Source of the DNA: an uncultured delta proteobacterium
GTDB lineage: Bacteria; Desulfobacterota; BSN033; UBA1163
Direction of reading: 5' to 3'
Assembly (NCBI GenBank): GCA_963731045.1
Contig: CAVSVC010000022.1
Location: 2,113-66,112 of the forward strand
DNA length: 64,000 nt
A model generated the notes under the pieces. The model saw only the letters and a list, made by a program, of their open reading frames with translations. It was not told where the DNA came from and made no database searches. Below are positions 1 to 64,000 of this stretch, in pieces. The position numbers and the translations under genes are program-made. Numbering within the stretch: the first letter of the stretch is position 1; every line of letters starts with the position of its first letter.

Positions 1-7
1 CGATTGA

Positions 8-810
8 AAGCACGAAAGCCAATCTTTCACTCTTACTGGACAAGCCGGCCGGTTCTCCGAAGTCGAGGCCATCGCAGGCAGAATCCAGATCACCACGGAC
101 CTGAAGAAGGCGATCGAGAACGCCCCGATGATCATCGAATCGGTGGCCGAGGATCTGAAGATCAAGCAGGACCTTTTCAAAGAGCTGGACCAGATCTGTC
201 CCCTCGATACGGTTCTGGCAACCAATACGTCCGTCATCAGCATCACGGACATTGCGGCCAAATCGAAGAATAAGGGCAGGATCGTCGGAGCCCATTCTCG
301 GTTTCCACCCTTCCTCATCCCCCTTGTGGAAGTGGTCAAAGGAAATGAGACCTCCGATGAGACCATGGAACTGACCTTCCAGTTCATGAAGAAAGCAGGG
401 AAATACCCGATCAAATGCATGAAGGATGTGCCCGGCTTCGTTGCGAACCGCTTGCAGCATGCTCTCTGGCGGGAGGCGATCTCCATCGTGGAAAACGGTA
501 TTGCAGACGCCGCCACCGTGGACGCGGCCATCAAGAACAGTTTCGGCATCCGGCTCGCCGTCCTCGGCCCCATGGAGAACTCCGACATGGCGGGACTCGA
601 TCTGATCCTGGCCATTCACAATACGGTTCTCAAAGATCCTCGAAGCGTCGCCCAATCCCTCTCCCCTGCTGAAAGAAAAGGTGCAGAAGGGTGGATTGGG
701 TTCTCAAAACGGGTAAAGGCTTTTATCCCCAATGGAGCCGGAGGATATGAAGAGGGTCAGGTCGAGACCTCATGAAGTACCTCATCGATTACTCACGGAA
801 AAGATCCTGA
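8..810 (+). pseudogene. 3-hydroxyacyl-CoA (3-hydroxybutyryl-CoA-type) dehydrogenase. The 5' end is outside the window and the frame is broken near the 3' end.
   Basis: Track ORF 128..775 plus in-frame codons from nt 8 read TTDLKKAIENAPMIIESVAEDLKIKQDLFKELD..NTSVISITDIA..LVEVVKG..GFVANRL. The conserved tail pieces (PLLKEKV / LKTGKGFYPQW / EDMKRVRS / LMKYLIDY) lie in three different frames after about nt 660. The stop is taken at 808-810. TGA at 5-7 is in frame, so another shift lies upstream. Confidence 0.75.
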
Positions 811-857
811 TGGATCTTTGAACGTCAATCATGACGTCAGAAAGGAGAGAAAGAGAA

Positions 858-1801
858 ATGGAAAAATTGATTATCAGTGCAGCAATCACCGGTAATATCA
901 CGCTGCCGGTGCAGACGCCTTATCTGCCTCTGACACCTCAGCAGATCATCGACGACGCGGTCCGCGCCGCCAACGCAGGCGCTGCCTCGGTTCACATCCA
1001 CGGCCGCGACCCAAAGACCGCCAAGCCCACGACCGACCCCGCCGTCTACAAGGAGATCGCCAGCGGCATCAAGGCCCGGAGCAACGTGATCGTTTGTGTG
1101 ACCACCGGCGGGCACGGCGGATATGACACCCGCTCAGCAGAGCCCAGGTTGTTCCGGCCCTGAAACCGGAACTGGCGACGTTCAACATGGGGTCTATCAA
1201 CTTCTCGATTCACCCCATCGTGGACCGTTACAAGGACGAGGATTACAAGTATCCCTGGGAGAAAGATTTCGCCGCAGCCACGAAGGACTTCATCTTCCGG
1301 AACACCTTCGGCGACATCGAGAAGCTGGTTCAGATTATGACGGAGAACAACACCAAGTCGGAGTTCGAGGTCTATGATGTGGGCCACCTTTACAACATCA
1401 ACTTCCTCATCCGAAAGAAGGTGATCGAAGCCCGCCGATCTGGCTGCAAGTTCGTCACCGGGATCCTGGGCGGCATCGGGGCCAACGTAGGACAGAAGTG
1501 GTGCACCTCAAGCAAACTGCTGACAGGCGTTCTTCGGAACGGAGAATTATGTCTGGTCCGTCATCGGGCCGGATACCCGGGCGGAGTTCAATCTTGGAAC
1601 CCTCGCCACGATCATGGGGGGAATGCCCGGGTCGGTATGGAAGACAATATCTTCGTCGAAAAGGGCGTGCTCTGCAAGAGCAACGGCGAACTGGTTGAGA
1701 AGATGGTTCGGATTGCCAAGGAGCTTGGCCGCGAAGTGGCGACCCCCGACGAAGCCAGAAAGATCCTCGGCCTCAAAGGTAAAGAGAACGTCAATTACTG
1801 A
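858..1801 (+). pseudogene. BKACE / DUF849 family beta-keto acid cleavage enzyme (3-keto-5-aminohexanoate cleavage enzyme family), frame interrupted
   Basis: Track ORFs 831..1163 and 1187..1801 are the two halves of one protein. They read MEKLIISAAITGN..LTPQQIIDDAVRAANAGAASVHIHGRDP..VTTGG, then ALKPELATFNMGSINF..EFEVYDVGHLYN..GILGGIGA..RVGMEDNIFV. There are at least two frame changes (about 1120-1185 and about 1440-1610). Confidence 0.8.
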
Positions 1802-1921
1802 TAGGCTGCGGAGGACTCGTGTTCCTCTTCGGCAAAGCCTTGAATGATTCTGATCGCCCCCATCTCCTTCCCCGACGGGAAAGGGATGGGGGTTTTGCTT
1901 TCGAAAGGAGGATGGGAGAGA

Positions 1922-2942
1922 ATGAAAGCGATGGTCTTGAGGGAGTATCAGAAGCCGATGAAACTGGAGGAGGTGGAAACCCCTTCCATCGGTGAGGAGG
2001 ACATCCTCCTCCGCGTGAAGGCCTGCGGCATCTGTTACACGGATCTGAAGATCTACAGGGGAGAGATTCCTCCCCCCATCGTCAACCTTCCCCACATCCC
2101 GGGTCACGAAGTCGCCGGAGAGGTGGTTGCCACCGGCAGAAACGTCTCAGGCATCAAGACGGGAGACAGGGGGCTGATCTACATCTACGTTGCCTGTCAC
2201 CGGTGTGAGTGGTGTCTGCGGGGACAGGAGAATATCTGCCAGGACCTCAAGCGGGTCGGCTTTGAACTCCCCGGTGGATACGCCGAGTATGTGCGGGTTC
2301 CCGCTTACGCCTTCTGTCCCTTTCCTCCGAACGTTTCTCCGGAAGAGATGGCGATCCTGACCGATGCCGTCGGCACCTCCTACAGGGCGGTCAAGGTGCT
2401 TGCAGGGATTCGGGTCGGCCAGGATGTGCTGATCGTCGGCGCCGGAGGACTTGGCATTCACGGTGTCCAGTTCGCAAAACTCTGCGGAGCAAACGTCATT
2501 GTGGCTGACCGGAAGAAGAAGGCTCTGGACCTTGCCCGGGCTTTTGGAGCCGACCATGTGATCGATCCCAGCGACCAGCCTCTGGAACAGATCCGGGAGC
2601 TGACACATGGAAAAGGCGTGGATGCTGTGGTTGAATTCGTCGGGTCGAAGGAAACCCTGAGCTGGTCCCTTCCCGGTTTGAAGAAGGGAGGAACACTCGT
2701 CATTGTGGGCTATGTTCCGGGACACCCCTTCCCTCTCGACACGATGGCCATGCACTACAACGAATGGATCATCAAGGGGGCGCGCCTGTGCACAAAAGGG
2801 GAACTGCTCGAAGTCATCCGGCTCGTCGAGGACGGGAAGCTGAAACCCGTCATATCTGAAACATTCCCCTTCAAAAAGCCAACGAGGCCTGGAAGCACTC
2901 CAGAAGCCGGACACGATCGGCCGGCTGGTTCTGACCTTTTAG
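1922..2942 (+). pseudogene. Zn-dependent alcohol dehydrogenase (MDR family); frame slips in the last ~20 codons
   Basis: GGAGG precedes ATG 1922. Motifs seen: CGICYTDLK, GHEVAGEV, structural-Zn motif CHRCEWCLRGQENIC, and GAGGLG NAD fold. The conserved end ANEAWK / LQKPDTIGRLVLTF* is reached only after two small frame changes around 2880-2905. Confidence 0.85.
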
Positions 2943-2961
2943 CCCGCAACGACAGAAGGCC

Positions 2962-4024
2962 TCATGCCCCCAAGATTGGCCGTGCTTTCGCGGGGCTGCT
3001 CGAAAGCAGTTTGAAGAGCTTCTCCGCATTCCCATGATAGAACTTCTCCCGGTCCTCGTCGCAGACCGGGAGGATGCCGAGGGCATCCAGGGACTCCTTG
3101 CTGCTCTCGAAGGGATGATCGGCTCCGAAGGCGATCCGATCTCCACCCAGGGCCAAATAGGCGCACATGAAGGCAGGCAGGTAATGCATGCCGCTGGAGG
3201 TGAGGAGGAAGTTGTCTCGAACGTAATCGCTCGGCCTTCTCTTGATCTTCGGCGTAAGTTCGGGATCGACCCACGGCTTCAACCAGTAGAAGTCAATTCG
3301 ATAGAGCCAGAAGGGCAGCCCTTCTCCCATGTGGCCGATGACGATCTTCAGTTTTGGGAACCTGTCGAAGAGGCCGCTGTAGATTAAACGCATACAGTGC
3401 AGCGACGTGTCCGCCCCGAACCCGAAGGGAGGACCGGCGAGGGGAAACCCATAGTCGGCATAGGGCTTCAGGATCTGAGGCGACGGGAGTGTGGGATGGA
3501 GGTAGATGGGAACGTCCAGGCTTTCTGCGGCTTCGAAAAGGTCCCAGTACTTCCTGTCGTCAAGATACTCCCCCCGCGTGTGGGAGTTCAGCTTGGCGCC
3601 CTTCATGTTGAGCTTCTTGACCGAGCGCTCCAGTTCCTTTGCCGCTTCTGCGGGTTCCTGCGGGAGCAAGGGCCGCAAGCCCGACGTACCGCTCAGGGTA
3701 TCTTTTGACGATTTCACTCAGTTCATCGTTGGTGTGACGCGCCATGGCCGTCCCATCGGCCGCATCGAATTGTTCCACCCCGGGAACGGTCAGGCTCAGG
3801 ACCTGAATGTCCACCCCTGCGGCATCCATCTCTTCGATCCGCCTCGGCCCTACATCGACGAGCTTCTCCTCGAGCGGGAAACTGCGGGGGACCCGCAAAT
3901 TCGGACCCATCCAGAGCCAGATGTTCTTCTCGCGGACCTCTTCTCTCGGGAAATCCTTCCTTGACCGGAGATATTTGAGATAGTCGTCCGTGTAAAAATG
4001 TGCTTCGAGATCGATCACGCGCAT
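2962..4024 (-). pseudogene. Amidohydrolase-2 (ACMSD / non-oxidative decarboxylase-hydratase) family protein, one frameshift
   Basis: Track ORFs 3560..4066 (MRVIDLEAHFYTDDYLKYL..VDIQVLS) and 2962..3717 (KGAKLNSH..PIYLHP..VIGHMGEGLPFW..FGADHPFE) join at about 3660-3700. GGAGG precedes ATG 4024. Confidence 0.85.
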
Positions 4025-4295
4025 AGAATCCTCCAATAGGGATAATGTTCTTGACCACGGCTTCACATATCTGCCATGGTGCTCCGGGGTTTGTCAAGCA
4101 TGGGCTTTCCTTTTGTCCTATGGACGTCAAAAGTACACACTCCCATTTGAAGCTTTCGCTCTATTTTTGCGTCTGGGAGGCTTTACTTTTCCCCAATACC
4201 CAATATAATTCGCGGGAGAGAAGCGGGTCTCGGTGAATTCGCTCTTTGAAAAGTCTATAGTCGGTGAAAAGAAATTATCTTCAGGAGGTTACGTT

Positions 4296-5280
4296 ATGAA
4301 GAAGTGTTTTCGGTTTCTCTTCGGGACTGCTTTGGTTCTGTCGTTTGTGCTGTGGCACCTGCCCTCACGCGACTCAAACCTTTCCAACCCAGCCCATCCA
4401 GATGGTCATTCCCATGGCTCCCGGAGATACGGTGGACATCGCAGGCAGAGCCATCGCTGCGGAGATGAGCAAACTCCTGAAGACACCGGTCGTTGCAGTC
4501 AATAAGGTCGGCGGAGGTTCGGGACGATCGGGGCCGATTTCGTCGTCCGCAGCAAGAAAGATGGCTACACGATCCTGTTTGCCAATTCCAACATCTACTA
4601 TGCCCATGCCATCAGCCCGGACACGGTTCCCTATCACCCATTGAACGATCTCGATACCCTTTGCTTCGCTGTTTCCGTTCCCCTGACCATACCGGTCCTG
4701 GCGGACGCTCCATGGAAGACCTTTCAGGAATTGATGACCTACATGAAACAGAACCCCGGAAAGGTCCGGGGCAGTTCCAGCGGCGTCGGATCGGTGGGAC
4801 ACTTCAATTTTGAGGTGATCCGGATTGAAACGGGAAATGCCATCACCATGATTCCCTTCAAGGGAGCCTCACCTGCCATGACCGCTCTCCTCGGCGGTCA
4901 TGTGGAAACCTCCACCCTGTCGCTCAGTCTGATTGCCCCGAATGTCCAGGCGGGAAAGTTGCGGATTCTCTTGATGTCACAGAAGGTCTCCGGAATATCC
5001 AAATGTTCCCACCCTCAAACAGCTGGGGTTCAAGCAGGACATCATGCCTGTCCGGTTTGCGTTCTACACACCGACCGGCCTTCCCGAATAGGTGAAGAAG
5101 GTTCTCGTTCCGGCCATCGAAAAGGCCATCCAGGCGCCTGAGGTGGTGAGCGCAATCAAGAACATGGGAGCCATCGGAGACTTCGTCCCGGGCGATCAGT
5201 TCAAGAAGATGCTCGCCGAAGAATACACGCTGGCCCGGCAGCTTCTCAAGTCGGCAGCGCCGGTGGCCGCACCGAAGTGA
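4296..5280 (+). pseudogene. tctC: Tripartite tricarboxylate transporter substrate-binding protein (TctC/Bug family), multiple frameshifts plus an in-frame TAG
   Basis: Signal-like MKKCFRFLFGTALVLSF follows an AGGAGG. Bug-family blocks are spread over frames: PIQMVIPMAPGDTVDIAGR, KDGYTILFANSN, GSSSGVGSVGHFNFE, IPFKGASPAMTALLGGHVE, KVLVPAIEKAI. TAG at 5089-5091 is in frame between ..FYTPTGLPE and VKKVLVP. Confidence 0.8.
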
Positions 5281-5400
5281 TATCGTGTTTTGTCGTCTAC
5301 ACTGGGTAACGAACGGGCCGACACAGGCTGTCGCGAGTTGAAAAAAGTGTCGTGGTAGACAGGGTTGTAATCATCCTGAATCCGTCCCCTGCATTTTATC

Positions 5401-6015
5401 ATGTTACGCAAGCGAGAAAAGATGAACCGGCCGTTCTATCTTGATGTCATCGATGCCTTAAACAAAGCTGGCGTACGATATTCGATTGTGGGAGGGGTAG
5501 CGGCCATTTTGCACGGAGCCCCAAGGATGACAGGGGACCTGGATTTGGCTGTTGTACTGGAGGCAAAGAATCTGCTGAGCCTTGTTGATGCAATGACCGG
5601 ACTGGGATATAAGCCGAGGGTGCCGGTAGATCCCAACGATTTGGCCAAGTCAAGGGAGAGAGAACTCTGGCAGAGAGACAAAGGAATGAAGGTTTTCACT
5701 TTCGTTCATCCGGACAAACCCTTTGCAGACGTCGATATTCTCGTAGAAGAGCAAGTGGACTTCCAGATAATATGGGAGCACCAGGTAAAATACCAGGCAG
5801 GCGAGACTGTCCTTCCGACAGCCTCGATTGATGATCTGATTGCAATGAAGCGCTTATCCGCGAGGGATAAAGACCTTTCAGACATCGCTGCTCTGGAACA
5901 GGATCAAAATGCTAAGAGAAAAGGAGAAGGAATAAGTTGGTCGAGCGTATTTTTGCACCCCCAGAAGATGATGACATCCGGCGGTTCATGTTGCTTTCCA
6001 TCGAAGACCGATTGA
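5401..6015 (+). CDS. Nucleotidyltransferase-fold protein (DUF6036 / AbiEii-like small NTase), function unknown
   Basis: Track ORF with the pattern VRYSIVGGVAAILHGAPRMTGDLDLAV...DVDIL...ASIDDLIAMKRLSARDKDLSDIAALE, typical of minimal NTase-fold proteins. The C-terminal ~30 aa look like run-on sequence. Confidence 0.5.
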   Translation: MLRKREKMNRPFYLDVIDALNKAGVRYSIVGGVAAILHGAPRMTGDLDLAVVLEAKNLLSLVDAMTGLGYKPRVPVDPNDLAKSRERELWQRDKGMKVFTFVHPDKPFADVDILVEEQVDFQIIWEHQVKYQAGETVLPTASIDDLIAMKRLSARDKDLSDIAALEQDQNAKRKGEGISWSSVFLHPQKMMTSGGSCCFPSKTD

Positions 6016-6110
6016 AATGGCTTGAAGAAGCGAAGGAGTTTGTTTTTACTGCGATGTCCCCCGAGAACAGGAAGATCTGGGAGGTTCTTCAAAAGTTCAA
6101 GTCGGAGTGA
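5937..6110 (+). CDS. Small hypothetical ORF (57 aa) overlapping the 3' end of the NTase gene in another frame. It may be a partner protein or the frameshifted true C-terminus of the NTase.
   Basis: TTG 5937 lies after AAGGAG. It reads LVERIFAPPEDDDIRRFMLLSIEDRLKWLEEAKEFVFTAMSPENRKIWEVLQKFKSE*. This frame opens just after a TAA at about 5911. It is not in the track because it lacks an ATG start. Confidence 0.25.
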   Translation: MVERIFAPPEDDDIRRFMLLSIEDRLKWLEEAKEFVFTAMSPENRKIWEVLQKFKSE

Positions 6111-6359
6111 CGAAAGACTGAACAAGGTCTAGCCAAACAAGCAGATTGCAACATTGCAAGCCCCACAATTTTCCCCTTACCCGATTAACCCTCCTTCGAC
6201 TCCTCGGTCAGGTGTTTCTTATAGCCTTTCCCAATGAAACCCAATCATCGATTTTCCCCCTCCTGAGCTTGTCAAGCCAAAAATGTCATTTGGAATGCAA
6301 TCGTGCGGACCGGGATATCCGGAGAACCAAAAAGTATGAAGACACGGCAAAGAAAAAGC

Positions 6360-6391
6360 TTGACATCGGAAATGTCTTAAGGTAAGACATT
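6360..6391 (+). promoter_or_regulatory. Sigma70-like promoter overlapped by a perfect palindrome (candidate GntR autoregulatory operator)
   Basis: TTGACA (6360-6365), a 17-nt spacer, then TAAGAC (6383-6388). AATGTCTTA-agg-TAAGACATT (6371-6391) is a perfect inverted repeat, about 30 nt upstream of the GntR start at 6419. Confidence 0.35.
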
Positions 6392-6418
6392 TATAACCTC
6401 CACCATTTTGGTGACGTC

Positions 6419-7147
6419 ATGGCCGGGCAAACCTCTCTTTCGCAGAACCGTTTTGTTCCGATCAAGAACAGGCGCCTCTTTGAGGTTGTCGCCGGGCACC
6501 TCAAGGACGCCATCTTCACAGGCCAATACAAATCCGGGGATCGTCTCCCCTCCGAGAAGGTACTCTGTGAATCCTTCCGGGTCGGCCGTCCGGTCATCCG
6601 GGAAGCGTTGCGGCTCCTTGAAAATTCCGGCATCGTCTCGATTCGGCCCGGAGCCGGGGGCGGAAGTTTTGTCAAAAAAGTTGATTCCGATCATCTCCTC
6701 AGTTCATTTGAAACGATCATCAGTCTCGATAAACTCACCCTTCATCAAATCACCGAAGCGCGGCTCGTCTTCGAGAGGGCGATCCTGCCCCTGGTGCTCG
6801 AACGGATCAAACCGGCAGATCTTCAGCGACTCGAAGAGAGCGTCAATCTCGCCCGGGAGGGCCTGACCCGGAAGATCCCGGATCCCAAGAATATCGAGTT
6901 TCACATCCTCTTAGCCGAAATCAGCCGCAACCCGCTGCTCATCAATATCACCCGGGCCCTCTTCGAGATCGTGCGAAAGTATCTCGGCCGCGTCGATCTC
7001 GATTTCGAGCGAAAGAAGCATGTTCTGAAAGACCATGAACTGATCCTGAAACTGATCAAGGAGCGAAACGACACGAAGCTTTACCGGTTTATGGAGAAGC
7101 ACATCAGGGAACTCAATACCCTCATCCCCAAAGAAATCGTTTTCTGA
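6419..7147 (+). CDS. GntR-family (FadR/FCD subfamily) transcriptional regulator
   Basis: Intact 242-aa ORF. The N-terminal winged HTH reads LPSEKVLCESFRVGRPVIREALRLLENSGIVSIRPGAGGGSFV, followed by a helical FCD-like C-domain. Confidence 0.9.
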   Translation: MAGQTSLSQNRFVPIKNRRLFEVVAGHLKDAIFTGQYKSGDRLPSEKVLCESFRVGRPVIREALRLLENSGIVSIRPGAGGGSFVKKVDSDHLLSSFETIISLDKLTLHQITEARLVFERAILPLVLERIKPADLQRLEESVNLAREGLTRKIPDPKNIEFHILLAEISRNPLLINITRALFEIVRKYLGRVDLDFERKKHVLKDHELILKLIKERNDTKLYRFMEKHIRELNTLIPKEIVF

Positions 7148-7210
7148 GCCTGCTGTCCGATAGCCGTTTCGAGAGACGAAACGATGAAATCAGGAAAGGA
7201 GGTCGTGAAT

Positions 7211-8228
7211 ATGAAAGGGGTTTCGTGGCTGTTCCTGGTCGGTTTGGGGTTTTTTTTGTTCTTTTCCGGCTCGCTCTGAACTCGCTGCCCAGCCTGTTGA
7301 CATCAAGATCACGACGGTTCAGCTCCGGCATCAGCAGATGGGAGTGGGGATCGATCGTTTTGCCAAGTATGCCCATGAAATACTGAAAGACAAAGTTCGG
7401 GTGAGGACCTATCCTGCGGCGCAGTTGTATACCGGCCAGGAGGAGACTCAGGCCGTGATGAAGGGAGAGATTCAGATGGCCTACGTCATCGCCTCCTCCA
7501 TGGATCTTCTTCACCCGAGCATGGAGTTGTGGAAGCTGCCCTATCTCTTTCCCGATATTGAAACGAGCTACAAGATCATGGACGGGCCTGTAGGAAAGAA
7601 GTCCTTCGCGAACGTGGAGGCCAAGGGGACCAAGATCGTGGGTTCCGTTTCTTCCGGAACAGCTCATTGTCTCCAACAGCAAGCGTCCCATTCGCAATGT
7701 GGAGGATTTCAAAGGATTGAAGATGCGCTCATTCGGTCCAATGGGAGCGACGACCTTGAGGGCCCTGGGGGCCATGGCCGTGGTGACGGCTTCGGAAGAA
7801 ACGTACACGGCCCTTCAGACGGGCGTGATCGACGGAGCAACGACTCCTGCCGGCGTCTTTTTTGCGCGCAAGTACTATGATGTGCAGAAGTTCGCCACGA
7901 ATCCCGGATTGATGAATGCCACTTTCGGCTTCCTCATTGCCAATACGGCCTGGTGGAACGGTCTTCCCCCGGATATCCGGAACGGGTTGTCCGAAGCGAT
8001 CCAGCGACTCATCAAGGAGCAGAGGGCAGAGATTATGGAGGACGACAAGAAGGTTTTCGGCCAGATTGCGGCCAAGGGGGTCCAGGTGATCACGCTGACG
8101 CCGGCAGGAGGAGGTGAGCTGGAAGAAGGCCCTGCAGTCGGTCTACCAGGAATTCTGCTCCGAAGATCGGCGCGGACCTGGTGAAAGGGGCTCAACTGGA
8201 GGCCGAAATGCTGAGCAAGACCAAATGA
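7211..8228 (+). pseudogene. dctP: TRAP transporter substrate-binding protein DctP family, several frameshifts
   Basis: AAAGGAGG precedes ATG 7211, followed by a signal-like MKGVSWLFLVGLGFF. DctP blocks appear in successive frames: IKITTVQLRHQQMGVGIDRFAKY..RTYPAAQLY, VEDFKGLKMRSFGP..ALQTGVIDGATTP, and SWKKALQSVYQEF / GADLVKGAQLEAEMLSKTK*. Confidence 0.85.
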
Positions 8229-8272
8229 GCAATGACACAAAAAAGGCAAGAAAGAGGATGAGGTGAAAACAT

Positions 8273-9528
8273 ATGGCTTACACAGCAGTCGAAAAAGTCT
8301 TTATGAACCATTCCGTCACCCCGCTAAACAGATTGCCCCGGGGGATATCGTGACCGCCCACATTGACTATGCCGGGATGCACGAAGGGTTTGACGCAAAA
8401 AAATACGAGCAGTTCAAACCCCTCGGAGAGATGATCGGTGTCTTCGACCCCAAGAAGGTGGGCATGTACCTGGGCCACCACTTCTGCACGGGACACAGTG
8501 ACGAACTGGCAGAGGATCAGAAGAAGACGAGGGAGTGGGCCGAAAAGCTCGGGATCCGGGTCTTCAACTTCGGTTCCGGGATCGCCCATATCCTCATCAT
8601 GGAGGAAGGACTGGCCTTTCCGGGCGCACTCTGCGTCTTCGGAGATTCCCACACTCCGGCCTACGGTGCGGTCGGAGCGATATCCGCCCAGTGCGGAATC
8701 GAGATGGCGCAGGTCTTCCTGACGGGCACGCTCTGGTTCAAGGTTCCCGCCACTCACAAGTATCATATCGAAGGAAGAACCTCCAAAGGCGTATACCCCC
8801 GTGATGTCATCCAGCATATCGTGGGAAAAGTGGGCATGGATGCCTCCGTTTACAAATGCATCGAATGGGATGGTCCGTACATTCATTCCCTGCCCGTGCC
8901 GGACCGGTTCCCTTTCACCCTGATGTCCACCGAACTCGGCGCAAAGTGCAGCTTTGTGGAGCCGGATGCGCTGACCGTCGAGTATCTCAAAGACAGGGTC
9001 AAGCACCCCTACGAGATCGTCAAGAGCGACAGGGATGCGACGTTTGAGAAGACCTACACCTTCGATGTCTCCAACCTGGAGCCCCTCGTCTGCGCCCCCT
9101 CTTCCCCCGAGAACACGAAGCCCATTTCAGAGACCCTTGGCGCCCGAATCGATCAGGTCTGCATCGGCACATGCACCGGGGGAAGCATCTACGACTTTCG
9201 CGAGGCGGCCAAAATCCTTAAAGGGAGGAAGGTCAAAGCACGAACCCTGATCATTCCTGCCACCCACGAAGTGCTCCAGGAGTGCGCTCACGAGGGTCTC
9301 CTTCAAATCTTCGTCGATGCCGGATGCGATCTCTTTCCGCCTTATTGCGGCACCTGCCAGACACTCAGCATCGGCCATCTCGCCCCGGGCGAGGTGCAGA
9401 TGCATCCCGGTCCCAGGAATTGGCCCGGCCGGACCGCAGAGGGCTCGCTCACTTACCTGGGATCTCCTGCCACCTGTGCTGCAACAGCAGTCGAGGGTAA
9501 AATCGCAGACCCTCGGAATTATCTGTAG
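8273..9528 (+). pseudogene. Aconitase-family dehydratase large subunit (LeuC / homoaconitase-like), N-terminal frameshift
   Basis: ATG 8273 gives MAYTAVEKVFMNHS. The frame then changes at about 8320 into track ORF 8263..9528, which carries GDSHTPAYGA, CIGTCTGG and YCGTCQ (Fe-S ligand regions) and ends GSPATCAATAVEGKIADPR. Confidence 0.85.
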
Positions 9529-9540
9529 GAGGAATGGATC

Positions 9541-10072
9541 GTGAAGATAACCAAGACAAATGACGAATGGACAGTGGAAGGAACGGCCTGGCGTGTCGGC
9601 AACAATGTCAACACCGAAAGCATCACTCCAAGCAGGTGGCTCCATGAAGGAGAGGCACCTATGCTGGAGCATATCGGCGAGATCCTCATACCGGAGTTTC
9701 CAAAGAAGATGAACAAGGGTGATTTCTGGGTGGGAGGATCGAATCTCGGCTGCTCCTCGTCGAGAAATGCGCCCCTCTTTCTCAAAAAAAAGGGGATCGG
9801 AGTCGTCCTTTGCCACAGCGCCTCGCGCATCTTCTACCGGAACGCCCTCAATTCGGGTCTGCCCATCTTCGAGATCGGGGACGAGGTGGCAAAGATACGC
9901 ATGGGCGACCGTCTTAAAGGTGAACGTCACGACCGGACGCATCGAAAACCTGACCACCGGTCAAACGATCCAGGCAAAGCCCCTGCCCGACTTCATCATG
10001 CAAATCCTGAATGCGGGCGGAATTACCGGCTACATCCTAAGCAGGAAGAGCGAGTACCGGTTACTCCGGTAG
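9541..10072 (+). pseudogene. Aconitase-family dehydratase small subunit (LeuD-like), one frameshift
   Basis: Track ORFs 9541..10116 (WRVGNNVNTESI..GSNLGCSSSRNAP) and 9719..10072 (VNVTTGRIENLTTGQTIQAKPLPDFIMQILNAGGI) join at about 9915. Confidence 0.8.
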
Positions 10073-10150
10073 ACCTTACATTCGGCAGACCCGTCGGAAA
10101 GACGAGCAGCTTGTAAGATTCCCAACCCTGGAAAAGCATCGGAGGGATGG

Positions 10151-12049
10151 ATGAACCGGGAAGAGACGCTGGAGTCTCAGGCAGGCAGCGGCAACCTGAT
10201 CAAACGCTGGGATTCTCTGGAGAAATGGGTCGCTGCCCTGATCATGTGCTTTGCACTGATCCTTTCGTTCTACAGCATCGTCGCCCGTTACGTGTTTCAC
10301 TGGTCCCTCGACTGGTCCGATGAGATCGCCGTCTACGCAATCATCTGGTCCGTCTTCTTCGGGATCAGTTCATTGATCAAGGCGGACGGCCATGTGCGGG
10401 TCGATATCCTCGTTACCCGGTTCTCACCCAGACGCCAGAGGATTCTCGACTTTTATCATACCCTTCTCGGTCTGGTTTTTGTGGCCGTCGTCGCCTGGGG
10501 AGGCTATCTCCTCGTCCAGAAGGCCTATGCCTCAGGCATCACCTCGGAAAGCCATCTGAAATTCAAGATGTATCTCCCGTTTCTCGTCATGCCCATCGGA
10601 GGGTTGCTGCTCGTATTCCGCATGGGGGAACGACTCCTGACCCTTGCCGGAATCCTGAAGGGGCAGAAGGTGTGGAGGGATCCGGCCGTCTACGGCCTCA
10701 TTGCACTCTCACTGGTCCTTGCGTTCATGCTCACGACCAGGATCGATATCACGGTGGCGCTCCTGGTGATGCTGGTCGTGATGCTCTTTCTCGGGATGCC
10801 CATCGCCTTCGGCATGGGGATTGCCTCCCTCGCCTGCCTCCTCTTCTTCAACCAGATCAAGATGGACGGCATTGCGCCCAAGATGTTCTGGAGCATCAAC
10901 AAGTTCGTTCTGATCGCAATCCCCTATTTTATTGTCGGCGGTAACCTGATGATGAAAGGGGGGCTTGCCCGCCCCCTGCTGGAACTCGGGTATGCCATCC
11001 TGAAGCGCATCGACGGCGGCCTGGCCATCGCCGTCATGTTCGCGGCAGTGGTCTTCTCGGCCATCTCAGGCGTGAGCGCCGCCCTGGCCGCGACGCTCGG
11101 GCTCATCGCCATTCCCTGGATGATGGAGAAGGGATATCCAAAGCGGTTCTGTATGGGACTCATCGGCGCAGGAGGCACGCTCGATATCCTGATTCCACCC
11201 TCATCGATTCTGATCCTCTACGGTGCTGTTTCCGGCGAATCGATCTCCGATCTCTACATTGCAGGTTTTTTCCCGGGATTTCTCCTGGGGGCGGCCATCT
11301 CCATCCAGGTGTGGCTGATCTGCAAACGCAAGAAGTACGGCCGGGCGGGCGGGGACGACCGCTTCTCCTGGAACGAGGTGGCGCAGAAGACAAAGGACTC
11401 TTTCTGGGCTCTTCTCATGCCCTTCATCGTCATGGGCGGAATCTACAGCGGGATCTTCACTGTGACCGAAGCCTCGGTCATCTCCGTTTTTTACGCCGCA
11501 ATCATCTGCTTCGCCGTCTACCGAAACATCAGCTTCAAAGGACTCGTCTCCATTCTGAACGACTCGGTCGTGCTGACGTCCATGATCTATTTCATCATCA
11601 TGACGGCAACGCTCTTCGGATTTCTCGTCACCATGGAACAACTCGCGGATCGCCTTTTGGCCCTCATGGCCGCCGTGGACATGAAGCCGTGGATGTTCCT
11701 GGCCATTATCAATCTCTCTGTTTTTGTCATGGGGATGTTCCTGACCCCGGGGTCCATCATCCTGATCGTGCTCCCCATTGTCTACCCGATCCTGGAGAAA
11801 CTGGGAATCAGCGGAATCCATTTCGGCATTCTCATGACCATCAACATGGAACTGGCCTTTCTCACGCCGCCGGTTGGAATGCACCTCTTTGTCATGAGTG
11901 CAGTCTGTAAGGAACCGGTGACGGAGGTCGTTAAGGGCGTTTTGCCTTTTCTCATCCTGCTTTTAATCGGACTCTTTGTGATCACCTACATTCCCGTGGG
12001 TCAGCTTGGTCTTCCTGGCACCGGGGAAGTAGCGGACCAGCGTCAGTGA
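10151..12049 (+). CDS. dctQM: TRAP transporter fused small+large permease (DctQ-DctM fusion)
   Basis: Intact 632-aa polytopic ORF. The N-terminal ~175 aa are DctQ-like (4 TM; WSDEIAVY..ADGHVRVDIL) and the remainder is DctM-like (12 TM). Confidence 0.9.
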   Translation: MNREETLESQAGSGNLIKRWDSLEKWVAALIMCFALILSFYSIVARYVFHWSLDWSDEIAVYAIIWSVFFGISSLIKADGHVRVDILVTRFSPRRQRILDFYHTLLGLVFVAVVAWGGYLLVQKAYASGITSESHLKFKMYLPFLVMPIGGLLLVFRMGERLLTLAGILKGQKVWRDPAVYGLIALSLVLAFMLTTRIDITVALLVMLVVMLFLGMPIAFGMGIASLACLLFFNQIKMDGIAPKMFWSINKFVLIAIPYFIVGGNLMMKGGLARPLLELGYAILKRIDGGLAIAVMFAAVVFSAISGVSAALAATLGLIAIPWMMEKGYPKRFCMGLIGAGGTLDILIPPSSILILYGAVSGESISDLYIAGFFPGFLLGAAISIQVWLICKRKKYGRAGGDDRFSWNEVAQKTKDSFWALLMPFIVMGGIYSGIFTVTEASVISVFYAAIICFAVYRNISFKGLVSILNDSVVLTSMIYFIIMTATLFGFLVTMEQLADRLLALMAAVDMKPWMFLAIINLSVFVMGMFLTPGSIILIVLPIVYPILEKLGISGIHFGILMTINMELAFLTPPVGMHLFVMSAVCKEPVTEVVKGVLPFLILLLIGLFVITYIPVGQLGLPGTGEVADQRQ

Positions 12050-12082
12050 CGATTGGCAACTCCTTCACTGACCGAGGTACCT

Positions 12083-13204
12083 ATGAAAAATGACTCTGTG
12101 AAAGTGGCCAAAGCGATAGACCTGTTGAAACGAAGAAGACTTGAACGGGCTCATCATCTTTTCAGACGGGCTGTCAAGCCTCCTGCGGCCCGCCTACCTC
12201 CATTACTTCTCGGAATTCAAACCTCTCGGTTCGAGAAATGCGGTCATCCTTGCCCGGTCAGGCAAGGTCGCCCTCGTCCTGGAGCCGGCCTGGGATGCTC
12301 CCGGGCTTCTCAAAAGACCTGGATTCACGATGTGCGGGGAAGCTCTCATTTCGTCAAGGACCTGGTCAAAATCATCGAGGAGTTCCATCTCAAAGGACCG
12401 GTCGGGGTGGCCGGACTCCAGGAGATGAAGGAGGACGTTTATCTTGCGTCTAAAGAGAAGAGTCGAGATTGACGCCGGCCGATGAGATCATCGAGGAGAT
12501 GGTCAGAGAAAAGGGCGAGAAGGAACTGGCCGCTGTCAGAAAGGCCTCCCGCATCGCGGATATCGGGGCAAAGGCGTTCCTCGATTATGCGCGGGTCGGG
12601 GTCCGTGAGTATGAGCTCGTGGCCGAAATGGAGTACGCCATGCGCTCCGCAGGGGCGGACGACATCTTTCTCCTCCTGAGTTCCGGCAAGCATAATCGGG
12701 AGATGCATGAGCCGACGGATCGGAGGCTCGAAAGAGGAGATATCGTCATCGGGGAGATCACCCCCGGCTGCGACGGTCAGTTCATTCAACTCTGCAGGAC
12801 GGTCGTGATCGGAAAGCCAAACGCTGTTCTCGTCGAAAAATACGACATGCTGATTCGCGCCCTGAACGCGTCTCTCAGGAGAGATCAGGTCCGGTGCTCC
12901 GGCCTCCATCCTTGACGATCGCCATGAATCGGGTGATCAGCGACGCAGGTTATGCCCAGTACTGTGCGGCCACCGTACATGCGTTCCAGGGGGCATGGCT
13001 TTGCAGTTGGCTCGATTGCCCCGGGAGGAGAGATCGATGACAAGATGAAGGTCAATCTGGAGAAGTACCAGGTGATCGCCGTCCATCCTAACCAGTATAT
13101 CCCGGAAACAGGGTACCTGGCCTGCGGGGAGACCGATTCTCGTGACGGATACAGGCGCCGAGCGGCTGAGCGAGACGGAGACAAAACTCTACGAATCGGT
13201 GTAG
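12083..13204 (+). pseudogene. M24-family peptidase / creatinase-prolidase-like hydrolase (copy 1), multiple frameshifts
   Basis: Pieces in three frames. Creatinase-N-like: LLKRRRLNGLIIFSDG..AVILARSGKVALV. M24 core: EKELAAVRKASRIADIGAKAF..VREYELVAEMEYAMRSAGADD..GDIVIGEITPGCDGQF, GHGFAVGSIAPGGE, and TDTGAERLSE..LYESV*. Confidence 0.75.
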
Positions 13205-13223
13205 CCTTCGGACGATCCGGATG

Positions 13224-13265
13224 TGTTTCGAGCTTCGAAATTCGAATTTCGGATTTCAGAATTTG
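13224..13265. repeat. Heptamer-periodic degenerate tandem repeat (tttcgag cttcgaa attcgaa tttcgga tttcaga atttgtg)
   Basis: Read directly from the sequence. It sits in the spacer between the two M24 genes. A related ttcgaatttcgaaat occurs at 25124-25140. Confidence 0.55.
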
Positions 13266-13277
13266 TGAGGGGTGACC

Positions 13278-14443
13278 ATGGAAACAATGCAACCTGATTT
13301 GAAGAATGGCCGGAATACGTGGGACAGGATCAATATGCCGGAGGCGGAATTCCAGGACCGCGTCAATAAGAATTCGAAAAGAGATGAAGAGAGAGACGGC
13401 TGGATCTTCTCCTCCTCTATGGAAACGGATATGATGATTACGGGAATTATTCCTATGTCTGAGTAATTACGTTATTCGCTTGGCCCGCGGGGCGCTCCTC
13501 GTTCTGCTGCCCGTCAAGGGAGAACCTGCGCTGATCTTTGAAGGGGCCTCACGAGGGGAATCCCGTCGGTCAGGAAGATCGACCTGGATCCAGGAGATCA
13601 GAGCGGGCGCAGACGCCTCAAAGGAATGTGTGAAGTATCTCGATGAGAAGAAACTGGCGCGGTCGACCGTCGGGCTCATTGGGGTCAAGATCTATGATGC
13701 CACACGATCAACTCCAGTTTCTCCGTGATTCGCTGAAAGGATCGAAACTCCTCGATGTGGACCCCTTCTGGAAGGAGACTGCGGATGGTGAAATCCTCAA
13801 CGTGAGATCGACCAGGTCCGACGGGCAGCCCGAATTCTTTCCCGGGCCTTGACGGTGCTCTCCGAAACGTCTTTTTCGGAGGTCAACGAAAAGACCCTTG
13901 AAGGGCACTCTCTACCGGGAGGCCCGTATCGAGGGTGCCGAGGACTTCCGCGTGATGATCTCGAGACCGAAGAAGGACCAGGGCGATCTTCGACCCCCTG
14001 AGGAGGGGTCAAATCTCCTCTCCGGAGAAACGGTCGCCCTCTTTCTTGCGGTGGAATTTGAACGCTACTGGGCCGAAGCGATTCGAACTTTCGTCGTGAA
14101 GGACAGTGCTCTCGTGCCAGTCGAGCGGAGGATTTCAACACCCGTTACGCGAAGATGATCGGAGCTTCTGAGGTCCGGAAAGAAGCGCCTCTCAATTCTA
14201 CAGGGAGGCCCGTGCCCAAATCCGGAAGGAGAAGCTCGAAATCCTGTCTGACTATGGATTGGGACAGGGGATCGGTTTGAGCCCCCGGGAGTCCCCTTCC
14301 CTCTGCCAAAGACGATCAGACCCCTCTAAGGGAAGGGATGTGCCTGACCGTTCGTCTGCTACGAAGGATGAAGGCCCTGGGAGCGAGGATGACTGGAAAT
14401 ACCCTGCTTCTGACGAAGAACGGGCCCGGAGGTGTTGATTTGA
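13278..14443 (+). pseudogene. M24-family peptidase / creatinase-prolidase-like hydrolase (copy 2), multiple frameshifts
   Basis: Starts METMQPDL..EFQDRVNKIRKEM. Further pieces: LDLLLLYGNGYDDYGNYSYVSNY, REIDQVRRAARI, ARIEGAEDFRVMIS, YWAEAIRTFVV, LGQGIGLSPRESP, and a tail ..TLLLTKNGPEVLI* ending at 14443. At least six frame changes. Confidence 0.7.
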
Positions 14444-14457
14444 AGAAGGAGCCGTCA

Positions 14458-16095
14458 ATGAAGACGATCCATCCTCGGACCAAGAAGTGCGACGTTCTGG
14501 TCATCGGAGGGGGAGGCGCCGGTGCCCTTGCCGCCCTCGAGGCCATCGAGAGACGAGAAGCTTCATGTCCTCCTTCTGAGCAAGGGCCCGATCGGGAAGA
14601 GTGGACTGACACCGACCGCCAATGGCGGGACGGCCGGGGCCGGGTCCGAGGAAGATCTCTTCAGGCTCATGATCACCACCGGGCGTTTCCTGAACGACCA
14701 GGATGTTGCCTGGTTTATGGTCAACGAGATCAAGAATGCTCTGCAGAGGCTGAAAGAGATGGATATCCCGGTGGTGCCGCTCCGCGCCAGGTCGGTTTGC
14801 GTCCAGAGCACGGAGACACTGCAGAAACTCCGGTCCCATATCGTCAGCAAATCGAACATCGAACTGAGAGAAGAGGTCCTTGTGACCCGCCTTTTCACCT
14901 CCAAGGGTTCTCGTTTCGGGGCAGCGGCCCTCGATCTTGTCACTGGAGAACTCTTGGCCGTGGAGGCCAGGGCGGTCGTTCTGGCCACGGGAGGGAGCAC
15001 AGGGGAACTCTATCCTCACACGAGCAACAATCCCTTCGGCGTGTCGACCGATGCCACGGGAACCGGCCATGTGATGGCCTATCGGGCCGGGGCGGACTTG
15101 ATTGATATGGAGATGATCCAGTTCGTTCCTCTCCCGGCCATACCCAGGGGCCTTTATATCCGGTACTTCCCCGAATTCTGGGCAGGCCCCTATCGGAACC
15201 GCTCAGGCGAGATCGTTGAGGACGACATTTCCCGGTATCCGGCTGCCTCCTATTCCGCAGAACTCGTTCAGAAGCTCTTTCTTCGAAATCGAGAAGGGGA
15301 ATGGCCCCATCTTCGTCGACCAGCGGTCGAGTGCGGCAATCGACGCGAAACTCCTGATCAAAGCCTGGGAGCAGAGACGGCAGCTTATCAAATCGCTCGG
15401 GCATCGACCCCCGGGAGAACAGGATTGAAATTGTCCTCGGCTCCCATTTCAGCATGGGAGGAGTGAGAGTGAATGCAAGAACGGAGACAACCGTTCCCGG
15501 GCTTTTTGCGTCCGGCGAAATGATGGGTGCGGTTCACGGTGCCTGCAGGCTCTCGGGCTACAGCTTTTCGCAGATGATTGTCTTCGGTTTCGAGGCAGGA
15601 AAATGGGCGGCCGACCTATGCGCGGAGGCGGGCAAAGAGGGTCTGATTCCCAAGGACGAGAGTTGAAGACGAGGAGAAGCAGTCTCCGGCACGGTTTATG
15701 GAGCCGAAAGAGGAGCCTCTCTCCGTGAAACCCTTAAGGACCGTCTGAAGCAGGTGATGGAGCGCCATGTCTTCGTGGTCCGCAACAGAGAAGGTCTCAA
15801 CCAGGGCAGTCCGTGAAATTGACGCCATCGAAGGAGACATCGCACGCATCCAGGTGCCTCCTTTCCTGAGGTTCAACCTGGAATGGAAGAGGGCCATCGA
15901 ATTCCCATTGATGGTCGAGGCCGCACGGATCGCCGCCTCTGTCGGCCCTGGAACGGGAGGAAAGCCGCGGCAGCCATTATCGATCCGATTTCCCCTCTGA
16001 GAACAATGCGACGATGGCTTCGACACACCCGTGCCCGGCGTGATTCAGGGATATGCTGACGATCGGGTCGTTTCCGGTGGAACTGCCTCACCTGA
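14458..16095 (+). pseudogene. FAD-dependent oxidoreductase of the succinate dehydrogenase / fumarate reductase / aspartate oxidase flavoprotein family, several frameshifts; 3' end uncertain
   Basis: GAAGGAG precedes ATG 14458. Motifs seen: [20 protein letters not shown] (GxGxxG), [42 protein letters not shown], and ESRGSHYRSDFP. The tail occupies three frames, with candidate stops between about 16070 and 16110. Confidence 0.75.
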
Positions 16096-16111
16096 AGCCG
16101 GAGGACTGCCG

Positions 16112-16428
16112 ATGGCTGAGGTCGTTACCGCCCTCGTTTTCAGATACGACCCGGACCATGATCGTCAGCCACGGTATCAGGAGTACCGGGTGGACGTTGC
16201 CGAGGAAATGTCCGTCCTGGTTCTCCTGAACAGAATTCAGACTGAGATCGACCCGACCTGAGCTTCAGGAGTTTCTGCTGCGGCCTGCAGATGTGCGGGT
16301 CCTGTCTGGTCAGAATCGATCACAAGAGGAGGTTTGCCTGCCTGACGCTCGTCAAACCCGGGGAGACGGTCACGGTAGAACCACCCACATACCCTGACGG
16401 TCATATCAAGGATCTGGTATCCCAAATG
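16112..16428 (+). pseudogene. Small 2Fe-2S ferredoxin-like subunit (SdhB/FrdB N-terminal domain type), one frameshift; end uncertain
   Basis: GGAGGA precedes ATG 16112. It reads MAEVVTALVFRYDPDHDRQPRYQEYRVDV..LLNRIQTEIDPT, then a 1-nt slip at about 16258, then LSFRSFCCGLQMCGSCLVRIDHKRRFAC. Confidence 0.6.
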
Positions 16429-16446
16429 ACTCTACAAGGAGCAAGA

Positions 16447-17718
16447 ATGAAGATGACGATGGTCGAAAAGATACTGGCGAGGGCTTCCGGACGGGATAAG
16501 GTCTTGCCCGGCAACTATGTCACAGCAAGAATCGATGTGGCCATGATGCCCGAGAATTTTCGAATGCTTCGAGCCATTCTCGAAAGGGGCCGGGATACGC
16601 GAGGAGGATTATCGATTGTGGGATCCCGAGCGAGTGGTGGCTGTGATCGATCACAGGGTTCCCCCGGCGGATCTCACCGCTGCCGAGAGCTCAGAAACTG
16701 AGTCGCGATATTGCTCGAACCTTGCAGCCCAAGTACTTCTATGATGTCTTCTCAGGCATCTGTCATCAGGTGATGGTCGAGAAGGGTCATGCCAGACCCG
16801 GAGAGCTGGTCGTCGGGGCCGACTCCCATACGACCACCTACGGGGCGCTCAACACCGCTTCAACGGGGATCGGAGCATCGGAAATGGCCTACGTCCTCCA
16901 CACCGGGGAACTCTGGTTCAGAGTCCCTGAGACGATTCAGTTCGAGATCAAAGGCAGGTTGCCGGATTATGTCTATTCGAAGGACCTCATTCTCTATATT
17001 GCCGGAAAGTACGGAACGGAGATCGCCCAGTACAAAGCCATCGAGTGGACAGGACCGGTGATCGACGCTATGAGCATCGATGGCAGATTGACCATGGGGA
17101 ACATGTCTGTTGAACTCGGCGCCAAGTTCGGCCTCTTCCGTGCTGACCAGAAAACGATTGACTTTGTGAAGGCCCGGACGGATAAGCCTTTTACACCGGT
17201 GGAAAGCGACCCGGACGCCGTCTATGCTGAAAGCTACGTTATCTCGGGATCTGATATCGAACCCCAGGTCGCCCTCCCCCACAACGTGGGCAACGCGGTC
17301 AAGGCTTCCGAAGTGAAGGACATCAAGATCGATCAGGCGGTGATCGCATCCTGCTGCCATGGACGGAATGGAAGACCTTGAAATTGCCGTCTGCATGCTT
17401 AAAGGGAAGAAAGTCCATCCCGGCGTGAGGCTTTATGTTGCCCCGGCCTCCTGGGAGGTTTACAGAGAGGCCATGCAGAAAGGCCTTCTGAGCGCAACTG
17501 CTCGATGCAGGAGCCATGATCGGCAACCCCACCTGCGGCTTCTGCACGGGCCTCCAGGGAGTCTTGGCCGCCGGGGAGAAATGCATTGCGGCCGCCCCGC
17601 GGAATTTCAAAGGGTAGGATGGGAAGTCCCGATGCCGAGATCTATCTGGCCTCCCCTGCCACGGTGGCAGCTTCCGCGGTCACGGGGAAAGATCGTTGAC
17701 CCGAGAGAGGTGATGTAA
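16447..17718 (+). pseudogene. Aconitase-family dehydratase large subunit (LeuC-like, second copy), several frameshifts
   Basis: AAGGAG precedes ATG 16447. Blocks seen: MKMTMVEKILARASG..ARIDVAMMPENF, GADSHTTTYGALN, IASC.NGRMEDL, and CGFCTG..SPATVAASAVTGKIVDPREVM*. These are spread over track ORFs 16291.., 16722.. and 17359... Confidence 0.8.
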
Positions 17719-18295
17719 ATGGCACAAGATCAAAGGAAGAGTGAGAAAATTCGGCGACAATATCGATACCGATACCATTGCACCGGGTCCAAGTCTGTTG
17801 CTCCCCATGGACGAGATGAAGAAACATGCCTTTTCTCCGGTTATTCCGGATTTTTATAAAACCGTGAGCGAGGGGGATATTCTTGTGGCGGGAAACAATT
17901 TCGGCTGCGGGTCGAGTCGGGAGCAGGCCGCCTCCGTGGTCAAAGCCCTGGGATTCCGATATGTCGTATGCGAATCGATGGCCAAGATCTTTCTCCGGAA
18001 CTGCGTCGGCCTCGGTATCTACCCCATCCTCGCAAAGGGCGCCAGCCAAATCTTCGAGGAAGGCGACGATATCGAGATCGATCTCGATCATGGAGAGGTG
18101 AGGAACGTGCGGAGCGGTGAAAGAGCCTCTTTCGAACCGCTGTCCGGTACGCCCCTGGAAGTTCTGGAGTCGGGTGGTATCCTTCAAGTTCTGAAGAAGA
18201 GAATTGAGCAGGAGAAAGAGTCCTCCGGGAAAGGATCAGTGATCAGTAAGCAGAAGGCAGAAAAGGAAAGACAGTTATCAGTGACAGTCCAGTGA
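17719..18295 (+). pseudogene. Aconitase-family dehydratase small subunit (LeuD-like, second copy), N-terminal frameshift; C-terminal tail runs into a heptamer repeat
   Basis: ATG 17719 sits in a TAAATG junction with the upstream stop. The frame then changes into track ORF 17741..18295, which carries FGDNIDTDTI, GNNFGCGSSREQA and IEIDLDHGEVRNV. Confidence 0.8.
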
Positions 18296-18300
18296 TCAGC
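18234..18300. repeat. Heptamer-periodic degenerate tandem repeat (atcagtg atcagta agcagaa ggcagaa aaggaaa gacagtt atcagtg acagtcc agtgatc)
   Basis: Read directly from the sequence. It covers the last ~20 codons and the stop of the LeuD-like gene. Confidence 0.5.
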
Positions 18301-18375
18301 AACCCCTTGTCTGATTCATGACAGAATGCCGGCGCCTGATTGCGGCACCGCAAAAAACAGATGGAGGAGTCCAGT

Positions 18376-19371
18376 ATGAAAATCGATATCTTCACCCATG
18401 TCCTCTTAGAGAAGTTTAAGGAAGGGTTCTACAGGTATGCCGATCGGTTTCCGACCGAGAAGAGGGTCCAGGAGAAACGCCACGTCCTTACGGACAAAGA
18501 GGCGAGGCTTCAGAAGCTTGAGCCCTACGATGATCTGGCTCCAGGTCCTGTCGACGACCATGCCCCCTCTTGAAGAGGTGATGGGCCCCCAGGAGGCGGC
18601 CGATCTGGCGAAGCTCTGCAACGATGAGATGGCCGAGATGGTGGCGGCCAACCCAAAGAGATATATCGCCGCGATCGCCAACCTGCCGCTCAACAACATG
18701 GATAAGGCCCTTAAGGAAGCGGAACGGGCCATAAAAGAGCTGGGCTTCAAGGGGATCCAGATCTACACGCGCCTCAACGGCAGAGCCCCGAGCACGGACG
18801 AACTGATGCCTCTTATACGAACTGATGGTTGGCTTCGATCTGCCGATCTGGATCCATCCCGATGCGGGGTTCGGAACAGCCTGACTATTCTGCTGAGACC
18901 GTTTCACACCATCAGCTTTTCTCTATTTTTGGGTGGCCCTATGATACGACCGCGGCAATGGTGCATCTCGTCTTCGCCGGGATCTTCGAGAAGTTCCCGA
19001 CCATCAAGTTCATCACTCATCACTGCGGGGGTATGGTCCCCTTCTTTGCCGACAGGCTTGTCGTTCACTACAACAACGGCCTCGAACGTCTCGGCGCCAA
19101 GCATTTTCCCGGCCTCACGAAACACCCGGTGGACTATCTCCGCATGTTCTATGCCGATACCGCGCTCAACGGCAATCCGTCCGCCCTCCGCTGCGGACTT
19201 GAATTCTTCGGAGAGGACCATCTCCTCTTCGGCACGGACCTGCCCTTCGATGTGGAAAACGGGGGCGTTTCGATCAGGGATACGATCAAGGCCATCGACG
19301 CGATGGGGGTAGCGGAATCCGTGAGGAAGAAGATTTACGAAGGGAATGCGCGGAGGCTACTGCATCTATAA
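18376..19371 (+). pseudogene. Amidohydrolase-2 (ACMSD-type) family protein, about two frameshifts
   Basis: GGAGGAG precedes ATG 18376. Blocks seen: MKIDIFTHVL, NLPLNNMDKALKEAERAIKELGFKGIQIY, LPIWIHP, FGWPYDTTAAMVHLVFAGIFEKFP..ITHHCGG, and LLFGTDLPFD. Confidence 0.8.
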
Positions 19372-19508
19372 TGCAGAATAGCCTTGTATTCGTGAGCGTA
19401 CCTCCGCATGTTGGGAATTCCATGGTAGAAACAGATACGGCGGGATACCCACCTCTCGGGGGATCCCCCGCTTTCTGCGATATACGTCAGTCTTGCTAGC
19501 CGTGCCGG

Positions 19509-20336
19509 CTAAGCCTTCCAGATGGCGATGTCGCCTACATTGATGTCTTTCTTCGTCACGTCTACCGGACCGAACTTCTGGGCCAGGTACCCGGGCTTTT
19601 CGATCAACAGCGTGTAGACACCGTCTTTGAGACCCCTCAGCCAGAAGTCGCCGTAGCTGTCGCTTACGGCCTGGAACTTCTGCCCGGTCTCGTTGTTCGT
19701 CGCCGTGATGGTGGCCCCTTCGGCACACTCATCCAACTCCTGATCGAGCAGGGCGCCTGCGATGAACTTCTTGGGCAGGCCGATGTAGTATACCCGCGGC
19801 TTCACGTGAGCCAGCGCCGGTTTCAGGGGCTCCGCCTTGGCGATGAGGTCCTTCAGATCCTCTTCTTCGCCGAAGGTGAAGGCGCCGGTGGGACAGGCAT
19901 CGACGCAGCGGGGTTCTTTCCAGCCCTTATCCAGCAGGTGCGCGCAGAACGTGCACTTCTGGGCGATGTTGAGCGCATCATTGAAGTAGATGATGTTCTC
20001 GTACGGGCAGGCCGCGATGCACATCTTGTTGCCGCGACACTTATCGGGGTCGATGATGACGGCCCCATCGTCCCGCTTGTAGATCGCCTTGACATTGCAC
20101 GCCGGTATACAGGGCGCATCGTCACAGTGCTGGCAGATGCTGTGCTCGTAGGTGACCATGACCTTGGGAACCTGGCCGCGGACGTTATCGTAGACCTTGT
20201 TCCAGAACTGTCCGGTGTCGGGCTGCGGCTTCGCGATAGGCGACCAGTCATTGGCCACATGCTCGTCCTTGCAGGCCACCTGGCAGTTGTAGCAGCCGTT
20301 GCAGATGTCGTAGTTGATGATCAGGACCTTACTCAT
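19509..20336 (-). CDS. Fe-S (three to four [4Fe-4S] motifs) beta subunit of a DMSO-reductase-family molybdoenzyme, with a C-terminal CarboxypepD_reg/Ig-like beta-barrel domain. It resembles the pyrogallol-phloroglucinol transhydroxylase small subunit.
   Basis: Intact 275-aa ORF with CNGCYNCQVAC, CQHCDDAPC, CRGNKMCIAACP and CTFCAH..RCVDACP. The C-terminal ~80 aa read TITATNNETGQKF..DSYGDFWLRGLKDGVYTLLIEKPGY. The start overlaps the alpha stop as TAATG. Confidence 0.9.
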   Translation of the reverse strand: MSKVLIINYDICNGCYNCQVACKDEHVANDWSPIAKPQPDTGQFWNKVYDNVRGQVPKVMVTYEHSICQHCDDAPCIPACNVKAIYKRDDGAVIIDPDKCRGNKMCIAACPYENIIYFNDALNIAQKCTFCAHLLDKGWKEPRCVDACPTGAFTFGEEEDLKDLIAKAEPLKPALAHVKPRVYYIGLPKKFIAGALLDQELDECAEGATITATNNETGQKFQAVSDSYGDFWLRGLKDGVYTLLIEKPGYLAQKFGPVDVTKKDINVGDIAIWKA

Positions 20337-22941
20337 TATTCACCTCCCATAAGGCATGCCTCTAAGCCGGGACCCGCACACGGGTGGAACGGGCGCTCGA
20401 AGGCTTCTGGATATTTGCGTTTGAGTGCTTCCATGTCGGTCTTCTCGATCTCCACCAGGAAGCCGCTGACCGCATGGCCCACTGCGTTCTTCGAGGTGGT
20501 GTTGCGCGGCACGATGGTGTTGATGGCACCGCCGCGATCGATCTCCCCGGGAACGATCGGGTCCCACTTCGCGCCGTGATCGATGTAGACCACGCCGGGC
20601 ATGACGCGCTCGGTAATATACGCGCCGCCCAGCACGGTACCGCGATCGTTGATGATCGAGACGATGTCGCCGTGCTTGATGCCGCGCTTCTCGGCCTCGG
20701 TCGGGTGCAGCCACACCGGGTGGTACTGATAGCCATCGGGACCTTTGATCTTGCAGGTTTCGATCTCGCGCAGCCAGGTGATGTCGTCGTGCTGCGAGTG
20801 CACACCCCAGCGCGGATGGTTGGAGCACACGAGCAGCGGATACTTCTTGGAGCGCTCGGTGCCGATGGTCTCCTCGTGGCTGATGCCTTTCGCGATCCAC
20901 TTGGGCACCGGTGGCCGCTCGAGGTCGTCCGGGAAGTGCTTTGTGAGACCGGTGGCCTCGAACTCGAGCTTGCCGGTCGGTGTCGAGAGCGGGTACTTCT
21001 CCGGGTCCTTGTAGAAGTTGTAGAAGCCGGCGGGAACCTCCTCCCAACCATCGGCCGTGGGCACCACAAAGTAGCCCTTCTCGTTGAGCTCCTCCCAGCT
21101 GATGAGGTCGGCGCACCGGGAGGTCTCCCAGCCGTACTTGATCAGCTCGGGGATGGACTTGCCGCCGGTGTACTTCTTCCAACAATCCCAGGCGCTCGGC
21201 GATCTTGCAGACGATCTCGTAGTCGCTGAACGACTCGCCGAGGGGTTCGATGCACTTGTGCTCCGGGAACAGAAGGTTGTACTGGCCGCTGAAGATGTCG
21301 CCGGCAATGTCGTCCTCTTCGAGCTTGGTGTTGACCGGCAGGATGATATCGGCCAGCAGACAGTCGTTCTCCAGCCATGGATGCTGGGCGAACATGAACT
21401 CGATGTCGGGGTGCCGCATCGCGCGGACGTAGTCGTTGCCCGTGTTCCAGCAGGTGATCCACGACGGAGAGTCCGTCCAGACCATGTGGATCTTGGAGCA
21501 GCCGTCCGCCGGGTACTTGTAGTGCACGAACTGATCTTTGCGATCGGCCGTCTCGGACTCGCAGCCCCACCAGTCGCATTGGCCTTCGAGGATGGCCTTG
21601 GGCACATAGGTCTTGGGGATGAACGACGGGTGGTTTGTCTCATCGGGATGGCCGCCGGTGTAGGCCTTGCGCAGGTAGGGCACGCGCAGCGGCTTGGGCT
21701 GGGCGTACTGGTCCGGCTTGTCGAAGAGACCCCACTCGATCATCTTGGCCTGGTTGACGCCGGGCTTGCCCAGTCCCTGCATGGCCAGGCAGATGCACTG
21801 CAGACGGGCCGGCTCGGTCGCGTAGGGGCCGCGGATGCCGGGGCCGCCGTTGCCGATGACCACGGTGGTGCGCTTGCTCGCCCATTCCTTGGCCAGGGCC
21901 TTGATGGTGCGGGCCGGTACGCCGGTGATCGGCGCAGCCCACTCGGGCGTCTTCGCAACGCCGTCCTCTTTACCCATGACATAGGCCTCGTACTTCTCGA
22001 CGCCGACGGCGTGCGTCTTGAGGTACTCCTTGTCGTAGGTGCCGTTCTTGAACCACTGATAGGTGATGGCCAGGTAGAGAGCCGCGTCGGTGTTGGGCAG
22101 CACCGGGATCCACCGGTCGGCGTGCACCGCGGCGGCGTAGTTGAGATCGGGCGAGACGTAGATCTGCTTGATGCCCAGTTCGGTCCACCAGTAGCTGAGG
22201 CGGCTCGGCAGCTGGCCCTGCCAGCCCCACGGCGTGGTTTCCTGATCGCAGCCCCAGAAAAGGAGCAGCTCGGTGTTCTTGGAGATGTCGTAGAGCAGGT
22301 TGCTTTGCATCCCCTGGCCGACCGGCTCGCAGCCCCAGAAGTGCTTGCTTCCCCACCACCAGCCTTCCCAGCTGTCGGGCTGACGGTTCTGCTGCGTGAA
22401 GCCGCCCCACAGGCGGAGCAGCTTGCGGCCGGCGCCGTGGCAGGCCTGCACGACCTTGTTCTCTCCGTGCTGGTCGCTCTGGTAGAGAACAGCCGTAGGA
22501 CCGTACTTCTTCTTGATGCGGTTCATCTCGCCGACGATGATGTCAAGAGCCTGGTCCCAGGAGATGCGCTTATACTTGCTGACGCCGCGGTTCTGCGGGT
22601 TGCGCTCGCCGTTGGGGTCGAAGTCGACACGCATCATGGGGTAGCGGATACGCGCCGGCGAATAGACGCGCTTCTTGTAGGCGATGGAGTACGGCGGAAT
22701 CAGGGTCTTCATGCTGGGCTCGAAGGTCTTGCCCCGCACTTCCATCTTCCAGGGGTTCATATCCTTCTTGGGATCGTACTTCCAATCGTAGTGCATCGGG
22801 CGGATACGGATGATCTTGCCATCCTTGACGTCCACCATCGAGGCGTTGGAACCGTTCTCAGGGACACCGCAGAAGCTGATATCTCTTATCAGCGTCTTTT
22901 CTTCCCCTTTTCCCTTGGTTTACTTTCTTTTTTTCTGCCAT
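20336..22941 (-). pseudogene. Molybdopterin (bis-MGD) oxidoreductase alpha subunit, pyrogallol-phloroglucinol transhydroxylase-like; two frameshifts as assembled
   Basis: GGGGAGG precedes ATG 22941 (MAEKKKVNQGK..), with a slip at about 22895 in an A/G run. Track ORF 20340..22838 is in frame down to ..CKIAERLGLLE. A slip at about 21180 leads into track ORF 20336..21643 (KYTGGKSIPELIKYGWE...VEIEKTDMEAL). Motifs seen: GERNPQNRG, ISWDQALDIIVGEMNRIKKKYGP, PDSWEGWWWG. There is no N-terminal Cys cluster and no RR (Tat) motif. Confidence 0.85.
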
Positions 22942-23162
22942 TTTTTCCTCCCCTCTCTCTAGATTTCGGGAATGTCACAAACAAACAATGACGCAAAGAC
23001 GTTACATCCCTCCTCCTGAAAAGATTCATCTCCTCTATAGCACATTCATTTCATCTCTTGCAAGCAAAAATAATTCAGGAAAGCATCCCTTCAAAATAAG
23101 CCCGCCCTGTTGGATTCCGTACGAGGACGAACCGAGAATGCAGCAGAGGTTGCGTTCGGAAA

Positions 23163-24161
23163 TCAGGCATCCTTGATCTCTAACGCCTTATGGGAAGCAA
23201 ATACGAACCGGTCCAGGCCGATCCATTTGAAGAACCTCGCAACCGGGCCGATGGTCACCAAGCCTCCCGGGGAGAAGATTCCCACCGCTGCCAGAATAAG
23301 TCCAAGGAACGTAAGGTGCAAGGCTTTCACCCAGACCGGAAGCCACCCTGCCGTCCAGAGAATCTCCTCGATCAGCATCATGAAGATTGCACCCACAATA
23401 GGACCCAGAAAGGTCCCTGTTCCCCCCAGCATGACCATCGTGACTGGAAGCAGCGCCTTGTCCGTGCCAAAAACAACTTCCGGATCGATGAAACCTGCGT
23501 ACCAGGCATAGACACCTCCAAGAAGTGCAGGGAACAGGGAACTGAGCACATATGCGCTCATCTTATATCGGGTGACATGAATCCCAAAAGCAGTTGCCAC
23601 TTCTTCATCTTCCCGGATACTGAAGAGGGCAAGACCGAATTTTGACCTGGGGATCCAATAACACACCAAAACGGTGAGCAGTGCGACAGCAAGGAAGATG
23701 TAGTAGGTTTCAAAAGCGCGGTAGCCGGGTTTCAGGGAAATTCCCTGTGTCCCGCCCGTAAAATCCCTGAGACTCCCCGCCACCAACTCGAATAATTTAA
23801 TCAGTCCAAAATTGGCCAGAGCAAAATAGCCCCCCTTAAGCCGTAGGAAAGGATAGCTAATGAGCGAGGAAAAAATCAACGTAATCAGGATGCCGGCGGC
23901 CATGCAGAAGATGAAAGGAACTCCTCTGCTGTAGAGAATCGAAAACCCATAAGCGCTGATTCCGAAAAAAACATAATGCCCTAAGTTGACGTAGCCGAGA
24001 TAGCCCGCTGTAATGTTGAAGCTCGCACCGATCCCGACATACATAAAGAAAAGGAGAAAGAAGACGACCCAATAGGGATCGATAAACCGGGGCATCACCG
24101 CCAAGAAAACAAGAAAAATGATTAAGATCCCCTCCCAGGGGTTCAGGCGTTTCTTAGACAT
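23163..24161 (-). CDS. livM: Branched-chain-amino-acid-type ABC transporter permease (LivM family)
   Basis: Intact 332-aa polytopic ORF with LivM-type blocks (NITAGYLGYVNLGHYVFFGISAY, LFSIREDEEVA). It overlaps the upstream livH end by 8 nt. Confidence 0.9.
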   Translation of the reverse strand: MSKKRLNPWEGILIIFLVFLAVMPRFIDPYWVVFFLLFFMYVGIGASFNITAGYLGYVNLGHYVFFGISAYGFSILYSRGVPFIFCMAAGILITLIFSSLISYPFLRLKGGYFALANFGLIKLFELVAGSLRDFTGGTQGISLKPGYRAFETYYIFLAVALLTVLVCYWIPRSKFGLALFSIREDEEVATAFGIHVTRYKMSAYVLSSLFPALLGGVYAWYAGFIDPEVVFGTDKALLPVTMVMLGGTGTFLGPIVGAIFMMLIEEILWTAGWLPVWVKALHLTFLGLILAAVGIFSPGGLVTIGPVARFFKWIGLDRFVFASHKALEIKDA

Positions 24162-25029
24162 GCTTAAATAATCCTTGCGGTTTCAGGAGCAGGACCAGCA
24201 CAAGGGTGCAGAAGGCCACGGCGAGGGACCAGTGTGCCCCCAGGAAAAAACCTGCAAATGTTTCTGCGACTCCGAGGATGAGTCCGCCCACAAGGGAACC
24301 GATCAGACTCCCGGACCCTCCGAGCATGACGATAGCGATATAACGGATCGTCAATGGCAGGCCGATGAAAGGGCCGATGGTAAAGAGCAGGACGTAAAAA
24401 AGGCCGGCGGTTCCGGCCAGTCCGATCGCAATCCCAAAAACCAACGTGACAATTCGGGGAACATTAATTCCGACCACCATGGCCCCTTCTCGGTTCTGAA
24501 GAATGGCCCGAATTGCTTTTCCGGCAAAAGATTTCTTCAGGTAGAAATGAAGGAAGATCGTGAGGGCGATGATGAGCACCAGAATGGAGAGTCGAAGGGA
24601 TGACACAACCACACCGCCCACATTGAAGGCAGGCATGGAATAGGAGACTCCTTTCACCGTCGGCCCCCAGATAAAGGACGTCGTATCTTCAATCGCTGTT
24701 GCGATGCCTACGGTGACGACAATCGATGAGAAGAGGAGTTGTCTCGGAGGACGATTGAGGATCGGCTTTATGAAGGCCTTCTGGTAAACCGCCCCGATCA
24801 GGATGAAAAGAGGGATGACCATGATGAGAATCAGGAAGGGGTTCAACCCGGTCACGGCAAAAAGGATATAGGTGACCAGTCCCCCCAGCATGAGAAACTC
24901 CCCGTGCGTAATGTTGAGGACGTCAGCGATACAGAAGATCAGGGAGAGCCCGAAGGCGGCAAGGGCATAGGTGCCGCCTTGGAGCACTCCCGCCAAAACC
25001 AATTGGATAAGAACCGTCGGCGTCAGCAT
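24154..25029 (-). CDS. livH: Branched-chain-amino-acid-type ABC transporter permease (LivH family)
   Basis: Intact 291-aa ORF with LQGGTYALAAFGLSLIF..NITHGEFLMLG and RAILQNREGA. Confidence 0.9.
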   Translation of the reverse strand: MLTPTVLIQLVLAGVLQGGTYALAAFGLSLIFCIADVLNITHGEFLMLGGLVTYILFAVTGLNPFLILIMVIPLFILIGAVYQKAFIKPILNRPPRQLLFSSIVVTVGIATAIEDTTSFIWGPTVKGVSYSMPAFNVGGVVVSSLRLSILVLIIALTIFLHFYLKKSFAGKAIRAILQNREGAMVVGINVPRIVTLVFGIAIGLAGTAGLFYVLLFTIGPFIGLPLTIRYIAIVMLGGSGSLIGSLVGGLILGVAETFAGFFLGAHWSLAVAFCTLVLVLLLKPQGLFKHV

Positions 25030-25182
25030 CCGTATTCCTTGATCCGTGAGAGCGTCAAGCGTAAGGCGCGAGGGGTTTACCCCTTACGCCTCACGACTGA
25101 CGCCTTACGGACGAGGGTTTTGATATTCGAATTTCGAAATGTTCCCAACCTCTAAATCATGTGTCGTGATTTCGACACAGCG

Positions 25183-26376
25183 TTAGGGTTGTGGATTCGG
25201 GTAAACATGCTTATGGCTTGCAAACTTCTTTGGAGAAATCAGGTAATACTTCCCATCAATATACTGCGCTGCAAACTGTTTAAAGGATCCATGCCCCAGG
25301 GTCTGGTCGATAACCATGGGCCCCAGGATCGATTCAAAATTGACCGCCCAGGCTGATTTCAGGAGATCTTCGGGTTTCAAAGAGTCGGCTTTTTCAATCG
25401 CCACCTCTGCAAGTTCCAAGGCCACATAATGGATGCCAACATCCAGGTATTGCTCCGTGTCGATATTGGTCTCCTTCAGGATCTCCTGGAACTTCTTCAG
25501 GTTGCCGTAAGGGAGTCCTGGCAGCCAGTGATGTGCGCCCGTCACGTAATTGGCGTCCTTTCCCAGAGCACTGGAGAAAGAAATGTCGAAATGGGTAAAG
25601 TGCCACTCCCGAGGTTTGAGTCCAAATTCTTTGGCCTGTTTTTTGAAAGTGACGCCAAAGGGAGTGAAGGAAGAGACGTAAATAATATCCGGGTCGGCAG
25701 CCTTCAACTTCAAAAGAATGGAGGTGAAGTCCGTCGTGGCTGCCGGAGCAATCTCTTTAAACGCGGTCTTGTAGCCGCGTTTTTCAGCGTTTGGGATTGC
25801 TCCCTCGTAAACCTCTCGGGTATGCGGGGTATCTTCGGCCACATAGCCGATCGTCTTCACTTGTTTCTCCTCATCGAGAAGATCGAAGTAATTGTCTTCC
25901 CAATGGGTGGAAAGCTGCTGTACCCCGACAAACCACTTAAACCCTCGATTGAAGACCGCCGGCGTATTGGCAGTGGCCAACACCATGGGAACATGATACT
26001 TCTCAGGGACAGAGGTCACCGGAAATGTAATCGGTGTTGACTTGGGACCGATCAGGATGTCGCACTTATCGACCGTCACCAGTCGCTCATAGAACTTCAC
26101 CGCCGTTGCCTGATCGCTCTTGTCGTCATAGACGATGGTTCTAACAGGAAGCTTCTTGTTGTAGGCCTTCACATAAAGCCCGCCTTGCTTCTTGTTCACA
26201 TAATTCTCCCAGGCCTTAATCATACGGTCGAAAGGACCAACATCCGCGGCAAATTTTCCAGTGAGGCAGAGTGTCATTCCGACGACGATCTCTTTTTTCT
26301 CCTGAGCCACTCCAGCCTGAATGGTCCCCAGGAAGACGGCCATGGCCAAAATAGCAACCCATCCGATCCTCTTCAT
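25183..26376 (-). CDS. Liv-type (type I periplasmic binding fold) ABC substrate-binding protein
   Basis: AAAGGAGGAG precedes ATG 26376. The signal is MKRIGWVAILAMAVFLGTIQAGVA. The mature part reads EKKEIVVGMTLCLTGKFA... It is a close paralog of 58597..59784. Confidence 0.9.
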   Translation of the reverse strand: MKRIGWVAILAMAVFLGTIQAGVAQEKKEIVVGMTLCLTGKFAADVGPFDRMIKAWENYVNKKQGGLYVKAYNKKLPVRTIVYDDKSDQATAVKFYERLVTVDKCDILIGPKSTPITFPVTSVPEKYHVPMVLATANTPAVFNRGFKWFVGVQQLSTHWEDNYFDLLDEEKQVKTIGYVAEDTPHTREVYEGAIPNAEKRGYKTAFKEIAPAATTDFTSILLKLKAADPDIIYVSSFTPFGVTFKKQAKEFGLKPREWHFTHFDISFSSALGKDANYVTGAHHWLPGLPYGNLKKFQEILKETNIDTEQYLDVGIHYVALELAEVAIEKADSLKPEDLLKSAWAVNFESILGPMVIDQTLGHGSFKQFAAQYIDGKYYLISPKKFASHKHVYPNPQP

Positions 26377-26401
26377 AGATCTCCTCCTTTTCTGATGTGG
26401 G

Positions 26402-27862
26402 TTAGAGCCCGAGGTAAGCCTTCCGGATGCTCTCATCCTTCAGGAGTTCCGCGCTCTTGCCCTCTCTGACAACCCGGCCATTTTCCAGTACGTAGGTACG
26501 GTCCGAGATCTCCATGGCAAGCCGGGCATTCTGCTCCACCAGGAAGACCGTCACTTCCTGCCGATTGATCTTCTGTATCGTACGGAAGAGTTCCGCCACA
26601 ACAAGGGGTGCGAGCCCCATGGAGGGCTCGTCGATCAGCACGAGTTTCGGAATGGACATCAAGCCCCTTCCCACCGTGACCATCTGTTGTTCTCCGCCGC
26701 TCAGCGTTCCCGCGATCTGCAGTTTTCTTTCTCTAAGCCGGGGAAAAAGCTCGAAAACCCACTCGAGCGTTTCCACAATCTTCTGCCTTGCCCTGGGAGC
26801 ATAGGCCCCGAGTTCCAGGTTCTCAAGAACGGTCATCCCGGGAAAAAGCTTCCTCCCCTCCGGAATGAGGGTGACCCCCTTTTCGATGATCCTGTGTGGC
26901 GGCAGCCGATGAATCTGTTCGTTCAGAAACTGAATGGCGCCCGACGTGGGATGAAGCATTCCGGCGATCGTATTGATCATCGTCGTCTTGCCCGACCCGT
27001 TTGATCCGACCATGGTCACCATCTCTTTCGAAGAGATGGCAAGAGAGGTTTCCCAGAGGACCTGAATATCCCCATAATGGGTTGAAATCTTATCCACCTG
27101 GAGCATCATCTCAAGCGACCTGTTTCCCCCCTGGGCTCCCCCTTCGGCTCCGAGGTATGCCTCAATCACATCCTTGTTCTTGGAAACTTCTTCAGGTTTC
27201 CCCTGGGCAATCAGTTCACCGAAGTTGAGCACCAGGATCCGGTCTGAAAGGCCCATGACCGCTTTCATGATGTGCTCAATCATAAACACGGTGATTCCCC
27301 TCTTCTGAATCCTTCGAACCAGACTCATCATCGCTTCTGTTTCTGTCGGGTTAAGTCCGGATATCGCCTCATCGAGCAGAAGCACTTTGGGGCGGGTCGC
27401 CAATGCCCTGGCGATCTCCAGTTGTTTCCTCCCCACCAGAGTGAGGTTCTTAGCGGGAATATTCGCCTTCGGGGAGAGGCCCGTCAATTCCAGCAGATCA
27501 AGGCCTCTTTTTTCAATTTCACGGGCCGTTTCCGCTTTCGGCTTCCCAAAGTGGAGCCCGACAAGGATATTTTCATAGACGGTGAGACTCGAAAAAGGCC
27601 GGACGAGTTGGTAGGTCCTTGAGATCCCTTTATGGCAGATATCCCGGGCGCCTTGAGATGCAATTTCTTCTCCGTTGAATCGGATAGAACCCGATGAGGG
27701 AGGAAATGTTCCCGCGATAATGTTGAAGAGAGTTGTTTTGCCGGCCCCATTGGGTCCGATGAGGCCGAGGATCTCCCCGGACTCCATGGTGAACGAGATG
27801 TCATAAAGCGCCCTGAGGCCGCCGAAGTATCTCGTAACCCCTGTTACTTCAATAATGCTCAT
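26402..27862 (-). CDS. Fused LivG-LivF ABC ATPase (two nucleotide-binding domains in one 486-aa ORF)
   Basis: Domain 1 has GPNGAGKTT and ..LLLDEAISGL and ends EAYLGAEGGAQGGNRSLEM. Domain 2 starts MLQVDKISTHYG and has GSNGSGKTT, LSGGEQQM and LIDEPS. There is no stop or frame change at the junction (about 27100-27130). Confidence 0.85.
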   Translation of the reverse strand: MSIIEVTGVTRYFGGLRALYDISFTMESGEILGLIGPNGAGKTTLFNIIAGTFPPSSGSIRFNGEEIASQGARDICHKGISRTYQLVRPFSSLTVYENILVGLHFGKPKAETAREIEKRGLDLLELTGLSPKANIPAKNLTLVGRKQLEIARALATRPKVLLLDEAISGLNPTETEAMMSLVRRIQKRGITVFMIEHIMKAVMGLSDRILVLNFGELIAQGKPEEVSKNKDVIEAYLGAEGGAQGGNRSLEMMLQVDKISTHYGDIQVLWETSLAISSKEMVTMVGSNGSGKTTMINTIAGMLHPTSGAIQFLNEQIHRLPPHRIIEKGVTLIPEGRKLFPGMTVLENLELGAYAPRARQKIVETLEWVFELFPRLRERKLQIAGTLSGGEQQMVTVGRGLMSIPKLVLIDEPSMGLAPLVVAELFRTIQKINRQEVTVFLVEQNARLAMEISDRTYVLENGRVVREGKSAELLKDESIRKAYLGL

Positions 27863-27956
27863 TCAACCTTATTCCGAGAAGAAAGATTATCGTGCTCACA
27901 GAGCTCTTTAATAACCGTGAAACTTTTAACAAATGCGAGTGGCAATGTCAAGGAAA

Positions 27957-28919
27957 TCAGCGGGTGACCGAAACCCCCGTCAGGGAACAGTATGTCCGGC
28001 TCCGGCGCAGGACGCCGACGATCCCCTGCGGTGACAGCAGCATGATTCCCACGAGAATGGCGCCCTGGATCAGGAAACTGTAACCGGCGTACTTTGCGAG
28101 CAGGAAATAGAGGACGACGACAACCACCGTTCCAAAGATCGGGCCCTCCTCGGTGCGCGTCCCCCCGATGACGGCGGCCAGAAGCAATGTCATGGTCCAC
28201 GTGACATTGAAGGTGGCCGAAGGTTCGATGTATCCCTGGTAGAGGTAGAAGACCGCCCCTGCCAGTCCTGTAATCACCGCAGAGATGACGAAGGTGTACA
28301 GCTTCAACTTGAAGACGTTGATCCCGCAACCGGCCGCCGCTCTCTCATTGTCTCGGATGGCCGCGAGACCCAGCCCCAGATTCGATCTGAGAACAAAACG
28401 GACCAGGAAGACGGACCCGATACCGACGATCAAGGCAAACCAGTAGATATGGGCCATGGAGACCTCCGCGATCCCCTTGATCATATACCCCGCCCCGCCG
28501 CCGTCCATCTCCCCTCCCACAGGCTTCCAGAGATAGAAGAGGATCCTCAGGGCCTCGGGAACGACGAGCGTTCCGATGGCAAAATAGATCCCGCTGAGTC
28601 TGAACACGGGGAAAGAGATCACGAGAGCAAAGAGACCGGCCACGACCGCCCCCGCAAGAAGTCCGATCCACCAGGGGATTCCAACCCATGTGGTAATCGC
28701 CAGGGTATACCCTGCGAGCCCGAGGAAGGCAGGTTGACAGAGCGAGGTCAGCCCTGAATAGCCTGCGAGCAGGTTCCACATATTTGCCATGGCCAGATAG
28801 ATCGAAAAGAGGAAGACGTAGAGCAACCAGCTGCGCGGAGCCCCGATCAATGGAAACAGGACAAGGGCGATGCCGATCACGATCAAAGGCATGAATTTCG
28901 TCTTGAATCGAAATCTCAT
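27957..28919 (-). CDS. livM: ABC transporter permease (LivM family), second system
   Basis: Intact 320-aa polytopic ORF with NLLAGYSGLTSLCQPAFLGLAGY and LAAIRDNERAA. Confidence 0.9.
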   Translation of the reverse strand: MRFRFKTKFMPLIVIGIALVLFPLIGAPRSWLLYVFLFSIYLAMANMWNLLAGYSGLTSLCQPAFLGLAGYTLAITTWVGIPWWIGLLAGAVVAGLFALVISFPVFRLSGIYFAIGTLVVPEALRILFYLWKPVGGEMDGGGAGYMIKGIAEVSMAHIYWFALIVGIGSVFLVRFVLRSNLGLGLAAIRDNERAAAGCGINVFKLKLYTFVISAVITGLAGAVFYLYQGYIEPSATFNVTWTMTLLLAAVIGGTRTEEGPIFGTVVVVVLYFLLAKYAGYSFLIQGAILVGIMLLSPQGIVGVLRRSRTYCSLTGVSVTR

Positions 28920-28926
28920 TGCTCTC

Positions 28927-29790
28927 CTAACGGCCGAAGAGACCTTGCGGCCTGATCGCCAGTATCACCAGGACGATCATATACACGATCAGCATCTGCG
29001 TGGCCGAACCAAAGAAGTATCCTCCCATGGTTTGAACGACCCCCAGTGTCACCCCGCCGATAAAGGTTCCGAGCATACTGCCCAGACCTCCGATGATCAC
29101 GGTTCCAAAGGCGATCGTGAGCAGAGACGTCCCGGACGTGGGGGTAAAGGGAAACGTCATTCCCAGAAAAACCCCCGCGACGGCAGCGGAAACCATCGCA
29201 ATGGCGAAGGCATAGCCATAGATGCGGTTTGTGTTGATTCCCATCAGAAGGGCGGCCCTCCGGTCCTGAGAGGCAGCCATGATGGCTTTTCCAAGATAGG
29301 TCCGGCTGAGAAACTCGCGGAGAAGGATCATGACGACGATGCCGGCAATGAAGTCCAGCAGATAAGAGATCGGAAACTGAAGGCTTCCCAGGCTGAAACT
29401 GGTCAGGGAATAGGATGTGTTTAAACCTCTCGACAGCGGGGTCCACAGGATCTGGTTGGTGTTCTGAATGATCAGGGAAATGCCGAAGGCGATGATCAGC
29501 GGCGCCTCTGCGGAAATGGCAAAGGCACGGCCCATCAGGTACTTCTGGATGATAAACCCCAGGGCAAACATTCCGGGGATGCAGATGACCAGACTGACGA
29601 TGGGATCGAGCCCCGGGTAGGACATCAGGCCGAACGCGGCGTAACTCCCCAGGATCACCAGGTCGCCGTGGGCAAGATTGATCAATCTCATGACCCCGAA
29701 AACAAGGGAGAGACCCATGGCAATGAGCGCGTACAGGCCGCCCAGAAGAATCCCCATGATCAATGGAGTGAGGATGTCGCCTGAACCCAT
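28927..29790 (-). CDS. livH: ABC transporter permease (LivH family), second system
   Basis: Intact 287-aa ORF with LLGGLYALIAMGLSLVFGVMRLINLAHGD and MAASQDRRAA. Confidence 0.9.
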   Translation of the reverse strand: MGSGDILTPLIMGILLGGLYALIAMGLSLVFGVMRLINLAHGDLVILGSYAAFGLMSYPGLDPIVSLVICIPGMFALGFIIQKYLMGRAFAISAEAPLIIAFGISLIIQNTNQILWTPLSRGLNTSYSLTSFSLGSLQFPISYLLDFIAGIVVMILLREFLSRTYLGKAIMAASQDRRAALLMGINTNRIYGYAFAIAMVSAAVAGVFLGMTFPFTPTSGTSLLTIAFGTVIIGGLGSMLGTFIGGVTLGVVQTMGGYFFGSATQMLIVYMIVLVILAIRPQGLFGR

Positions 29791-29842
29791 TTACGCCTTT
29801 CCAGGATGACGGATTAGCATTTTGTTAATTTAATGATTGTTT

Positions 29843-29990
29843 GCAGGCTGCTCAAAAATGCCCAGATGCAAGGCGCCCGAAATCCTGAGGAGTGAGACAC
29901 CTTAAGGTACCTCACGGTACGGTACCTTAAGGTACCGCAGCGACGAAGGATGAGGGCAACGATGCAGATGGACGTTTTTCAGCAGCCTGC
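29843..29990 (+). repeat. About 148-bp nested-palindromic intergenic repeat, copy A (MITE/REP-like)
   Basis: Imperfect terminal inverted repeats: gcaggctgctcaaaaatgcccagatgca ... tgcagatggacgtttttcagcagcctgc. The GGTACCTTAAGGTACC core is itself a palindrome. Copies B (53510-53656, inverted) and C (58062-58209) are near-identical. This copy abuts the livF stop codon. Confidence 0.85.
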
Positions 29991-30709
29991 TACACGCCGA
30001 AGTAGGCCTTTCTCACCTGATCTTCCTCCCGGAGGTCCGAGGAGACGCCGCTCAGAACAACACGCCCGGTTTCAAGGATGTAGGCCCTATCGGCCTCCTG
30101 AAGGGTTCTCCGAACGTTCTGCTCTACAAAGAGGATCGTAATCCCTCTCTCCCGGATTTCCTTCAGCGCCCGAAACAGCTCGTTAATCACGATCGGAGCC
30201 AGGCCGAGAGACATCTCGTCAATGAGCATCATCTTCGGATCGGCCATCAGTCCTCTGCCGATCACGAGCATCTGCTGTTCTCCTCCGCTGAGCGTCTTTG
30301 CGGTCTGTTTCCGCCTCTCTTTCAGGAGCGGGAAGTGTTCGTAGACCTTCTCCAGGTTCTCTTCCTTCTTGCTTCGTGCCTTCCGGTTGTAGGACCCGAT
30401 GATGAGATTGTCCAAAACCGTTACATCCGGGAAGATCCGCCTTCCCTCCGGAATCTGCGTGATCCCGTTTTCCACAATCTCGTAGGGGTCCATCCGGGTA
30501 ATCTCCCGCCCGTCGAATTCAATGGTTCCTTTAGCAGGGTGGAGTAACCCCGAGATCGTATCGAGAAGGGTTGATTTTCCTGAGGTGTTGGCCCCGATCA
30601 GTGCCAGCATCTCCCCTTCCATTACTCGGAGCGATACATCCCAGAGTGCCTGAAAGGTGCCGTGGAAGACATCGATGTGATTCACAAGGAGAATGGGTTG
30701 CTGCGACAT
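29990..30709 (-). CDS. livF: ABC transporter ATPase (LivF family)
   Basis: Intact 239-aa ORF with GANTSGKST, LSGGEQQML and MLIDEMS. Confidence 0.9.
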   Translation of the reverse strand: MSQQPILLVNHIDVFHGTFQALWDVSLRVMEGEMLALIGANTSGKSTLLDTISGLLHPAKGTIEFDGREITRMDPYEIVENGITQIPEGRRIFPDVTVLDNLIIGSYNRKARSKKEENLEKVYEHFPLLKERRKQTAKTLSGGEQQMLVIGRGLMADPKMMLIDEMSLGLAPIVINELFRALKEIRERGITILFVEQNVRRTLQEADRAYILETGRVVLSGVSSDLREEDQVRKAYFGV

Positions 30710-30722
30710 TTTTCCCTATCAC

Positions 30723-31469
30723 TCAGGCCCCGAAGTAGGCATCGATCACCCTGCTGTCATTCATGATGGCCGTCGGCTCGCCTTCGGCGATCTTCATCCC
30801 TTTGTCGATGACGACGATCCGATCGACGGCGTTGACCATCACTTTCATGACGTGTTCGACAAGGATCATGGTGATCCCCATCTTTCTAATCTCTTTGATC
30901 GTCGCAAGGATTCTGGGGATCTCGATCTCAGTAGACCCTGCCGCCACTTCGTCGAGCAGCAGCAACTCGGGTTTTCGTGCAAGGGCTCTTGCGAGTTCGA
31001 GTTTCTTCAGGGATAAGATCGGAAGATTCCCGGCAAGGGTATCCTTCTTCTCGGAGAGATTGACCAGGTCAAAGATCTTTTCGTCTTCCAGGTCAGCCGC
31101 AGTCCTCCTCAATTGTCTCCCGAATACTGCGGAAACCAGCAGATTCTCGCGTACGGAGAGCGTCACAAAGGGCTGCGGGATCTGATAGGTCCTGGCAATG
31201 CCGAGATGGCAGACTTCGTGGACTGCACAGCGTGTGATATTACGTCCTTGAAACGTAACGGTCCCGTTGTCCGGAGTGTACTCACCGGCGATAATGTTGA
31301 GCAGAGTCGTCTTCCCCGCGCCGTTGGGTCCCATCAACCCGATGACTTCGCCGGGATAAACATCAAAACCGACGTTTTTCAACGCCACCAGGCCCCCGAA
31401 GCGTTTCGTAATACCCTTCACGCTCAGAATCGGCTCGCCCATCTTCTCCTTTGAACGTTCAGCACTCAT
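30723..31469 (-). CDS. livG: ABC transporter ATPase (LivG family)
   Basis: Intact 248-aa ORF with GPNGAGKTT, LKKLELARALA and LLLDEVAAG. An alternative start is Met10 at 31442. Confidence 0.9.
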   Translation of the reverse strand: MSAERSKEKMGEPILSVKGITKRFGGLVALKNVGFDVYPGEVIGLMGPNGAGKTTLLNIIAGEYTPDNGTVTFQGRNITRCAVHEVCHLGIARTYQIPQPFVTLSVRENLLVSAVFGRQLRRTAADLEDEKIFDLVNLSEKKDTLAGNLPILSLKKLELARALARKPELLLLDEVAAGSTEIEIPRILATIKEIRKMGITMILVEHVMKVMVNAVDRIVVIDKGMKIAEGEPTAIMNDSRVIDAYFGA

Positions 31470-31513
31470 GAAGTTATGAAGTTGGGAGTTGGAGTTAGGA
31501 GGTTAGGAAGTTA
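31470..31513. repeat. Heptamer-periodic degenerate tandem repeat (gaagtta tgaagtt gggagtt ggagtta ggaggtta ggaagtta)
   Basis: Read directly from the sequence. It fills the grdA-livG spacer. Purine-rich 7-periodicity continues to about 31600 across the grdA 3' end. Confidence 0.55.
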
Positions 31514-31584
31514 AGCTTCAATAAGTTCGAATGCATCTCATCTCTCATCCTCTGAGCCTTCATCTTCTAAGCTTCTCATCTTCG

Positions 31585-32073
31585 TTATCTTCTTTTCCTT
31601 GAGCCTTCAGCCTTCGCTTTCCTTGCCCGCACCCTGGTAAGCGTCTCAGAGATCTTATCCACATCCAGGGCGATCTCCATAAGCTTCAGATGCTCCTCAT
31701 AGCATGCAGGGTCGATCTGGGCCTTCATCTCAGGCTCGATGATGTGATATACCGGGAGCCCCAGTGCGACTCCGGCCAGCGGTCCTGCCCAGGTCGGGTC
31801 TCCATTCGTTACCGTCTCAGCATAGAGCTCGGCGCTATCGGCATCCGGAGCCCCGAGGACAACGATGAGATCTTCCTTGCCGTACTGCTCTGCGACCTTC
31901 TTGATGCTTTCCTGACCTTCCAGGTCAAGGGCGCCTGCCGCAGTTCAGACAAAACACTGTGTCTGTACCAGCAGAGGCTCGGCTCCCGCACTCTGAACAC
32001 AGGCCGCGATCGCCGGTCCCTGAATCCCATCCCGTTCCCCCAGGATGATCACTTTCTTCCCTTTCAGTTTCAT
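31585..32073 (-). CDS. grdA: Glycine/sarcosine/betaine reductase complex selenoprotein A (GrdA), with in-frame UGA = Sec43
   Basis: Absent from the ORF track because it is split by TGA at 31945-31947. GGGAGG precedes ATG 32073. My translation is [101 protein letters not shown].., 162 codons ending at TAA 31585-31587. CFVUTAAGA is the GrdA active-site signature. Confidence 0.85.
31911..31929 (-). promoter_or_regulatory. Candidate SECIS hairpin for grdA
   Basis: The mRNA reads C-U-UGACCU-GGA-AGGUCA-G-G, an 8-bp stem including one G.U pair, starting 15 nt 3' of the UGA. Confidence 0.35.
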
Positions 32074-32181
32074 TGCCCATCCTCCCGTCTCAGACCCATT
32101 CCAACGTCCAGTTCCCGGGGACTTAAACGGATTCGATTTCCCTTTAGGTCGTGGGAGCTACTCTGGAATTTGGTGCTTTTC

Positions 32182-32511
32182 TTATTGCCCAACAATTTCT
32201 TTGATCGCTTCTTCAATATCCTTCTTGGTAAGCTGTTCGCCGGACAGACGCTTGACCTCAACCCCATTTCTGTAGAAGAGAAAGGAAGGGAGACCCAGGA
32301 CCCGCAGCTTTGCACAGAGCATGCGGTTCCCCGCAGCGGCATTCAGCTTTGTGACCTTGATTTTACCGGAGTACTCCTGCTCAAGGTGCTCAATGCTCGG
32401 CATCAGGGCCAGGCATGGAGCGCACTGGGGGCCCCAGAAATCTACAAGAACAGGCAGTTCCGATTGGAGAACTTCCGTTTCATAGTTGTCTTTATGAACG
32501 TCCACAGCCAT
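32182..32511 (-). CDS. trx: Thioredoxin with a CAPC redox motif
   Basis: Intact 109-aa ORF with VLVDFWGPQCAPCLALMP...LGLPSFLFYRNG. The ATG overlaps the grdC stop as TAATG. Confidence 0.9.
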   Translation of the reverse strand: MAVDVHKDNYETEVLQSELPVLVDFWGPQCAPCLALMPSIEHLEQEYSGKIKVTKLNAAAGNRMLCAKLRVLGLPSFLFYRNGVEVKRLSGEQLTKKDIEEAIKEIVGQ

Positions 32512-33992
32512 TATTCGTTACCCCCCTCGTTCTTTTCGAGCAAGATCGATATTCCGTCGGAAAGCTGCGTCAACCGTCCGAGAAAGAGGCTCCCCTTGGC
32601 CAGAAGCATCGTATTTCTCAGCTTTCCCGACTTGATATTCCGGATGGCATGACCGAGATACGGTATGGCCGAAGCAATATGCCCCTGGGTTGGAGAAAAA
32701 CCGGGCATCCCGTGGGTCTTCACAAACTGGTCCAGCTCGCTCTTCTGAATCTCATTTCGCAGGACGGCAAAGCTGCCGATCGTCCGGTAATTCGTGCGGG
32801 GAACATTTCCACTCCCCTGCGGCTCCGTCACTTCCGGATTGTGCATCTCTGTCGCATATTTATCGATCTGGGTCAGCTTAAGTCCAAGCCGGTCGAGGGG
32901 CTCGACGACCAGCTTCTCGAGGATCGCCTGCTGAGCGGAGCCTGAGCTGATTTCATGTTTTCCAATAGAATCCAGACGGATGACCGGGCTTCTTCCGTCA
33001 TCCTGAGTCACCCAGACAGCGATTCCCGCCAGAAGATCCTCCAGGACCGGCATATCATGCCGAACGTGCCCCTGGAATTTCATCCCCAACTTCGCCAGGG
33101 ATCCCCCCGCCACCATCACCACGTTGCTGAAAACGCCGGAGGAGACCAATCCCGCCGCCATCATCAGGGCGTGAACAGGCGCGCAGCAGAAGGCCTTGAC
33201 GTCGGAACCCGTCGCCCGGGTGCAACCGCACAGCTGCCCGATTGCCTTGGCCAGGTTTCCTCCTCCGCGGTTATAACGGTCTCCGATGGCTTCCTCTCCA
33301 TACCCGATGAGATAATCGATATCTTTTGCCGAACCGGTCTTTGAAATGAGGTTTCGCAATGCCATCACCCCGGAGGCTCTTGAGGATAGATTTTCGAGCA
33401 TGATGGAGGGAATAAGGTTTTCATCCTCCTCGGCGCCATCCCCCTGCGGTCTCTTCACGCATCCTACGAGGCGGTTCCCCTGGACATAGAGGGGCAGGAC
33501 ATCTCCTTGCTCCAGCTTCTTTTCCAGCCCCTCTTTGGAAACGCCTTTGCCGAGTTTCTGAATATCCTCCTCCACAAAAAGCGGGTGAACCCTGAGCATG
33601 GCCACCACACCGTCCAGAAAACTCTCCTCGAGTGTGATCAGGCCGAACTCATCACAGAGCTTCAACACCCCGTAGAACTCCTCCTCCGGCATGATCTCCC
33701 CGAACTCGCCCCACCGCGAAGCATTCGGAACAGGATTCCGATACCACGGAGAAGGCGTGTTCCACAATTCGTCGGGATCAAGATTTCCAATGAAAACCTG
33801 ATTCGGCGGATAAGGAACGGCCTGCTCGAAAGGTCTTAAATGGTTGAGGATCGGCTGCAGTTGTGATGGATCATGTCTGATCTCCCGAGAGGGCTTTGAC
33901 CCGTACCGGATCAGGCTCGGCACGTGGGCAAGAAAATAAGAAACCCCTGTAATGACCGGGAGCATCCGTTTATCCGACGAACGATGGGACAT
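32511..33992 (-). CDS. grdC: Glycine/sarcosine/betaine reductase component C beta subunit (GrdC)
   Basis: Intact 493-aa ORF with blocks I recognise from clostridial GrdC: VPYPPNQVFIGNL.PDEL, RLVGCVKR, NRGGGNLAKAIG, ATGSDVKAFCCAPVHAL, EMHNPEVTEPQGSGNVPRTNY, AKGSLFLGRLTQLSDGISI. Confidence 0.85.
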   Translation of the reverse strand: MSHRSSDKRMLPVITGVSYFLAHVPSLIRYGSKPSREIRHDPSQLQPILNHLRPFEQAVPYPPNQVFIGNLDPDELWNTPSPWYRNPVPNASRWGEFGEIMPEEEFYGVLKLCDEFGLITLEESFLDGVVAMLRVHPLFVEEDIQKLGKGVSKEGLEKKLEQGDVLPLYVQGNRLVGCVKRPQGDGAEEDENLIPSIMLENLSSRASGVMALRNLISKTGSAKDIDYLIGYGEEAIGDRYNRGGGNLAKAIGQLCGCTRATGSDVKAFCCAPVHALMMAAGLVSSGVFSNVVMVAGGSLAKLGMKFQGHVRHDMPVLEDLLAGIAVWVTQDDGRSPVIRLDSIGKHEISSGSAQQAILEKLVVEPLDRLGLKLTQIDKYATEMHNPEVTEPQGSGNVPRTNYRTIGSFAVLRNEIQKSELDQFVKTHGMPGFSPTQGHIASAIPYLGHAIRNIKSGKLRNTMLLAKGSLFLGRLTQLSDGISILLEKNEGGNE

Positions 33993-34010
33993 AAGACGGC
34001 AATTCCTTTC

Positions 34011-34166
34011 TTCAACGATTATTGAGTCAATGAGTTATTGAGTGATATTAAGTGAATGAAAACCCTTATTGACTCTCATTAACTCGATATGGGAATTCAA
34101 TTACCTCATTAACTCTATTCATCTAGTTCATGGATGTCCTTCTTCTGATCACTGATCACTGGTTAC
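34011..34166. repeat. Intergenic block of heptamer-periodic repeats with dyad symmetry (attgagt caatgag ttattga.. / ..ctcattaactc.. / tctgatc actgatc actggtt actgatc)
   Basis: Read directly from the sequence. It fills most of the 193-bp spacer between the grdB-like gene and grdC. Confidence 0.55.
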
Positions 34167-34185
34167 TGATCACTCGTTTTTGCCT

Positions 34186-35487
34186 TTAGCACAGGATCCT
34201 CTGTTCCTCGATCTCGGTCTGCAGGGCTTTCAACGCCTTTTCAACAATCGAACGGCGCAGCTTCTTCTCTTCCGGTCCGGGAAGATCTGCATTGCCCAGC
34301 GGATTGACGATCTTCTGGCCGGGAAGAATCCTCATGGAACCCACCATCTGGGCAACGGGGGTGATCGCACAGAGGTGAACGGTGGGAATCCCGACCCTCT
34401 CTATCTCCTTTGTGAGCGTTGCACCGCAACGCGTGCTCGTCCCTCAGGTGGAGGTCAGGATCACCCCGGAAACTCCATCCGCCTTCAACTCCCCGGCAAT
34501 CCGTTCTCCCAGTTTTCTCATGACCTCTACGATATTCGCAACACCTGTTGTGCTGTAAAACCTGTCATGGAGCTTCCCGATCAGCCCTTCCCGTTCGAGA
34601 TCCCTGAGAACGTCCACAGGGACCAACCGGTTCGGGTCCTGCCTCACGAAGATCGAGTCATAGCCTTCATGACTGACTTCATAATCTTCGGGATGGAGTC
34701 TTTCGACATCCTTAATATCATATCTCCCAAAACGCGTTGCCGTCCGGATCTCAATCCTGTCCGGATTCCCTTTCGGAACCAGCCCGCCATCCGTCACCAG
34801 CGCAATCTTCGCCTTCCCGATCTCTTTGATGGCCGGGGCCGGCTTCACCCGGTCGTACGTGGGCCGAGGGACTTCGGATTCATACGGCTCTCCCCGCAGT
34901 TTGCACAGCAGCAGGTCCAGAACGCGTTCCGCCCCTGTTCTGTCTGAGATTTCATTCACCAGCAACCCACGGGGGAAGTATCCCTCTTCAGAAGGTTTTC
35001 CTATCCTCTCTTTGGCCACAAGCTTCCGGACAAGGGCCACGATCTTGCCGACAGCCTCAGCCATTCCCCTCGCGGAGTCCACGGTTTGAATAATATAGAC
35101 CTCGTTCCGGTACATGTCGACGCTGGGGTTTTCCTGATACATTCCGGTGACGGCCGGGATTCCCAGTTGCTCCTGGACGATCTTGCAAACGGCGCCGCAG
35201 GCGATGCCGTATCGTCCCGCGTTAAAGGCCGGTCCCGCAATGACGACGTCGGGCCCATAGGAATCAATCATGCTTCTTACTTCCGCCGAGGCCCCTTCAA
35301 TATTTTCCGCAAAATAGTTGTCGCCGCAGATCACGGTAGCCACCACCTGTCCTTCTTTTCCCAAGGCGGCCTGGATAGCTCTGCCCGGCCCCACGGCTCC
35401 TTCGGTCACCCGGGGAGGCAGGTGCGCCTTATCTTCTCCGCCAATCCCGCCGAAAAACTGATTGACATAATGGACCACTCTGATCAT
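34186..35487 (-). CDS. Selenoprotein B family reductase subunit (GrdB/GrdF/GrdH-like), with in-frame UGA = Sec348
   Basis: Track ORF 34444..35487 (MIRVVHYVNQFFGGIGGEDKA...GVILTST) stops at TGA. The same frame continues GTSTRCGATLTKEIERVGIPTVHLC...QRILC to TAA 34186-34188, giving 433 codons. Confidence 0.85.
34416..34432 (-). promoter_or_regulatory. SECIS-like stem-loop for the grdB-like gene
   Basis: The mRNA reads GCGUUGC-GGU-GCAACGC, a perfect 7-bp stem with a GGU loop (17 nt). It begins exactly 11 nt after the UGA at 34446-34444. Confidence 0.55.
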
Positions 35488-35611
35488 TTAAACTCTCCTG
35501 ATCTCCACCCCCATCCCGACTGAGGGCACTAAGCGATGCGTTGCCGATTCACTTCCGATTTTGTTCTAACGCTATGCCCTATGCCCATGTTGCGCTATGC
35601 GGGTTTTCCCA

Positions 35612-36914
35612 TCAATACCGGACTGCCTTCAGTTTTGAACTCCCGAGCTGGCACTGTGAACCCTTAATCCAGCGGATGGACCTCATCATCTCGCCGTCAA
35701 CCGGCGCCCCCTCCTGCGACGGATCGGGTCTTCCGATGATCCTGTCCACAGCAGGCAGCAGCACATCCATGAAAGGGACCCCCATGCTCACGATGGCATC
35801 CACTTCCGGCATGCTGAAGATCGTGGTGGCCCCGAATTTCGCATCGCTGATATCCGCCCCCATGTGGAGCATGGCAATGGCCGTTTTGATCCCGAGCTGT
35901 TCACAACGCTGGGCAGTCCTTGCCATGGTCAGTTCAGGGGCGCCCCCTCCCGTCTTCGTCAGGACCGCACCCTCTGCGCCGACAACGTATCCGGCCAGAT
36001 TTGCCGAGATGTTCGAAACCCGCTCAATGTCCGCCACATTGTTCGGTGCAAGGGTAATGATCACCCCCGCAAAACGAAAGTTCTCTTCCATGTCTTCTGT
36101 AGAGTTCTCTGATGATCGGGTGATTCTGGATCTGATAGGTTTGCACGTTCAACGCCGGCAGGGCGGATGTGATTGCCCCATCCAATACCTCGTTGGGATG
36201 AACCAGGGTGGGAACCATATCCGGGACATTCCTACCGTACAGCACAGGCTCTCCCGGGATGGGTTCGAATTGCAGGGTCTGAATCTGAAAGATGTAGACG
36301 ATCCGGGGAAGCTTTCCGGAAACCTCCACACTCGCCGTCAGCGGAAGAAGCTCAAACACCTCGGTCTCATCAGGCGTAACGCCCTTCCCCGCCTTTGCAA
36401 GATAGGCGGATGCCTTCAGTCCGGCGACCTTCATCGCAGCCATGTATTCCTGCGTGGTCACACCCTGTGAAGGAGTTCCCAGCAGAACAATATTCCGGGT
36501 CTTTCCAAAGGTGCTCACCTCCGCGCCCGGACCGGACATATCGATGATCTCCCCGTTAGGGTATGAACTCGTGCTGCCTTCACGCCTCTCCCGGTAGTCG
36601 CTCAAGACGACGGCAGTTCCCTTTAAGACACACGTGCTTCCTGTGCCCGCGGCTGCCTGCCCTCCTACGGCCCCGGGAAAATCCTGATCTCCGTTGCTTG
36701 TTTTTGCTCTTGGTTCGATCACATCCAGCACCTTCAGGATGCGACATTTCTCCCCGGGCTGAGCCAGATCAATCTCAATGGATTGAAGCCTCTGATCCTC
36801 CAGCAGGAGGTTCTGAAGCTCACTGCGGTTGATAGATAAGACCCCGTCGCTAACGGCAGTTCTGTCTCCGAATCGAATCCCTCGAATCTTCAGAATATTC
36901 AGTTCAAGTCTCAT
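35612..36914 (-). pseudogene. GrdE/GrdG/GrdI-like substrate-binding proprotein of reductase component B, one frameshift
   Basis: Track ORF 36024..36977 (from Met22: MRLELNILKIRGIRFGDRT..IDLAQPGEKCRILKVLDVIEPRAK..HPNEVLDGAITS..HPIIRELYRRHG) joins ORF 35612..36091 (NFRFAGVIITLAPNNVADIERVSN..GAEGAVLTKTGGGAPE..) at about 36080. Confidence 0.8.
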
Positions 36915-37092
36915 CCAATGATGCCTTTCGAAGAGAAGGTTTCGTCCAACGGCCATGGGACGACACCCGTCACTCATTCGGTTAGGTCTTTCGGTTCCAA
37001 AAGCTCACGTTGCCGTTTCCGCCAAACGAAACGGGCTCCGTAGCCATAGCCCTAACCGCCCCCTGGGGGCCGGCGCCCCCGGGGGAGAAGTC

Positions 37093-38436
37093 TCATTCAT
37101 ACGGAATGGGAAAGATGAACTGGGCTTCCGGCTTGACGAAGCTGTGCTTGGAGCTGACGATTCTCAATTCCCACTTGTGCGGTTTGTCCACCTTTCGCCA
37201 CTGACCGAAGCTCAGCGGGATGAGGTTGAACTGGTTCGAGTCAAATTTCACCCGCGCGTTGATCGTCATGAGGTCCGTGCTTTCCAGGGCTTTGTTCACC
37301 CCGTCGGTGCTGAGTGTCCCTGCCCTCTCAATCGCATCCGCCAGCACCTGGATCACATAATACCCCAGACCGATATTGTCGTTCAAGGTCTGGCCGGTAT
37401 CCTTGGTCCACTTCTCCGCCAGGGATTGAGCCGTCGTGCTCCCGACGCCCTTCGTCACAAAAGACGGGTTCCACTTGATCTCCAGACCGATGCCCAGCGG
37501 GAGGTCCCCTCCCCAGGACGCGACATCGATGTAATTTGCAGGGGCTTTCCCGCAGAAGACGGCCTTGGGTTTGAAGCCGAGTGAGCGGGCCTGTTTCCAG
37601 AGGGCCCCGAACTGCGGGGCAGCACAGTTCCCCCAGAGCACCTCCACCCCGTCCGCCTTCCACTTCGAAATGATGGAGGAGAAGTCCGTCGTCTCTCCCG
37701 GGAAGAGGCCCAGTTTCTGTTCGATACCGGAAACAAAGTAGCCTTTCTCTTTCAGGGCCGTCGGGAAGAGCGAATACCAGGCCACACCATCCGGATCATT
37801 CGAAGAAAAGACGCCCACTTTCTTGTTGGTCTTATCGGCGATCTGGTCCAGGGTGGGCAGCCAGGTGTCCAGGATCGTAAACCCCGGCTGTTTATACCGG
37901 AAATCCCCGGGTTGTGCGCCGGCGGCAATCGAAAAACCGAAAGCCCAGGTGTTCTTCCAACCCGGCGATGCATTCTTCCGCATGGCCAGCCAGGGTTCCA
38001 GAACCGCGGCGTGGGCAAGGTGAACCACGTTGTATCTCTGGGCCATGGTGGCTGCCAGGCTGTGCATCGGGGGAGGTTCATTTCCGGTAACCAGGAAATT
38101 GACCTTCTGCCCCACGATCATCTGTTCAGCAAGGGCCCCGGCCTTCTGGGGGTTGCTCTCCGTATTCGCGAAGGTGATCTCGAGGGGGATCTTTCTACCG
38201 AACTCCTTGACCATCACTCCGCCCTGTTTGTTGATATCTTCCACCGCTGTTTTCGCACCCCACGATTGCCCCTGGCCAAACCCTGCAAACATCCCGGTCA
38301 GGGATGCGGGCGAACCGATCAGGATCTTGTCAGGCCCCTTTCCGGTTGACTGCGCCGACACCTGTCCTCCGAGCATCAATCCCAACATGAGGACGACCGA
38401 TAGAAGAACGACCCTTCTTTTCTCCATCTTTTTCAT
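37093..38436 (-). CDS. Liv-type ABC substrate-binding protein (orphan, next to the Grd genes)
   Basis: Intact 447-aa ORF. The signal is MKKMEKRRVVLLSVVLMLGLMLGGQVSA. A type I PBP-like body follows (ILIGSPASLTGMFAGFGQG..AVEDINKQGG). Confidence 0.85.
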   Translation of the reverse strand: MKKMEKRRVVLLSVVLMLGLMLGGQVSAQSTGKGPDKILIGSPASLTGMFAGFGQGQSWGAKTAVEDINKQGGVMVKEFGRKIPLEITFANTESNPQKAGALAEQMIVGQKVNFLVTGNEPPPMHSLAATMAQRYNVVHLAHAAVLEPWLAMRKNASPGWKNTWAFGFSIAAGAQPGDFRYKQPGFTILDTWLPTLDQIADKTNKKVGVFSSNDPDGVAWYSLFPTALKEKGYFVSGIEQKLGLFPGETTDFSSIISKWKADGVEVLWGNCAAPQFGALWKQARSLGFKPKAVFCGKAPANYIDVASWGGDLPLGIGLEIKWNPSFVTKGVGSTTAQSLAEKWTKDTGQTLNDNIGLGYYVIQVLADAIERAGTLSTDGVNKALESTDLMTINARVKFDSNQFNLIPLSFGQWRKVDKPHKWELRIVSSKHSFVKPEAQFIFPIPYE

Positions 38437-38619
38437 ACCTCCTTTTGTAGAATCATCGGGATTGCATTCGTTAGGATCTCACAAGTTATATGGCACCGAT
38501 CGTATCCTCTACTCGTTCGAAAAAGGAAGTTCGTCTACCGTCAGGGTTAAGAGCTTCTGGCTCTACCTCGGGCAGGTGCATCGGCACGTTGTACCCTTCG
38601 GCAGGGGCACCTCTTTCTT

Positions 38620-40450
38620 CTACGGGATTTCGCCTTTATCCGCCTTGTCGGCCTTCAGTTTCTTTCGTAAGGCCGTCGTCGCCTTAGGATCCACTTCAGA
38701 TCCGTTCCCTTCTTGAACACAACACCATATGCCTTGTTCGCCTTTTCAGGGGAGATATACCGATTGAGGACATCCCACCGGACCTTCTGGACATCCCGCT
38801 GCAGGGGATCTCCGACACCGCCGCCTCCGCCCGATTTGCTCCAGAGGATATCGCCGGGTTGAACGTACTGAACGTCATTGCAGCGCAGCTTTTCTTTCTT
38901 TCCTTTCCGGATGATGCCCAGCTGGTGTTTCTTTCCTTCGGTCCCTCCCAGCAATCCCAGGCGCCGAACTTCTCTCCGTCGGAATTGCCCGTCATCACGA
39001 CACAATCATGGGCCTGCCAGACCTTGCGATCGTAGGTATTCAGGATCTCCCAGTGGACACCCGTTGCCGCCCCGCCATTTCCCGTCACCTGCTGAGTCCG
39101 TGATGAACTCGTGACGCAACCATCGATACGGAGTCTCCCATTCCTCCGGTTCTATCGGCGCCCTCAGAGACCCGCCCGCTCCGAGAACCCAGCAGAGTCC
39201 ATCCCAGCCGTCGTAGCCATAGATGGCCCCCATCGAACCATCCCCGTGAAAGGGGGCCGTCCAGTAAAGCTGGGGGGATTTGGTTCGCGGGATCAACGAG
39301 GTCCCGACGCCTCCCGGTGATAATGGGATTCAGGTGCCGCGCCCAGAGGGCGGAAGTATCCTTCGGAACCACCTGGCCCAGGGCCACCTGGACACATTCC
39401 GTAACATGCGTCCCCAGCGTGGGGGCCTGGGCCCCGCTGGTTGCCGGATAAATCGGGTCGAGGACCGATCCCTCCTTGGTTAGAATCGTGAGGCAATTCA
39501 TCAACCCCTGGTTCCGCGGGGTTTGCGGAGGAAGGGACCATGCCACTGCAGTCACGATGGCTGCCCGGGTCTGGCCCTGTGGGCAATTGATAAAATCAAC
39601 CTGGGCGTCGCTCTCCCTAAAGTCCAAGATCAGTTGCCCCTCCTCGGGCTTGACGGTCATGGTCAAGCCTCACCCAGACCGGCTTATCCACGGTTCCGTC
39701 CCAGTCCGCAGCCCGTTCGGCCCGGTAGGTACCCGCCCGCCACGTCGAAATGACCTTCCTCACCGATTCCTCCGTCCGGCTTGACGATCTCGTTGCAGGC
39801 CTCCAGCACCGTCTCCTTTCCGTAACTCTTCACCAGCTCGAGCAACCTCTTCTCGGCCATCTTCATGGAGGCATAGGTCAGCAGGCAGTCGGCACGGACC
39901 ATGGTGGATCCCCTCGAACGTTGCGCAGGATGACTGACAGGACCTTTTCATCAATCTTCCCCCGCTCGATCAGCTTCACGGGCGGAATCATGATCCCCTC
40001 CCCATGGCAGTCATAGGTCCGGGGATAATAGCAGCCCTGGTACGAGCCGCCCGCATCGTACTGATGGGTTCTCATGAAATGATAGAACACCAGTTCCCCT
40101 TCAAAGAAGATGGGCCGAATGAAGGAGAAATCCGGGGCATGGCCGAACTTCACGATAAAGGGGTCGTTGGCCACGATGAAGTCATCCTCGTGGATATTCT
40201 CCCGGCCGATATAATCCAGCATCCCCTTCAGACAGACATCCGACCCGGCGGTGTGGACGGGCATCCAGTTGCCGATGGTAATGGTCCGCTCATTCCGGTC
40301 AAACAGGGCCGTGCCAATGTCCCGGATATGGGCCGTTGCAAAGGAGAAGCACTGACGGAATAGCCTGAACCCGAGTTCCTGATTCTGGGAATTCAAGCGG
40401 CCTTCGATGATCGATAGCGTCAAGGGATCAATGGGTTTGCTCGTGCTCAT
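38620..40450 (-). pseudogene. hyuB: Hydantoinase B / oxoprolinase family subunit (HyuB), at least five frameshifts
   Basis: Starts MSTSKPIDPLTLSIIEGRLNS..RDIGTALFD. Later blocks fall in shifting frames: MVRADCLLTYASMKMAEKRLLEL, TVKPEEGQLILDFRESDAQV, CPQGQTRAAIV, YGYDGWDG, DSAGDGKWRGG.G, SGGGGGVGDPLQRD, ending ..KADKGEIP* at 38620. Confidence 0.8.
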
Positions 40451-42527
40451 GATGACCTCCTTATGCTCATGATATAGTTATGATAGGCATCGACCGTCAG
40501 TTCGGTTCCCTTCGGTACGACGATGGTCGTCGTCGGATCCTCCACGATCGCCGGCCCATCGATCACGTTCCCATGCTTCAGCCGATTCGCATCGTAACAG
40601 GGTGTTTCGGCGAATCCCCCAAGTTCTTTAAAGTAGACCTGCCTCTTCCTTTTGAAAGCCCCTGAGGCATCTCTTCCCATGTCCGGCTGTTTGATCAGCT
40701 CAACCGGACGCCTCACGCCGATCGCCCTGACCTTCAGCGTCGAGATGGCCACCGCCATGGCCGGGTCGGACCACCCGTAGATCGCCTGGTGTCTTGCGTG
40801 GAATTCCGCTGATCAAATCCTTCAGGGTCTGATCCGTAAAGGGTTCTCCTCTCCGGTTTTCCGGCAGGAAGATGACGATATCACGAAGTTGTCCGAGGTA
40901 TCGCATCTCAGCGCCCCGCACCAGTTTCATATCTCTCTCCGGGGAGGCCCTGTTTCGCCAGGGTATCGACCCCTTCGCTTTCCAGCGAGTCATACCAGCC
41001 CTTCATATCCTCTACACGAAGTTGATCTTCGCCCCGGTAGATACAGAGGTTCAGAATATATTCGTAGTTGGCCAGCGCCGCTCCAAGGGCGCAGAAGGCC
41101 GCAGCCTGTCTCGGAATGTAGATCTGCGAGATCCCCAGGCGGGATGCGATCGCAGCGGCATGGACCGGACCGGCCCCTCCGCCGGCAATCAGGGTAAAGT
41201 CCCGCGGATCGAGCCCCCTTTCCACCGCACTGAGAAAGATCCCCTGAGCCATGTTGTCCTCAACGAGAGCGGCAACGGCATGGGCAGCGGAAACCACATC
41301 CAGATTCAATGGCTTTGCAACCTTCTTCTCCATCGCATCCTTGGCCAACCCGGCATCCAGTGTGATGGTCCCACCGAGGAAAAAGTCAGCGGGAATGTAT
41401 CCCAGAATCACATCCGCATCCGTGACCGTCGGATCCTGGCCGCCCTTCCGGTAGCACGCCGGTCCGGGATCGGCCCCGGCGCTCGACGGACCCACCTGAA
41501 GGATGTTTCGAGCGTCGATTCTGGCAATGCTTCCCCCACCCGCCCCGATGCTGCTCACGTCCACGGACTCCAGGGCGTTGATGAAATCGCCTACCCTCAT
41601 TTCCGGGGTGACATGGATGGTGGCCCCCGGAAGCATACTCATATCAAAGGTGGTTCCCCCCATGTCGGCGACGATCACATTCTTAAACCCGCACAGCGTT
41701 GCCAGGAACCGTCCGAGCAAGGGCCCGGCAGCAGGACCCGAGCCAATGAGGAGAGCGGGGTTGTCCAGGCACAACTCCGGAGAGGCTACCCCGCCGATAC
41801 ACGTCGTAAACAGGTAGGTCCCTGCGAACTGACCGCACTTCAGCTCTTCACTCAGACTCTCGATGAAACGGGCCACCACGGGTTTCACGGATCCCGCAAT
41901 CATGGCGGTGCTCAGGCGGTCCCACTCCATCCAGCGCCGCAGGATATGGGATGAGAGCACTACATTCGGGTACTCTTTCTTTATGATCTCCCCTGCCTTT
42001 TCCTCATGCGCCGGGTTGATGTAGGAGTGAAGAAAGCAGACGACAGGCACCTCGACGCCCTGCTGTTTGGCTTTCTTGACCGCGTCGCGCACATCCTTTT
42101 CGTTGAGCGGGGTCACAATCTCTCCGTTGAACTGGATCCGTTCCTCGACTCCGAAACGCAGATAGCGCGGAATAAAACTCTCCGGTGCGGGTAGTTTGAG
42201 ATTGTAGATTTCATCCTTGGGAATCCGCCGGCCCAATTCCGGGATATCCCTGAAACCCTTGGTGTAGATCAGGCAGCACTTTGCCCCTTTCTTCTCCACC
42301 ACCGTGTTTGTCGGAAACGTCGTGCCGATCACGATGGTCGTCGTATCTTTCAGCAGGTCCTGCGTCGTACACGCGCGCTGCTCGGCAAACCGTTCAATGC
42401 AGCCCATGATGCCGAGGGACGGATTGGCGTGGTCCGTAGGGACTTTCGCCATGAAAATTCGCCGATCGTCGTCTATCAGTATTGCATCCGTAAACGTTCC
42501 ACCGGTGTCCACAACGATTTCGTACAT
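40447..42527 (-). pseudogene. hyuA: Hydantoinase A / oxoprolinase family subunit (HyuA), two frameshifts near the 3' end
   Basis: Track ORF 40908..42527 (MYEIVVDTGGTFTDAIL..ADMGGTTFD..GAGGGSIA) is followed by 40700..40993 and 40447..40758 (..VEDPTTTIVVPKGTELTVD). The stop overlaps the hyuB ATG as ATGA. Confidence 0.85.
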
Positions 42528-42638
42528 ACGCCCTCCTTCCGAAGATCTTTGATTTTATGAAAGAAGCAAGCTCGAATGGCACGAATAATCGCTAAAGAGC
42601 CGAGCTTATTAAAGGTATCGGCGCTCTGAAGTTTAGAA

Positions 42639-42667
42639 AAATTAGCACGTCAAAAAATGGAAGTCAA
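42639..42667 (-). promoter_or_regulatory. Candidate sigma70 promoter heading the ~23-kb minus-strand array
   Basis: On the minus strand: TTGACT (42667-42662), a 17-nt spacer, then TAATTT (42644-42639). It lies about 110 nt upstream of the hyuA ATG in an AT-rich divergent region. Confidence 0.3.
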
Positions 42668-42820
42668 GAGAAAAGTGATAAATAGACAAGAATTTGCCAA
42701 ATAAAGACTTTTCTTGACTTTATTCAGCATTCGTGTCATTTTTCTCTCTAAACGGGCGGAAAGAGAAAGGATCTCAGTGTCTCATCCTGGCTAACCTGGA
42801 ATTCTTTAACGAGGTCTTTC

Positions 42821-43423
42821 ATGAAGACTTTGAATGTGCAATCAAGAGAGAAAATTCGGTATCTTCGCAAGAAACTGGGAATGACGCTGAAGGACCTGGC
42901 GGAGAACATCCAATGCTCGGCAGGCTACCTCAGCCGTATCGAAACCGGTGTCGTGAACCCCTCACTGGCGACGTTGATGAATATTGCCGACGCCCTGGGG
43001 GTCACCGTCGAGGAGCTCTTTCACCATCAAGAACCTGAAAGAAGATTTCTCCCTGCCGTCATGCATTCCCAAGAGAGAAAGACCCTCTACCTCAAGGGAG
43101 GGATCCAGATCCAGCTCCTGACACGGGGTGTCAATTCGCCTTTTGAGTTTCTCATGCTCAGGTTTCCACCGGGCGCAACGGACGGAATCGGCGTGACCGC
43201 AAATCATGAAGAGACCGACCTGCACACCCATGAGGGGAATGAATGCGGGCTGGTGATTCAAGGCAATCTGGATGTGCATGTCGACGATAAGGTCTATCGC
43301 CTGAAAACGGGCGATACCATCACCTTCTATTCCGACTCCCCCCACAAGTTATCCAACAGTGGAGACGAGGAGGCCGCAGCAGTCTGGGTGGATTCGAAAC
43401 CGTTCATCTTTTCCATGATTTGA
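42821..43423 (+). CDS. XRE-family HTH regulator with a C-terminal cupin sensor domain
   Basis: Intact 200-aa ORF. The HTH reads IRYLRKKLGMTLKDLAENIQCSAGYLSRIETG and the cupin reads HTHEGNECGLVIQGNLDVHVD..GDTITFYSDSPHKL. It is divergent from hyuA. Confidence 0.85.
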   Translation: MKTLNVQSREKIRYLRKKLGMTLKDLAENIQCSAGYLSRIETGVVNPSLATLMNIADALGVTVEELFHHQEPERRFLPAVMHSQERKTLYLKGGIQIQLLTRGVNSPFEFLMLRFPPGATDGIGVTANHEETDLHTHEGNECGLVIQGNLDVHVDDKVYRLKTGDTITFYSDSPHKLSNSGDEEAAAVWVDSKPFIFSMI

Positions 43424-43505
43424 GGGGATGAAGCATTTTCGGCACTCGCCATCCAATGCCCAGCCCCCTCTCAATCCGACCTCTTCCACAATCTCCTTGC
43501 AGCCG

Positions 43506-44522
43506 TTAAAGCGGCAGTTCCTTGCTGATGGCTGCCACCTTCGCTCTGTCAATCACGCTCAGGCCGGCCTTCGAAAGAAGCTCATACAGCTTCTCGACTT
43601 CTTCCTTTCTCGGCTTGGGCATGGGAGGCCGCATGAAGGGATTCGAGATAAAACCCCTGAGCCAGGCACCCACTTTGTATCGAATATGTAAACGCGAAAA
43701 TTCGGAGTAAATATATTCGTGAAGCTCCGCCTGTCCGGCGTTCCAGAGCCGCCGGGCCTCATCAATGTCCTTTCTGCGCCACGCAAGAATAAGGTCGATC
43801 ATCCCTTCGAGCCCGTAGTTGAAAGATCCGGTCACCGTCCCGTCAAACATCTCAGCGGCAAGATTCTCATGGAAATAGATCGACGAAGCGGCGAGGACAG
43901 CCACACGGCGATCCATCTTCCTGAGGGCCCGCGAGACGATCCGGTAGCCCGTATAATTGTAGGTCATCTTCCAGCCGATGATGTTCTTAACCTCGCTGCA
44001 CATCTTCAGCACAACCTCCACGGGCAGTCCCTGGCCGTAGGCAATGCTGTCGGTGCATGTGGGGTGAACGATCATGGGCATCTCCCCCACCGCCTTCACG
44101 ACCTCCTTTGCCAGGTCAACCATGACTTCAGGGTATTTGGCCGCATTCCACGTCGTCGTCACATCCCCGGCACCGATGGGCGGGATCAGGAACACCCCGT
44201 CTACGCCTGCTTTCTTGGCGTCCAGTGCCACCTGCACCGTCCCTGCGGTCGTCACATCACTGACGCCGGCAAAGACCGGAACTCTTCCCTTCACTTCTTC
44301 GAGGGTGATTTCAACATTTCTTCTCTTCTCTTCCCGGGTAAGATAGAAAATCTCGCCGGCTTCCGGGTTGATGATGATTCCCATCCCTGCCTCAACGTAC
44401 TTCGGCTGAAGGAAAAGCCGTATCAGATTTCTCAGCTGGGTCTCATCAATGTCAAACGAATTGTCCTTATAAGGGGTTAACAATGCCACATACAGTCTTT
44501 CATACTTCTTTCCGTCTATCAT
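43506..44522 (-). CDS. DapA/NanA-like class I (Schiff-base) aldolase family protein
   Basis: Intact 338-aa ORF with LYVALLTPY, GIIINPEAGEIFYLTREEKR, VFAGVS and GVDGVFLIPP. A Lys lies in the expected strand (IIGWKMTY). Confidence 0.75.
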   Translation of the reverse strand: MIDGKKYERLYVALLTPYKDNSFDIDETQLRNLIRLFLQPKYVEAGMGIIINPEAGEIFYLTREEKRRNVEITLEEVKGRVPVFAGVSDVTTAGTVQVALDAKKAGVDGVFLIPPIGAGDVTTTWNAAKYPEVMVDLAKEVVKAVGEMPMIVHPTCTDSIAYGQGLPVEVVLKMCSEVKNIIGWKMTYNYTGYRIVSRALRKMDRRVAVLAASSIYFHENLAAEMFDGTVTGSFNYGLEGMIDLILAWRRKDIDEARRLWNAGQAELHEYIYSEFSRLHIRYKVGAWLRGFISNPFMRPPMPKPRKEEVEKLYELLSKAGLSVIDRAKVAAISKELPL

Positions 44523-44552
44523 CTTCCTCTCCTTTCTATCGAAGGTATTCTC

Positions 44553-45486
44553 TCAGGAAACCTTCATCGTCCCGACGAGATCGGTGATCCTCTCAATCCG
44601 GTTCTTGATCAGATAGCCCTTGATCCCTTCCAGGATCTTGACCATGCATTGTCGGATCGACGAAGTTGGCGATGCCCACCTGGACGGCCGATGCCCCCGC
44701 GATAAAGTACTCGATTGCATCCTCCGCAGAGGTGACGCCTCCTCCGCCGATGATCGGGATCTTCACCGCCTGCGCAGCCTGCCAGGCCAGTTTCAGTGTG
44801 ATAGGCTTCATCCATGGCCCGCCCACGGAGGCCAGCAGGTTCCTGCCGAGTTTGGACCTGCGCGTATGAATGTCGATCGTCATACCCATGACCGCATAGA
44901 TCGGACAGATGGCATCCGCGCCGGCCTCTTCGCATACCTTGGCCAGCAGGGTCACATCGGTGATCGTGGGGGACAGTTTCGCAATGACCGGAAGCCTGGT
45001 CGTTTCCCGGACCGCCTTGACCACCTGAAACGTAGCGTCCCGGTCCGCACTGAACTGGAGCCCTCCCCCTTTCACATTGGGACAGGCCAGATTGACTTCG
45101 ATTCCGCCAATCCCATCTGCCTGGTTCAGCACTTCCGTAATCCTGACAAATTCTTCGGCCGTCTCGCCGGCGATATTCACGATCACCGGTGATTTGAATT
45201 TCCGGAGTAGCGGGAGTTTGTCCCTGACGAAAAGTTCCACGCCCACGTTCTGGAGGCCGATCGTGCTGATCTCCGCACATCCGGCAATCTCCGTAAACCG
45301 ATGGGGAAAATTGCCCAGCCTCGGATGGAGCGTGGTCCCCTTGACCACGATCGCCCCCAGATCATCGAGGTTCAGAAAATCGCTGAATTCAACGCCGTAT
45401 CCGAACGTTCCGGAAGAAGGCATCACCGGGTTCTTCAACTTCAATTTTCCAAGATTGACTGACAGATCCACCATTCTCTCACTCAT
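44553..45486 (-). pseudogene. Class 1B dihydroorotate dehydrogenase-like catalytic subunit (PyrD-B family), C-terminal frameshift
   Basis: Track ORF 44593..45486 carries LKNPVMPSSGTFGYG, IGLQN.G, NLACPN and IIGGGGVTSAEDA. The tail ..MVKILEGIKGYLIKNRIERITDLVGTMKVS* is reached after a slip at about 44650. Confidence 0.85.
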
Positions 45487-46340
45487 CGAATTTCACCTCG
45501 TTGATATCAAAGACAGGCCCGTCCTTACAGACCAGGGCATATCCGAAGTCCTTTTCGGAAACGAACTGAAAGTGCGATGACGCCATGTCCCGGTTCTTTG
45601 AGACGTGATCCGGATCCACCTTACAGATGCAGCCAAGGCAGGCTCCGATGCCGCACAGCATGTGCCTTTCCATCGAGATCTGGGCGGGAATCTCGTGTTT
45701 CCGGCAGATCGGCGCCAGCGCCTTGAGCATGGGTTCCGGGCCCGTGGCGTAAACCGCACAATCCGTCGAGATTCTACCTTTTTCAAGGGCCTCTGCAAGC
45801 ATTTGAGTCACAAAACCATGATAACCATGACGTCCCATCGTCGGTCGAGACCATCACTTCCCCCTGGAGCGATGCATACTCCTTCTTCATCAGGAGCGAC
45901 GTCTTTGTATCGGCCCCCAGCAGAATCTTCAAGGGAAGCCCGGCCTTCGATATTTCTTCGGCAAGCAGAAAGAGGCACGCAACCCCTGTCCCCCCTGCCA
46001 CGATCACCTGGTCCGTCTTCTCCCGGTTCAATTCGAACCCATGTCCCAAAGGTCCGATGATGTCCATCGTATCGCCCCGCTTCAACCCCGTCATCACCCG
46101 GGTCCCGGTACCGATCACTTTGTAAACGATCTCGATCCCGAGACGGCCATCTTTCAGAGCCACCCGTCTGAAGACACTGAAGGGACGCCTGAACAGCGGA
46201 CCGGCTTCTCCTCCGATCTGCACGTGAATAAACTGTCCGGGTTTCACCTCCGAGGCGATTTGAGGCGAATCCAGTACCACCCGCCAGCAGTTTTCCGTCA
46301 CCCGTTTGTTCGAGACGATCCTGGAGATCACCTGGATCAT
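45479..46340 (-). pseudogene. PyrK-like FAD / 2Fe-2S electron-transfer subunit, one frameshift
   Basis: Track ORFs 45783..46340 (RRPFSV..GTGTRVM..VIVAGGTGVA) and 45479..45838 (CGIGACLGCICKV..LVCKDGPVF) join at about 45830. It overlaps the pyrD-like start by 8 nt. Confidence 0.8.
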
Positions 46341-46397
46341 TCACATTCCCCTTTCCATCATTCTGATTGACATCGGCAGTTTACAGACAGACTCGAA

Positions 46398-47902
46398 TTA
46401 GTCTTCCGTGATGACTTTCTTTCGCCTCTTCTGGAGTGCCGGGATCGCGGCGGAGACGACCATAAAGAGGGCAACCAGCAACGCCGCAGCAGAGATCGGA
46501 CGACTTGCAAAGACCTTCATGCTTCCACCTGACATGATCAACGCCTGACGCAGATTCTTCTCCAGCAGAGGGCCCAGCACAAAAGCCATCACCAACGGGG
46601 CCGGTTCGTAGCCCAATTTCTGCACAAGATAACCCAACGCTCCAAAAATCACCATCACGTAAACGTCAAAAACATTGGCACCGGCGCAATAGACCCCGAT
46701 AAGGCAAAAAAGCAGGACTAAAGGGAACAAGGGTCTTATACGGAATCTTCAATATCTTTACCCACATTCCGATCAACGGGAGGTTCAAGGCTAACAGCAT
46801 CGCATTACCGATGTACATACTTGCAACGGTTCCCCAAAATATCTCCGGATGTTCAGTGAAGAGCAGGGGCCCCGGCTGGATGCCATGAAGCATCAATGCC
46901 CCGAGGAGGAGTGCAATAATGACGTTTGGCGGAATACCCAGAGAAAAAAGCGGAATGAAGGCTCCGCTTGAAGCCGCATTGTTGGCCGACTCCGGGCCTG
47001 CGACCCCTTCGATGGCTCCTTTGCCGAATTGTTCAGGGTGTCTCGAAAGCTTCTTCTCCATTGCATACGAGGCAAACGTGGCCAGGATGGTCCCCCCGCC
47101 TGGAAGAATTCCAAGGAAGAACCCGATGAGCGTCCCTCTGCAGATCGGAAAGGCAGACCTTCGCCAGTCCTCTTTGGTGGGGAGTAAACCTTGTGTCTTG
47201 ACCTGAGCAACCGTCCTTGCCGCCACTTTTTCCAGATTGAGAAGGATATCCGAAACCCCGTAAAGGCCCATGACCATAGGGATGAGGCCGACACCGTCGA
47301 GCAATCCATTGAATCCGAACGTGAAGCGGGGCTTTCCTGTTACAATATCCTGCCCTATCAGGCTCAACAGCAACCCAACCCCGGTCATTGCCAATCCTCG
47401 CAGGATGGATCCCTGAGTCAGATAGATCAGAATAGTCATCCCGAGGCACATCAGAGAGAAGTATTCTGTCGGCCCGAATTTCACTGCGATCTCCGCCAGA
47501 GGATTACAGATCAACATCAACCCGACCAACCCAAGGGTCCCTGAGATGAAAGACCCAAATGCCGAAATGCCCAGGGCCGGGCCCGCTCTCCCCTGCAGGG
47601 CCATCTGGTGCCCATCAATACAGGTGACCACCGAGGCAGGTTCGCCGGGAATGTTGACAAGAATCGATGTCGTAGACCCGCCATACATCGCCCCATAGAA
47701 GATTCCTGCCAGCATGATGATGGCGCCGACCGGCGAAATACCATAGGTGACCGGGAGGAGCAATGCCATGGCGCCGGGGGGGCCGATTCCCGGAAGTACA
47801 CCGATCAGAGTTCCGATAAAGACCCCGATGAAACAGAGCAACAAGATTCAGCGGTTGAAGGGCAACACTGAATCCGTAAAAGAGATGGTGAAGGACGTCC
47901 AT
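46398..47902 (-). pseudogene. tctA: Tripartite tricarboxylate transporter large permease TctA, two frameshifts
   Basis: Three pieces: MDVLHHLFYGFSVALQPLNL (47902..), LLCFIGVFIGTLIGVLPGIGP...(46666..47844), and LVLLFCLIGVYCAGANVFDV...(46398..46730). Confidence 0.85.
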
Positions 47903-47908
47903 CAGGTT

Positions 47909-48349
47909 TTACCACCAGGGGAAAATGCCATGAGGCAGCTGTGAGCGAAGCCAGCCCTCGAACACCACGTAAGTGATGCCCGTCGCCGCAAGGGAGGCTA
48001 AAGCACTGAACAATAAGCGGCGCTTTCCTCTATCGTAAAACAGATAGAAGAGCGCCCACATTACCAGAAATGTCGTTATATTGTAGCCCAGGTTTTCGAG
48101 AAACACGCCATACCCGAGAAGAACCGCCACCGTGAAAAGAATCAGGAAGACGGGGGCGCCCCGGAATGCATGAGAAGGAACATGGCCGCCCACACGGGAG
48201 ACCTTGGAGAAGGTTTTCGAAAGGACCATGACCAATCCAAGCGCAAGAAGGAACAACCCCACGATGAAAGCGATGAAACCGGATCCGGGTTCTTGAAACG
48301 ATCCCAACCCGACCCTCCAGCTCAGGATGCAGACGATGACACTCCCCAA
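47909..48349 (-). CDS. tctB: Tripartite tricarboxylate transporter small permease TctB
   Basis: Intact 146-aa, 4-TM ORF located between tctC and tctA. Confidence 0.7.
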   Translation of the reverse strand: MGSVIVCILSWRVGLGSFQEPGSGFIAFIVGLFLLALGLVMVLSKTFSKVSRVGGHVPSHAFRGAPVFLILFTVAVLLGYGVFLENLGYNITTFLVMWALFYLFYDRGKRRLLFSALASLAATGITYVVFEGWLRSQLPHGIFPWW

Positions 48350-48664
48350 GCCAGAAAAACCCTTCTGTCTTCCTGGGCGCGCTCGCAGCCATGGCCTTCT
48401 GTATGTTTACCGGCACGTGCCCCGTAAGCCCCGGTCTTCAGGCCGGGTGAAGGGGCACAATATAAATGAAAGTACCTTACCGGGAAGTCCTTCAAAACAA
48501 TCAGGACCGTCGAACGGCCCCGCCCTTTAAAGGCTGTGTCGCAAGTCCGTTCATGGTTCGACAAGCTTACCACGAATGGAGATGGGCACGTTAAAATTCA
48601 ACTCCTTCGCCGTTCGTCGAAGGACGGACGGCGAATTATGACACAGCCTCTAGGGCGGAGAGCT

Positions 48665-49654
48665 TCACTTTACGAGTCCCTCTTCCTTGAAAAAGGTGAA
48701 CACTTCATCCTTGACCTGAAGATTCGCTCTTTCGATTGTGGCTGCGTCTTGAAAAACGATTGGAACGCCGAGACCGAACACTTTGTTCTTGTATTCCGGC
48801 TGATCAACGATCTTTCGAGTCGCTTCGCTGATCGTCCTGGCCACCTCGTCAGGCAATCCCTTGGGTGCATAGACCGCTTGGGGGTCGGGGGAAGGCGAGT
48901 TGTAACCAAGTTCATTGACCGTAGGGATATCAGGAGCAAATTCGATTCTTTTTTTCGATGCAATCGCAAGGAGCTTGATCTTCTTGCCGTCCGCAAGTGA
49001 TTTTATCGACGCATAGATGGGAGCCGCGAACTGGATATGGTCGCCGAGGAGCGACAGAACTACCTCAGAGTCGCCTTGAAACGGGACATAGACAAGCCCC
49101 AGCTTCTCCTGTTTGTCCAGCATTGCCGCCAGCCTGAAAGGAGGCGTATTCTTGCCGTTGTGTCCAAATTTTGCGCCGGGGTTCTTCTTCGCGAACTCAA
49201 TGACTTCTTTTAAACTGTTCCAGGGTGCTCCCGCTTTGACTGCCACCGCTGTCAGCGCTGCAGTAACCGTACAGACCGGTTTGAAGTCTTTGCTTGAGTA
49301 TGGGGCTTCCATGAAATAGGTGAATACCTCAGGATGGGCCGTATGAAAAGGAAGGTATCCGAACGTATATCCATCCGGTTTTGCAAGAACCACAAAGTTG
49401 CCACCCACTGTGCTGGCCCCCCCTGCCCTGTTGGCCACGACCACAGGCTGCTTCAGGATCTTCTCGAGGGCTTCAGCATAAACACGGGCGGCTAAGTCCG
49501 TGCTTCCGCCGGGCGGATACGGAACGACCAATGTGATGGGACGGTTCGGATAGTCAGCGGCATTCGCTCTGACACCTCCAAAAAAGATCCCGACGCAAAC
49601 CATCAGGATGAAACTGCATGCTGCCGCACCCATTCTCCATTCTTTCGTCTTCAT
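48665..49654 (-). CDS. tctC: Tripartite tricarboxylate transporter substrate-binding protein TctC (Bug family), intact
   Basis: 329-aa ORF with a signal peptide. Motifs seen: YPNRPITLVVPYPPGGSTDLAAR, KPDGYTFGY, VPFQGDSEVV and GKKIKLLAIAS. Confidence 0.9.
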   Translation of the reverse strand: MKTKEWRMGAAACSFILMVCVGIFFGGVRANAADYPNRPITLVVPYPPGGSTDLAARVYAEALEKILKQPVVVANRAGGASTVGGNFVVLAKPDGYTFGYLPFHTAHPEVFTYFMEAPYSSKDFKPVCTVTAALTAVAVKAGAPWNSLKEVIEFAKKNPGAKFGHNGKNTPPFRLAAMLDKQEKLGLVYVPFQGDSEVVLSLLGDHIQFAAPIYASIKSLADGKKIKLLAIASKKRIEFAPDIPTVNELGYNSPSPDPQAVYAPKGLPDEVARTISEATRKIVDQPEYKNKVFGLGVPIVFQDAATIERANLQVKDEVFTFFKEEGLVK

Positions 49655-49791
49655 CTTCTCGCCCTCCTTTTTCTATGAATGGTTCGCGCAGGATATTTGC
49701 GCCCTTAGCAGAGATCAACGGTCGTCGGGCAGGAACCCGAAAACAAGGTAGATTCGTGTTTATATTGTTGCCGGTCGAATTTCTCCGTCCT

Positions 49792-49820
49792 GTCTTAACA
49801 AAAACCGAAAACCTTGTCAA
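49792..49820 (-). promoter_or_regulatory. Candidate promoter of the tctCBA/pyrKD-like/dapA-like operon
   Basis: The minus strand reads TTGACAAGGTTTTCGGTTTTTGTTAAGAC (TTGACA, 17 nt, TAAGAC). The spacer is nearly identical to the promoter at 55876-55904. Confidence 0.35.
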
Positions 49821-49851
49821 CAAAGAACACATTTCAAAAGTTACATTTCGC

Positions 49852-49881
49852 TTGACATAGGGAAGAGTTCCAGTGTAAAGA
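49852..49881 (+). promoter_or_regulatory. Candidate divergent promoter for the amidohydrolase / lyase operon
   Basis: TTGACA (49852-49857), an 18-nt spacer, then TAAAGA (49876-49881). Confidence 0.3.
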
Positions 49882-49953
49882 TAATGCGAAATAAGAGAGG
49901 CTTACGCCTTGTATTTACAGGCTAAAGATTATTCGCTTAAGGAGGGAAGCAGC

Positions 49954-51333
49954 ATGAACCAGGTAGACCTACTCATAAAGAACGGCAAAGTCTATACAGA
50001 GGGGGGATTTCAGGATCTGGACGTCGCGGCCATCGGTGAAAAGATCGCTTTCTTGGCCAAACCCGGAAGTATCCCGGACGGGAAGAAGACCATCGACGCG
50101 AAGGGAAAGTACGTCCTTCCCGGAATCATTGACTGGCATACCCATCTGAGAGAGCCCGGTTTCACGCACAAAGAGGATTTTGAAACAGGGACGCGGGCCG
50201 CCGCCGCCGGCGGAGTCACGATGGTCTTTCCCCAGCCCAACACGAACCCGGTTCCGAATACCGTGGAAAACTATCGAATGCAGGTGGAACTGGGAAAGAA
50301 GAAGTGTCTTGTCGATTTTCATCCGATCGCAAGCCCCCTGGGTTTCAAGGACGGATGGGTTTCCAAACTGGCCGATGAGGGAGTGGCCTGGTTTAAGATC
50401 TTTCAGAAGGTCGCCCACTATCCCTATTCCACACCTGCCGCCACAGTGAATACGGCCGAAATCTACGGGGCTTTCAAGGCAATCGCCGATGCCGGGAAGT
50501 ATTGCTCGGTTCATCCCTTCGATCACTTTTTCTTTGAGGAGGCGGCAAACATTGTCAAGGCAAAAGGGTTGCCCATGAACCTCAAGAACTGGCGCCACCT
50601 CGTCTATACGGACGAGGAGATGAGCGGAGCCTCCTATCAACTCTATTATCTTGCGAAAAAAGCGAAGATGAACTGGTATGCCATGCACGCCTGGCAGCCC
50701 GGCTATATTGACCTGGTCAGATGGGCAAAGAAAGAGGGAGAGATCAAGGTCGTTTCGAGCATCGAACTGATGCCCAGTCTTGATCCCGGAGAAACGCTGT
50801 ATGACCCCGAAGTCAAGGCCTGGACACTCGAAGTGGGACGGGACGCCCCGCCGGTCGTGGAGAAGATGTGGGAAGGCGTCATGGACGGAACGATCGACTT
50901 TCTCGGCAGCGACCATGCCCCCCATGCAAAAGAAGAGTATCACCCGGACGATCCCCTTCACACCCCGGCAGGCTTCGGGATGATCGAGTGGTACGGCCAT
51001 ATCCTGCTGAATGAAGTCAACAAAGGAAGTTTGACCCTGCAAAAACTGGTCGAGGTCACTTCGGTGAACGCAGCCAAGATTTTCGGCTTCTATCCCCGAA
51101 AAGGTTCAAATATTCCGGGGACGGATGCCGATTTCAGCATCTGCGATATGGACAGAGAGTGGACGATCAACTCCGACCGGATCTACATGATGACCAAGTT
51201 AAACGCCTACCACGGCCGGAAACTCAAGGGAAAAGTCACCCATACCATCGTCAGAGGCAAGGTGATCATGGAGGAAGGTGAAGTAATCGGGCAGCCCGGG
51301 TTTGGCAAATTCATTGTGCCCGATAGAGGGTAA
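49954..51333 (+). CDS. Cyclic amidohydrolase superfamily enzyme (dihydroorotase / hydantoinase / allantoinase-like)
   Basis: AAGGAGGG precedes ATG 49954. The intact ORF carries PGIIDWHTHLREPG (HxH), FKIF, SVHP and GSDHAPH. Confidence 0.85.
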   Translation: MNQVDLLIKNGKVYTEGGFQDLDVAAIGEKIAFLAKPGSIPDGKKTIDAKGKYVLPGIIDWHTHLREPGFTHKEDFETGTRAAAAGGVTMVFPQPNTNPVPNTVENYRMQVELGKKKCLVDFHPIASPLGFKDGWVSKLADEGVAWFKIFQKVAHYPYSTPAATVNTAEIYGAFKAIADAGKYCSVHPFDHFFFEEAANIVKAKGLPMNLKNWRHLVYTDEEMSGASYQLYYLAKKAKMNWYAMHAWQPGYIDLVRWAKKEGEIKVVSSIELMPSLDPGETLYDPEVKAWTLEVGRDAPPVVEKMWEGVMDGTIDFLGSDHAPHAKEEYHPDDPLHTPAGFGMIEWYGHILLNEVNKGSLTLQKLVEVTSVNAAKIFGFYPRKGSNIPGTDADFSICDMDREWTINSDRIYMMTKLNAYHGRKLKGKVTHTIVRGKVIMEEGEVIGQPGFGKFIVPDRG

Positions 51334-51335
51334 CG

Positions 51336-51384
51336 GAATAAGGTTGAGGTTAAGGCAGTTAAGGTCGAAGAAAAGGTTAAGGGT
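51336..51384. repeat. Heptamer-periodic degenerate tandem repeat (aataagg ttgaggt taaggca gttaagg tcgaaga aaaggtt aagggtg)
   Basis: Read directly from the sequence, in the spacer between the amidohydrolase and lyase genes. A related ggttaag/ggttgag array lies at 52766-52800. Confidence 0.55.
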
Positions 51385-51425
51385 GCCGTGTTTTCTGCCC
51401 AGGGTATTTTCCGTGGAGGTGCGAG

Positions 51426-52760
51426 ATGATGAACAACACGCCGGCTGAAAGCATGAAGCAGATCTTTTCTGAAAAGGCGCGGTTCCAGCGCTGGCTGGAC
51501 GTGGAAGCCAGCCTGGCCAGGGCCCAGGCCTCTCTGGGAATCATTCCCAAAGAAGCAGCCGAGGCCATCAGCCGCAAGGCGGATGTGGAGCTTCTCGATC
51601 TGAAGAAATACAAGGAAATGTACCAGCTGACCGCTCACCCCATGGTGGCCATGCTGCGCCTCTTTACACCCATCGTCGAAGGAGCATTCGGTCAGTACAT
51701 CCATCTGGGGGCTACCACTCAGGACATCATGGACACGAGCACAATGCTCGCCCTGAAGCAGGCCCATCATGTCATCTATGACAGTCTACGGCGGATCGAA
51801 CTTGATCTTCTCACCATGGCAGAGCGGCATGCGGACACCCTCATGGCAGGAAGAACCCACTCCGTTCAGGCACTCCCCATTACCTTCGGCTACAAGGTGG
51901 CTGTATGGGCCCGGGAAATCCGGAGGAATATCCAGCGCCTCAGGGAATGCGGCAAGAGGCTCTTTGTCGCCCAGTTTTCCGGCGCCGTAGGCACCATGGC
52001 CGCTTTTGGAGGAAAAGGCCCCGAAATCTTAGCACTGGTATCGCAGGACCTTGGGTTGGGTGTCCCGGATATCTGCTGGCATGCCTCACGGGACCGGCTG
52101 GCTGAATTTGCCAATCTCCTCGCTCTCACAGGCGCTGCGCTGGGCCGCATCGGTCAGGAGGTCTACCTTCTCATGGCCACGGAGGTGGCCGAGGTCTGTG
52201 AACCCTGGCAGAAAGGTCTTGTCGGGTCCTCCACCATGCCCCACAAAATCAATCCGCAGATATCCCAGCAGATGATCTCCCTGGCCCGGAAACTTCGTTA
52301 CAATGCGTCCTTCCTGACGGAGGTCATGGTCGTAGACCATGAGCGCAACCTCGAGCATTTTATCGGCGAAATGGACACATTGGATGAATCCTGTTGCATG
52401 ATGGGTGACCTCCTTGCCTACGGCGAAGAGATGGCAAAGGACATGACGGTTTATCCTCGGCGGATGCTCACGAACCTGGGAATTTTGAAGGGATTGATGC
52501 TTTCCGAGTCAGTGATGATCGAATTGGGGAAGAAGATCGGAAAGCAGACAGCCCATGAGGTGATCTACGAAAATGCCACGAAGGCGATCAGAGAAGAACT
52601 CGACTTTAAGCAGGTGCTTTTGTCGGACCCAAGGGTCAGCCAGCATCTCACAGGAGAGGATATCGACCGCTTGCTCAACCCTGCAGCATACATCGGATTG
52701 GCCCCTCGGATCACCAGAGACGCGGTATCGCTGAGTCAAAAGGAAAGAGAACAGGACTGA
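51426..52760 (+). CDS. Fumarate-lyase superfamily enzyme (adenylosuccinate lyase / 3-carboxy-cis,cis-muconate cycloisomerase-like)
   Basis: Intact 444-aa ORF with LGATTQDIMDT, the signature GSSTMPHKINP, and an ADSL C-terminal-like end. Confidence 0.85.
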   Translation: MMNNTPAESMKQIFSEKARFQRWLDVEASLARAQASLGIIPKEAAEAISRKADVELLDLKKYKEMYQLTAHPMVAMLRLFTPIVEGAFGQYIHLGATTQDIMDTSTMLALKQAHHVIYDSLRRIELDLLTMAERHADTLMAGRTHSVQALPITFGYKVAVWAREIRRNIQRLRECGKRLFVAQFSGAVGTMAAFGGKGPEILALVSQDLGLGVPDICWHASRDRLAEFANLLALTGAALGRIGQEVYLLMATEVAEVCEPWQKGLVGSSTMPHKINPQISQQMISLARKLRYNASFLTEVMVVDHERNLEHFIGEMDTLDESCCMMGDLLAYGEEMAKDMTVYPRRMLTNLGILKGLMLSESVMIELGKKIGKQTAHEVIYENATKAIREELDFKQVLLSDPRVSQHLTGEDIDRLLNPAAYIGLAPRITRDAVSLSQKEREQD

Positions 52761-52765
52761 GAACC

Positions 52766-53509
52766 ATGGTTAAGGTTGAGGTTGAGGTGAAGGATCGAAG
52801 CCAGGCAAAAACGACAAAAGGATTACTCACGATCTGGACGGACGTCGATCCCGCTTACCACACTGAATTTCAGAAGTGGCATACCTGCGAGCACGTACTG
52901 GAACGGGTCGGTATTCCGGGCTTTTCCGTCGGCCGCCGTTACCGTGGAGTCGGTGACGCTCCCGATTTCCTGATGTGTTACGAAACAGAGGATCCCGGCG
53001 TTCTGTCGAGCGAGTCTTATCTTCAAGCCGTGAATCACCCCAGTCCCTGGACCCGGCAGATCATGAGCCATTCAAGCCATATCGTGCGGGCGATCTACGG
53101 TCTGGTTGCTTCTCACGGAGAAGGGCCGCCGATCGAGGCCCCGTACCTCCTTCTTTCAAAGTTCAATATCGAATCCGGGTTTGAAAGAGAAGTCCTTCAC
53201 TGGTACAAGGAAGAGCACCTTCCGGCGCTGAGCCGCATTCCCGGTTTGTACCGGGGCAGGTTGTATCGTGTCGATGAAGAGGTGTCTCATATCAAGACAG
53301 AGGAGCGAAAGATCCATGGCGGAGGTCCTGGCCGTCAGGAGTTCCTGGCGCTCTTCGAAACGGCATCATTGGATATTCCGGATCACAAAGCCTGGCAGGA
53401 ACTGCACGGAGGTCGAGAGAACTGCGAGAGACTGCGCGGAAAAATGAGCGACTTCCTTCTTCAATCCTACTGGCTTGACTTTGTACTCTACGCCCCTGGA
53501 AGGTACTAA
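52766..53509 (+). CDS. Hypothetical protein made of two tandem ~120-aa units (possibly a dimeric alpha/beta-barrel, EthD/DUF4286-like fold)
   Basis: Intact 247-aa ORF. Unit 1 reads TIWTDVDPAYHTEFQKWHTCEHVLERVGIPGFSVGRRY. Unit 2 reads FEREVLHWYKEEHLPALSRIPGLYRGRLY. The first ~10 codons (MVKVEVEVKD) lie in a heptamer repeat, so the start is uncertain (GTG 52787 is an alternative). Confidence 0.4.
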   Translation: MVKVEVEVKDRSQAKTTKGLLTIWTDVDPAYHTEFQKWHTCEHVLERVGIPGFSVGRRYRGVGDAPDFLMCYETEDPGVLSSESYLQAVNHPSPWTRQIMSHSSHIVRAIYGLVASHGEGPPIEAPYLLLSKFNIESGFEREVLHWYKEEHLPALSRIPGLYRGRLYRVDEEVSHIKTEERKIHGGGPGRQEFLALFETASLDIPDHKAWQELHGGRENCERLRGKMSDFLLQSYWLDFVLYAPGRY

Positions 53510-53656
53510 CAGGCTGCTGAAAAACGCCCATCTGCGGCGTTGCCCTCACCCTTCGTCGTTGCGGCACCTTAAGGTAACACAGGGTACGGTACCTTAAGGT
53601 ACCTCACTTCTCAGGATTTCGGGCGCCTTGCATCTGGGCATTTTTGAGCAGCCTGC
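53510..53656 (-). repeat. About 148-bp nested-palindromic intergenic repeat, copy B (inverted relative to A and C)
   Basis: It reads caggctgctgaaaaacgcccatctgcggcgttgccc...ggtaccttaaggtacc...gggcatttttgagcagcctgc. It starts 1 nt after the stop at 53507-53509. Confidence 0.85.
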
Positions 53657-53745
53657 AAGAAATGACTTCTTCAGCAAACTGATAAGAGGTTTCTGACCCT
53701 CGCTGAGGGAATGATGGACCGCCGGTACTGCCGGAGGTCCATCCC

Positions 53746-54762
53746 CTACACAATGCCGAATTGTCGTGCATTGAGATGATAGATCTTCTCTTTTTCCGCC
53801 TGGGTGATCGGCAGCCCTTCAACGAATCGAATGCATTCATCCGAATCTTCGTAAGGATAATCCGTGGCAAGAAGGATTCTGTCCATCCCTACGGCCTCGC
53901 ACGTGCATTGAAAGGCCCCCTTGAAGTAGTTTCCACTCGTGGTGACGTACATGTTTTCTTTCAGGTAATTGCTGGGTCTCTTGGCGAGATGGGGCCGTGT
54001 GGAAGGGTCGATCCAGGGTCTCTCATAAGCGAAATCGATCCGCTTGATTAAGAACGGCAACCCTTCCCCCAGATGACCGAGGACCACCTTGAGACCGGGG
54101 TACTTGTCAAAGGCACCGCTGTAAACAAGGCGCATCATGACCATGGCGGTTTCGACTCCGAATCCGAAACCAGGTCCTCCAAGGGCGTACCCGTAGGCAT
54201 TCAATTCGCGGATGGCTGGAACCGTGGGGTGAAGATAGATGAAGGCATTCAGCTTTTCGGCTCTCTCCAGGATCGGCCAGTATCTCTTCTCATCGAGGTA
54301 GCTGTCCCCGTAGTTGGAATTCGTCTTCCAACCTTTGAATCCAAAATCCTTTACCGTTCTCTCAAGTTCGTCTGCGGCGGCCATAGGGTCCTTCGGCGCC
54401 AGCGTTGCCAGCCCGATGAAGCGGTCCGGATGTCTCGCGATCGCCTTCGACAGAAGCGTATTCGTGGACTTTGCAAGGGCCGATCCGAGAGCCGGCTCCA
54501 GGCGCTCCACCCCTGGGGTCCCCATGGACAGGCATTGCATATCGATTCCCGCGGCATCCATGTTCTTCAAGCGGATTTCTTCCAGATCGAGAAGTTTATT
54601 GAGAAGACGTTCCGCCATCGGCTCTCCCGTGTCAGCGGTATACCACAGCCGGAGGTTTTTGGTTCCCGGGTCGTGTTCGTATCGCGGATAGCTCTTAATC
54701 CCGAACAGCGCGTCAATAAGCTCCTGGGTATTGAAATGGGCCTCGAGATCGATTCGTTTCAT
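53746..54762 (-). CDS. Amidohydrolase-2 (ACMSD-type) family protein, intact
   Basis: AAGGAG precedes ATG 54762. Motifs seen: MKRIDLEAHFNTQE, GIDMQCLS, FIYLHP, VLGHLGEGLPF and LATDYPYED. Confidence 0.85.
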   Translation of the reverse strand: MKRIDLEAHFNTQELIDALFGIKSYPRYEHDPGTKNLRLWYTADTGEPMAERLLNKLLDLEEIRLKNMDAAGIDMQCLSMGTPGVERLEPALGSALAKSTNTLLSKAIARHPDRFIGLATLAPKDPMAAADELERTVKDFGFKGWKTNSNYGDSYLDEKRYWPILERAEKLNAFIYLHPTVPAIRELNAYGYALGGPGFGFGVETAMVMMRLVYSGAFDKYPGLKVVLGHLGEGLPFLIKRIDFAYERPWIDPSTRPHLAKRPSNYLKENMYVTTSGNYFKGAFQCTCEAVGMDRILLATDYPYEDSDECIRFVEGLPITQAEKEKIYHLNARQFGIV

Positions 54763-54811
54763 CTTCGCCACTCTCCTTTTCACCGTACTCTTTCCGGACG
54801 GGACCTTTCTC

Positions 54812-55768
54812 TCAGCCTATCTTCAGAAGTCTTTTTGCATTTCCTCCGAGGATCTTCTCTTTCTCCTCGTCGGGGATACTCATCGCCTTAACGCCCGCCA
54901 GGTTCGACCGGATGAAGTCTTCTCCCGCTTCGGCCCCAAAGGGATAGTCGGATCCGTACATCATCCGGGTCCCCCCGAAAAAGGCATAACCGCACCCATA
55001 GGACCCCAGGGTGCCGTCTGTTGCCGTATCGGCATAGAGGTTCCCCCAGTACTGGGAGATATGCTTCGGGAGCTTATCTTTCAAGAGCCCATTGAAGTTC
55101 TGCTCGATCCGGCGCGCAAAAAAAGGAATCATGGCTCCAAGATGGTGCATGACCACTTTCAGGGTCGGAAAACGATCGAGCACCCCGCCGAAAATGAGCC
55201 TCCATACGGCCTGGGTTGAATCGAAAGGCCACCCGAAGACGTGCATCATCCTCCACCCTTTGTCCATGTCCACCAGGGGATAAGCGTCCCAGTGGGTTGG
55301 GTGCAGCAATACGGGCAGGTCATGCTTCACCAGCTTCTCGAAAAGCGGATAATAATCGGGAGAATCGAGCCCTTTTCCGTTCTGGTTCGTGGAGATGGTG
55401 ATCCCCCGGCAATCCAGCTCATTTATGCACCGGTCGAATTCCTTCATGGCCCCTTTCACGTCCAGGAGTGAGAGGATGCCGATATTGACGAACTTCTTCG
55501 GGTACGCCTTGCACAGGGCGTAATTGTCGTCATTGGACTGTCTGCAGATTTCGGCTGCATCAACAGGCCCGAAGCCAAGGAGAACCGGGGTGGTCTGGGT
55601 GAGGGCCTGGATATCCACGCCGTACTTCTCCATCAGTCCCAGCCGGACTTCAAGATCCGCGTTCTGCGGAGGAAAAGGAAACTGCTTTCCCTGGCCGTAA
55701 TACTCCAGTTTCCCAAGGAACGCCCCTACTCTTCTCGAAATGTGGTGACAGTAGATGTCGATAATCAT
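54812..55768 (-). CDS. Amidohydrolase-2 (ACMSD-type) family protein, intact
   Basis: 318-aa ORF with MIIDIYCHHI, GVDIQALT, PVLLHP, VMHHLGAMIPF and MYGSDYPFG. Confidence 0.85.
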   Translation of the reverse strand: MIIDIYCHHISRRVGAFLGKLEYYGQGKQFPFPPQNADLEVRLGLMEKYGVDIQALTQTTPVLLGFGPVDAAEICRQSNDDNYALCKAYPKKFVNIGILSLLDVKGAMKEFDRCINELDCRGITISTNQNGKGLDSPDYYPLFEKLVKHDLPVLLHPTHWDAYPLVDMDKGWRMMHVFGWPFDSTQAVWRLIFGGVLDRFPTLKVVMHHLGAMIPFFARRIEQNFNGLLKDKLPKHISQYWGNLYADTATDGTLGSYGCGYAFFGGTRMMYGSDYPFGAEAGEDFIRSNLAGVKAMSIPDEEKEKILGGNAKRLLKIG

Positions 55769-55875
55769 CGTCTCCTCCTCTTTCCCCTGCCCGGTCGGAT
55801 TTCCCTCCAGCCTGCTTCGGACGGAGCCGGAAACCTTCCCTGAGTAGATTTAAATGTGATTAAGATTAACTGAAA

Positions 55876-55904
55876 TCTTTAACAAATACCAAAAATCTTG
55901 TCAA
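55876..55904 (-). promoter_or_regulatory. Candidate promoter of the two-amidohydrolase operon
   Basis: The minus strand reads TTGACAAGATTTTTGGTATTTGTTAAAGA (TTGACA, 17 nt, TAAAGA). Confidence 0.35.
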
Positions 55905-56028
55905 GAAAAAAGAGGCCTTCACTGCAATCCCTCCGTTATTAGAAACCTATCAGCTATCCCGCTACGAGGCTTCCACGACGGCCCGATGGACCCGAGTGTT
56001 TCAAGGCCATGCCAAGGGCATGACATCG

Positions 56029-56057
56029 TTGACAAACTTGTTCCGTTCCCGTAGTAT
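56029..56057 (+). promoter_or_regulatory. Candidate promoter of the AOR gene
   Basis: TTGACA (56029-56034), a 17-nt spacer, then TAGTAT (56052-56057). A small palindrome CATGCC-aag-GGCATG lies just upstream (56008-56022). Confidence 0.4.
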
Positions 56058-56148
56058 TACATAGGCAGAAGAGACAACAAATGGGGGTGAATCCTCAATC
56101 ATCATCAACACGAGGCACCAAATAGCCAGGAAATGAAAGGAGCCAGAG

Positions 56149-58032
56149 ATGGAAAGCTATGCCGGGGGTTATACTGGGAGGATGCTCCGCATCAATCTGA
56201 CGGATAAAACCACACGCGAAGAAAAACTGCCGACGGAAATGGCGAAGGACTATATCGGAGGAGCGGGTTTTGGAATCAAGCTTCTTTACGATGAAGTGAA
56301 GGCGGGAACGGACCCTTTGAGCCCGGAGAATAAGCTTATTTTCGCTCCGGGTCCTTTCACGGGAACGACCGTTCCGTGTGCCAGCCGGATTTCCGTGACA
56401 GCCAAGTCTCCTCTAAGCAATACCGTGGGCATGTGCCTGTCAGGAGGACATTTTCCCGCCGAATTCAAACATGCAGGCTACGATGTCCTGATCATTGAAG
56501 GCAAGTCTGAAAAACCAACCTACCTCTGGATCAAAGACGGTCAGGTCCGGTTTCGGGATGCCGACAAGATCTGGGGCACCCAGACCTCTGATTGTCAGCA
56601 GATCATCAAGGACGACCTGAAGGACCAGAACACAAGAATTGCGTGTATCGGGCCTGCCGGCGAAAACCTGAGCAGAATCGCATGCATCATCAACGAACGA
56701 AGGGCCGCGGGCCGCAAGGGCCTCGGGGCTGTCATGGGTTCAAAGAACCTCAAGGCCATCGCAGTGAGAGGAAGCGGGTCGATCGGAATCGCCTCCCAGG
56801 ATAAATTCAAGATTGCCAGAAGTCAGATGCTGAAGGCAATGAAAGACAGCCCAGTCCTCTATTCCGAATTTGCCAAGGTGGGCACACCGTCCAATGTGGA
56901 CAACACCTGTGCCCTGGGCATCTTTCCCGCGAAGAACTGGACAGCCACGGGAAAGTTCCTGCCTGTGGATCAAATCGGAGTGGAGCCCCTCGAAAGCCGC
57001 CGGATCGGAAGGGAGTTCTGTTATGAATGCCCGGTCGGCTGCAGCCAGATGAGAGTGGCTAAAACCGAACCTTATGCGGGGATTCTGGCTGAAGGACCGG
57101 AATTTGAGACGCTCTACTCCCTGGGCGGCGAAACCGGCGTGGACAACTTGGACAGCATCATTGCCGCCGACCGTCTGTGCGACGAACTGGGGCTGGACAC
57201 CATCTCTGCGGGTGTGACGGTTGGTTTTGCCATGGAGTTGTTTGAGAAAGGGATCCTTACCCTGAAGGATACGGGAGGTCTGGATCTCCACTTCGGGAAT
57301 CATGAGGCAATGAACACATTGATCAGACTCATCGCCTTTCGGCAAGGCATTGGTGAGATCATGTCCGATGGGGTGAAGATGGCAGCCTCACGAATCGGTA
57401 AAGGGACGGACAGATATGCCATGCACATCAAAGGTCTTGAACTTCCCGGCTACGATGTGCGCGGGGCAAAGGGGCATGGACTGGCCTATGCGACCTCGTT
57501 TACAGGGGCGGACCATAACCGGGGCTATGCCTTCCAGGAGATTTTTGGGGTCCCTGTCCCTTATGCGGTGGACCGGCTGAGCATCGAGGGAAAAGGAAAA
57601 CTCACAAAATGGAACCAGGATATCCGGGCAGCCACCTGCGACTGCCCGACCATGTGCGTCTTTCTTCTCGATACGTCCATGGCCTCTACGGCCACCGAGA
57701 ATACGGCAGCCTTGATGGAAGCTGTTACGGGGCTCAATTTTACGCCTGATGACGTTGCCCGCGTCGGCGAGCGGTTGAGCAATCTTGCCAGGGCCTTCAA
57801 CGTTCGTGAAGGTTTCACCAGGTCCGACGACACGTTCCCCGAGAGGCTCATGACCGAACCTCTGGAAAGCGGTGCGTCAAAAGGCCAGATCATCACCAGA
57901 GAAGACCTCAAAACGATGCTCGATGAGTATTACACGGTCAGAGGCTGGGACCTAAAAACGGGAACACCGACCCGCAACAAACTCGTTGAACTGAATCTCG
58001 GGTATGTGGCGGATCAATTAGGTGTAAAGTAA
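56149..58032 (+). CDS. aor: Aldehyde:ferredoxin oxidoreductase (tungsten/molybdopterin AOR family)
   Basis: AAAGGAG precedes ATG 56149. The intact 627-aa ORF carries YTGRMLRINLTD, IGGAGFGIKLLYDEV, FAPGPFTG and ERRAAGRKGLGAVMGSKNLKAIAVRG. A Cys-containing 4Fe-4S region reads EFCYECPVGC. Confidence 0.92.
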   Translation: MESYAGGYTGRMLRINLTDKTTREEKLPTEMAKDYIGGAGFGIKLLYDEVKAGTDPLSPENKLIFAPGPFTGTTVPCASRISVTAKSPLSNTVGMCLSGGHFPAEFKHAGYDVLIIEGKSEKPTYLWIKDGQVRFRDADKIWGTQTSDCQQIIKDDLKDQNTRIACIGPAGENLSRIACIINERRAAGRKGLGAVMGSKNLKAIAVRGSGSIGIASQDKFKIARSQMLKAMKDSPVLYSEFAKVGTPSNVDNTCALGIFPAKNWTATGKFLPVDQIGVEPLESRRIGREFCYECPVGCSQMRVAKTEPYAGILAEGPEFETLYSLGGETGVDNLDSIIAADRLCDELGLDTISAGVTVGFAMELFEKGILTLKDTGGLDLHFGNHEAMNTLIRLIAFRQGIGEIMSDGVKMAASRIGKGTDRYAMHIKGLELPGYDVRGAKGHGLAYATSFTGADHNRGYAFQEIFGVPVPYAVDRLSIEGKGKLTKWNQDIRAATCDCPTMCVFLLDTSMASTATENTAALMEAVTGLNFTPDDVARVGERLSNLARAFNVREGFTRSDDTFPERLMTEPLESGASKGQIITREDLKTMLDEYYTVRGWDLKTGTPTRNKLVELNLGYVADQLGVK

Positions 58033-58061
58033 CCACCAGTTTACTGAAAAAGTCTTTTTCC

Positions 58062-58209
58062 GCAGGCTGCTCAAAAATGCCCAAATGCAAGGCGCCCGAG
58101 ATTCTGAGGAGTGAGGTACCATAAGGTACCGTACCGTGTGGTACCTTATGGTGGCGCAACGACGAAGGATGAGGGCAACGCCGCAGATGGGCGTTTTTCA
58201 GCAGCCTGC
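58062..58209 (+). repeat. About 148-bp nested-palindromic intergenic repeat, copy C
   Basis: It reads gcaggctgctcaaaaatgcccaaatgcaaggcgccc...ggtacc...ggtacc...gcagatgggcgtttttcagcagcctgc. It lies between aor and the moaD-like gene. Confidence 0.85.
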
Positions 58210-58219
58210 GAGGTTTCAA

Positions 58220-58510
58220 GTGATCCAGGTCAGGGTTTACACGATCTTAGCGCTCAAGAAGATTCTCGGTCAGAGAGAATTTGTCGTTTCCCTTCCGCCC
58301 GGAAGTACGGTCAAAGACCTACTTGCATCCTTGATTGACAGGTGGGGAGAGGAGCTCTCTTCCCACCTGTTTTCTCCCGGTAGCGACTCCCCTCTTCCGC
58401 ATATCCGGCTCATGATAAACGGCCGGTCCATCGAATTCCTTAAAGGCATCGATACGGTCCTTCACGAGGGAGACGAGTTCTTAATGCTCCCCCTCGTTTC
58501 CGGAGGATAG
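58220..58510 (+). CDS. MoaD/ThiS-family ubiquitin-like sulfur-carrier protein (C-terminal GG)
   Basis: GTG 58220 follows GAGG. It reads VIQVRVYTILALKKILGQREFVVSLPPGSTVKDLL...GDEFLMLPLVSGG*. The track ORF 58136.. starts artificially inside repeat C. Confidence 0.7.
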   Translation: MIQVRVYTILALKKILGQREFVVSLPPGSTVKDLLASLIDRWGEELSSHLFSPGSDSPLPHIRLMINGRSIEFLKGIDTVLHEGDEFLMLPLVSGG

Positions 58511-58532
58511 CGCCGAAAAGCGCTTCGGCGTT
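58509..58532. terminator. Hairpin between convergent genes (candidate bidirectional terminator)
   Basis: CGCCGAA-aagcgc-TTCGGCG, a perfect 7-bp stem (58511-58530). No strong T tract follows. Confidence 0.35.
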
Positions 58533-58596
58533 CAGACACGAACCATCAAACATTCCCTTGGTTGTGGTTGCGCTATGCGCCTTTCTAATTCAGTCT

Positions 58597-59784
58597 TCAG
58601 GGCGTTGGATAGATATGCTTATGGGTCGCAAATTTCTTAGGCGAAATGATATACAGTTTCCCATTGACGTATTGAACTGCACTCTGCTGATAGAAGGAGT
58701 TCCCCTTCGTCTGGTCATATGAAATCGGCCCCAGGATGGAATCGAACTTGCTCGCCCAGAGCGATTTCATGAGGTCATCCGGTTTGAGAGATTCCGCCCT
58801 CTCGATTCCAACCTCTCCCGCTTCGAGCGCAGCATAGTGAAGTCCCAGGTCATTGTACTCCTCAGGGTCGATCTTGGCCTCCTTGACGATGTCCAGAAAC
58901 TTCTTGATATTCCCAAAGGGCATCCCCGGAAGCCAGTTGTATTCACCCGTGGCACCATCCGTGTCTTTTCCCAGAGCATCATAAAAGGCCTTGGCGATAT
59001 GGATGAAGTGCCACTCTCTCGGCTTCAGTCCGAACTCCTTGGCCTGCTTCCGAAAGCTCACCCCCATGGGGACGAACGTGGACAGATAGAGAATATCGGG
59101 GTTGAGCGCCTTCAACTTTAAAAGGATGGGCGTAAAATCCGTTGCGCCCGCCGGGGCAACCTCCTGAAAAGCGGTTTTCAAGCCCCGCTTCTCTGCGCCT
59201 GGAATGGCACCTTCAAAAACCTCCCGGGTATGAGGCGTATCTTCCGCCACAAAGCCGATGGTTTTCGCTTTCTTCCCATCCTCAAGGATATCGAAGTAAT
59301 GGTCCGACCAGCCCGGGGAAAGACCATTCACACAGACAAACCATTTGAAACCCCGGTTGAAGATCGCTGGGGTGTTGGCCGTTGTCAGCACCATGGGCAC
59401 ATGATACTTCTCCGCGACGGACGTGACGGGAAACGTAATCGGGCTGGACTTGGGGCCCATCAGAATATCACACTTGTCGAGTGTCACCAGGCGTTCGTAG
59501 AATTTGACCGCCGTTGCTTGATCGCTCTTGTCGTCGTAGAGGATCGTCCTTACGGGAAGCTTCTTGTCGTAAGCCTTAACGTAAAGCCCTCCCTGCTTGG
59601 TGTTCACATAGTTTTCCCAGGCCTTGATCATGCGGTCGAAGACACCGACTTCGACGGCGAATCTCCCGGTCAGACAAAGCGTCATCCCTACCACAATCTC
59701 CTTCTTCTCCTGGGCGATGGAATCGCTCATGCCCCCGAGAAGGATGGCCAGAACTAGTACGAATACTCCCCCTGACTTCCTCAT
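58597..59784 (-). CDS. Liv-type ABC substrate-binding protein, paralog of 25183..26376
   Basis: AAGGAGG precedes ATG 59784. The signal is MRKSGGVFVLVLAILLGG. The mature part reads EKKEIVVGMTLCLTGRFA.. and is collinear with the other SBP over its full length. Confidence 0.9.
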   Translation of the reverse strand: MRKSGGVFVLVLAILLGGMSDSIAQEKKEIVVGMTLCLTGRFAVEVGVFDRMIKAWENYVNTKQGGLYVKAYDKKLPVRTILYDDKSDQATAVKFYERLVTLDKCDILMGPKSSPITFPVTSVAEKYHVPMVLTTANTPAIFNRGFKWFVCVNGLSPGWSDHYFDILEDGKKAKTIGFVAEDTPHTREVFEGAIPGAEKRGLKTAFQEVAPAGATDFTPILLKLKALNPDILYLSTFVPMGVSFRKQAKEFGLKPREWHFIHIAKAFYDALGKDTDGATGEYNWLPGMPFGNIKKFLDIVKEAKIDPEEYNDLGLHYAALEAGEVGIERAESLKPDDLMKSLWASKFDSILGPISYDQTKGNSFYQQSAVQYVNGKLYIISPKKFATHKHIYPTP

Positions 59785-59813
59785 GGCTTCCTCCTTAGAT
59801 CGTATTTGGATCT

Positions 59814-61499
59814 TCATGCCGGAATAACCGGCAGGACCAAATGAGACGGATGATCCTTATCGTGATAAATCGTGTCCTTCCCCACTTTGATTCCGTAGTG
59901 ATGGCCTCCGAAATCGAATGCGGGAGAATCCCCGTTTGATAGATCAAGACGGATGCGATGTCCCTTTTTAAAAAGATTGGCGGTAGGCCAAACCTCAATC
60001 TCATAGGGATAAACCTTCCCGGGTTCAATTGGCGTTGGATGCTTGTGAGTATAATACGGCTGACCGGGTTTTGACCGCGCAGGGTCCTTCTCTCGATGGG
60101 AGGCCTTCAACCAGCCCCGGGTCAGGATTTTGGCCTTCGCCGGGACACCGCTGGCCTGCCGCGCATCGGCCTCCTGGTCGACGAGCCTCACATAAATATC
60201 GGCATCCTTTTCCGTCGATGATGCGTAGACGACAAGACTGATCGGACCGGTCACCTCCAGATCCTCCTGCAGCGGTTCCGAACAGAATGTGAGAATCCTG
60301 ACAGCCGGATCGGGAAGGCCGTTCACAAATTTGGCCGTTCCGATCCCTGACCAGCCGCTCCATTCCGGATCGGGATACCCGAACTCAAACGAACTGGCCT
60401 CGGCCAGGGGAGCGGTCTCCGAAAGCCCCCCATCGTTGAGAGACTTGATGGCTCCGGCTGGACCGGGCTGCAGGTAAAACCGTGTATAACGGGTTCTTTT
60501 GAGAGGCCATTCCTTCTCGCGACGGTACCCGAAATCGCTTCCCCTGACGAAAAGCTTGACCGGCTCTTCCTTCATGATCCCGGTATCGTTATCTTTCAGC
60601 CAGTGATCATACCACCGAAGCAGTTCCAGCCTCATTTCGAGAGAGTTGAAGATGGCCATCTCATCGCCGACATATTCGCCGTAGCACACCAGGAGTTTCT
60701 TCGGTACCTTCAACTCTTCAAAGCCTCTGAGATTTCCACGGAGGTGCAAACCGATTTTATGCCACATCCCGATGCTGTAAACGGGGACCTTGATTCTACC
60801 AAAATCCGCCGAACGTTCTTCCCAGAACCGGTCATAGGTCGGATGCTGGAGCGACTCCTTCACCATGTCCCACTCCATGAGATCCGGCGCATGAGGGCCC
60901 GGAAGGTCCAGGATATGATTGGCCCTCAGATTAAAATGCCACCACGTTAAGAACCCCATGCCCACGAGACCGCCATGGTACACAACGTCCCGGTACATAT
61001 CTGCACCGGCATCAAAGGGAACGATCGTTGCAAGATGGGGAGGTTGCTTTGCCGCGGCGAACCACTGGGTCCATCCAAAATAGGACTCACCGATCATGCC
61101 TACCCGGCCCGAACACCAGGGTTGTTCAGCCATCCACTCCACCAGGTCATAATGGTCATTCTGTTCCGCATCACTGTGGAATTTCCAGATCCCCTCCGAT
61201 TTTCCCGTTCCTCGGACATCGGCGTTGACGTAAACATAGCCCCGCTGGACAAACCAATCGATATCATTGGTCTCACGACAGTGATAGGTGGTCACCGCAG
61301 GAAGGTAGACGAGGTCCTTCTGATAGCATGATGAGGCATAGAGAACCGGAAACTTCCCCGGAGCGTTCGGACGGTAGATATCGATGGCCACGCGAACGCC
61401 GTCACGCATCCTTACATAAACATCTTTCTCCAACTTCATGTCATACTTCGGTTGACTCAGCTGATCTTTTGGGAAATCCTCCGACAACATCGACACCAT
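59814..61499 (-). CDS. CocE/NonD family alpha/beta hydrolase (S15, X-Pro dipeptidyl-peptidase-like)
   Basis: Intact 561-aa ORF with VRMRDGVRVAIDIYRP, VNADVRGTGKSEG and the nucleophile elbow GESYFG. A C-terminal beta-sandwich domain is present. Confidence 0.88.
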   Translation of the reverse strand: MVSMLSEDFPKDQLSQPKYDMKLEKDVYVRMRDGVRVAIDIYRPNAPGKFPVLYASSCYQKDLVYLPAVTTYHCRETNDIDWFVQRGYVYVNADVRGTGKSEGIWKFHSDAEQNDHYDLVEWMAEQPWCSGRVGMIGESYFGWTQWFAAAKQPPHLATIVPFDAGADMYRDVVYHGGLVGMGFLTWWHFNLRANHILDLPGPHAPDLMEWDMVKESLQHPTYDRFWEERSADFGRIKVPVYSIGMWHKIGLHLRGNLRGFEELKVPKKLLVCYGEYVGDEMAIFNSLEMRLELLRWYDHWLKDNDTGIMKEEPVKLFVRGSDFGYRREKEWPLKRTRYTRFYLQPGPAGAIKSLNDGGLSETAPLAEASSFEFGYPDPEWSGWSGIGTAKFVNGLPDPAVRILTFCSEPLQEDLEVTGPISLVVYASSTEKDADIYVRLVDQEADARQASGVPAKAKILTRGWLKASHREKDPARSKPGQPYYTHKHPTPIEPGKVYPYEIEVWPTANLFKKGHRIRLDLSNGDSPAFDFGGHHYGIKVGKDTIYHDKDHPSHLVLPVIPA

Positions 61500-61572
61500 G
61501 GCACCCCCCTCTTGATTGTTCCGGTTCGAATCGTTTCATGACAGGCTGTCGCAATACCCATCGAACGCGCCC

Positions 61573-61600
61573 ATTCTAACAGTTCCGAGAATCCTGTCAA
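61573..61600 (-). promoter_or_regulatory. Candidate promoter of the CocE/SBP operon
   Basis: The minus strand reads TTGACA (61600-61595), a 16-nt spacer, then TAGAAT (61578-61573). Confidence 0.35.
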
Positions 61601-61648
61601 GAAAAAAGAATCCCCCTGTAGTGATTTTTGCCTGTCACCCTGAGAATA

Positions 61649-61677
61649 TTGACAATGTCAGTCCATAGGATTATTAT
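61649..61677 (+). promoter_or_regulatory. Candidate promoter of the isochorismatase-family gene
   Basis: TTGACA (61649-61654), a 17-nt spacer, then TATTAT (61672-61677), about 55 nt upstream of ATG 61731. Confidence 0.45.
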
Positions 61678-61730
61678 GCGTATCGCGGCTTTGAGACAAG
61701 ACAGAACCCATTTTCTGAAAGGACAATCCC

Positions 61731-62390
61731 ATGGCACAATTGATCGCAGAACCGGAACCCATAGAAGTGGAATTGGCAAGATCCGCCGTCATCGTCGTCG
61801 ACATGCAGAATGCTTTCGTCAACAAGGGAGGCATGTTTGAGTCACGCGGATTCGATGTCGTTTCACTCCGGAAGATCGTTGACCCGATCAAAACGATCTG
61901 CGGAAGAGCGCGGCAGAGGAATATTAGGGTACTCTACATTGCCCACGTGCTTTCGCCTGACCTGCGCGAAGTGGGGCCGGAGGCCTCCTTCTGGTATAAG
62001 AGCGTGAAGCTTTACCGTGAGAATCCGTCCTGGAAGGAAAAATTCATCATTCGCGGTACCTGGGGGGCTGAGATCATCGATGCTCTAAAACCCGAACCGG
62101 CAGATTTCCTGGTGGAAAAGCCCCGGTTCAGTGCATTCTTTGGAACCAATCTTGATACGGTCCTGAGAAACTATAATCTGAAATACCTCTTCTTCACAGG
62201 GTGTGCTACGAACATCTGCGTCGAGGCCTCCATACGGGATGCAGCAAACCTGAACTACTTCCCCGTCTTGATTTCGGACGCCACCGCCAACAACGGTCCG
62301 AGCTTCATGCAGGACGCGACCATTCACAATGTCAAGTTGGCCATGGGTTGGGTGAGCACGACCAAAGACCTTCTGAACCTGTTGAGGTAG
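61731..62390 (+). CDS. Isochorismatase-family cysteine hydrolase (amidase type, e.g. N-carbamoylsarcosine amidase / RutB / nicotinamidase-like)
   Basis: Intact 219-aa ORF with SAVIVVDMQNAFV, KPRFSAFFGTNL and LFFTGCATNICVEASIRDA (catalytic Cys context). Confidence 0.88.
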   Translation: MAQLIAEPEPIEVELARSAVIVVDMQNAFVNKGGMFESRGFDVVSLRKIVDPIKTICGRARQRNIRVLYIAHVLSPDLREVGPEASFWYKSVKLYRENPSWKEKFIIRGTWGAEIIDALKPEPADFLVEKPRFSAFFGTNLDTVLRNYNLKYLFFTGCATNICVEASIRDAANLNYFPVLISDATANNGPSFMQDATIHNVKLAMGWVSTTKDLLNLLR

Positions 62391-62481
62391 TCGCACCTCC
62401 TCGTGTTCGTTATTGACACAAAGAAGAGTGTATGTTATTCAACGAATATAGGTCATTCCCTTTAAAAAGGTGTTCCGGGAC

Positions 62482-62508
62482 AGGGGGAAAAAGAAATCCC
62501 CCTTTTTT
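62482..62508 (+). terminator. Rho-independent terminator downstream of the isochorismatase-family gene
   Basis: A-GGGGG-A aaaagaaa T-CCCCC-T followed by a T6 run (62503-62508). Confidence 0.55.
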
Positions 62509-62681
62509 GTCCACGAACCATGAGTTAGTTTCTTCCGCATTACCAAGCAAATAAAAAAAACGAGATTCACAGGGTACGGAACTGCTTAAGCGGACAGGTT
62601 TACCCTTATCTGCCCAGAGGGCAAATTTGCGATGAGGACGCCTCTACTCAAACCGAATCATTACCGAAAGGAGAAAAGGAG

Positions 62682-63674
62682 ATGAAAGGAAAGAGAAAGC
62701 GATTTTTGCTGTCGGCGCTTCTGTTGAGCCTCTCATTGATGGTTGTCACGCTGGGATTAGGAGCCGGAAAGCCTATGTTCCTCGGGTTTGCAGGGGGACC
62801 TTCTACAGGTGTTTACGGCAAGGCTGCCGCGGCCATTTCGATTATCCTCAAGGAGAAGTCCGGCGGGAATATCTCTCCTACGTCCCAGGCCACTTCGGGA
62901 GGGGGAGAGAATGTAACGCTAGTCAGTACTGCCAAAGCGGACATGGGAATTGCCGCGGCTGCAGACCTGCATGAAGCCTTTTACGGAGAGGGTTTGTGGA
63001 AGGGAAAGCAGACGGCCAACTTCCGCATTGTCGGAAACGCTCTGGACGCCGTCGTCAACTTTGTCGTCCTGGAGAAATCCGGAATCAGGACGCTGAAGGA
63101 TCTCAATGGCAAGAAAGTGTCTCTGGGAAGTCCCGGTTCCGCCTCCGCCGGTTTTGCGGAACGATTTCTAACAGAGCTCGGTCTCAAGGTCCAGAAACAG
63201 TTTCTGGCGGGCGGAGAGGCCGCGACAGCCCTGAAAGACGGGCAGCTCGACGCCTATTGCTGGGCCCCCAGTATGCCGGCTCCGGACGTGGTCGATTTGA
63301 CCTCCACGACAAACATTCGCCTGCTCGATGTCGGTCCTCTCGCGAAAGAAATCGGTTTTTTCAACAAATACAAATTCTACGGACCCTTTACAATTCCCAA
63401 GGGGACCTACAAAGGGGTGGACTCCGATGTCCCCAGTGTCGTCACCGGCACTTTCTGGATCGTCAACAAAGACCTACCCGAGGACCTCGTCTATCAGATG
63501 ACCAAGCTCGCCTATACCAATACCGAGGCACTGCGAAAATCCTTTGGACCGCTCAAGGGCATGCAGGTCAATGAGGCCGCAATCAGCGGCATCGATGTTC
63601 CGCTCCATTCCGGGGCTGAAAAATTCTGGAAAGAGGCCGGCGTGAAGGTCCCCGAAGCGCTTCGGGCGAAATAG
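62682..63674 (+). CDS. TAXI-family TRAP transporter solute receptor
   Basis: AAGGAG precedes ATG 62682. The signal is MKGKRKRFLLSALLLSLSLMVV. Motifs seen: GGPSTGVYGKAAAAIS, SQATSGGGENV and LDAYCWAPSMPAP. Confidence 0.88.
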   Translation: MKGKRKRFLLSALLLSLSLMVVTLGLGAGKPMFLGFAGGPSTGVYGKAAAAISIILKEKSGGNISPTSQATSGGGENVTLVSTAKADMGIAAAADLHEAFYGEGLWKGKQTANFRIVGNALDAVVNFVVLEKSGIRTLKDLNGKKVSLGSPGSASAGFAERFLTELGLKVQKQFLAGGEAATALKDGQLDAYCWAPSMPAPDVVDLTSTTNIRLLDVGPLAKEIGFFNKYKFYGPFTIPKGTYKGVDSDVPSVVTGTFWIVNKDLPEDLVYQMTKLAYTNTEALRKSFGPLKGMQVNEAAISGIDVPLHSGAEKFWKEAGVKVPEALRAK

Positions 63675-63685
63675 GCCGAGGGAAA

Positions 63686-63725
63686 GAAAACTCCCTGTTT
63701 TCCTCAGCCGAAACAGGGAGTTTTC
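63686..63725 (+). terminator. Rho-independent-type terminator or attenuator hairpin after the TAXI receptor gene
   Basis: GAAAACTCCCTGTTT-tcctcagccg-AAACAGGGAGTTTTC, a perfect 15-bp stem. The 3' arm ends in TTTTCTT. Confidence 0.6.
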
Positions 63726-63802
63726 TTAAAACAAGAGGCCCTCCTCACGGGGGAAGATTTTAAACAAACGAACCGAATCAAGCGAGGGGATCGGCAAGGC
63801 CT

Positions 63803-64000
63803 ATGAAATTCCTGAGAAGTCTCGGCCAATGGGTACTGGCAAACTTGATTCTGACCCAGAGAAGACAGCTCAAAGGATGGCAACGGAACACGGCCCAAAT
63901 CCTCGGCGGGATGATGGCCCTATTCTATTTCTACACCATCTCCTTCGGCGTATTCAGCACGGAAAGTCACCGCGGGGTCTTCCTGGGTGTCACCCTGATG
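63803..64000 (+). CDS. TRAP transporter fused 4TM/12TM permease (TAXI-associated), N-terminal fragment running off the window
   Basis: ATG 63803 opens a frame that stays open to nt 64000: MKFLRSLGQWVLANLILTQRRQLKGWQRNTAQILGGMMALFYFYTISFGVFSTESHRGVFLGVTLM. This is a typical N-terminus for these permeases, and its position after a TAXI receptor fits. Confidence 0.6.
   Translation, partial: MKFLRSLGQWVLANLILTQRRQLKGWQRNTAQILGGMMALFYFYTISFGVFSTESHRGVFLGVTLM

What the first reader, a model, noticed from the sequence alone, without database searches (positions are those of the whole stretch)
31585..36914. The Grd-type reductase cluster has a non-canonical make-up and may act on a non-glycine substrate
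The cluster reads grdE-like, grdB-like(Sec), grdC, trx, grdA(Sec). Three things are unusual.
(1) The Sec context is U-G-T-S-T-R-C. As far as I recall, characterised GrdB has U-x-x-C-x-x-C, so the first resolving Cys is replaced by Ser.
(2) In the GrdE-like proprotein, the segment between HPNEVLDGAITS and HPIIRELYRRHG (ALPALNVQTYQIQN) has no Cys. GrdE, GrdG and PrdA make their pyruvoyl cofactor by self-cleavage at a Cys in this region. The betaine-specific GrdI is the known unprocessed exception.
(3) Only grdC is present. No grdD (protein C alpha) and no thioredoxin reductase are anywhere in the 64 kb.
The organism does not look like a Firmicute, and the cluster is embedded between an ATP-dependent hydantoinase/oxoprolinase pair and Liv-type ABC importers. 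Together this suggests a betaine-like or so far uncharacterised substrate specificity.
Basis: partly seen in the sequence, partly recalled or inferred. Interest (0 to 1): 0.8.

Follow-up and report, generated by a model that had tools for sequence, protein, structure and literature searches.

The report
Non-canonical Grd-type selenoprotein reductase cluster
This is a selenium-dependent reductase cluster of the glycine-reductase type whose substrate-binding subunits belong to a widespread but uncharacterised bacterial lineage that lacks the usual self-made cofactor site, so it probably reduces something other than glycine, most likely the ring-opened product of the ATP-dependent lactam/hydantoin hydrolase encoded next to it.

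Summary
All three sequence observations are real. The GrdB-like selenoprotein reads U-G-T-S-T-R-C where reference GrdB, GrdF and GrdH read U-G-T-C-T-R-C. The GrdE-like protein has Pro where reference GrdE/GrdG have the pyruvoyl-forming Cys242, and it lacks the second Cys. No grdD or trxB is in the 64 kb.

None of this is an assembly artefact. The one-base indel lies about 20 codons downstream of the site. A close relative from a short-read assembly has the same operon with every gene intact.

The traits are lineage-wide. In 40 loci carrying grdC, 29 of 29 grdD-less loci pair a Cys-less E with a B lacking Cys at U+3. All 11 grdD-linked loci have both Cys.

The window pair fails the published glycine (GrdB) and sarcosine (GrdF) motifs and every NCBIfam equivalog cut-off. 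It is no closer to betaine reductase than to the others.

The order regulator, HyuA, HyuB, binding protein, E', B', grdC, trx, grdA, ABC importer recurs in related genomes.

Best reading: a pyruvoyl-independent B component that reduces a carboxymethyl compound produced by the ATP-dependent lactamase. The substrate is unknown; a ureido-glycine is my speculative guess. This is a new variant of a known kind.

The parts
42821..43423 (+). Divergent XRE-type HTH plus cupin regulator. It is the candidate effector-sensing regulator of the operon.
   Evidence: Pfam HTH_3 plus Cupin_2. The same family occupies the same position in L013, L014 and L169/L170.
40453..42527 (-). hyuA-like gene: alpha subunit of an ATP-dependent lactamase/hydantoinase/oxoprolinase. 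It is broken by two frameshifts in this assembly.
   Evidence: tblastn gives 72-81% identity to L004 HyuA in three reading frames. L004 HyuA has Pfam Hydant_A_N, Hydantoinase_A and Hydant_A_C. Its nearest PDB entries are 6YRA caprolactamase and 7HK5 N-methylhydantoinase.
38703..40450 (-). hyuB-like gene: beta subunit of the same enzyme. It is broken by at least two frameshifts.
   Evidence: tblastn gives 75-81% identity to L004 HyuB in three reading frames. Pfam Hydantoinase_B. PDB 6YRA_B scores 196 bits and 7HK5 scores 195 bits, against 83 and 47 bits for the carboxylases.
37093..38436 (-). Periplasmic substrate-binding protein (Peripla_BP_6, Liv/urea type).
   Evidence: Pfam. It is 74% identical to the protein at the same position in L004. 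It is also present in L169.
35612..36914 (-). grdE-like gene (E'): alpha subunit of the substrate-specific protein B. It is 433 aa after removing one base, and it has no processing Cys.
   Evidence: Pfam PF09338, E=1e-96. More than 120 homologue clusters of 428-434 aa at 61-86% identity. Motif alignment.
36064..36074 (-). Site of the one-base insertion (T4 run 36071-36074 or G5 run 36064-36068) that splits E' into two ORFs.
   Evidence: Frame comparison. Alignment to intact homologues. Nucleotide alignment to the intact L169 gene shows a single net indel here.
36129..36170 (-). Codons for TSALPALNVQTYQI, which replace the canonical SGNC(242)VSACDKNPTY pyruvoyl-forming segment.
34186..35487 (-). 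grdB-like selenoprotein gene (B'), 433 aa, with Sec348 in the context TSTUGTSTRC.
   Evidence: PF07355, E=2e-148. TIGR01918 subfamily, 563 bits. Motif.
34416..34432 (-). SECIS-type hairpin GCGUUGC-GGU-GCAACGC, starting 11 nt after the UGA (hairpin starts at the 15th base counted from the U of UGA).
   Evidence: The same hairpin is found downstream of the UGA in A. noterae grdB and in L004 grdB'. The energy z-score alone is not significant.
32511..33992 (-). grdC (protein C beta subunit, thiolase-like) of the grdD-less class.
   Evidence: NF040746 scores 647 bits against a cut-off of 450. Eight positions discriminate the grdD-less class from the grdD-linked class, and the grdD-less class has an extra invariant Cys257.
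32182..32511 (-). Grd-type thioredoxin (WGPQCAPC).
   Evidence: PF00085. The best NCBIfam match is the clostridial TrxA model, 119 bits against a cut-off of 140.
31585..32073 (-). grdA, selenoprotein A, with the motif CFVU. Sec codon at 31945-31947 and a downstream hairpin at 31911-31929.
   Evidence: NF040748 scores 224 bits against a cut-off of 130. The hairpin has z = -2.6.
27957..31469 (-). Liv-type ABC importer: two ATPases and two BPD_transp_2 permeases.
   Evidence: Pfam. Same position in L013, L014 and L169.

Best explanation
The cluster encodes a working Grd-type selenoenzyme system. It comprises selenoprotein A, thioredoxin, protein C beta and a two-subunit substrate-specific protein B. 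The B component (E'B') belongs to a distinct, widespread, uncharacterised lineage.

E' is not a self-cleaving proprotein and makes no pyruvoyl group. The substrate is therefore not activated as a Schiff base. In this respect it works like betaine reductase and fluoroacetate reductase.

Proposed pathway:
1. The Liv-type ABC system and its binding protein import a cyclic amide.
2. The HyuAB enzyme opens the ring at the cost of ATP.
3. Sec348 of B' attacks the alpha-carbon of the resulting X-CH2-COO- compound and expels X.
4. The carboxymethyl group passes to Sec43 of GrdA.
5. GrdC takes it up as an acetyl thioester.
6. Thioredoxin re-reduces GrdA.

Shown: gene identities, motifs, their conservation and the synteny.
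Inferred: the absence of processing, the link between HyuAB and E'B', and the carboxymethyl chemistry (from the presence of grdA and grdC).
Speculative: the identity of X. I favour a ureido or amidino nitrogen, as in N-carbamoylglycine or N-carbamoylsarcosine. Also speculative is the fate of the acetyl group without GrdD.
For: - Domain and family assignments.
- The Cys242 column is Pro, and the second Cys lies in a 4-residue deletion. This holds in all 30 clade members.
- U-G-T-S-T-R-C is found in most clade partners; a few read U-G-S-S-T-R-C or U-G-T-S-T-R-G, and none has Cys at U+3.
- The window subclade is monophyletic in 100 of 100 NJ bootstraps and is separate from the GrdE/GrdG/GrdI group.
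- B' fails the glycine and sarcosine motifs, while controls pass.
- HyuA-HyuB sits directly upstream of E'B' in the window, L004, L005/L006, L010, L013 and L169/L170. A 40%-identical HyuAB paralogue sits there in L014. HyuAB also occurs beside a second Cys-less group in L044 and L072.
- HyuAB is closest to solved caprolactamase and N-methylhydantoinase, not to the carboxylases.
- grdC-trx-grdA follow E'B' in the window, L007, L013, L015, L020, L023, L025, L028, L129 and L169.
- FarE/FarB and GrdI are published precedents for unprocessed alpha subunits (PMC10838667).
- A close relative has every gene intact.
- The neighbourhood is rich in genes of cyclic-ureide metabolism: a DHOase/hydantoinase-like amidohydrolase, PyrD/PyrK and a RutB-like hydrolase.
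Against: - No member of the clade has been characterised, so substrate and activity are inferred only.
- HyuAB is adjacent in only about half of the subclade loci that have enough upstream sequence. L003, L008, L009, L011, L027 and L095 lack it.
- A ureide anion is a poor leaving group, and no precedent exists for its reductive displacement.
- The role of the GrdE pyruvoyl group in catalysis is itself debated (PMC9908766). Its absence therefore does not strictly exclude glycine.
- Without GrdD, the known route to acetyl phosphate is missing.
- In this assembly, E', HyuA and HyuB are frameshifted.
Confidence: 0.55

Rival explanations
1. It is an ordinary glycine reductase of a non-Firmicute type. 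It would serve glycine fermentation or the reductive glycine pathway and bind glycine without the GrdE pyruvoyl group. The HyuAB adjacency would be incidental or would merely supply glycine.
For: - All Grd components except GrdD are present, and GrdA and GrdC pass their equivalog cut-offs.
- B' scores 551 bits on the glycine GrdB model, not far below the cut-off of 602.
- The catalytic role of the GrdE pyruvoyl is not settled, and a second carbonyl on GrdB has been proposed (PMC9908766).
- Databases label relatives 'glycine reductase'.
Against: - B' fails the glycine-specific motif (AHGGxD..RV[IL]PxD..TxGNxTxV) that all control GrdB sequences from grdD-containing loci carry or nearly carry.
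- Both processing Cys are lost across the clade.
- The clade is separate from all reference-type enzymes checked here.
- Tight, repeated synteny with an ATP-consuming lactamase and an importer is not expected for glycine.
- There is no glycine riboswitch.
Confidence: 0.15
2. It is a reductase for betaine or another quaternary or tertiary N-methylated glycine (glycine betaine, dimethylglycine).
For: - Like GrdI, E' lacks the Cys at the processing position.
- A charged amine leaving group needs no Schiff base (established knowledge of betaine reductase).
- JGI auto-annotation calls some relatives 'betaine reductase'.
Against: - B' scores 468 on the GrdH model, where 775 is needed.
- E. gilvus GrdH keeps U-x-x-C-x-x-C and sits with grdD and a BCCT transporter. 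None of these applies here.
- GrdI clusters with canonical GrdE/GrdG in 96 of 100 bootstraps.
- The transporter here is a Liv-type ABC system.
- A betaine substrate would not explain the HyuAB link.
Confidence: 0.12
3. In this organism the cluster is a decaying pseudogene array and has no current function.
For: One frameshift in E', two in hyuA and at least two in hyuB.
Against: - The indel in E' lies in a homopolymer stretch.
- Other genes across the window also look split into adjacent ORFs (ORF list; read by eye, not checked by alignment), as expected from an error-prone long-read assembly.
- B', grdC, trx, grdA, the binding protein and the ABC genes are intact.
- A relative with 82-85% nucleotide identity from a short-read assembly has all genes intact in the same order.
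Confidence: 0.07

Closest known systems
Glycine reductase GrdE/GrdB with GrdA, GrdC, GrdD, TrxA and TrxB (Acetoanaerobium, Peptoclostridium, C. difficile)
   Same: - Same Pfam families for both B subunits.
- Sec in the TSTUG context with the same downstream hairpin.
- Same GrdA (CFVU), GrdC and Grd-type thioredoxin.
- Genes are clustered.
   Different: - No Cys242, so no pyruvoyl site in E'.
- Ser at U+3.
- Fails the glycine-specific GrdB motif.
- E' is 36-40% identical and B' is 51% identical.
- No grdD next to grdC.
- GrdC belongs to a distinct class.
- Linked to HyuAB and a Liv-type ABC importer.
Betaine reductase GrdI/GrdH (reference used: Enterococcus gilvus pCR1A cluster, PGAP-annotated)
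   Same: The alpha subunit lacks the Cys at the processing position. Activation is therefore presumably independent of a Schiff base.
   Different: - GrdH keeps U-G-T-C-T-R-C.
- GrdI keeps the canonical loop length.
- The cluster has grdD and a BCCT transporter.
- Identity is 32% (E') and 44% (B').
- GrdI branches with the canonical clade.
Fluoroacetate reductase FarE/FarB (Cloacibacillus porcorum; PMC10838667)
   Same: - A B-component variant acting on a substrate that cannot form a Schiff base.
- FarE lacks both processing Cys.
- FarB lacks the CxxC.
- It feeds the shared GrdA/GrdC.
   Different: - E' scores 203 bits on the FarE model, where 675 is needed.
- No MFS antiporter or radical-SAM gene is in the window operon.
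- B' retains the U+6 Cys.
Sarcosine reductase GrdG/GrdF and the anaerobic N-methylhydantoin pathway (Clostridium sp. FS41; PMC4417704)
   Same: A hydantoin-type ring opening feeds a Grd-type reductase that produces an acetyl unit.
   Different: - The known route runs through N-carbamoylsarcosine amidohydrolase to free sarcosine, and uses a Cys242-bearing GrdG and a GrdF-motif protein.
- Here no carbamoylase is in the conserved module.
- Here E' is Cys-less.
- Here B' fails the GrdF motif.
ATP-dependent lactamases: caprolactamase CapAB (PDB 6YRA) and N-methylhydantoinase (PDB 7HK5)
   Same: - Two-subunit HyuA/HyuB architecture.
- Best sequence matches: 387 and 355 bits for the alpha subunit, 196 and 195 bits for the beta subunit.
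   Different: - Below the CapA/CapB equivalog cut-offs (557 and 245, where 1000 is needed).
- The substrate is unknown.

Membership tests
Grd/Prd selenoprotein B superfamily (TIGR01918 'various_sel_PB'; Pfam GRDB) | Full-length match above the family cut-off | tested here: met
   TIGR01918 scores 563 bits against a cut-off of 65. PF07355 E=1.8e-148.
Grd/Prd selenoprotein B superfamily (TIGR01918 'various_sel_PB'; Pfam GRDB) | In-frame UGA in the conserved TSTUG context, with a downstream hairpin | tested here: met
   TSTUGTSTRC. The hairpin GCGUUGC-GGU-GCAACGC is shared with A. noterae grdB.
Glycine reductase protein B (GrdB/GrdE) | NCBIfam equivalog TIGR01917 at or above 602 bits | tested here: not met
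   551 bits.
Glycine reductase protein B (GrdB/GrdE) | U-x-x-C-x-x-C around Sec | tested here: not met
   U-G-T-S-T-R-C. The U+3 column is Cys in 29 of 29 sequences carrying the canonical U-G-T-C-T-R-C motif (the group is defined by that motif) and in 0 of 53 others.
Glycine reductase protein B (GrdB/GrdE) | GrdE proprotein with the Cys242 self-cleavage / pyruvoyl site | tested here: not met
   Pro is at the aligned column. The only Cys in E' are at 57, 95, 337 and 421. Actual processing is not testable in silico.
Glycine reductase protein B (GrdB/GrdE) | Published glycine-specific GrdB motif (PMC9751293) | tested here: not met
   The window has SHEGYDS, RLVPVD and TTGVANIV. A. noterae and 6 other GrdB controls pass.
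Glycine reductase protein B (GrdB/GrdE) | Glycine-dependent acetyl phosphate formation | not testable with these tools
   Needs an enzyme assay.
Sarcosine reductase GrdF/GrdG | NF040794 at or above 800 bits, NF040793 at or above 780 bits, and the GrdF motif (IHGGYDR, TTGTGT) | tested here: not met
   580 and 269 bits. The motif is absent, while P. acidaminophilum GrdF and the Synergistota controls pass.
Betaine reductase GrdH/GrdI | NF040795 at or above 775 bits | tested here: not met
   468 bits.
Betaine reductase GrdH/GrdI | Unprocessed alpha subunit (no Cys at the processing position) | tested here: met
   Shared with E. gilvus GrdI (SGSFMPC) at the level of the Cys242 column.
Betaine reductase GrdH/GrdI | Phylogenetic grouping with GrdI/GrdH, and a BCCT-type betaine transporter in the cluster | tested here: not met
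   GrdI joins the canonical clade in 96 of 100 bootstraps, while the window subclade is separate in 100 of 100. The transporter here is a Liv-type ABC system.
Fluoroacetate reductase FarE/FarB | NF053623 at or above 675 bits | tested here: not met
   203 bits.
D-proline reductase PrdA/PrdB | TIGR04480 at or above 700 bits and TIGR04483 at or above 300 bits | tested here: not met
   26 and 96 bits.
Selenoprotein A (GrdA) | NF040748 at or above 130 bits, and the C-x-x-U motif | tested here: met
   224 bits. Motif CFVU.
Protein C (GrdC plus GrdD) | GrdC: NF040746 at or above 450 bits | tested here: met
   647 bits.
Protein C (GrdC plus GrdD) | grdD (PlsX-like alpha subunit) present, normally directly downstream of grdC | tested here: not met
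   No tblastn hit or HMM hit in the 64 kb, or in any of 29 related grdD-less loci. Presence elsewhere in the genome could not be tested.
ATP-dependent lactamase/hydantoinase/oxoprolinase (HyuA/HyuB) | Hydantoinase_A and Hydantoinase_B domains in adjacent genes | tested here: met
   Pfam on the intact L004 orthologues. The window copies are 75-81% identical to them.
Caprolactamase CapA/CapB | NF050156 and NF050157 at or above 1000 bits | tested here: not met
   557 and 245 bits.

The most novel reading that the evidence does not exclude
The window may represent a second, non-Firmicute architecture of the Grd system: a Cys-less alpha subunit, no Cys at U+3, and a GrdC class that works without GrdD.

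In this reading the system reductively cleaves ureido- or amidino-substituted acetates directly. Examples are N-carbamoylglycine or N-carbamoylsarcosine from hydantoins or creatinine-type rings opened by the ATP-dependent HyuAB. The carbamoylase step would be bypassed.

The acetyl group might be released as acetyl-CoA through the thiolase-like GrdC rather than as acetyl phosphate.

That would be a new anaerobic route for cyclic ureides and a new reaction type for selenoprotein reductases.
Probability: 0.12. Interest if true: 0.85.

Novelty: new variant of a known kind. Interest (0 to 1): 0.6.

Why it matters
Only four substrate specificities are documented for Grd-type reductases: glycine, sarcosine, betaine and, recently, fluoroacetate. 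All come from Firmicutes or Synergistota.

This cluster belongs to a large radiation in Desulfobacterota-type, Chloroflexota, Burkholderiales and other MAGs. Databases label its members arbitrarily as glycine, sarcosine or betaine reductase. As a result, metagenomic inferences about glycine reduction or trimethylamine formation are probably wrong for this lineage.

The linked loss of the pyruvoyl Cys, the U+3 Cys and GrdD gives a simple sequence rule for separating the two architectures.

The fixed pairing with an ATP-dependent lactamase, a dedicated binding protein and a cupin regulator gives a concrete handle for finding the substrate. It also raises a testable question: how is the acetyl intermediate released without GrdD?

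Tried and rejected
- **Covariation as mechanism.** I first thought the perfect covariation of the E Cys242 and the B U+3 Cys showed a mechanistic link between that Cys and the pyruvoyl group. E. gilvus GrdI/GrdH breaks the rule, with a Cys-less GrdI and a full CxxC in GrdH. I dropped the idea. The three-way association with grdD absence still holds.
- **E' as two naturally split ORFs.** Rejected. More than 120 homologue clusters are single proteins of about 433 aa, and L169 differs by one base at that spot.
- **PDB search.** No solved homologue of E' and no meaningful hit for B'.
- **Exact look-up of the window's own proteins.** The aim was to get the contig record and taxonomy. It failed three times.
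- **NCBIfam scans of other Cys-less groups.** I hoped one would be GrdH. None reached the cut-off.
- **Metagenome scan.** It gave mostly short contigs and only one further HyuAB-linked locus, which is the same contig as L004.
- **Literature searches.** No paper mentions grdB together with hydantoinase. Searches for 'grdD' were swamped by unrelated acronyms. I found no paper describing the grdD-less class.
- **Promoter/terminator and Rfam scans.** Nothing above chance, and no riboswitch.
- **Structure prediction.** Not run. The tool returns no coordinates, so it could not show where the clade-specific Cys57 lies relative to the lost pyruvoyl loop.

Full report
**What is in the window**

Five co-directional genes lie on the minus strand between 36914 and 31585.

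- A GrdE-like gene runs from 36914 to 35612. Pfam PF09338 matches at E=1e-96.
- A GrdB-like selenoprotein gene runs from 35487 to 34186, with an in-frame UGA at 34446-34444. PF07355 matches at E=2e-148.
- grdC runs from 33992 to 32511. NCBIfam NF040746 scores 647 bits against a cut-off of 450.
- A thioredoxin gene runs from 32511 to 32182.
- grdA runs from 32073 to 31585, with UGA at 31947-31945. NF040748 scores 224 bits against a cut-off of 130.

A hairpin, GCGUUGC-GGU-GCAACGC, starts 11 nt after the grdB-like UGA, at the 15th base counted from the U. It has the same sequence and position as in Acetoanaerobium noterae grdB and in a related locus. grdA also has a strong downstream hairpin with z = -2.6. 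Sec decoding is therefore plausible.

No tRNA gene and no Rfam family, including the glycine riboswitch, is present in the window.

**The frameshift**

The GrdE-like gene is split into a 317-aa ORF and a 159-aa ORF. More than 120 homologue clusters at 61-86% identity are single proteins of 428-434 aa. The alignment shows the two window ORFs join at RHGRELSF|AGVIIT.

A close relative comes from a short-read assembly (L169/L170). Its GrdC is 90% identical to the window's, and its nucleotide identity across the operon is 82-85%. It has an intact 433-aa gene. The window differs from it by one net inserted base inside a T4/G5 homopolymer stretch at 36064-36074.

hyuA and hyuB in the window carry at least four more frameshifts. 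Other genes across the window also look split into adjacent ORFs in the ORF list. I read this by eye and did not check it by alignment.

An error-prone assembly is the simplest explanation. Recent gene decay cannot be strictly excluded.

The Cys-less segment (codons 249-262, nucleotides 36170-36129) lies upstream of the indel and is unaffected by it.

**Checking the three claims against real reference sequences**

I retrieved annotated references from the plasmid collection.

- The A. noterae chromosome-like record carries the canonical operon grdX-trxB-trxA-grdE-grdA-grdB-grdC-grdD (L002).
- The P. acidaminophilum megaplasmid carries grdG and grdF (L001).
- The Enterococcus gilvus record carries trxB-trx-grdA-grdC-grdD-grdI-grdH-BCCT (L087).

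In GrdE and GrdG, the motif SGNC places its Cys at exactly residue 242. This is the residue shown by mass spectrometry to become the pyruvoyl group in C. difficile GrdE (PMC9908766). The window protein has Pro at that column. A 4-residue deletion removes the second conserved Cys.

GrdB, GrdF and GrdH all read U-G-T-C-T-R-C. The window reads U-G-T-S-T-R-C.

GrdD, TrxB and GrdX queries find nothing in the 64 kb. A GrdD profile built from 10 sequences finds nothing there even at E<=10.

**The traits belong to a lineage**

Eighty genome loci and eighty metagenome loci related to E' were collected.

The Cys242 column is Cys in 32 of 32 Firmicute/Synergistota-type sequences and in 0 of 59 others. 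The U+3 column is Cys in 29 of 29 sequences carrying the canonical U-G-T-C-T-R-C motif and in 0 of 53 others. That group is defined by the motif itself. In the window clade, U+3 is Ser in all 27 sequences and U+6 is Cys in 93% of them.

Among the 40 loci that contain grdC, 11 have grdD. All 11 also have the Cys242-type E and U-G-T-C-T-R-C. The other 29 lack grdD. All 29 have a Cys-less E and Ser or Gly at U+3.

The grdD-less GrdC proteins form a recognisable class. Eight alignment positions discriminate them from grdD-linked GrdC at 90% or better. They also carry an extra invariant Cys (residue 257 in window numbering) in addition to the universal thiolase-type Cys269.

The window is therefore one member of a broad, uncharacterised, mostly non-Firmicute architecture of the Grd system. 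Labelled hosts include Deltaproteobacteria, Desulfobacteraceae, Syntrophorhabdales, Dehalococcoidia, Anaerolineales, Burkholderiales, Planctomycetota and Binatia.

The sample was selected by similarity to E'. The proportions are therefore not population estimates.

**Specificity tests**

- **NCBIfam.** The pair falls below every specific model. The scores are GrdB 551<602, GrdF 580<800, GrdH 468<775, GrdG 269<780, FarE 203<675, PrdA 26<700 and PrdB 96<300.
- **Published motifs.** Nobu et al. (PMC9751293) used motifs to define glycine-specific GrdB and sarcosine-specific GrdF. I applied them as regular expressions. The controls behaved as expected. The window protein matches only the shared N-terminal part. 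At the diagnostic positions it has SHEGYDS, RLVPVD and TTGVANIV.
- **Phylogeny.** In neighbour-joining trees with 100 bootstraps, the window subclade (15 sequences at 60% identity or more) is monophyletic in 100 of 100. GrdI joins the canonical GrdE/GrdG clade in 96 of 100.
- **Pairwise identity.** E' is 36-40% identical to GrdE, 34-38% to GrdG and 32% to GrdI. B' is 51% identical to GrdB, 52% to GrdF and 44% to GrdH.

The pair is thus neither glycine-type, sarcosine-type, betaine-type nor fluoroacetate-type by any sequence criterion available to me.

**Genomic context**

Upstream of E' lie three genes.

- A Peripla_BP_6 substrate-binding protein is at 38436-37093.
- hyuB is at 40450-38703.
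- hyuA is at 42527-40453.

A divergent XRE-cupin regulator lies at 42821-43423.

Downstream of grdA are two complete Liv-type ABC systems.

The order regulator | HyuA-HyuB-(binding protein)-E'-B'-grdC-trx-grdA-ABC is reproduced intact in L169/L170 and in L013, a Desulfobacteraceae MAG. The core HyuA-HyuB-(binding protein)-E'-B' recurs in L004, L005/L006 and L010. L014 has a 40%-identical HyuAB paralogue in the same place, with the same regulator family. A different Cys-less group (L044, L072) also has HyuB-HyuA beside an ABC importer.

About half of the subclade loci with enough upstream sequence lack HyuAB. The link is therefore strong but not universal.

The HyuAB proteins are closest to solved caprolactamase (6YRA) and N-methylhydantoinase (7HK5). 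They are much further from acetone and acetophenone carboxylases. They fall below the caprolactamase equivalog cut-offs. This makes them an ATP-dependent lactam or hydantoin hydrolase of unknown substrate.

A DHOase/hydantoinase-like amidohydrolase sits next to the regulator in L169. It is 83% identical to window gene 49909-51333.

The window also encodes three related functions.

- A class 1B dihydroorotate dehydrogenase, with what looks like its PyrK-type partner (inferred from position; it gave no Pfam hit).
- Genes I take to be TctABC transporter components, identified by eye from their translations rather than by a search.
- A RutB/biuret-amidohydrolase-like hydrolase.

This gives the neighbourhood a cyclic-ureide flavour.

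**How it most likely works**

The presence of grdA and grdC in the operon implies that the group transferred from B' is a carboxymethyl group. This inference rests on the established Grd mechanism. The substrate should therefore be X-CH2-COO-.

The loss of both processing Cys across the clade implies that no pyruvoyl group forms and no Schiff-base activation occurs. This matches what is published for GrdI and FarE (PMC10838667). X should therefore be a group that cannot form, or need not form, an imine.

The fixed pairing with an importer and an ATP-dependent ring-opening enzyme points to the ring-opened product as the substrate.

The only characterised HyuAB-type reaction that yields a glycine derivative is the conversion of N-methylhydantoin to N-carbamoylsarcosine. 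The known anaerobic route then needs a carbamoylase and a Cys242-type sarcosine reductase (PMC4417704). Neither is present in the conserved module.

I therefore favour direct reductive cleavage of a ureido- or amidino-acetate, at low confidence.

Electrons come through the Grd-type thioredoxin. trxB is adjacent in related loci (L011, L014, L029), so its absence here is not meaningful.

How the acetyl intermediate leaves GrdC without GrdD is open. GrdD is the PlsX-like subunit that forms acetyl phosphate in the canonical system. Transfer to CoA by the thiolase-like GrdC is a possibility I cannot test.

**Verdict**

'Non-canonical' and 'probably not glycine' hold. 'Betaine-like' does not.

The feature is a new variant of a known kind. 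It is a member of a sizeable uncharacterised lineage and not a one-off. Its practical value lies in annotation and enzyme discovery.

Noticed in passing
window 32511-33992; loci L007, L013, L020, L028, L079, L086 and others: grdD-less GrdC proteins (25 sequences) differ from grdD-linked GrdC (12 sequences) at eight positions, each discriminating at 90% or better. They also carry an extra invariant Cys (residue 257 in window numbering) near the thiolase-type Cys269. This suggests a GrdC class adapted to work without GrdD.
   Followed up: partly
window 38703-42527, 36064-36074 and elsewhere: Frameshifts are frequent: at least two in hyuB, two in hyuA and one in grdE'. Other genes also look split into adjacent ORFs in the ORF list, for example at 831-1801, 4345-5141, 16291-18295 and 45479-46340. 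I did not check those by alignment. A related short-read contig (L169) has the operon genes intact, which points to a long-read homopolymer error profile.
   Followed up: partly
window 34416-34432: The SECIS-type hairpin downstream of the grdB' UGA is built from the codons for T-R-C-G-A-T. The retained U+6 Cys codon (UGC) therefore forms part of the stem. RNA structure may constrain this part of the 'CxxC' motif as much as protein function does.
   Followed up: no
window 43506-51333 and 61731-62390; L169 1-390: The neighbourhood is rich in cyclic-ureide enzymes. These are a DHDPS-family protein, a class 1B dihydroorotate dehydrogenase with a probable PyrK-like partner (no Pfam hit), genes I read by eye as a TctABC transporter, a DHOase/hydantoinase/allantoinase-like amidohydrolase, and a RutB/biuret-amidohydrolase-like isochorismatase. 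The amidohydrolase is below all equivalog cut-offs and is 83% identical to the one beside the regulator in L169.
   Followed up: partly
window 19512-22838: A pyrogallol-hydroxytransferase-like molybdopterin enzyme (AhtL-like first domain) with a 4Fe-4S subunit. This is typical of anaerobic degraders of aromatic compounds.
   Followed up: no
L044 10001-20718; L072: A different Cys-less E group (SGNYVYA-CFK, with B reading U-G-T-G-T-R-C) occurs in Ardenticatenaceae and Caldilineaceae. In L044, where the intervening genes were annotated, a flavin amine oxidase gene lies between E and B, followed by an NMT1-type ABC importer and HyuB-HyuA. L072 shows the same E, gap, B, HyuB-HyuA layout by tblastn. 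This is a second, independent pairing of a Grd-like B component with an ATP-dependent lactamase.
   Followed up: partly
L003 13378-16315; L008: In two subclade loci without HyuAB, E'B' is followed by a GMC oxidoreductase and a radical-SAM gene. The fluoroacetate far operon also contains a radical-SAM gene.
   Followed up: no
L024 (Betaproteobacteria MAG), L028 (Anaerolineales chromosome), L011: Single contigs carry two or three different E/B pairs with different Sec motifs: U-G-T-S-T-R-C, U-G-S-G-T-R-S and U-G-T-G-T-R-S. These organisms therefore have several substrate-specific B components that presumably share one GrdA/GrdC.
   Followed up: no
L004 18392-18907: A 171-aa protein with only the N-terminal GRDB domain (the 'GrdB-related, no Se' type) is encoded 6 kb from the E'B' pair.
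   Followed up: no
Database names of homologues: Close homologues of the same E' and GrdC proteins are labelled variously 'glycine reductase', 'sarcosine reductase', 'betaine reductase' or 'hypothetical protein'. The labels are automatic and inconsistent.
   Followed up: yes

Follow-up and report, generated by a model that had tools for sequence, protein, structure and literature searches.

A very probable selenocysteine codon, followed by a conserved SECIS-type hairpin, in a selenoprotein B-family gene of an uncultured delta proteobacterium

Does the TGA that closes a 347-codon reading frame in an uncultured delta proteobacterium end translation, or does it encode selenocysteine (Sec)? The gene in question lies on the minus strand of a 64,000-nucleotide stretch of contig CAVSVC010000022.1, which was analysed as a whole and is referred to below as the window. 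The frame opens at ATG 35487, with a ribosome-binding site containing GGAG upstream, and meets TGA 34446-34444 after 347 codons, at which point the ORF ends in ...ADGVSGVILTST. The same frame then runs on past the TGA for 85 sense codons (GTSTRCGATLTKEIERVGIP...QRILC) to TAA 34188-34186; the full translation of these 85 codons is GTSTRCGATLTKEIERVGIPTVHLCAITPVAQMVGSMRILPGQKIVNPLGNADLPGPEEKKLRRSIVEKALKALQTEIEEQRILC. A first-pass annotation, made from the sequence alone, had described this arrangement, and every coordinate that it gave is correct. From the comparisons set out below, we consider it very probable that UGA 34446-34444 is the Sec codon of a 433-residue selenoprotein B belonging to a Grd-type complex. 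The features of the gene are:

34186..35487, minus strand: grdB-like selenoprotein B gene, 433 codons plus TAA stop, with predicted Sec at codon 348 (from the sequence, Pfam GRDB and TIGR01918)
34444..34446, minus strand: in-frame TGA, read as probable selenocysteine U348 (motif TST-U-GTSTRCGAT; TGA in 84/84 related genes)
34189..34443, minus strand: C-terminal extension of 85 codons, translated only with UGA read-through
34416..34432, minus strand: SECIS apical hairpin GCGUUGC-GGU-GCAACGC, nucleotides 15-31 counted from the U of UGA (from sequence and covariation)
34406..34443, minus strand: match to Rfam SECIS_4 (RF01990), full-length (model positions 1-38), 27.9 bits

Two simple ways of accounting for an open frame beyond a TGA were tried and rejected. 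Reassignment of UGA throughout the genome (genetic codes 4 or 25) is at odds with the fact that TGA is the ordinary stop in 16 of the 32 other confident genes of the window. Separate initiation of the C-terminal 85 residues would have to begin at an in-frame start codon, and the nearest one past the TGA is 33 codons downstream, so that the product would miss the conserved GTSTRCGAT segment. A generic scan of the window for ORFs with in-frame TGA codons gave 76 candidates, of which only the grdB-like gene and the grdA gene described below were convincing; such a scan is too noisy in a window that has about 55% GC and is prone to frameshifts.

How general is the TGA among homologs? A protein search returned thousands of homologs and, among the best 120 listed, almost all are exactly 347 residues long, including a protein (P0001) that is 100% identical to the product ending at the TGA. 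The first-pass annotation had said that gene callers would truncate this gene, and the public records bear it out. We also scanned loci, taking one genome per species. Of the 80 loci found, the nearest being from a Syntrophorhabdales MAG (73%), a 'delta proteobacterium' MAG (72%) and a Syntrophaceae MAG (68%), 79 reach the site and jointly hold 84 GrdB-type genes. The aligned codon is TGA in all 84 of these genes, from 79 other genomes, and Cys in none. The TGA-bearing homologs span Firmicutes, Synergistota, Fusobacteriota, Chloroflexota, Binatia and Desulfobacterota-type MAGs, among others. This distribution is in keeping with published work in which GrdA and GrdB are selenoproteins with few or no Cys homologs, in Deltaproteobacteria (Syntrophus aciditrophicus and Desulfuromonas acetoxidans are examples) as elsewhere (PMC1794560).

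Orthologs ending at the TGA, with nothing conserved beyond it, had been named at the outset as evidence that would count against Sec. What we found is that 75-99 open, conserved codons follow the TGA in GrdB-type genes wherever the available sequence reaches far enough. The extension is conserved at the protein level down to relatives that are about 46% identical over the N-terminal 347 residues. Compared with L001, one of the closest relatives, the 85 codons comprise 35 that are identical, 24 that differ synonymously and 26 that differ non-synonymously; this ratio indicates that the extension is under purifying selection as a sequence that is, by this measure, translated.

The 433-residue read-through product scores 495 bits against Pfam GRDB (PF07355) and 563 bits against NCBIfam TIGR01918 (various_sel_PB; cutoff 65.45), with residues 3-431 aligned to profile positions 1-429 of 431. 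TIGR01918 is the model for the glycine/betaine/sarcosine/D-proline family reductase selenoprotein B, the GrdB/GrdF/GrdH/PrdB subfamily. The initial assignment to the selenoprotein B family is thus right at subfamily level, over the full length, and the proposal that the TGA is best read as Sec348 of a 433-residue protein is upheld by this match together with the invariant TGA and the conserved downstream frame. No narrower model was matched above its equivalog or exception cutoff: scores were 551.1 bits with the GrdB equivalog TIGR01917 (cutoff 602.2), 580 bits with the sarcosine reductase GrdF model NF040794 (cutoff 800) and 468 bits with the betaine reductase GrdH model NF040795 (cutoff 775). 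A search of the PDB found no sequence-related solved structure for the grdB-like protein.

The redox motif of the protein is U-G-T-S-T-R-C, i.e. UxxSxxC, in which Ser replaces the first Cys of the UxxCxxC motif described for GrdB (PMC13188914). The protein shares this departure with others: of the 84 relatives, about 23 also have no Cys at the first position, and nine have neither Cys. UxxSxxC is a clade variant, and membership of the selenoprotein B subfamily stands.

Is there a SECIS element to go with the UGA? The first-pass annotation had pointed to the sequence GCGUUGC-GGU-GCAACGC, 11 nucleotides from the UGA, and it is present exactly as claimed. It forms a perfect 7-bp stem with a GGU loop and begins after the 11 nucleotides GGGACGAGCAC 3' of the UGA. 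Taken alone the hairpin is unremarkable. There are eight perfect hairpins with a 7-bp stem and a 3-nucleotide loop in the window, which is about the chance expectation, and the 56-nucleotide fold is no stabler than shuffled sequence (z = 0.07). The case for the hairpin is its position, conservation and covariation. As to position, such a hairpin occurs at +11 for one of the 2,374 TGA triplets on both strands of the window.

A search with SECIS covariance models had been suggested, and its outcome was mixed. The SECIS_4 match (E = 0.041 window-wide) is full-length, its apical stem-loop is that of the consensus, and no other Rfam match in the 64 kb has E<1; the score, however, is below the gathering score of 38, a level that nothing in the window reaches. 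SECIS_4 is found in the same register in other grdB genes, with 66 bits in Peptostreptococcus, 60 in Peptacetobacter, 51.5 in Peptoniphilus, 48 in Synergistales, 47 in Binatia and 38.1 in a Syntrophaceae MAG (L004). The low score here is due to diverged flanks and one broken outer pair, and the core is not its cause: the apical CGUUGC-GGU-GCAACG is identical to the consensus and stands in the same register, 3 nucleotides after the UGA, whereas only one of two outer pairs can form and the flanks differ (Ser/Leu in place of Cys/Met codons). The inner helix is longer by one G-C pair, making 7 bp.

Likeness to the minimal SECIS of E. coli fdhF had also been claimed. The essential upper stem-loop of the fdhF element is 17 nucleotides long (nucleotides 15-31) and lies 11 nucleotides from the UGA; U17 is bulged, and the loop includes G23 and U24 (PMC8659212, which summarises Liu et al. 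1998). The claim holds for size, for the numbering and the 11-nucleotide spacing, and for G23 and U24 in the loop; it fails for the bulged U17, which is absent here, and the apical loop has 3 nucleotides rather than a larger number. The cognate SelB would also be a different one. Across the homologs the loop G23 never varies, and U is the most frequent base at position 24.

Selection at the RNA level was assessed in a gap-free alignment of 60 sequences, in which the helix pairs columns 15-21 with 25-31 (U of UGA = 1). In the 7-bp helix 92.7% of cells are paired, against 85.6% in shuffled alignments, and none of 500 shuffles reaches the observed value; registers slid along the alignment are 21-73% paired. 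The covariation score is 0.205, against 0.071 in shuffles, again with 0 of 500 reaching it. Individual pairs behave accordingly. At pair 18-28, 38 sequences have U-A, 15 have C-G and two have A-U, and in none is it unpaired. Pair 16-30 changes from C-G to A-U in two sequences, which have Arg AGA and Ser UCU. Pair 19-27, elsewhere invariant, changes from U-A to A-U (UGC..GCA to AGC..GCU) in a clade with the motif U-GTSTRSGAA, which is mostly made up of Dehalococcoidia/Chloroflexota, with SAR202, Udaeobacter and delta-type MAGs. The conservation and covariation of the hairpin across the 84 homologous genes are far beyond chance, and a Cys codon in close homologs combined with an unconserved hairpin, the other pattern named beforehand as adverse, is the opposite of what is seen.

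The gene lies within a minus-strand cluster. The order of genes in this cluster is a solute-binding protein (Peripla_BP_6), a grdE-like gene, the grdB-like gene, grdC, a thioredoxin gene, grdA and Liv-type transporter genes, as follows:

37093..38436, minus strand: Peripla_BP_6 solute-binding protein, directly upstream of the protein B genes
35612..36977, minus strand: grdE/grdI-like partner of protein B, as two ORFs (36024-36977 and 35612-36091) with a Gly_reductase domain
32511..33992, minus strand: grdC, reductase complex component C, beta subunit (NF040746, 647.5 bits, cutoff 450)
32182..32511, minus strand: thioredoxin, trxA-like, with WGPQCAPC (best match a clostridial TrxA model, 119 bits, below its cutoff of 140)
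31585..32073, minus strand: grdA, selenoprotein A (NF040748, 223.9 bits, cutoff 130)
31942-31944, minus strand: in-frame TGA of grdA, in the canonical context QCFV-U-TAAG (from translation)
31911-31929, minus strand: hairpin in grdA, 8 bp with a GGA loop, 15 nucleotides after the TGA (-25.5 kcal/mol, z = -2.6)
26402..31469, minus strand: Liv-type ABC genes LivG, LivF, LivH, LivM and a fused LivG-LivF, directly downstream of grdA
23163-26436: second binding protein and permeases, beyond the Liv-type genes

The grdA gene is thus 2.1 kb downstream of the grdB-like gene in the same operon, with grdC and trxA; no Rfam family was found for its SECIS. The presence of two canonical Sec genes, grdB and grdA, in one operon is good indirect evidence and argues that the organism decodes Sec. 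Among the ORFs scanned in the 64-kb window there was no selA, selB or selD, and the window has no tRNA gene, including tRNA-Sec. Nor was trxB identified among the ORFs scanned, or grdD found in the window when GrdD-containing loci were used as queries; grdD is needed for acetyl-phosphate release. Both trxB and grdD may be encoded in another part of the genome. In L001 and L004, the closest relatives, the grdE-grdB pair stands apart from grdA, grdC and grdD, beside transporters or unrelated genes. Such an arrangement agrees with the view in the literature that a common reductase system is fed by multiple protein B modules, each specific for its substrate.

The gene directly upstream of the grdB-like gene has a Gly_reductase domain and is a GrdE-type partner. 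In L001, L002 and L004 it is an intact single ORF; compared with these, it is split here by one extra nucleotide near 36080-36092. In classical GrdE (e.g. L008 and L013) the cleavage and pyruvoyl-forming site reads SGNCVSACDKN; here, at 36135-36185, the partner has SALPALNVQ, which contains no cysteine and lacks the N-C...C pyruvoyl-processing motif. The close relatives L001, L002 and L004 share the Cys-less variant, and distant non-classical lineages likewise lack the N-C motif. The partner, once its frame was repaired, gave 274 bits with the GrdG model (cutoff 780) and 209 bits with the FarE model, far below the cutoff. By the criterion of the pyruvoyl site, the module resembles GrdI and FarE, not GrdE or GrdG, although the likeness of the partner to GrdI is confined to the missing processing cysteines.

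Could the TGA nevertheless be a true stop, so that the gene encodes a truncated GrdB-like protein of 347 residues and the 85 codons are an untranslated remnant or a separate small gene? The 347-residue product is what the databases list, and there is a short selenium-free GrdB-related oxidoreductase model, NF041545, which matches weakly over residues 3-163 (102 bits, against a cutoff of 175). A remnant would hardly be expected to stay open and conserved at the protein level as far as relatives of about 46% identity, to show an excess of synonymous changes and to align with TIGR01918 as far as profile position 429 of 431, and a small gene starting 33 codons downstream would begin beyond the most conserved part, GTSTRCGAT. 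We regard a true stop as scarcely credible. Only slightly more credible, and still very improbable, is that the hairpin has no RNA function and arises as a by-product of self-complementary codons in the conserved peptide T-R-C-G-A-T. The stem does come wholly from codons of this active-site peptide, and its fold energy is unexceptional, but at synonymous third positions the base that allows pairing has become fixed. All 72 genes with UGC use GCA for the Ala of the 3' arm, and all 9 with AGC use GCU; in the remainder of these extensions, 21% of Ala codons are GCA and 31% are GCU. For the Arg of the stem, 82 of 84 genes use CGU or CGC, a choice made for 24% of Arg codons elsewhere. Amino acid replacements, moreover, come as paired changes that preserve the stem: examples are Arg CGU/Thr ACG, replaced by CGC/Ala GCG, Arg AGA occurring with Ser UCU, and Cys UGC/GCA, replaced by Ser AGC/GCU. 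With synonymous sites locked and compensatory pairs present, the hairpin is more than a by-product of the peptide.

A different kind of doubt is whether this is a selenoprotein gene by descent, in a cluster that no longer functions in this organism. The insertion in the grdE-like gene relative to three close relatives would fit such decay, as would hyuB, just upstream, which occupies five or more frame segments, the partial profile matches that suggest fragmented aconitase, 3HCDH, BKACE, TctC and DctP genes, and the missing grdD. Against this, a stretch of about 12 kb carries the grdB-like gene, grdC, trxA, grdA and ten transporter genes, all of them intact, and single-base frameshifts scattered as they are here suggest indel errors of the assembly more than decay confined to this operon. 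Since the grdE-grdB pair lies apart from grdA, grdC and grdD in L001 and L004, a grdD elsewhere in the genome is normal. Given the 12 kb of intact grd and transporter genes, assembly indel errors are the likelier source of the frameshifts, and we think loss of function unlikely.

If UGA is read as Sec, the following scheme can be proposed, in which the insertion step is taken over from the established bacterial Sec pathway. With the UGA in the ribosomal A site, the hairpin 11 nucleotides downstream (nucleotides 15-31, loop G22-G23-U24) would recruit SelB-GTP-Sec-tRNA(Sec), and the recruited complex would outcompete release factor 2. Sec348 would then be the active-site nucleophile of a substrate-specific protein B composed of the grdB-like product and the GrdE/GrdI-like subunit encoded just upstream. 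By analogy with the established Grd scheme, a carboxymethyl-selenoether would form on protein B and pass to Sec43 of GrdA, GrdC/GrdD would release the carboxymethyl group as acetyl phosphate, and thioredoxin would re-reduce GrdA. For the grdB-like gene itself we infer Sec insertion, SelB binding and activity from sequence.

What might the substrate be? Glycine and sarcosine reduction need Schiff-base chemistry, and the lack of pyruvoyl-processing Cys residues in the partner argues against both. Because the partner is without a pyruvoyl-forming Cys and the GrdB, GrdF and GrdH equivalog models are unmatched, the substrate is probably not glycine or sarcosine. It is possible, and we suggest it only tentatively, that the module of a UxxSxxC GrdB-like protein and an unprocessed, Cys-less partner reduces a substrate beyond glycine, sarcosine, betaine and fluoroacetate. 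If true, Grd-type selenoenzymes would gain a new substrate class, one that feeds substrate-level phosphorylation in Desulfobacterota-like organisms with a syntrophic way of life; a non-pyruvoyl, UxxS-type protein B clade outside the characterised substrate types is a candidate for a new Grd substrate.

A Sec codon with a SECIS element in a selenoprotein B gene is known biology, and what we describe is a catch of a known annotation problem. Its practical consequence is that P0001 and hundreds of homologs would be mis-annotated in public data as 347-residue proteins, the predicted true product having 433 residues and an active-site Sec. Metabolic reconstructions of these uncultured anaerobes would accordingly miss or mis-score a selenium-dependent, ATP-yielding reductase.

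How does this locus compare with the known systems? The selenoproteins B GrdB, GrdF and GrdH have been characterised in Eubacterium acidaminophilum and Clostridium sticklandii. With these classical proteins the grdB-like protein shares homology over its full length, the same Sec codon in TST-U-G and the same SECIS position, and the genes are alike in having an adjacent GrdE-type gene and grdA, grdC and trxA in the same operon. It differs from them in having UxxSxxC instead of UxxCxxC and in scoring below all three equivalog cutoffs. The surroundings differ too: classical loci such as L008, L013 and L021 have a glycine riboswitch whereas an Rfam scan of the window found none upstream, grdD and trxB are not nearby, and Liv-type ABC genes flank the cluster.

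The other known systems with which the locus can be compared are the betaine reductase GrdH/GrdI and the fluoroacetate reductase FarB/FarE, in which the partner is not a pyruvoyl proprotein (PMC10838667). Sequence scores here are far below the cutoffs for GrdH and FarE. The transporters are different from those of betaine reductase, there being no OpuD/BCCT betaine transporter at this locus, and the far operon has an oxalate/formate-type antiporter and a radical-SAM gene, neither of which is present here. The likeness lies in the partner, which in the same way lacks the two cysteines of autocatalytic cleavage and pyruvoyl formation, and in the partial loss of the CxxC next to Sec; FarB is without both of these Cys residues, whereas the grdB-like protein keeps the second.

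ORF lists reduce grdA, the second selenoprotein gene of the window, to a 42-aa stub. This gene and two other features discussed below are:

31585-32073, minus strand: grdA, with an in-frame TGA at 31942-31944
46666-47844, minus strand: TctA gene, which stops at a TGA after 392 aa
19509-22838, minus strand: pyrogallol-hydroxytransferase-like molybdopterin oxidoreductase, together with its 4Fe-4S subunit

The residues around the grdA TGA read QCFV-U-TAAG. A hairpin with an 8-bp stem and a GGA loop follows 15 nt downstream, at 31911-31929 (-25.5 kcal/mol, z = -2.6); no family in Rfam matches the grdA SECIS.

The grdE-like gene, encoding the partner subunit of protein B, is split in two. Comparison with the close relatives L001, L002 and L004 revealed a 1-nt insertion near 36080-36092 (minus strand), which divides the gene into ORFs of 317 and 159 aa with a 68-nt overlap; the insertion may stem from faulty assembly or be a genuine frameshift. 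The cysteine cleavage and pyruvoyl-forming site of classical GrdE is SGNCVSACDKN, whereas the GrdE-like partner reads SALPALNVQ at the equivalent position (36135-36185, minus strand). The same three close relatives share this variant, and among the more distant relatives of non-Firmicute type in the survey, none has the classical motif. GrdI and FarE are likewise reported to be without a cysteine cleavage/pyruvoyl motif (PMC10838667).

The hydantoinase-B/oxoprolinase gene hyuB (38437-40450, minus strand) is also broken, its sequence being spread over five or more frame segments; the neighboring hyuA (40908-42527) is intact. Pfam profiles are only partially covered by the genes at 128-775, 1187-1801, 4641-5141, 7338-7880, 16722-17381 and 18437-19312. 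The split hyuB and the partial matches suggest indel-rich sequence or pseudogenes. Is the TctA TGA a further Sec codon? The protein spans profile positions 1-379 of 423, the homolog in the close relative L004 has 502 aa, and 94 more in-frame codons follow the TGA, which is probably another frameshift or truncation instead.

A separate GrdB clade (loci L047, L050, L052, L055, L059, L063, L069, L073 and L077), mostly Dehalococcoidia/Chloroflexota with SAR202, Udaeobacter and delta-type MAGs, is marked by the motif TST-U-GTSTRSGAA (GTGTRSGAT in L050) and has lost both UxxCxxC cysteines. The Sec site is near 7030 in most of these loci (locus coordinates), and a UGC/GCA to AGC/GCU change preserves SECIS stem pairing.

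Some 9 kb separates the molybdopterin oxidoreductase and 4Fe-4S genes from the grd cluster. Their homologs in L005, an Actinomycetes MAG (1011-4320), show 40-59% identity and directly adjoin the grd cluster there. The two genes may be functionally associated with the cluster.

Within the 64-kb window no grdD was found, and no trxB among the ORFs scanned. Peptoniphilus duerdenii (L021) has a tRNA-Sec gene at 10035-10124, about 3 kb downstream of grdB, and in a Synergistales MAG (L028) a Moco/tungsten riboswitch (7574-7690) immediately follows grdB. The window has no glycine riboswitch (grd region 31470-38436 compared with L008, L013 and L021), whereas these classical clostridial operons carry one upstream (2030-2133, 1627-1725 and 2217-2319, respectively).
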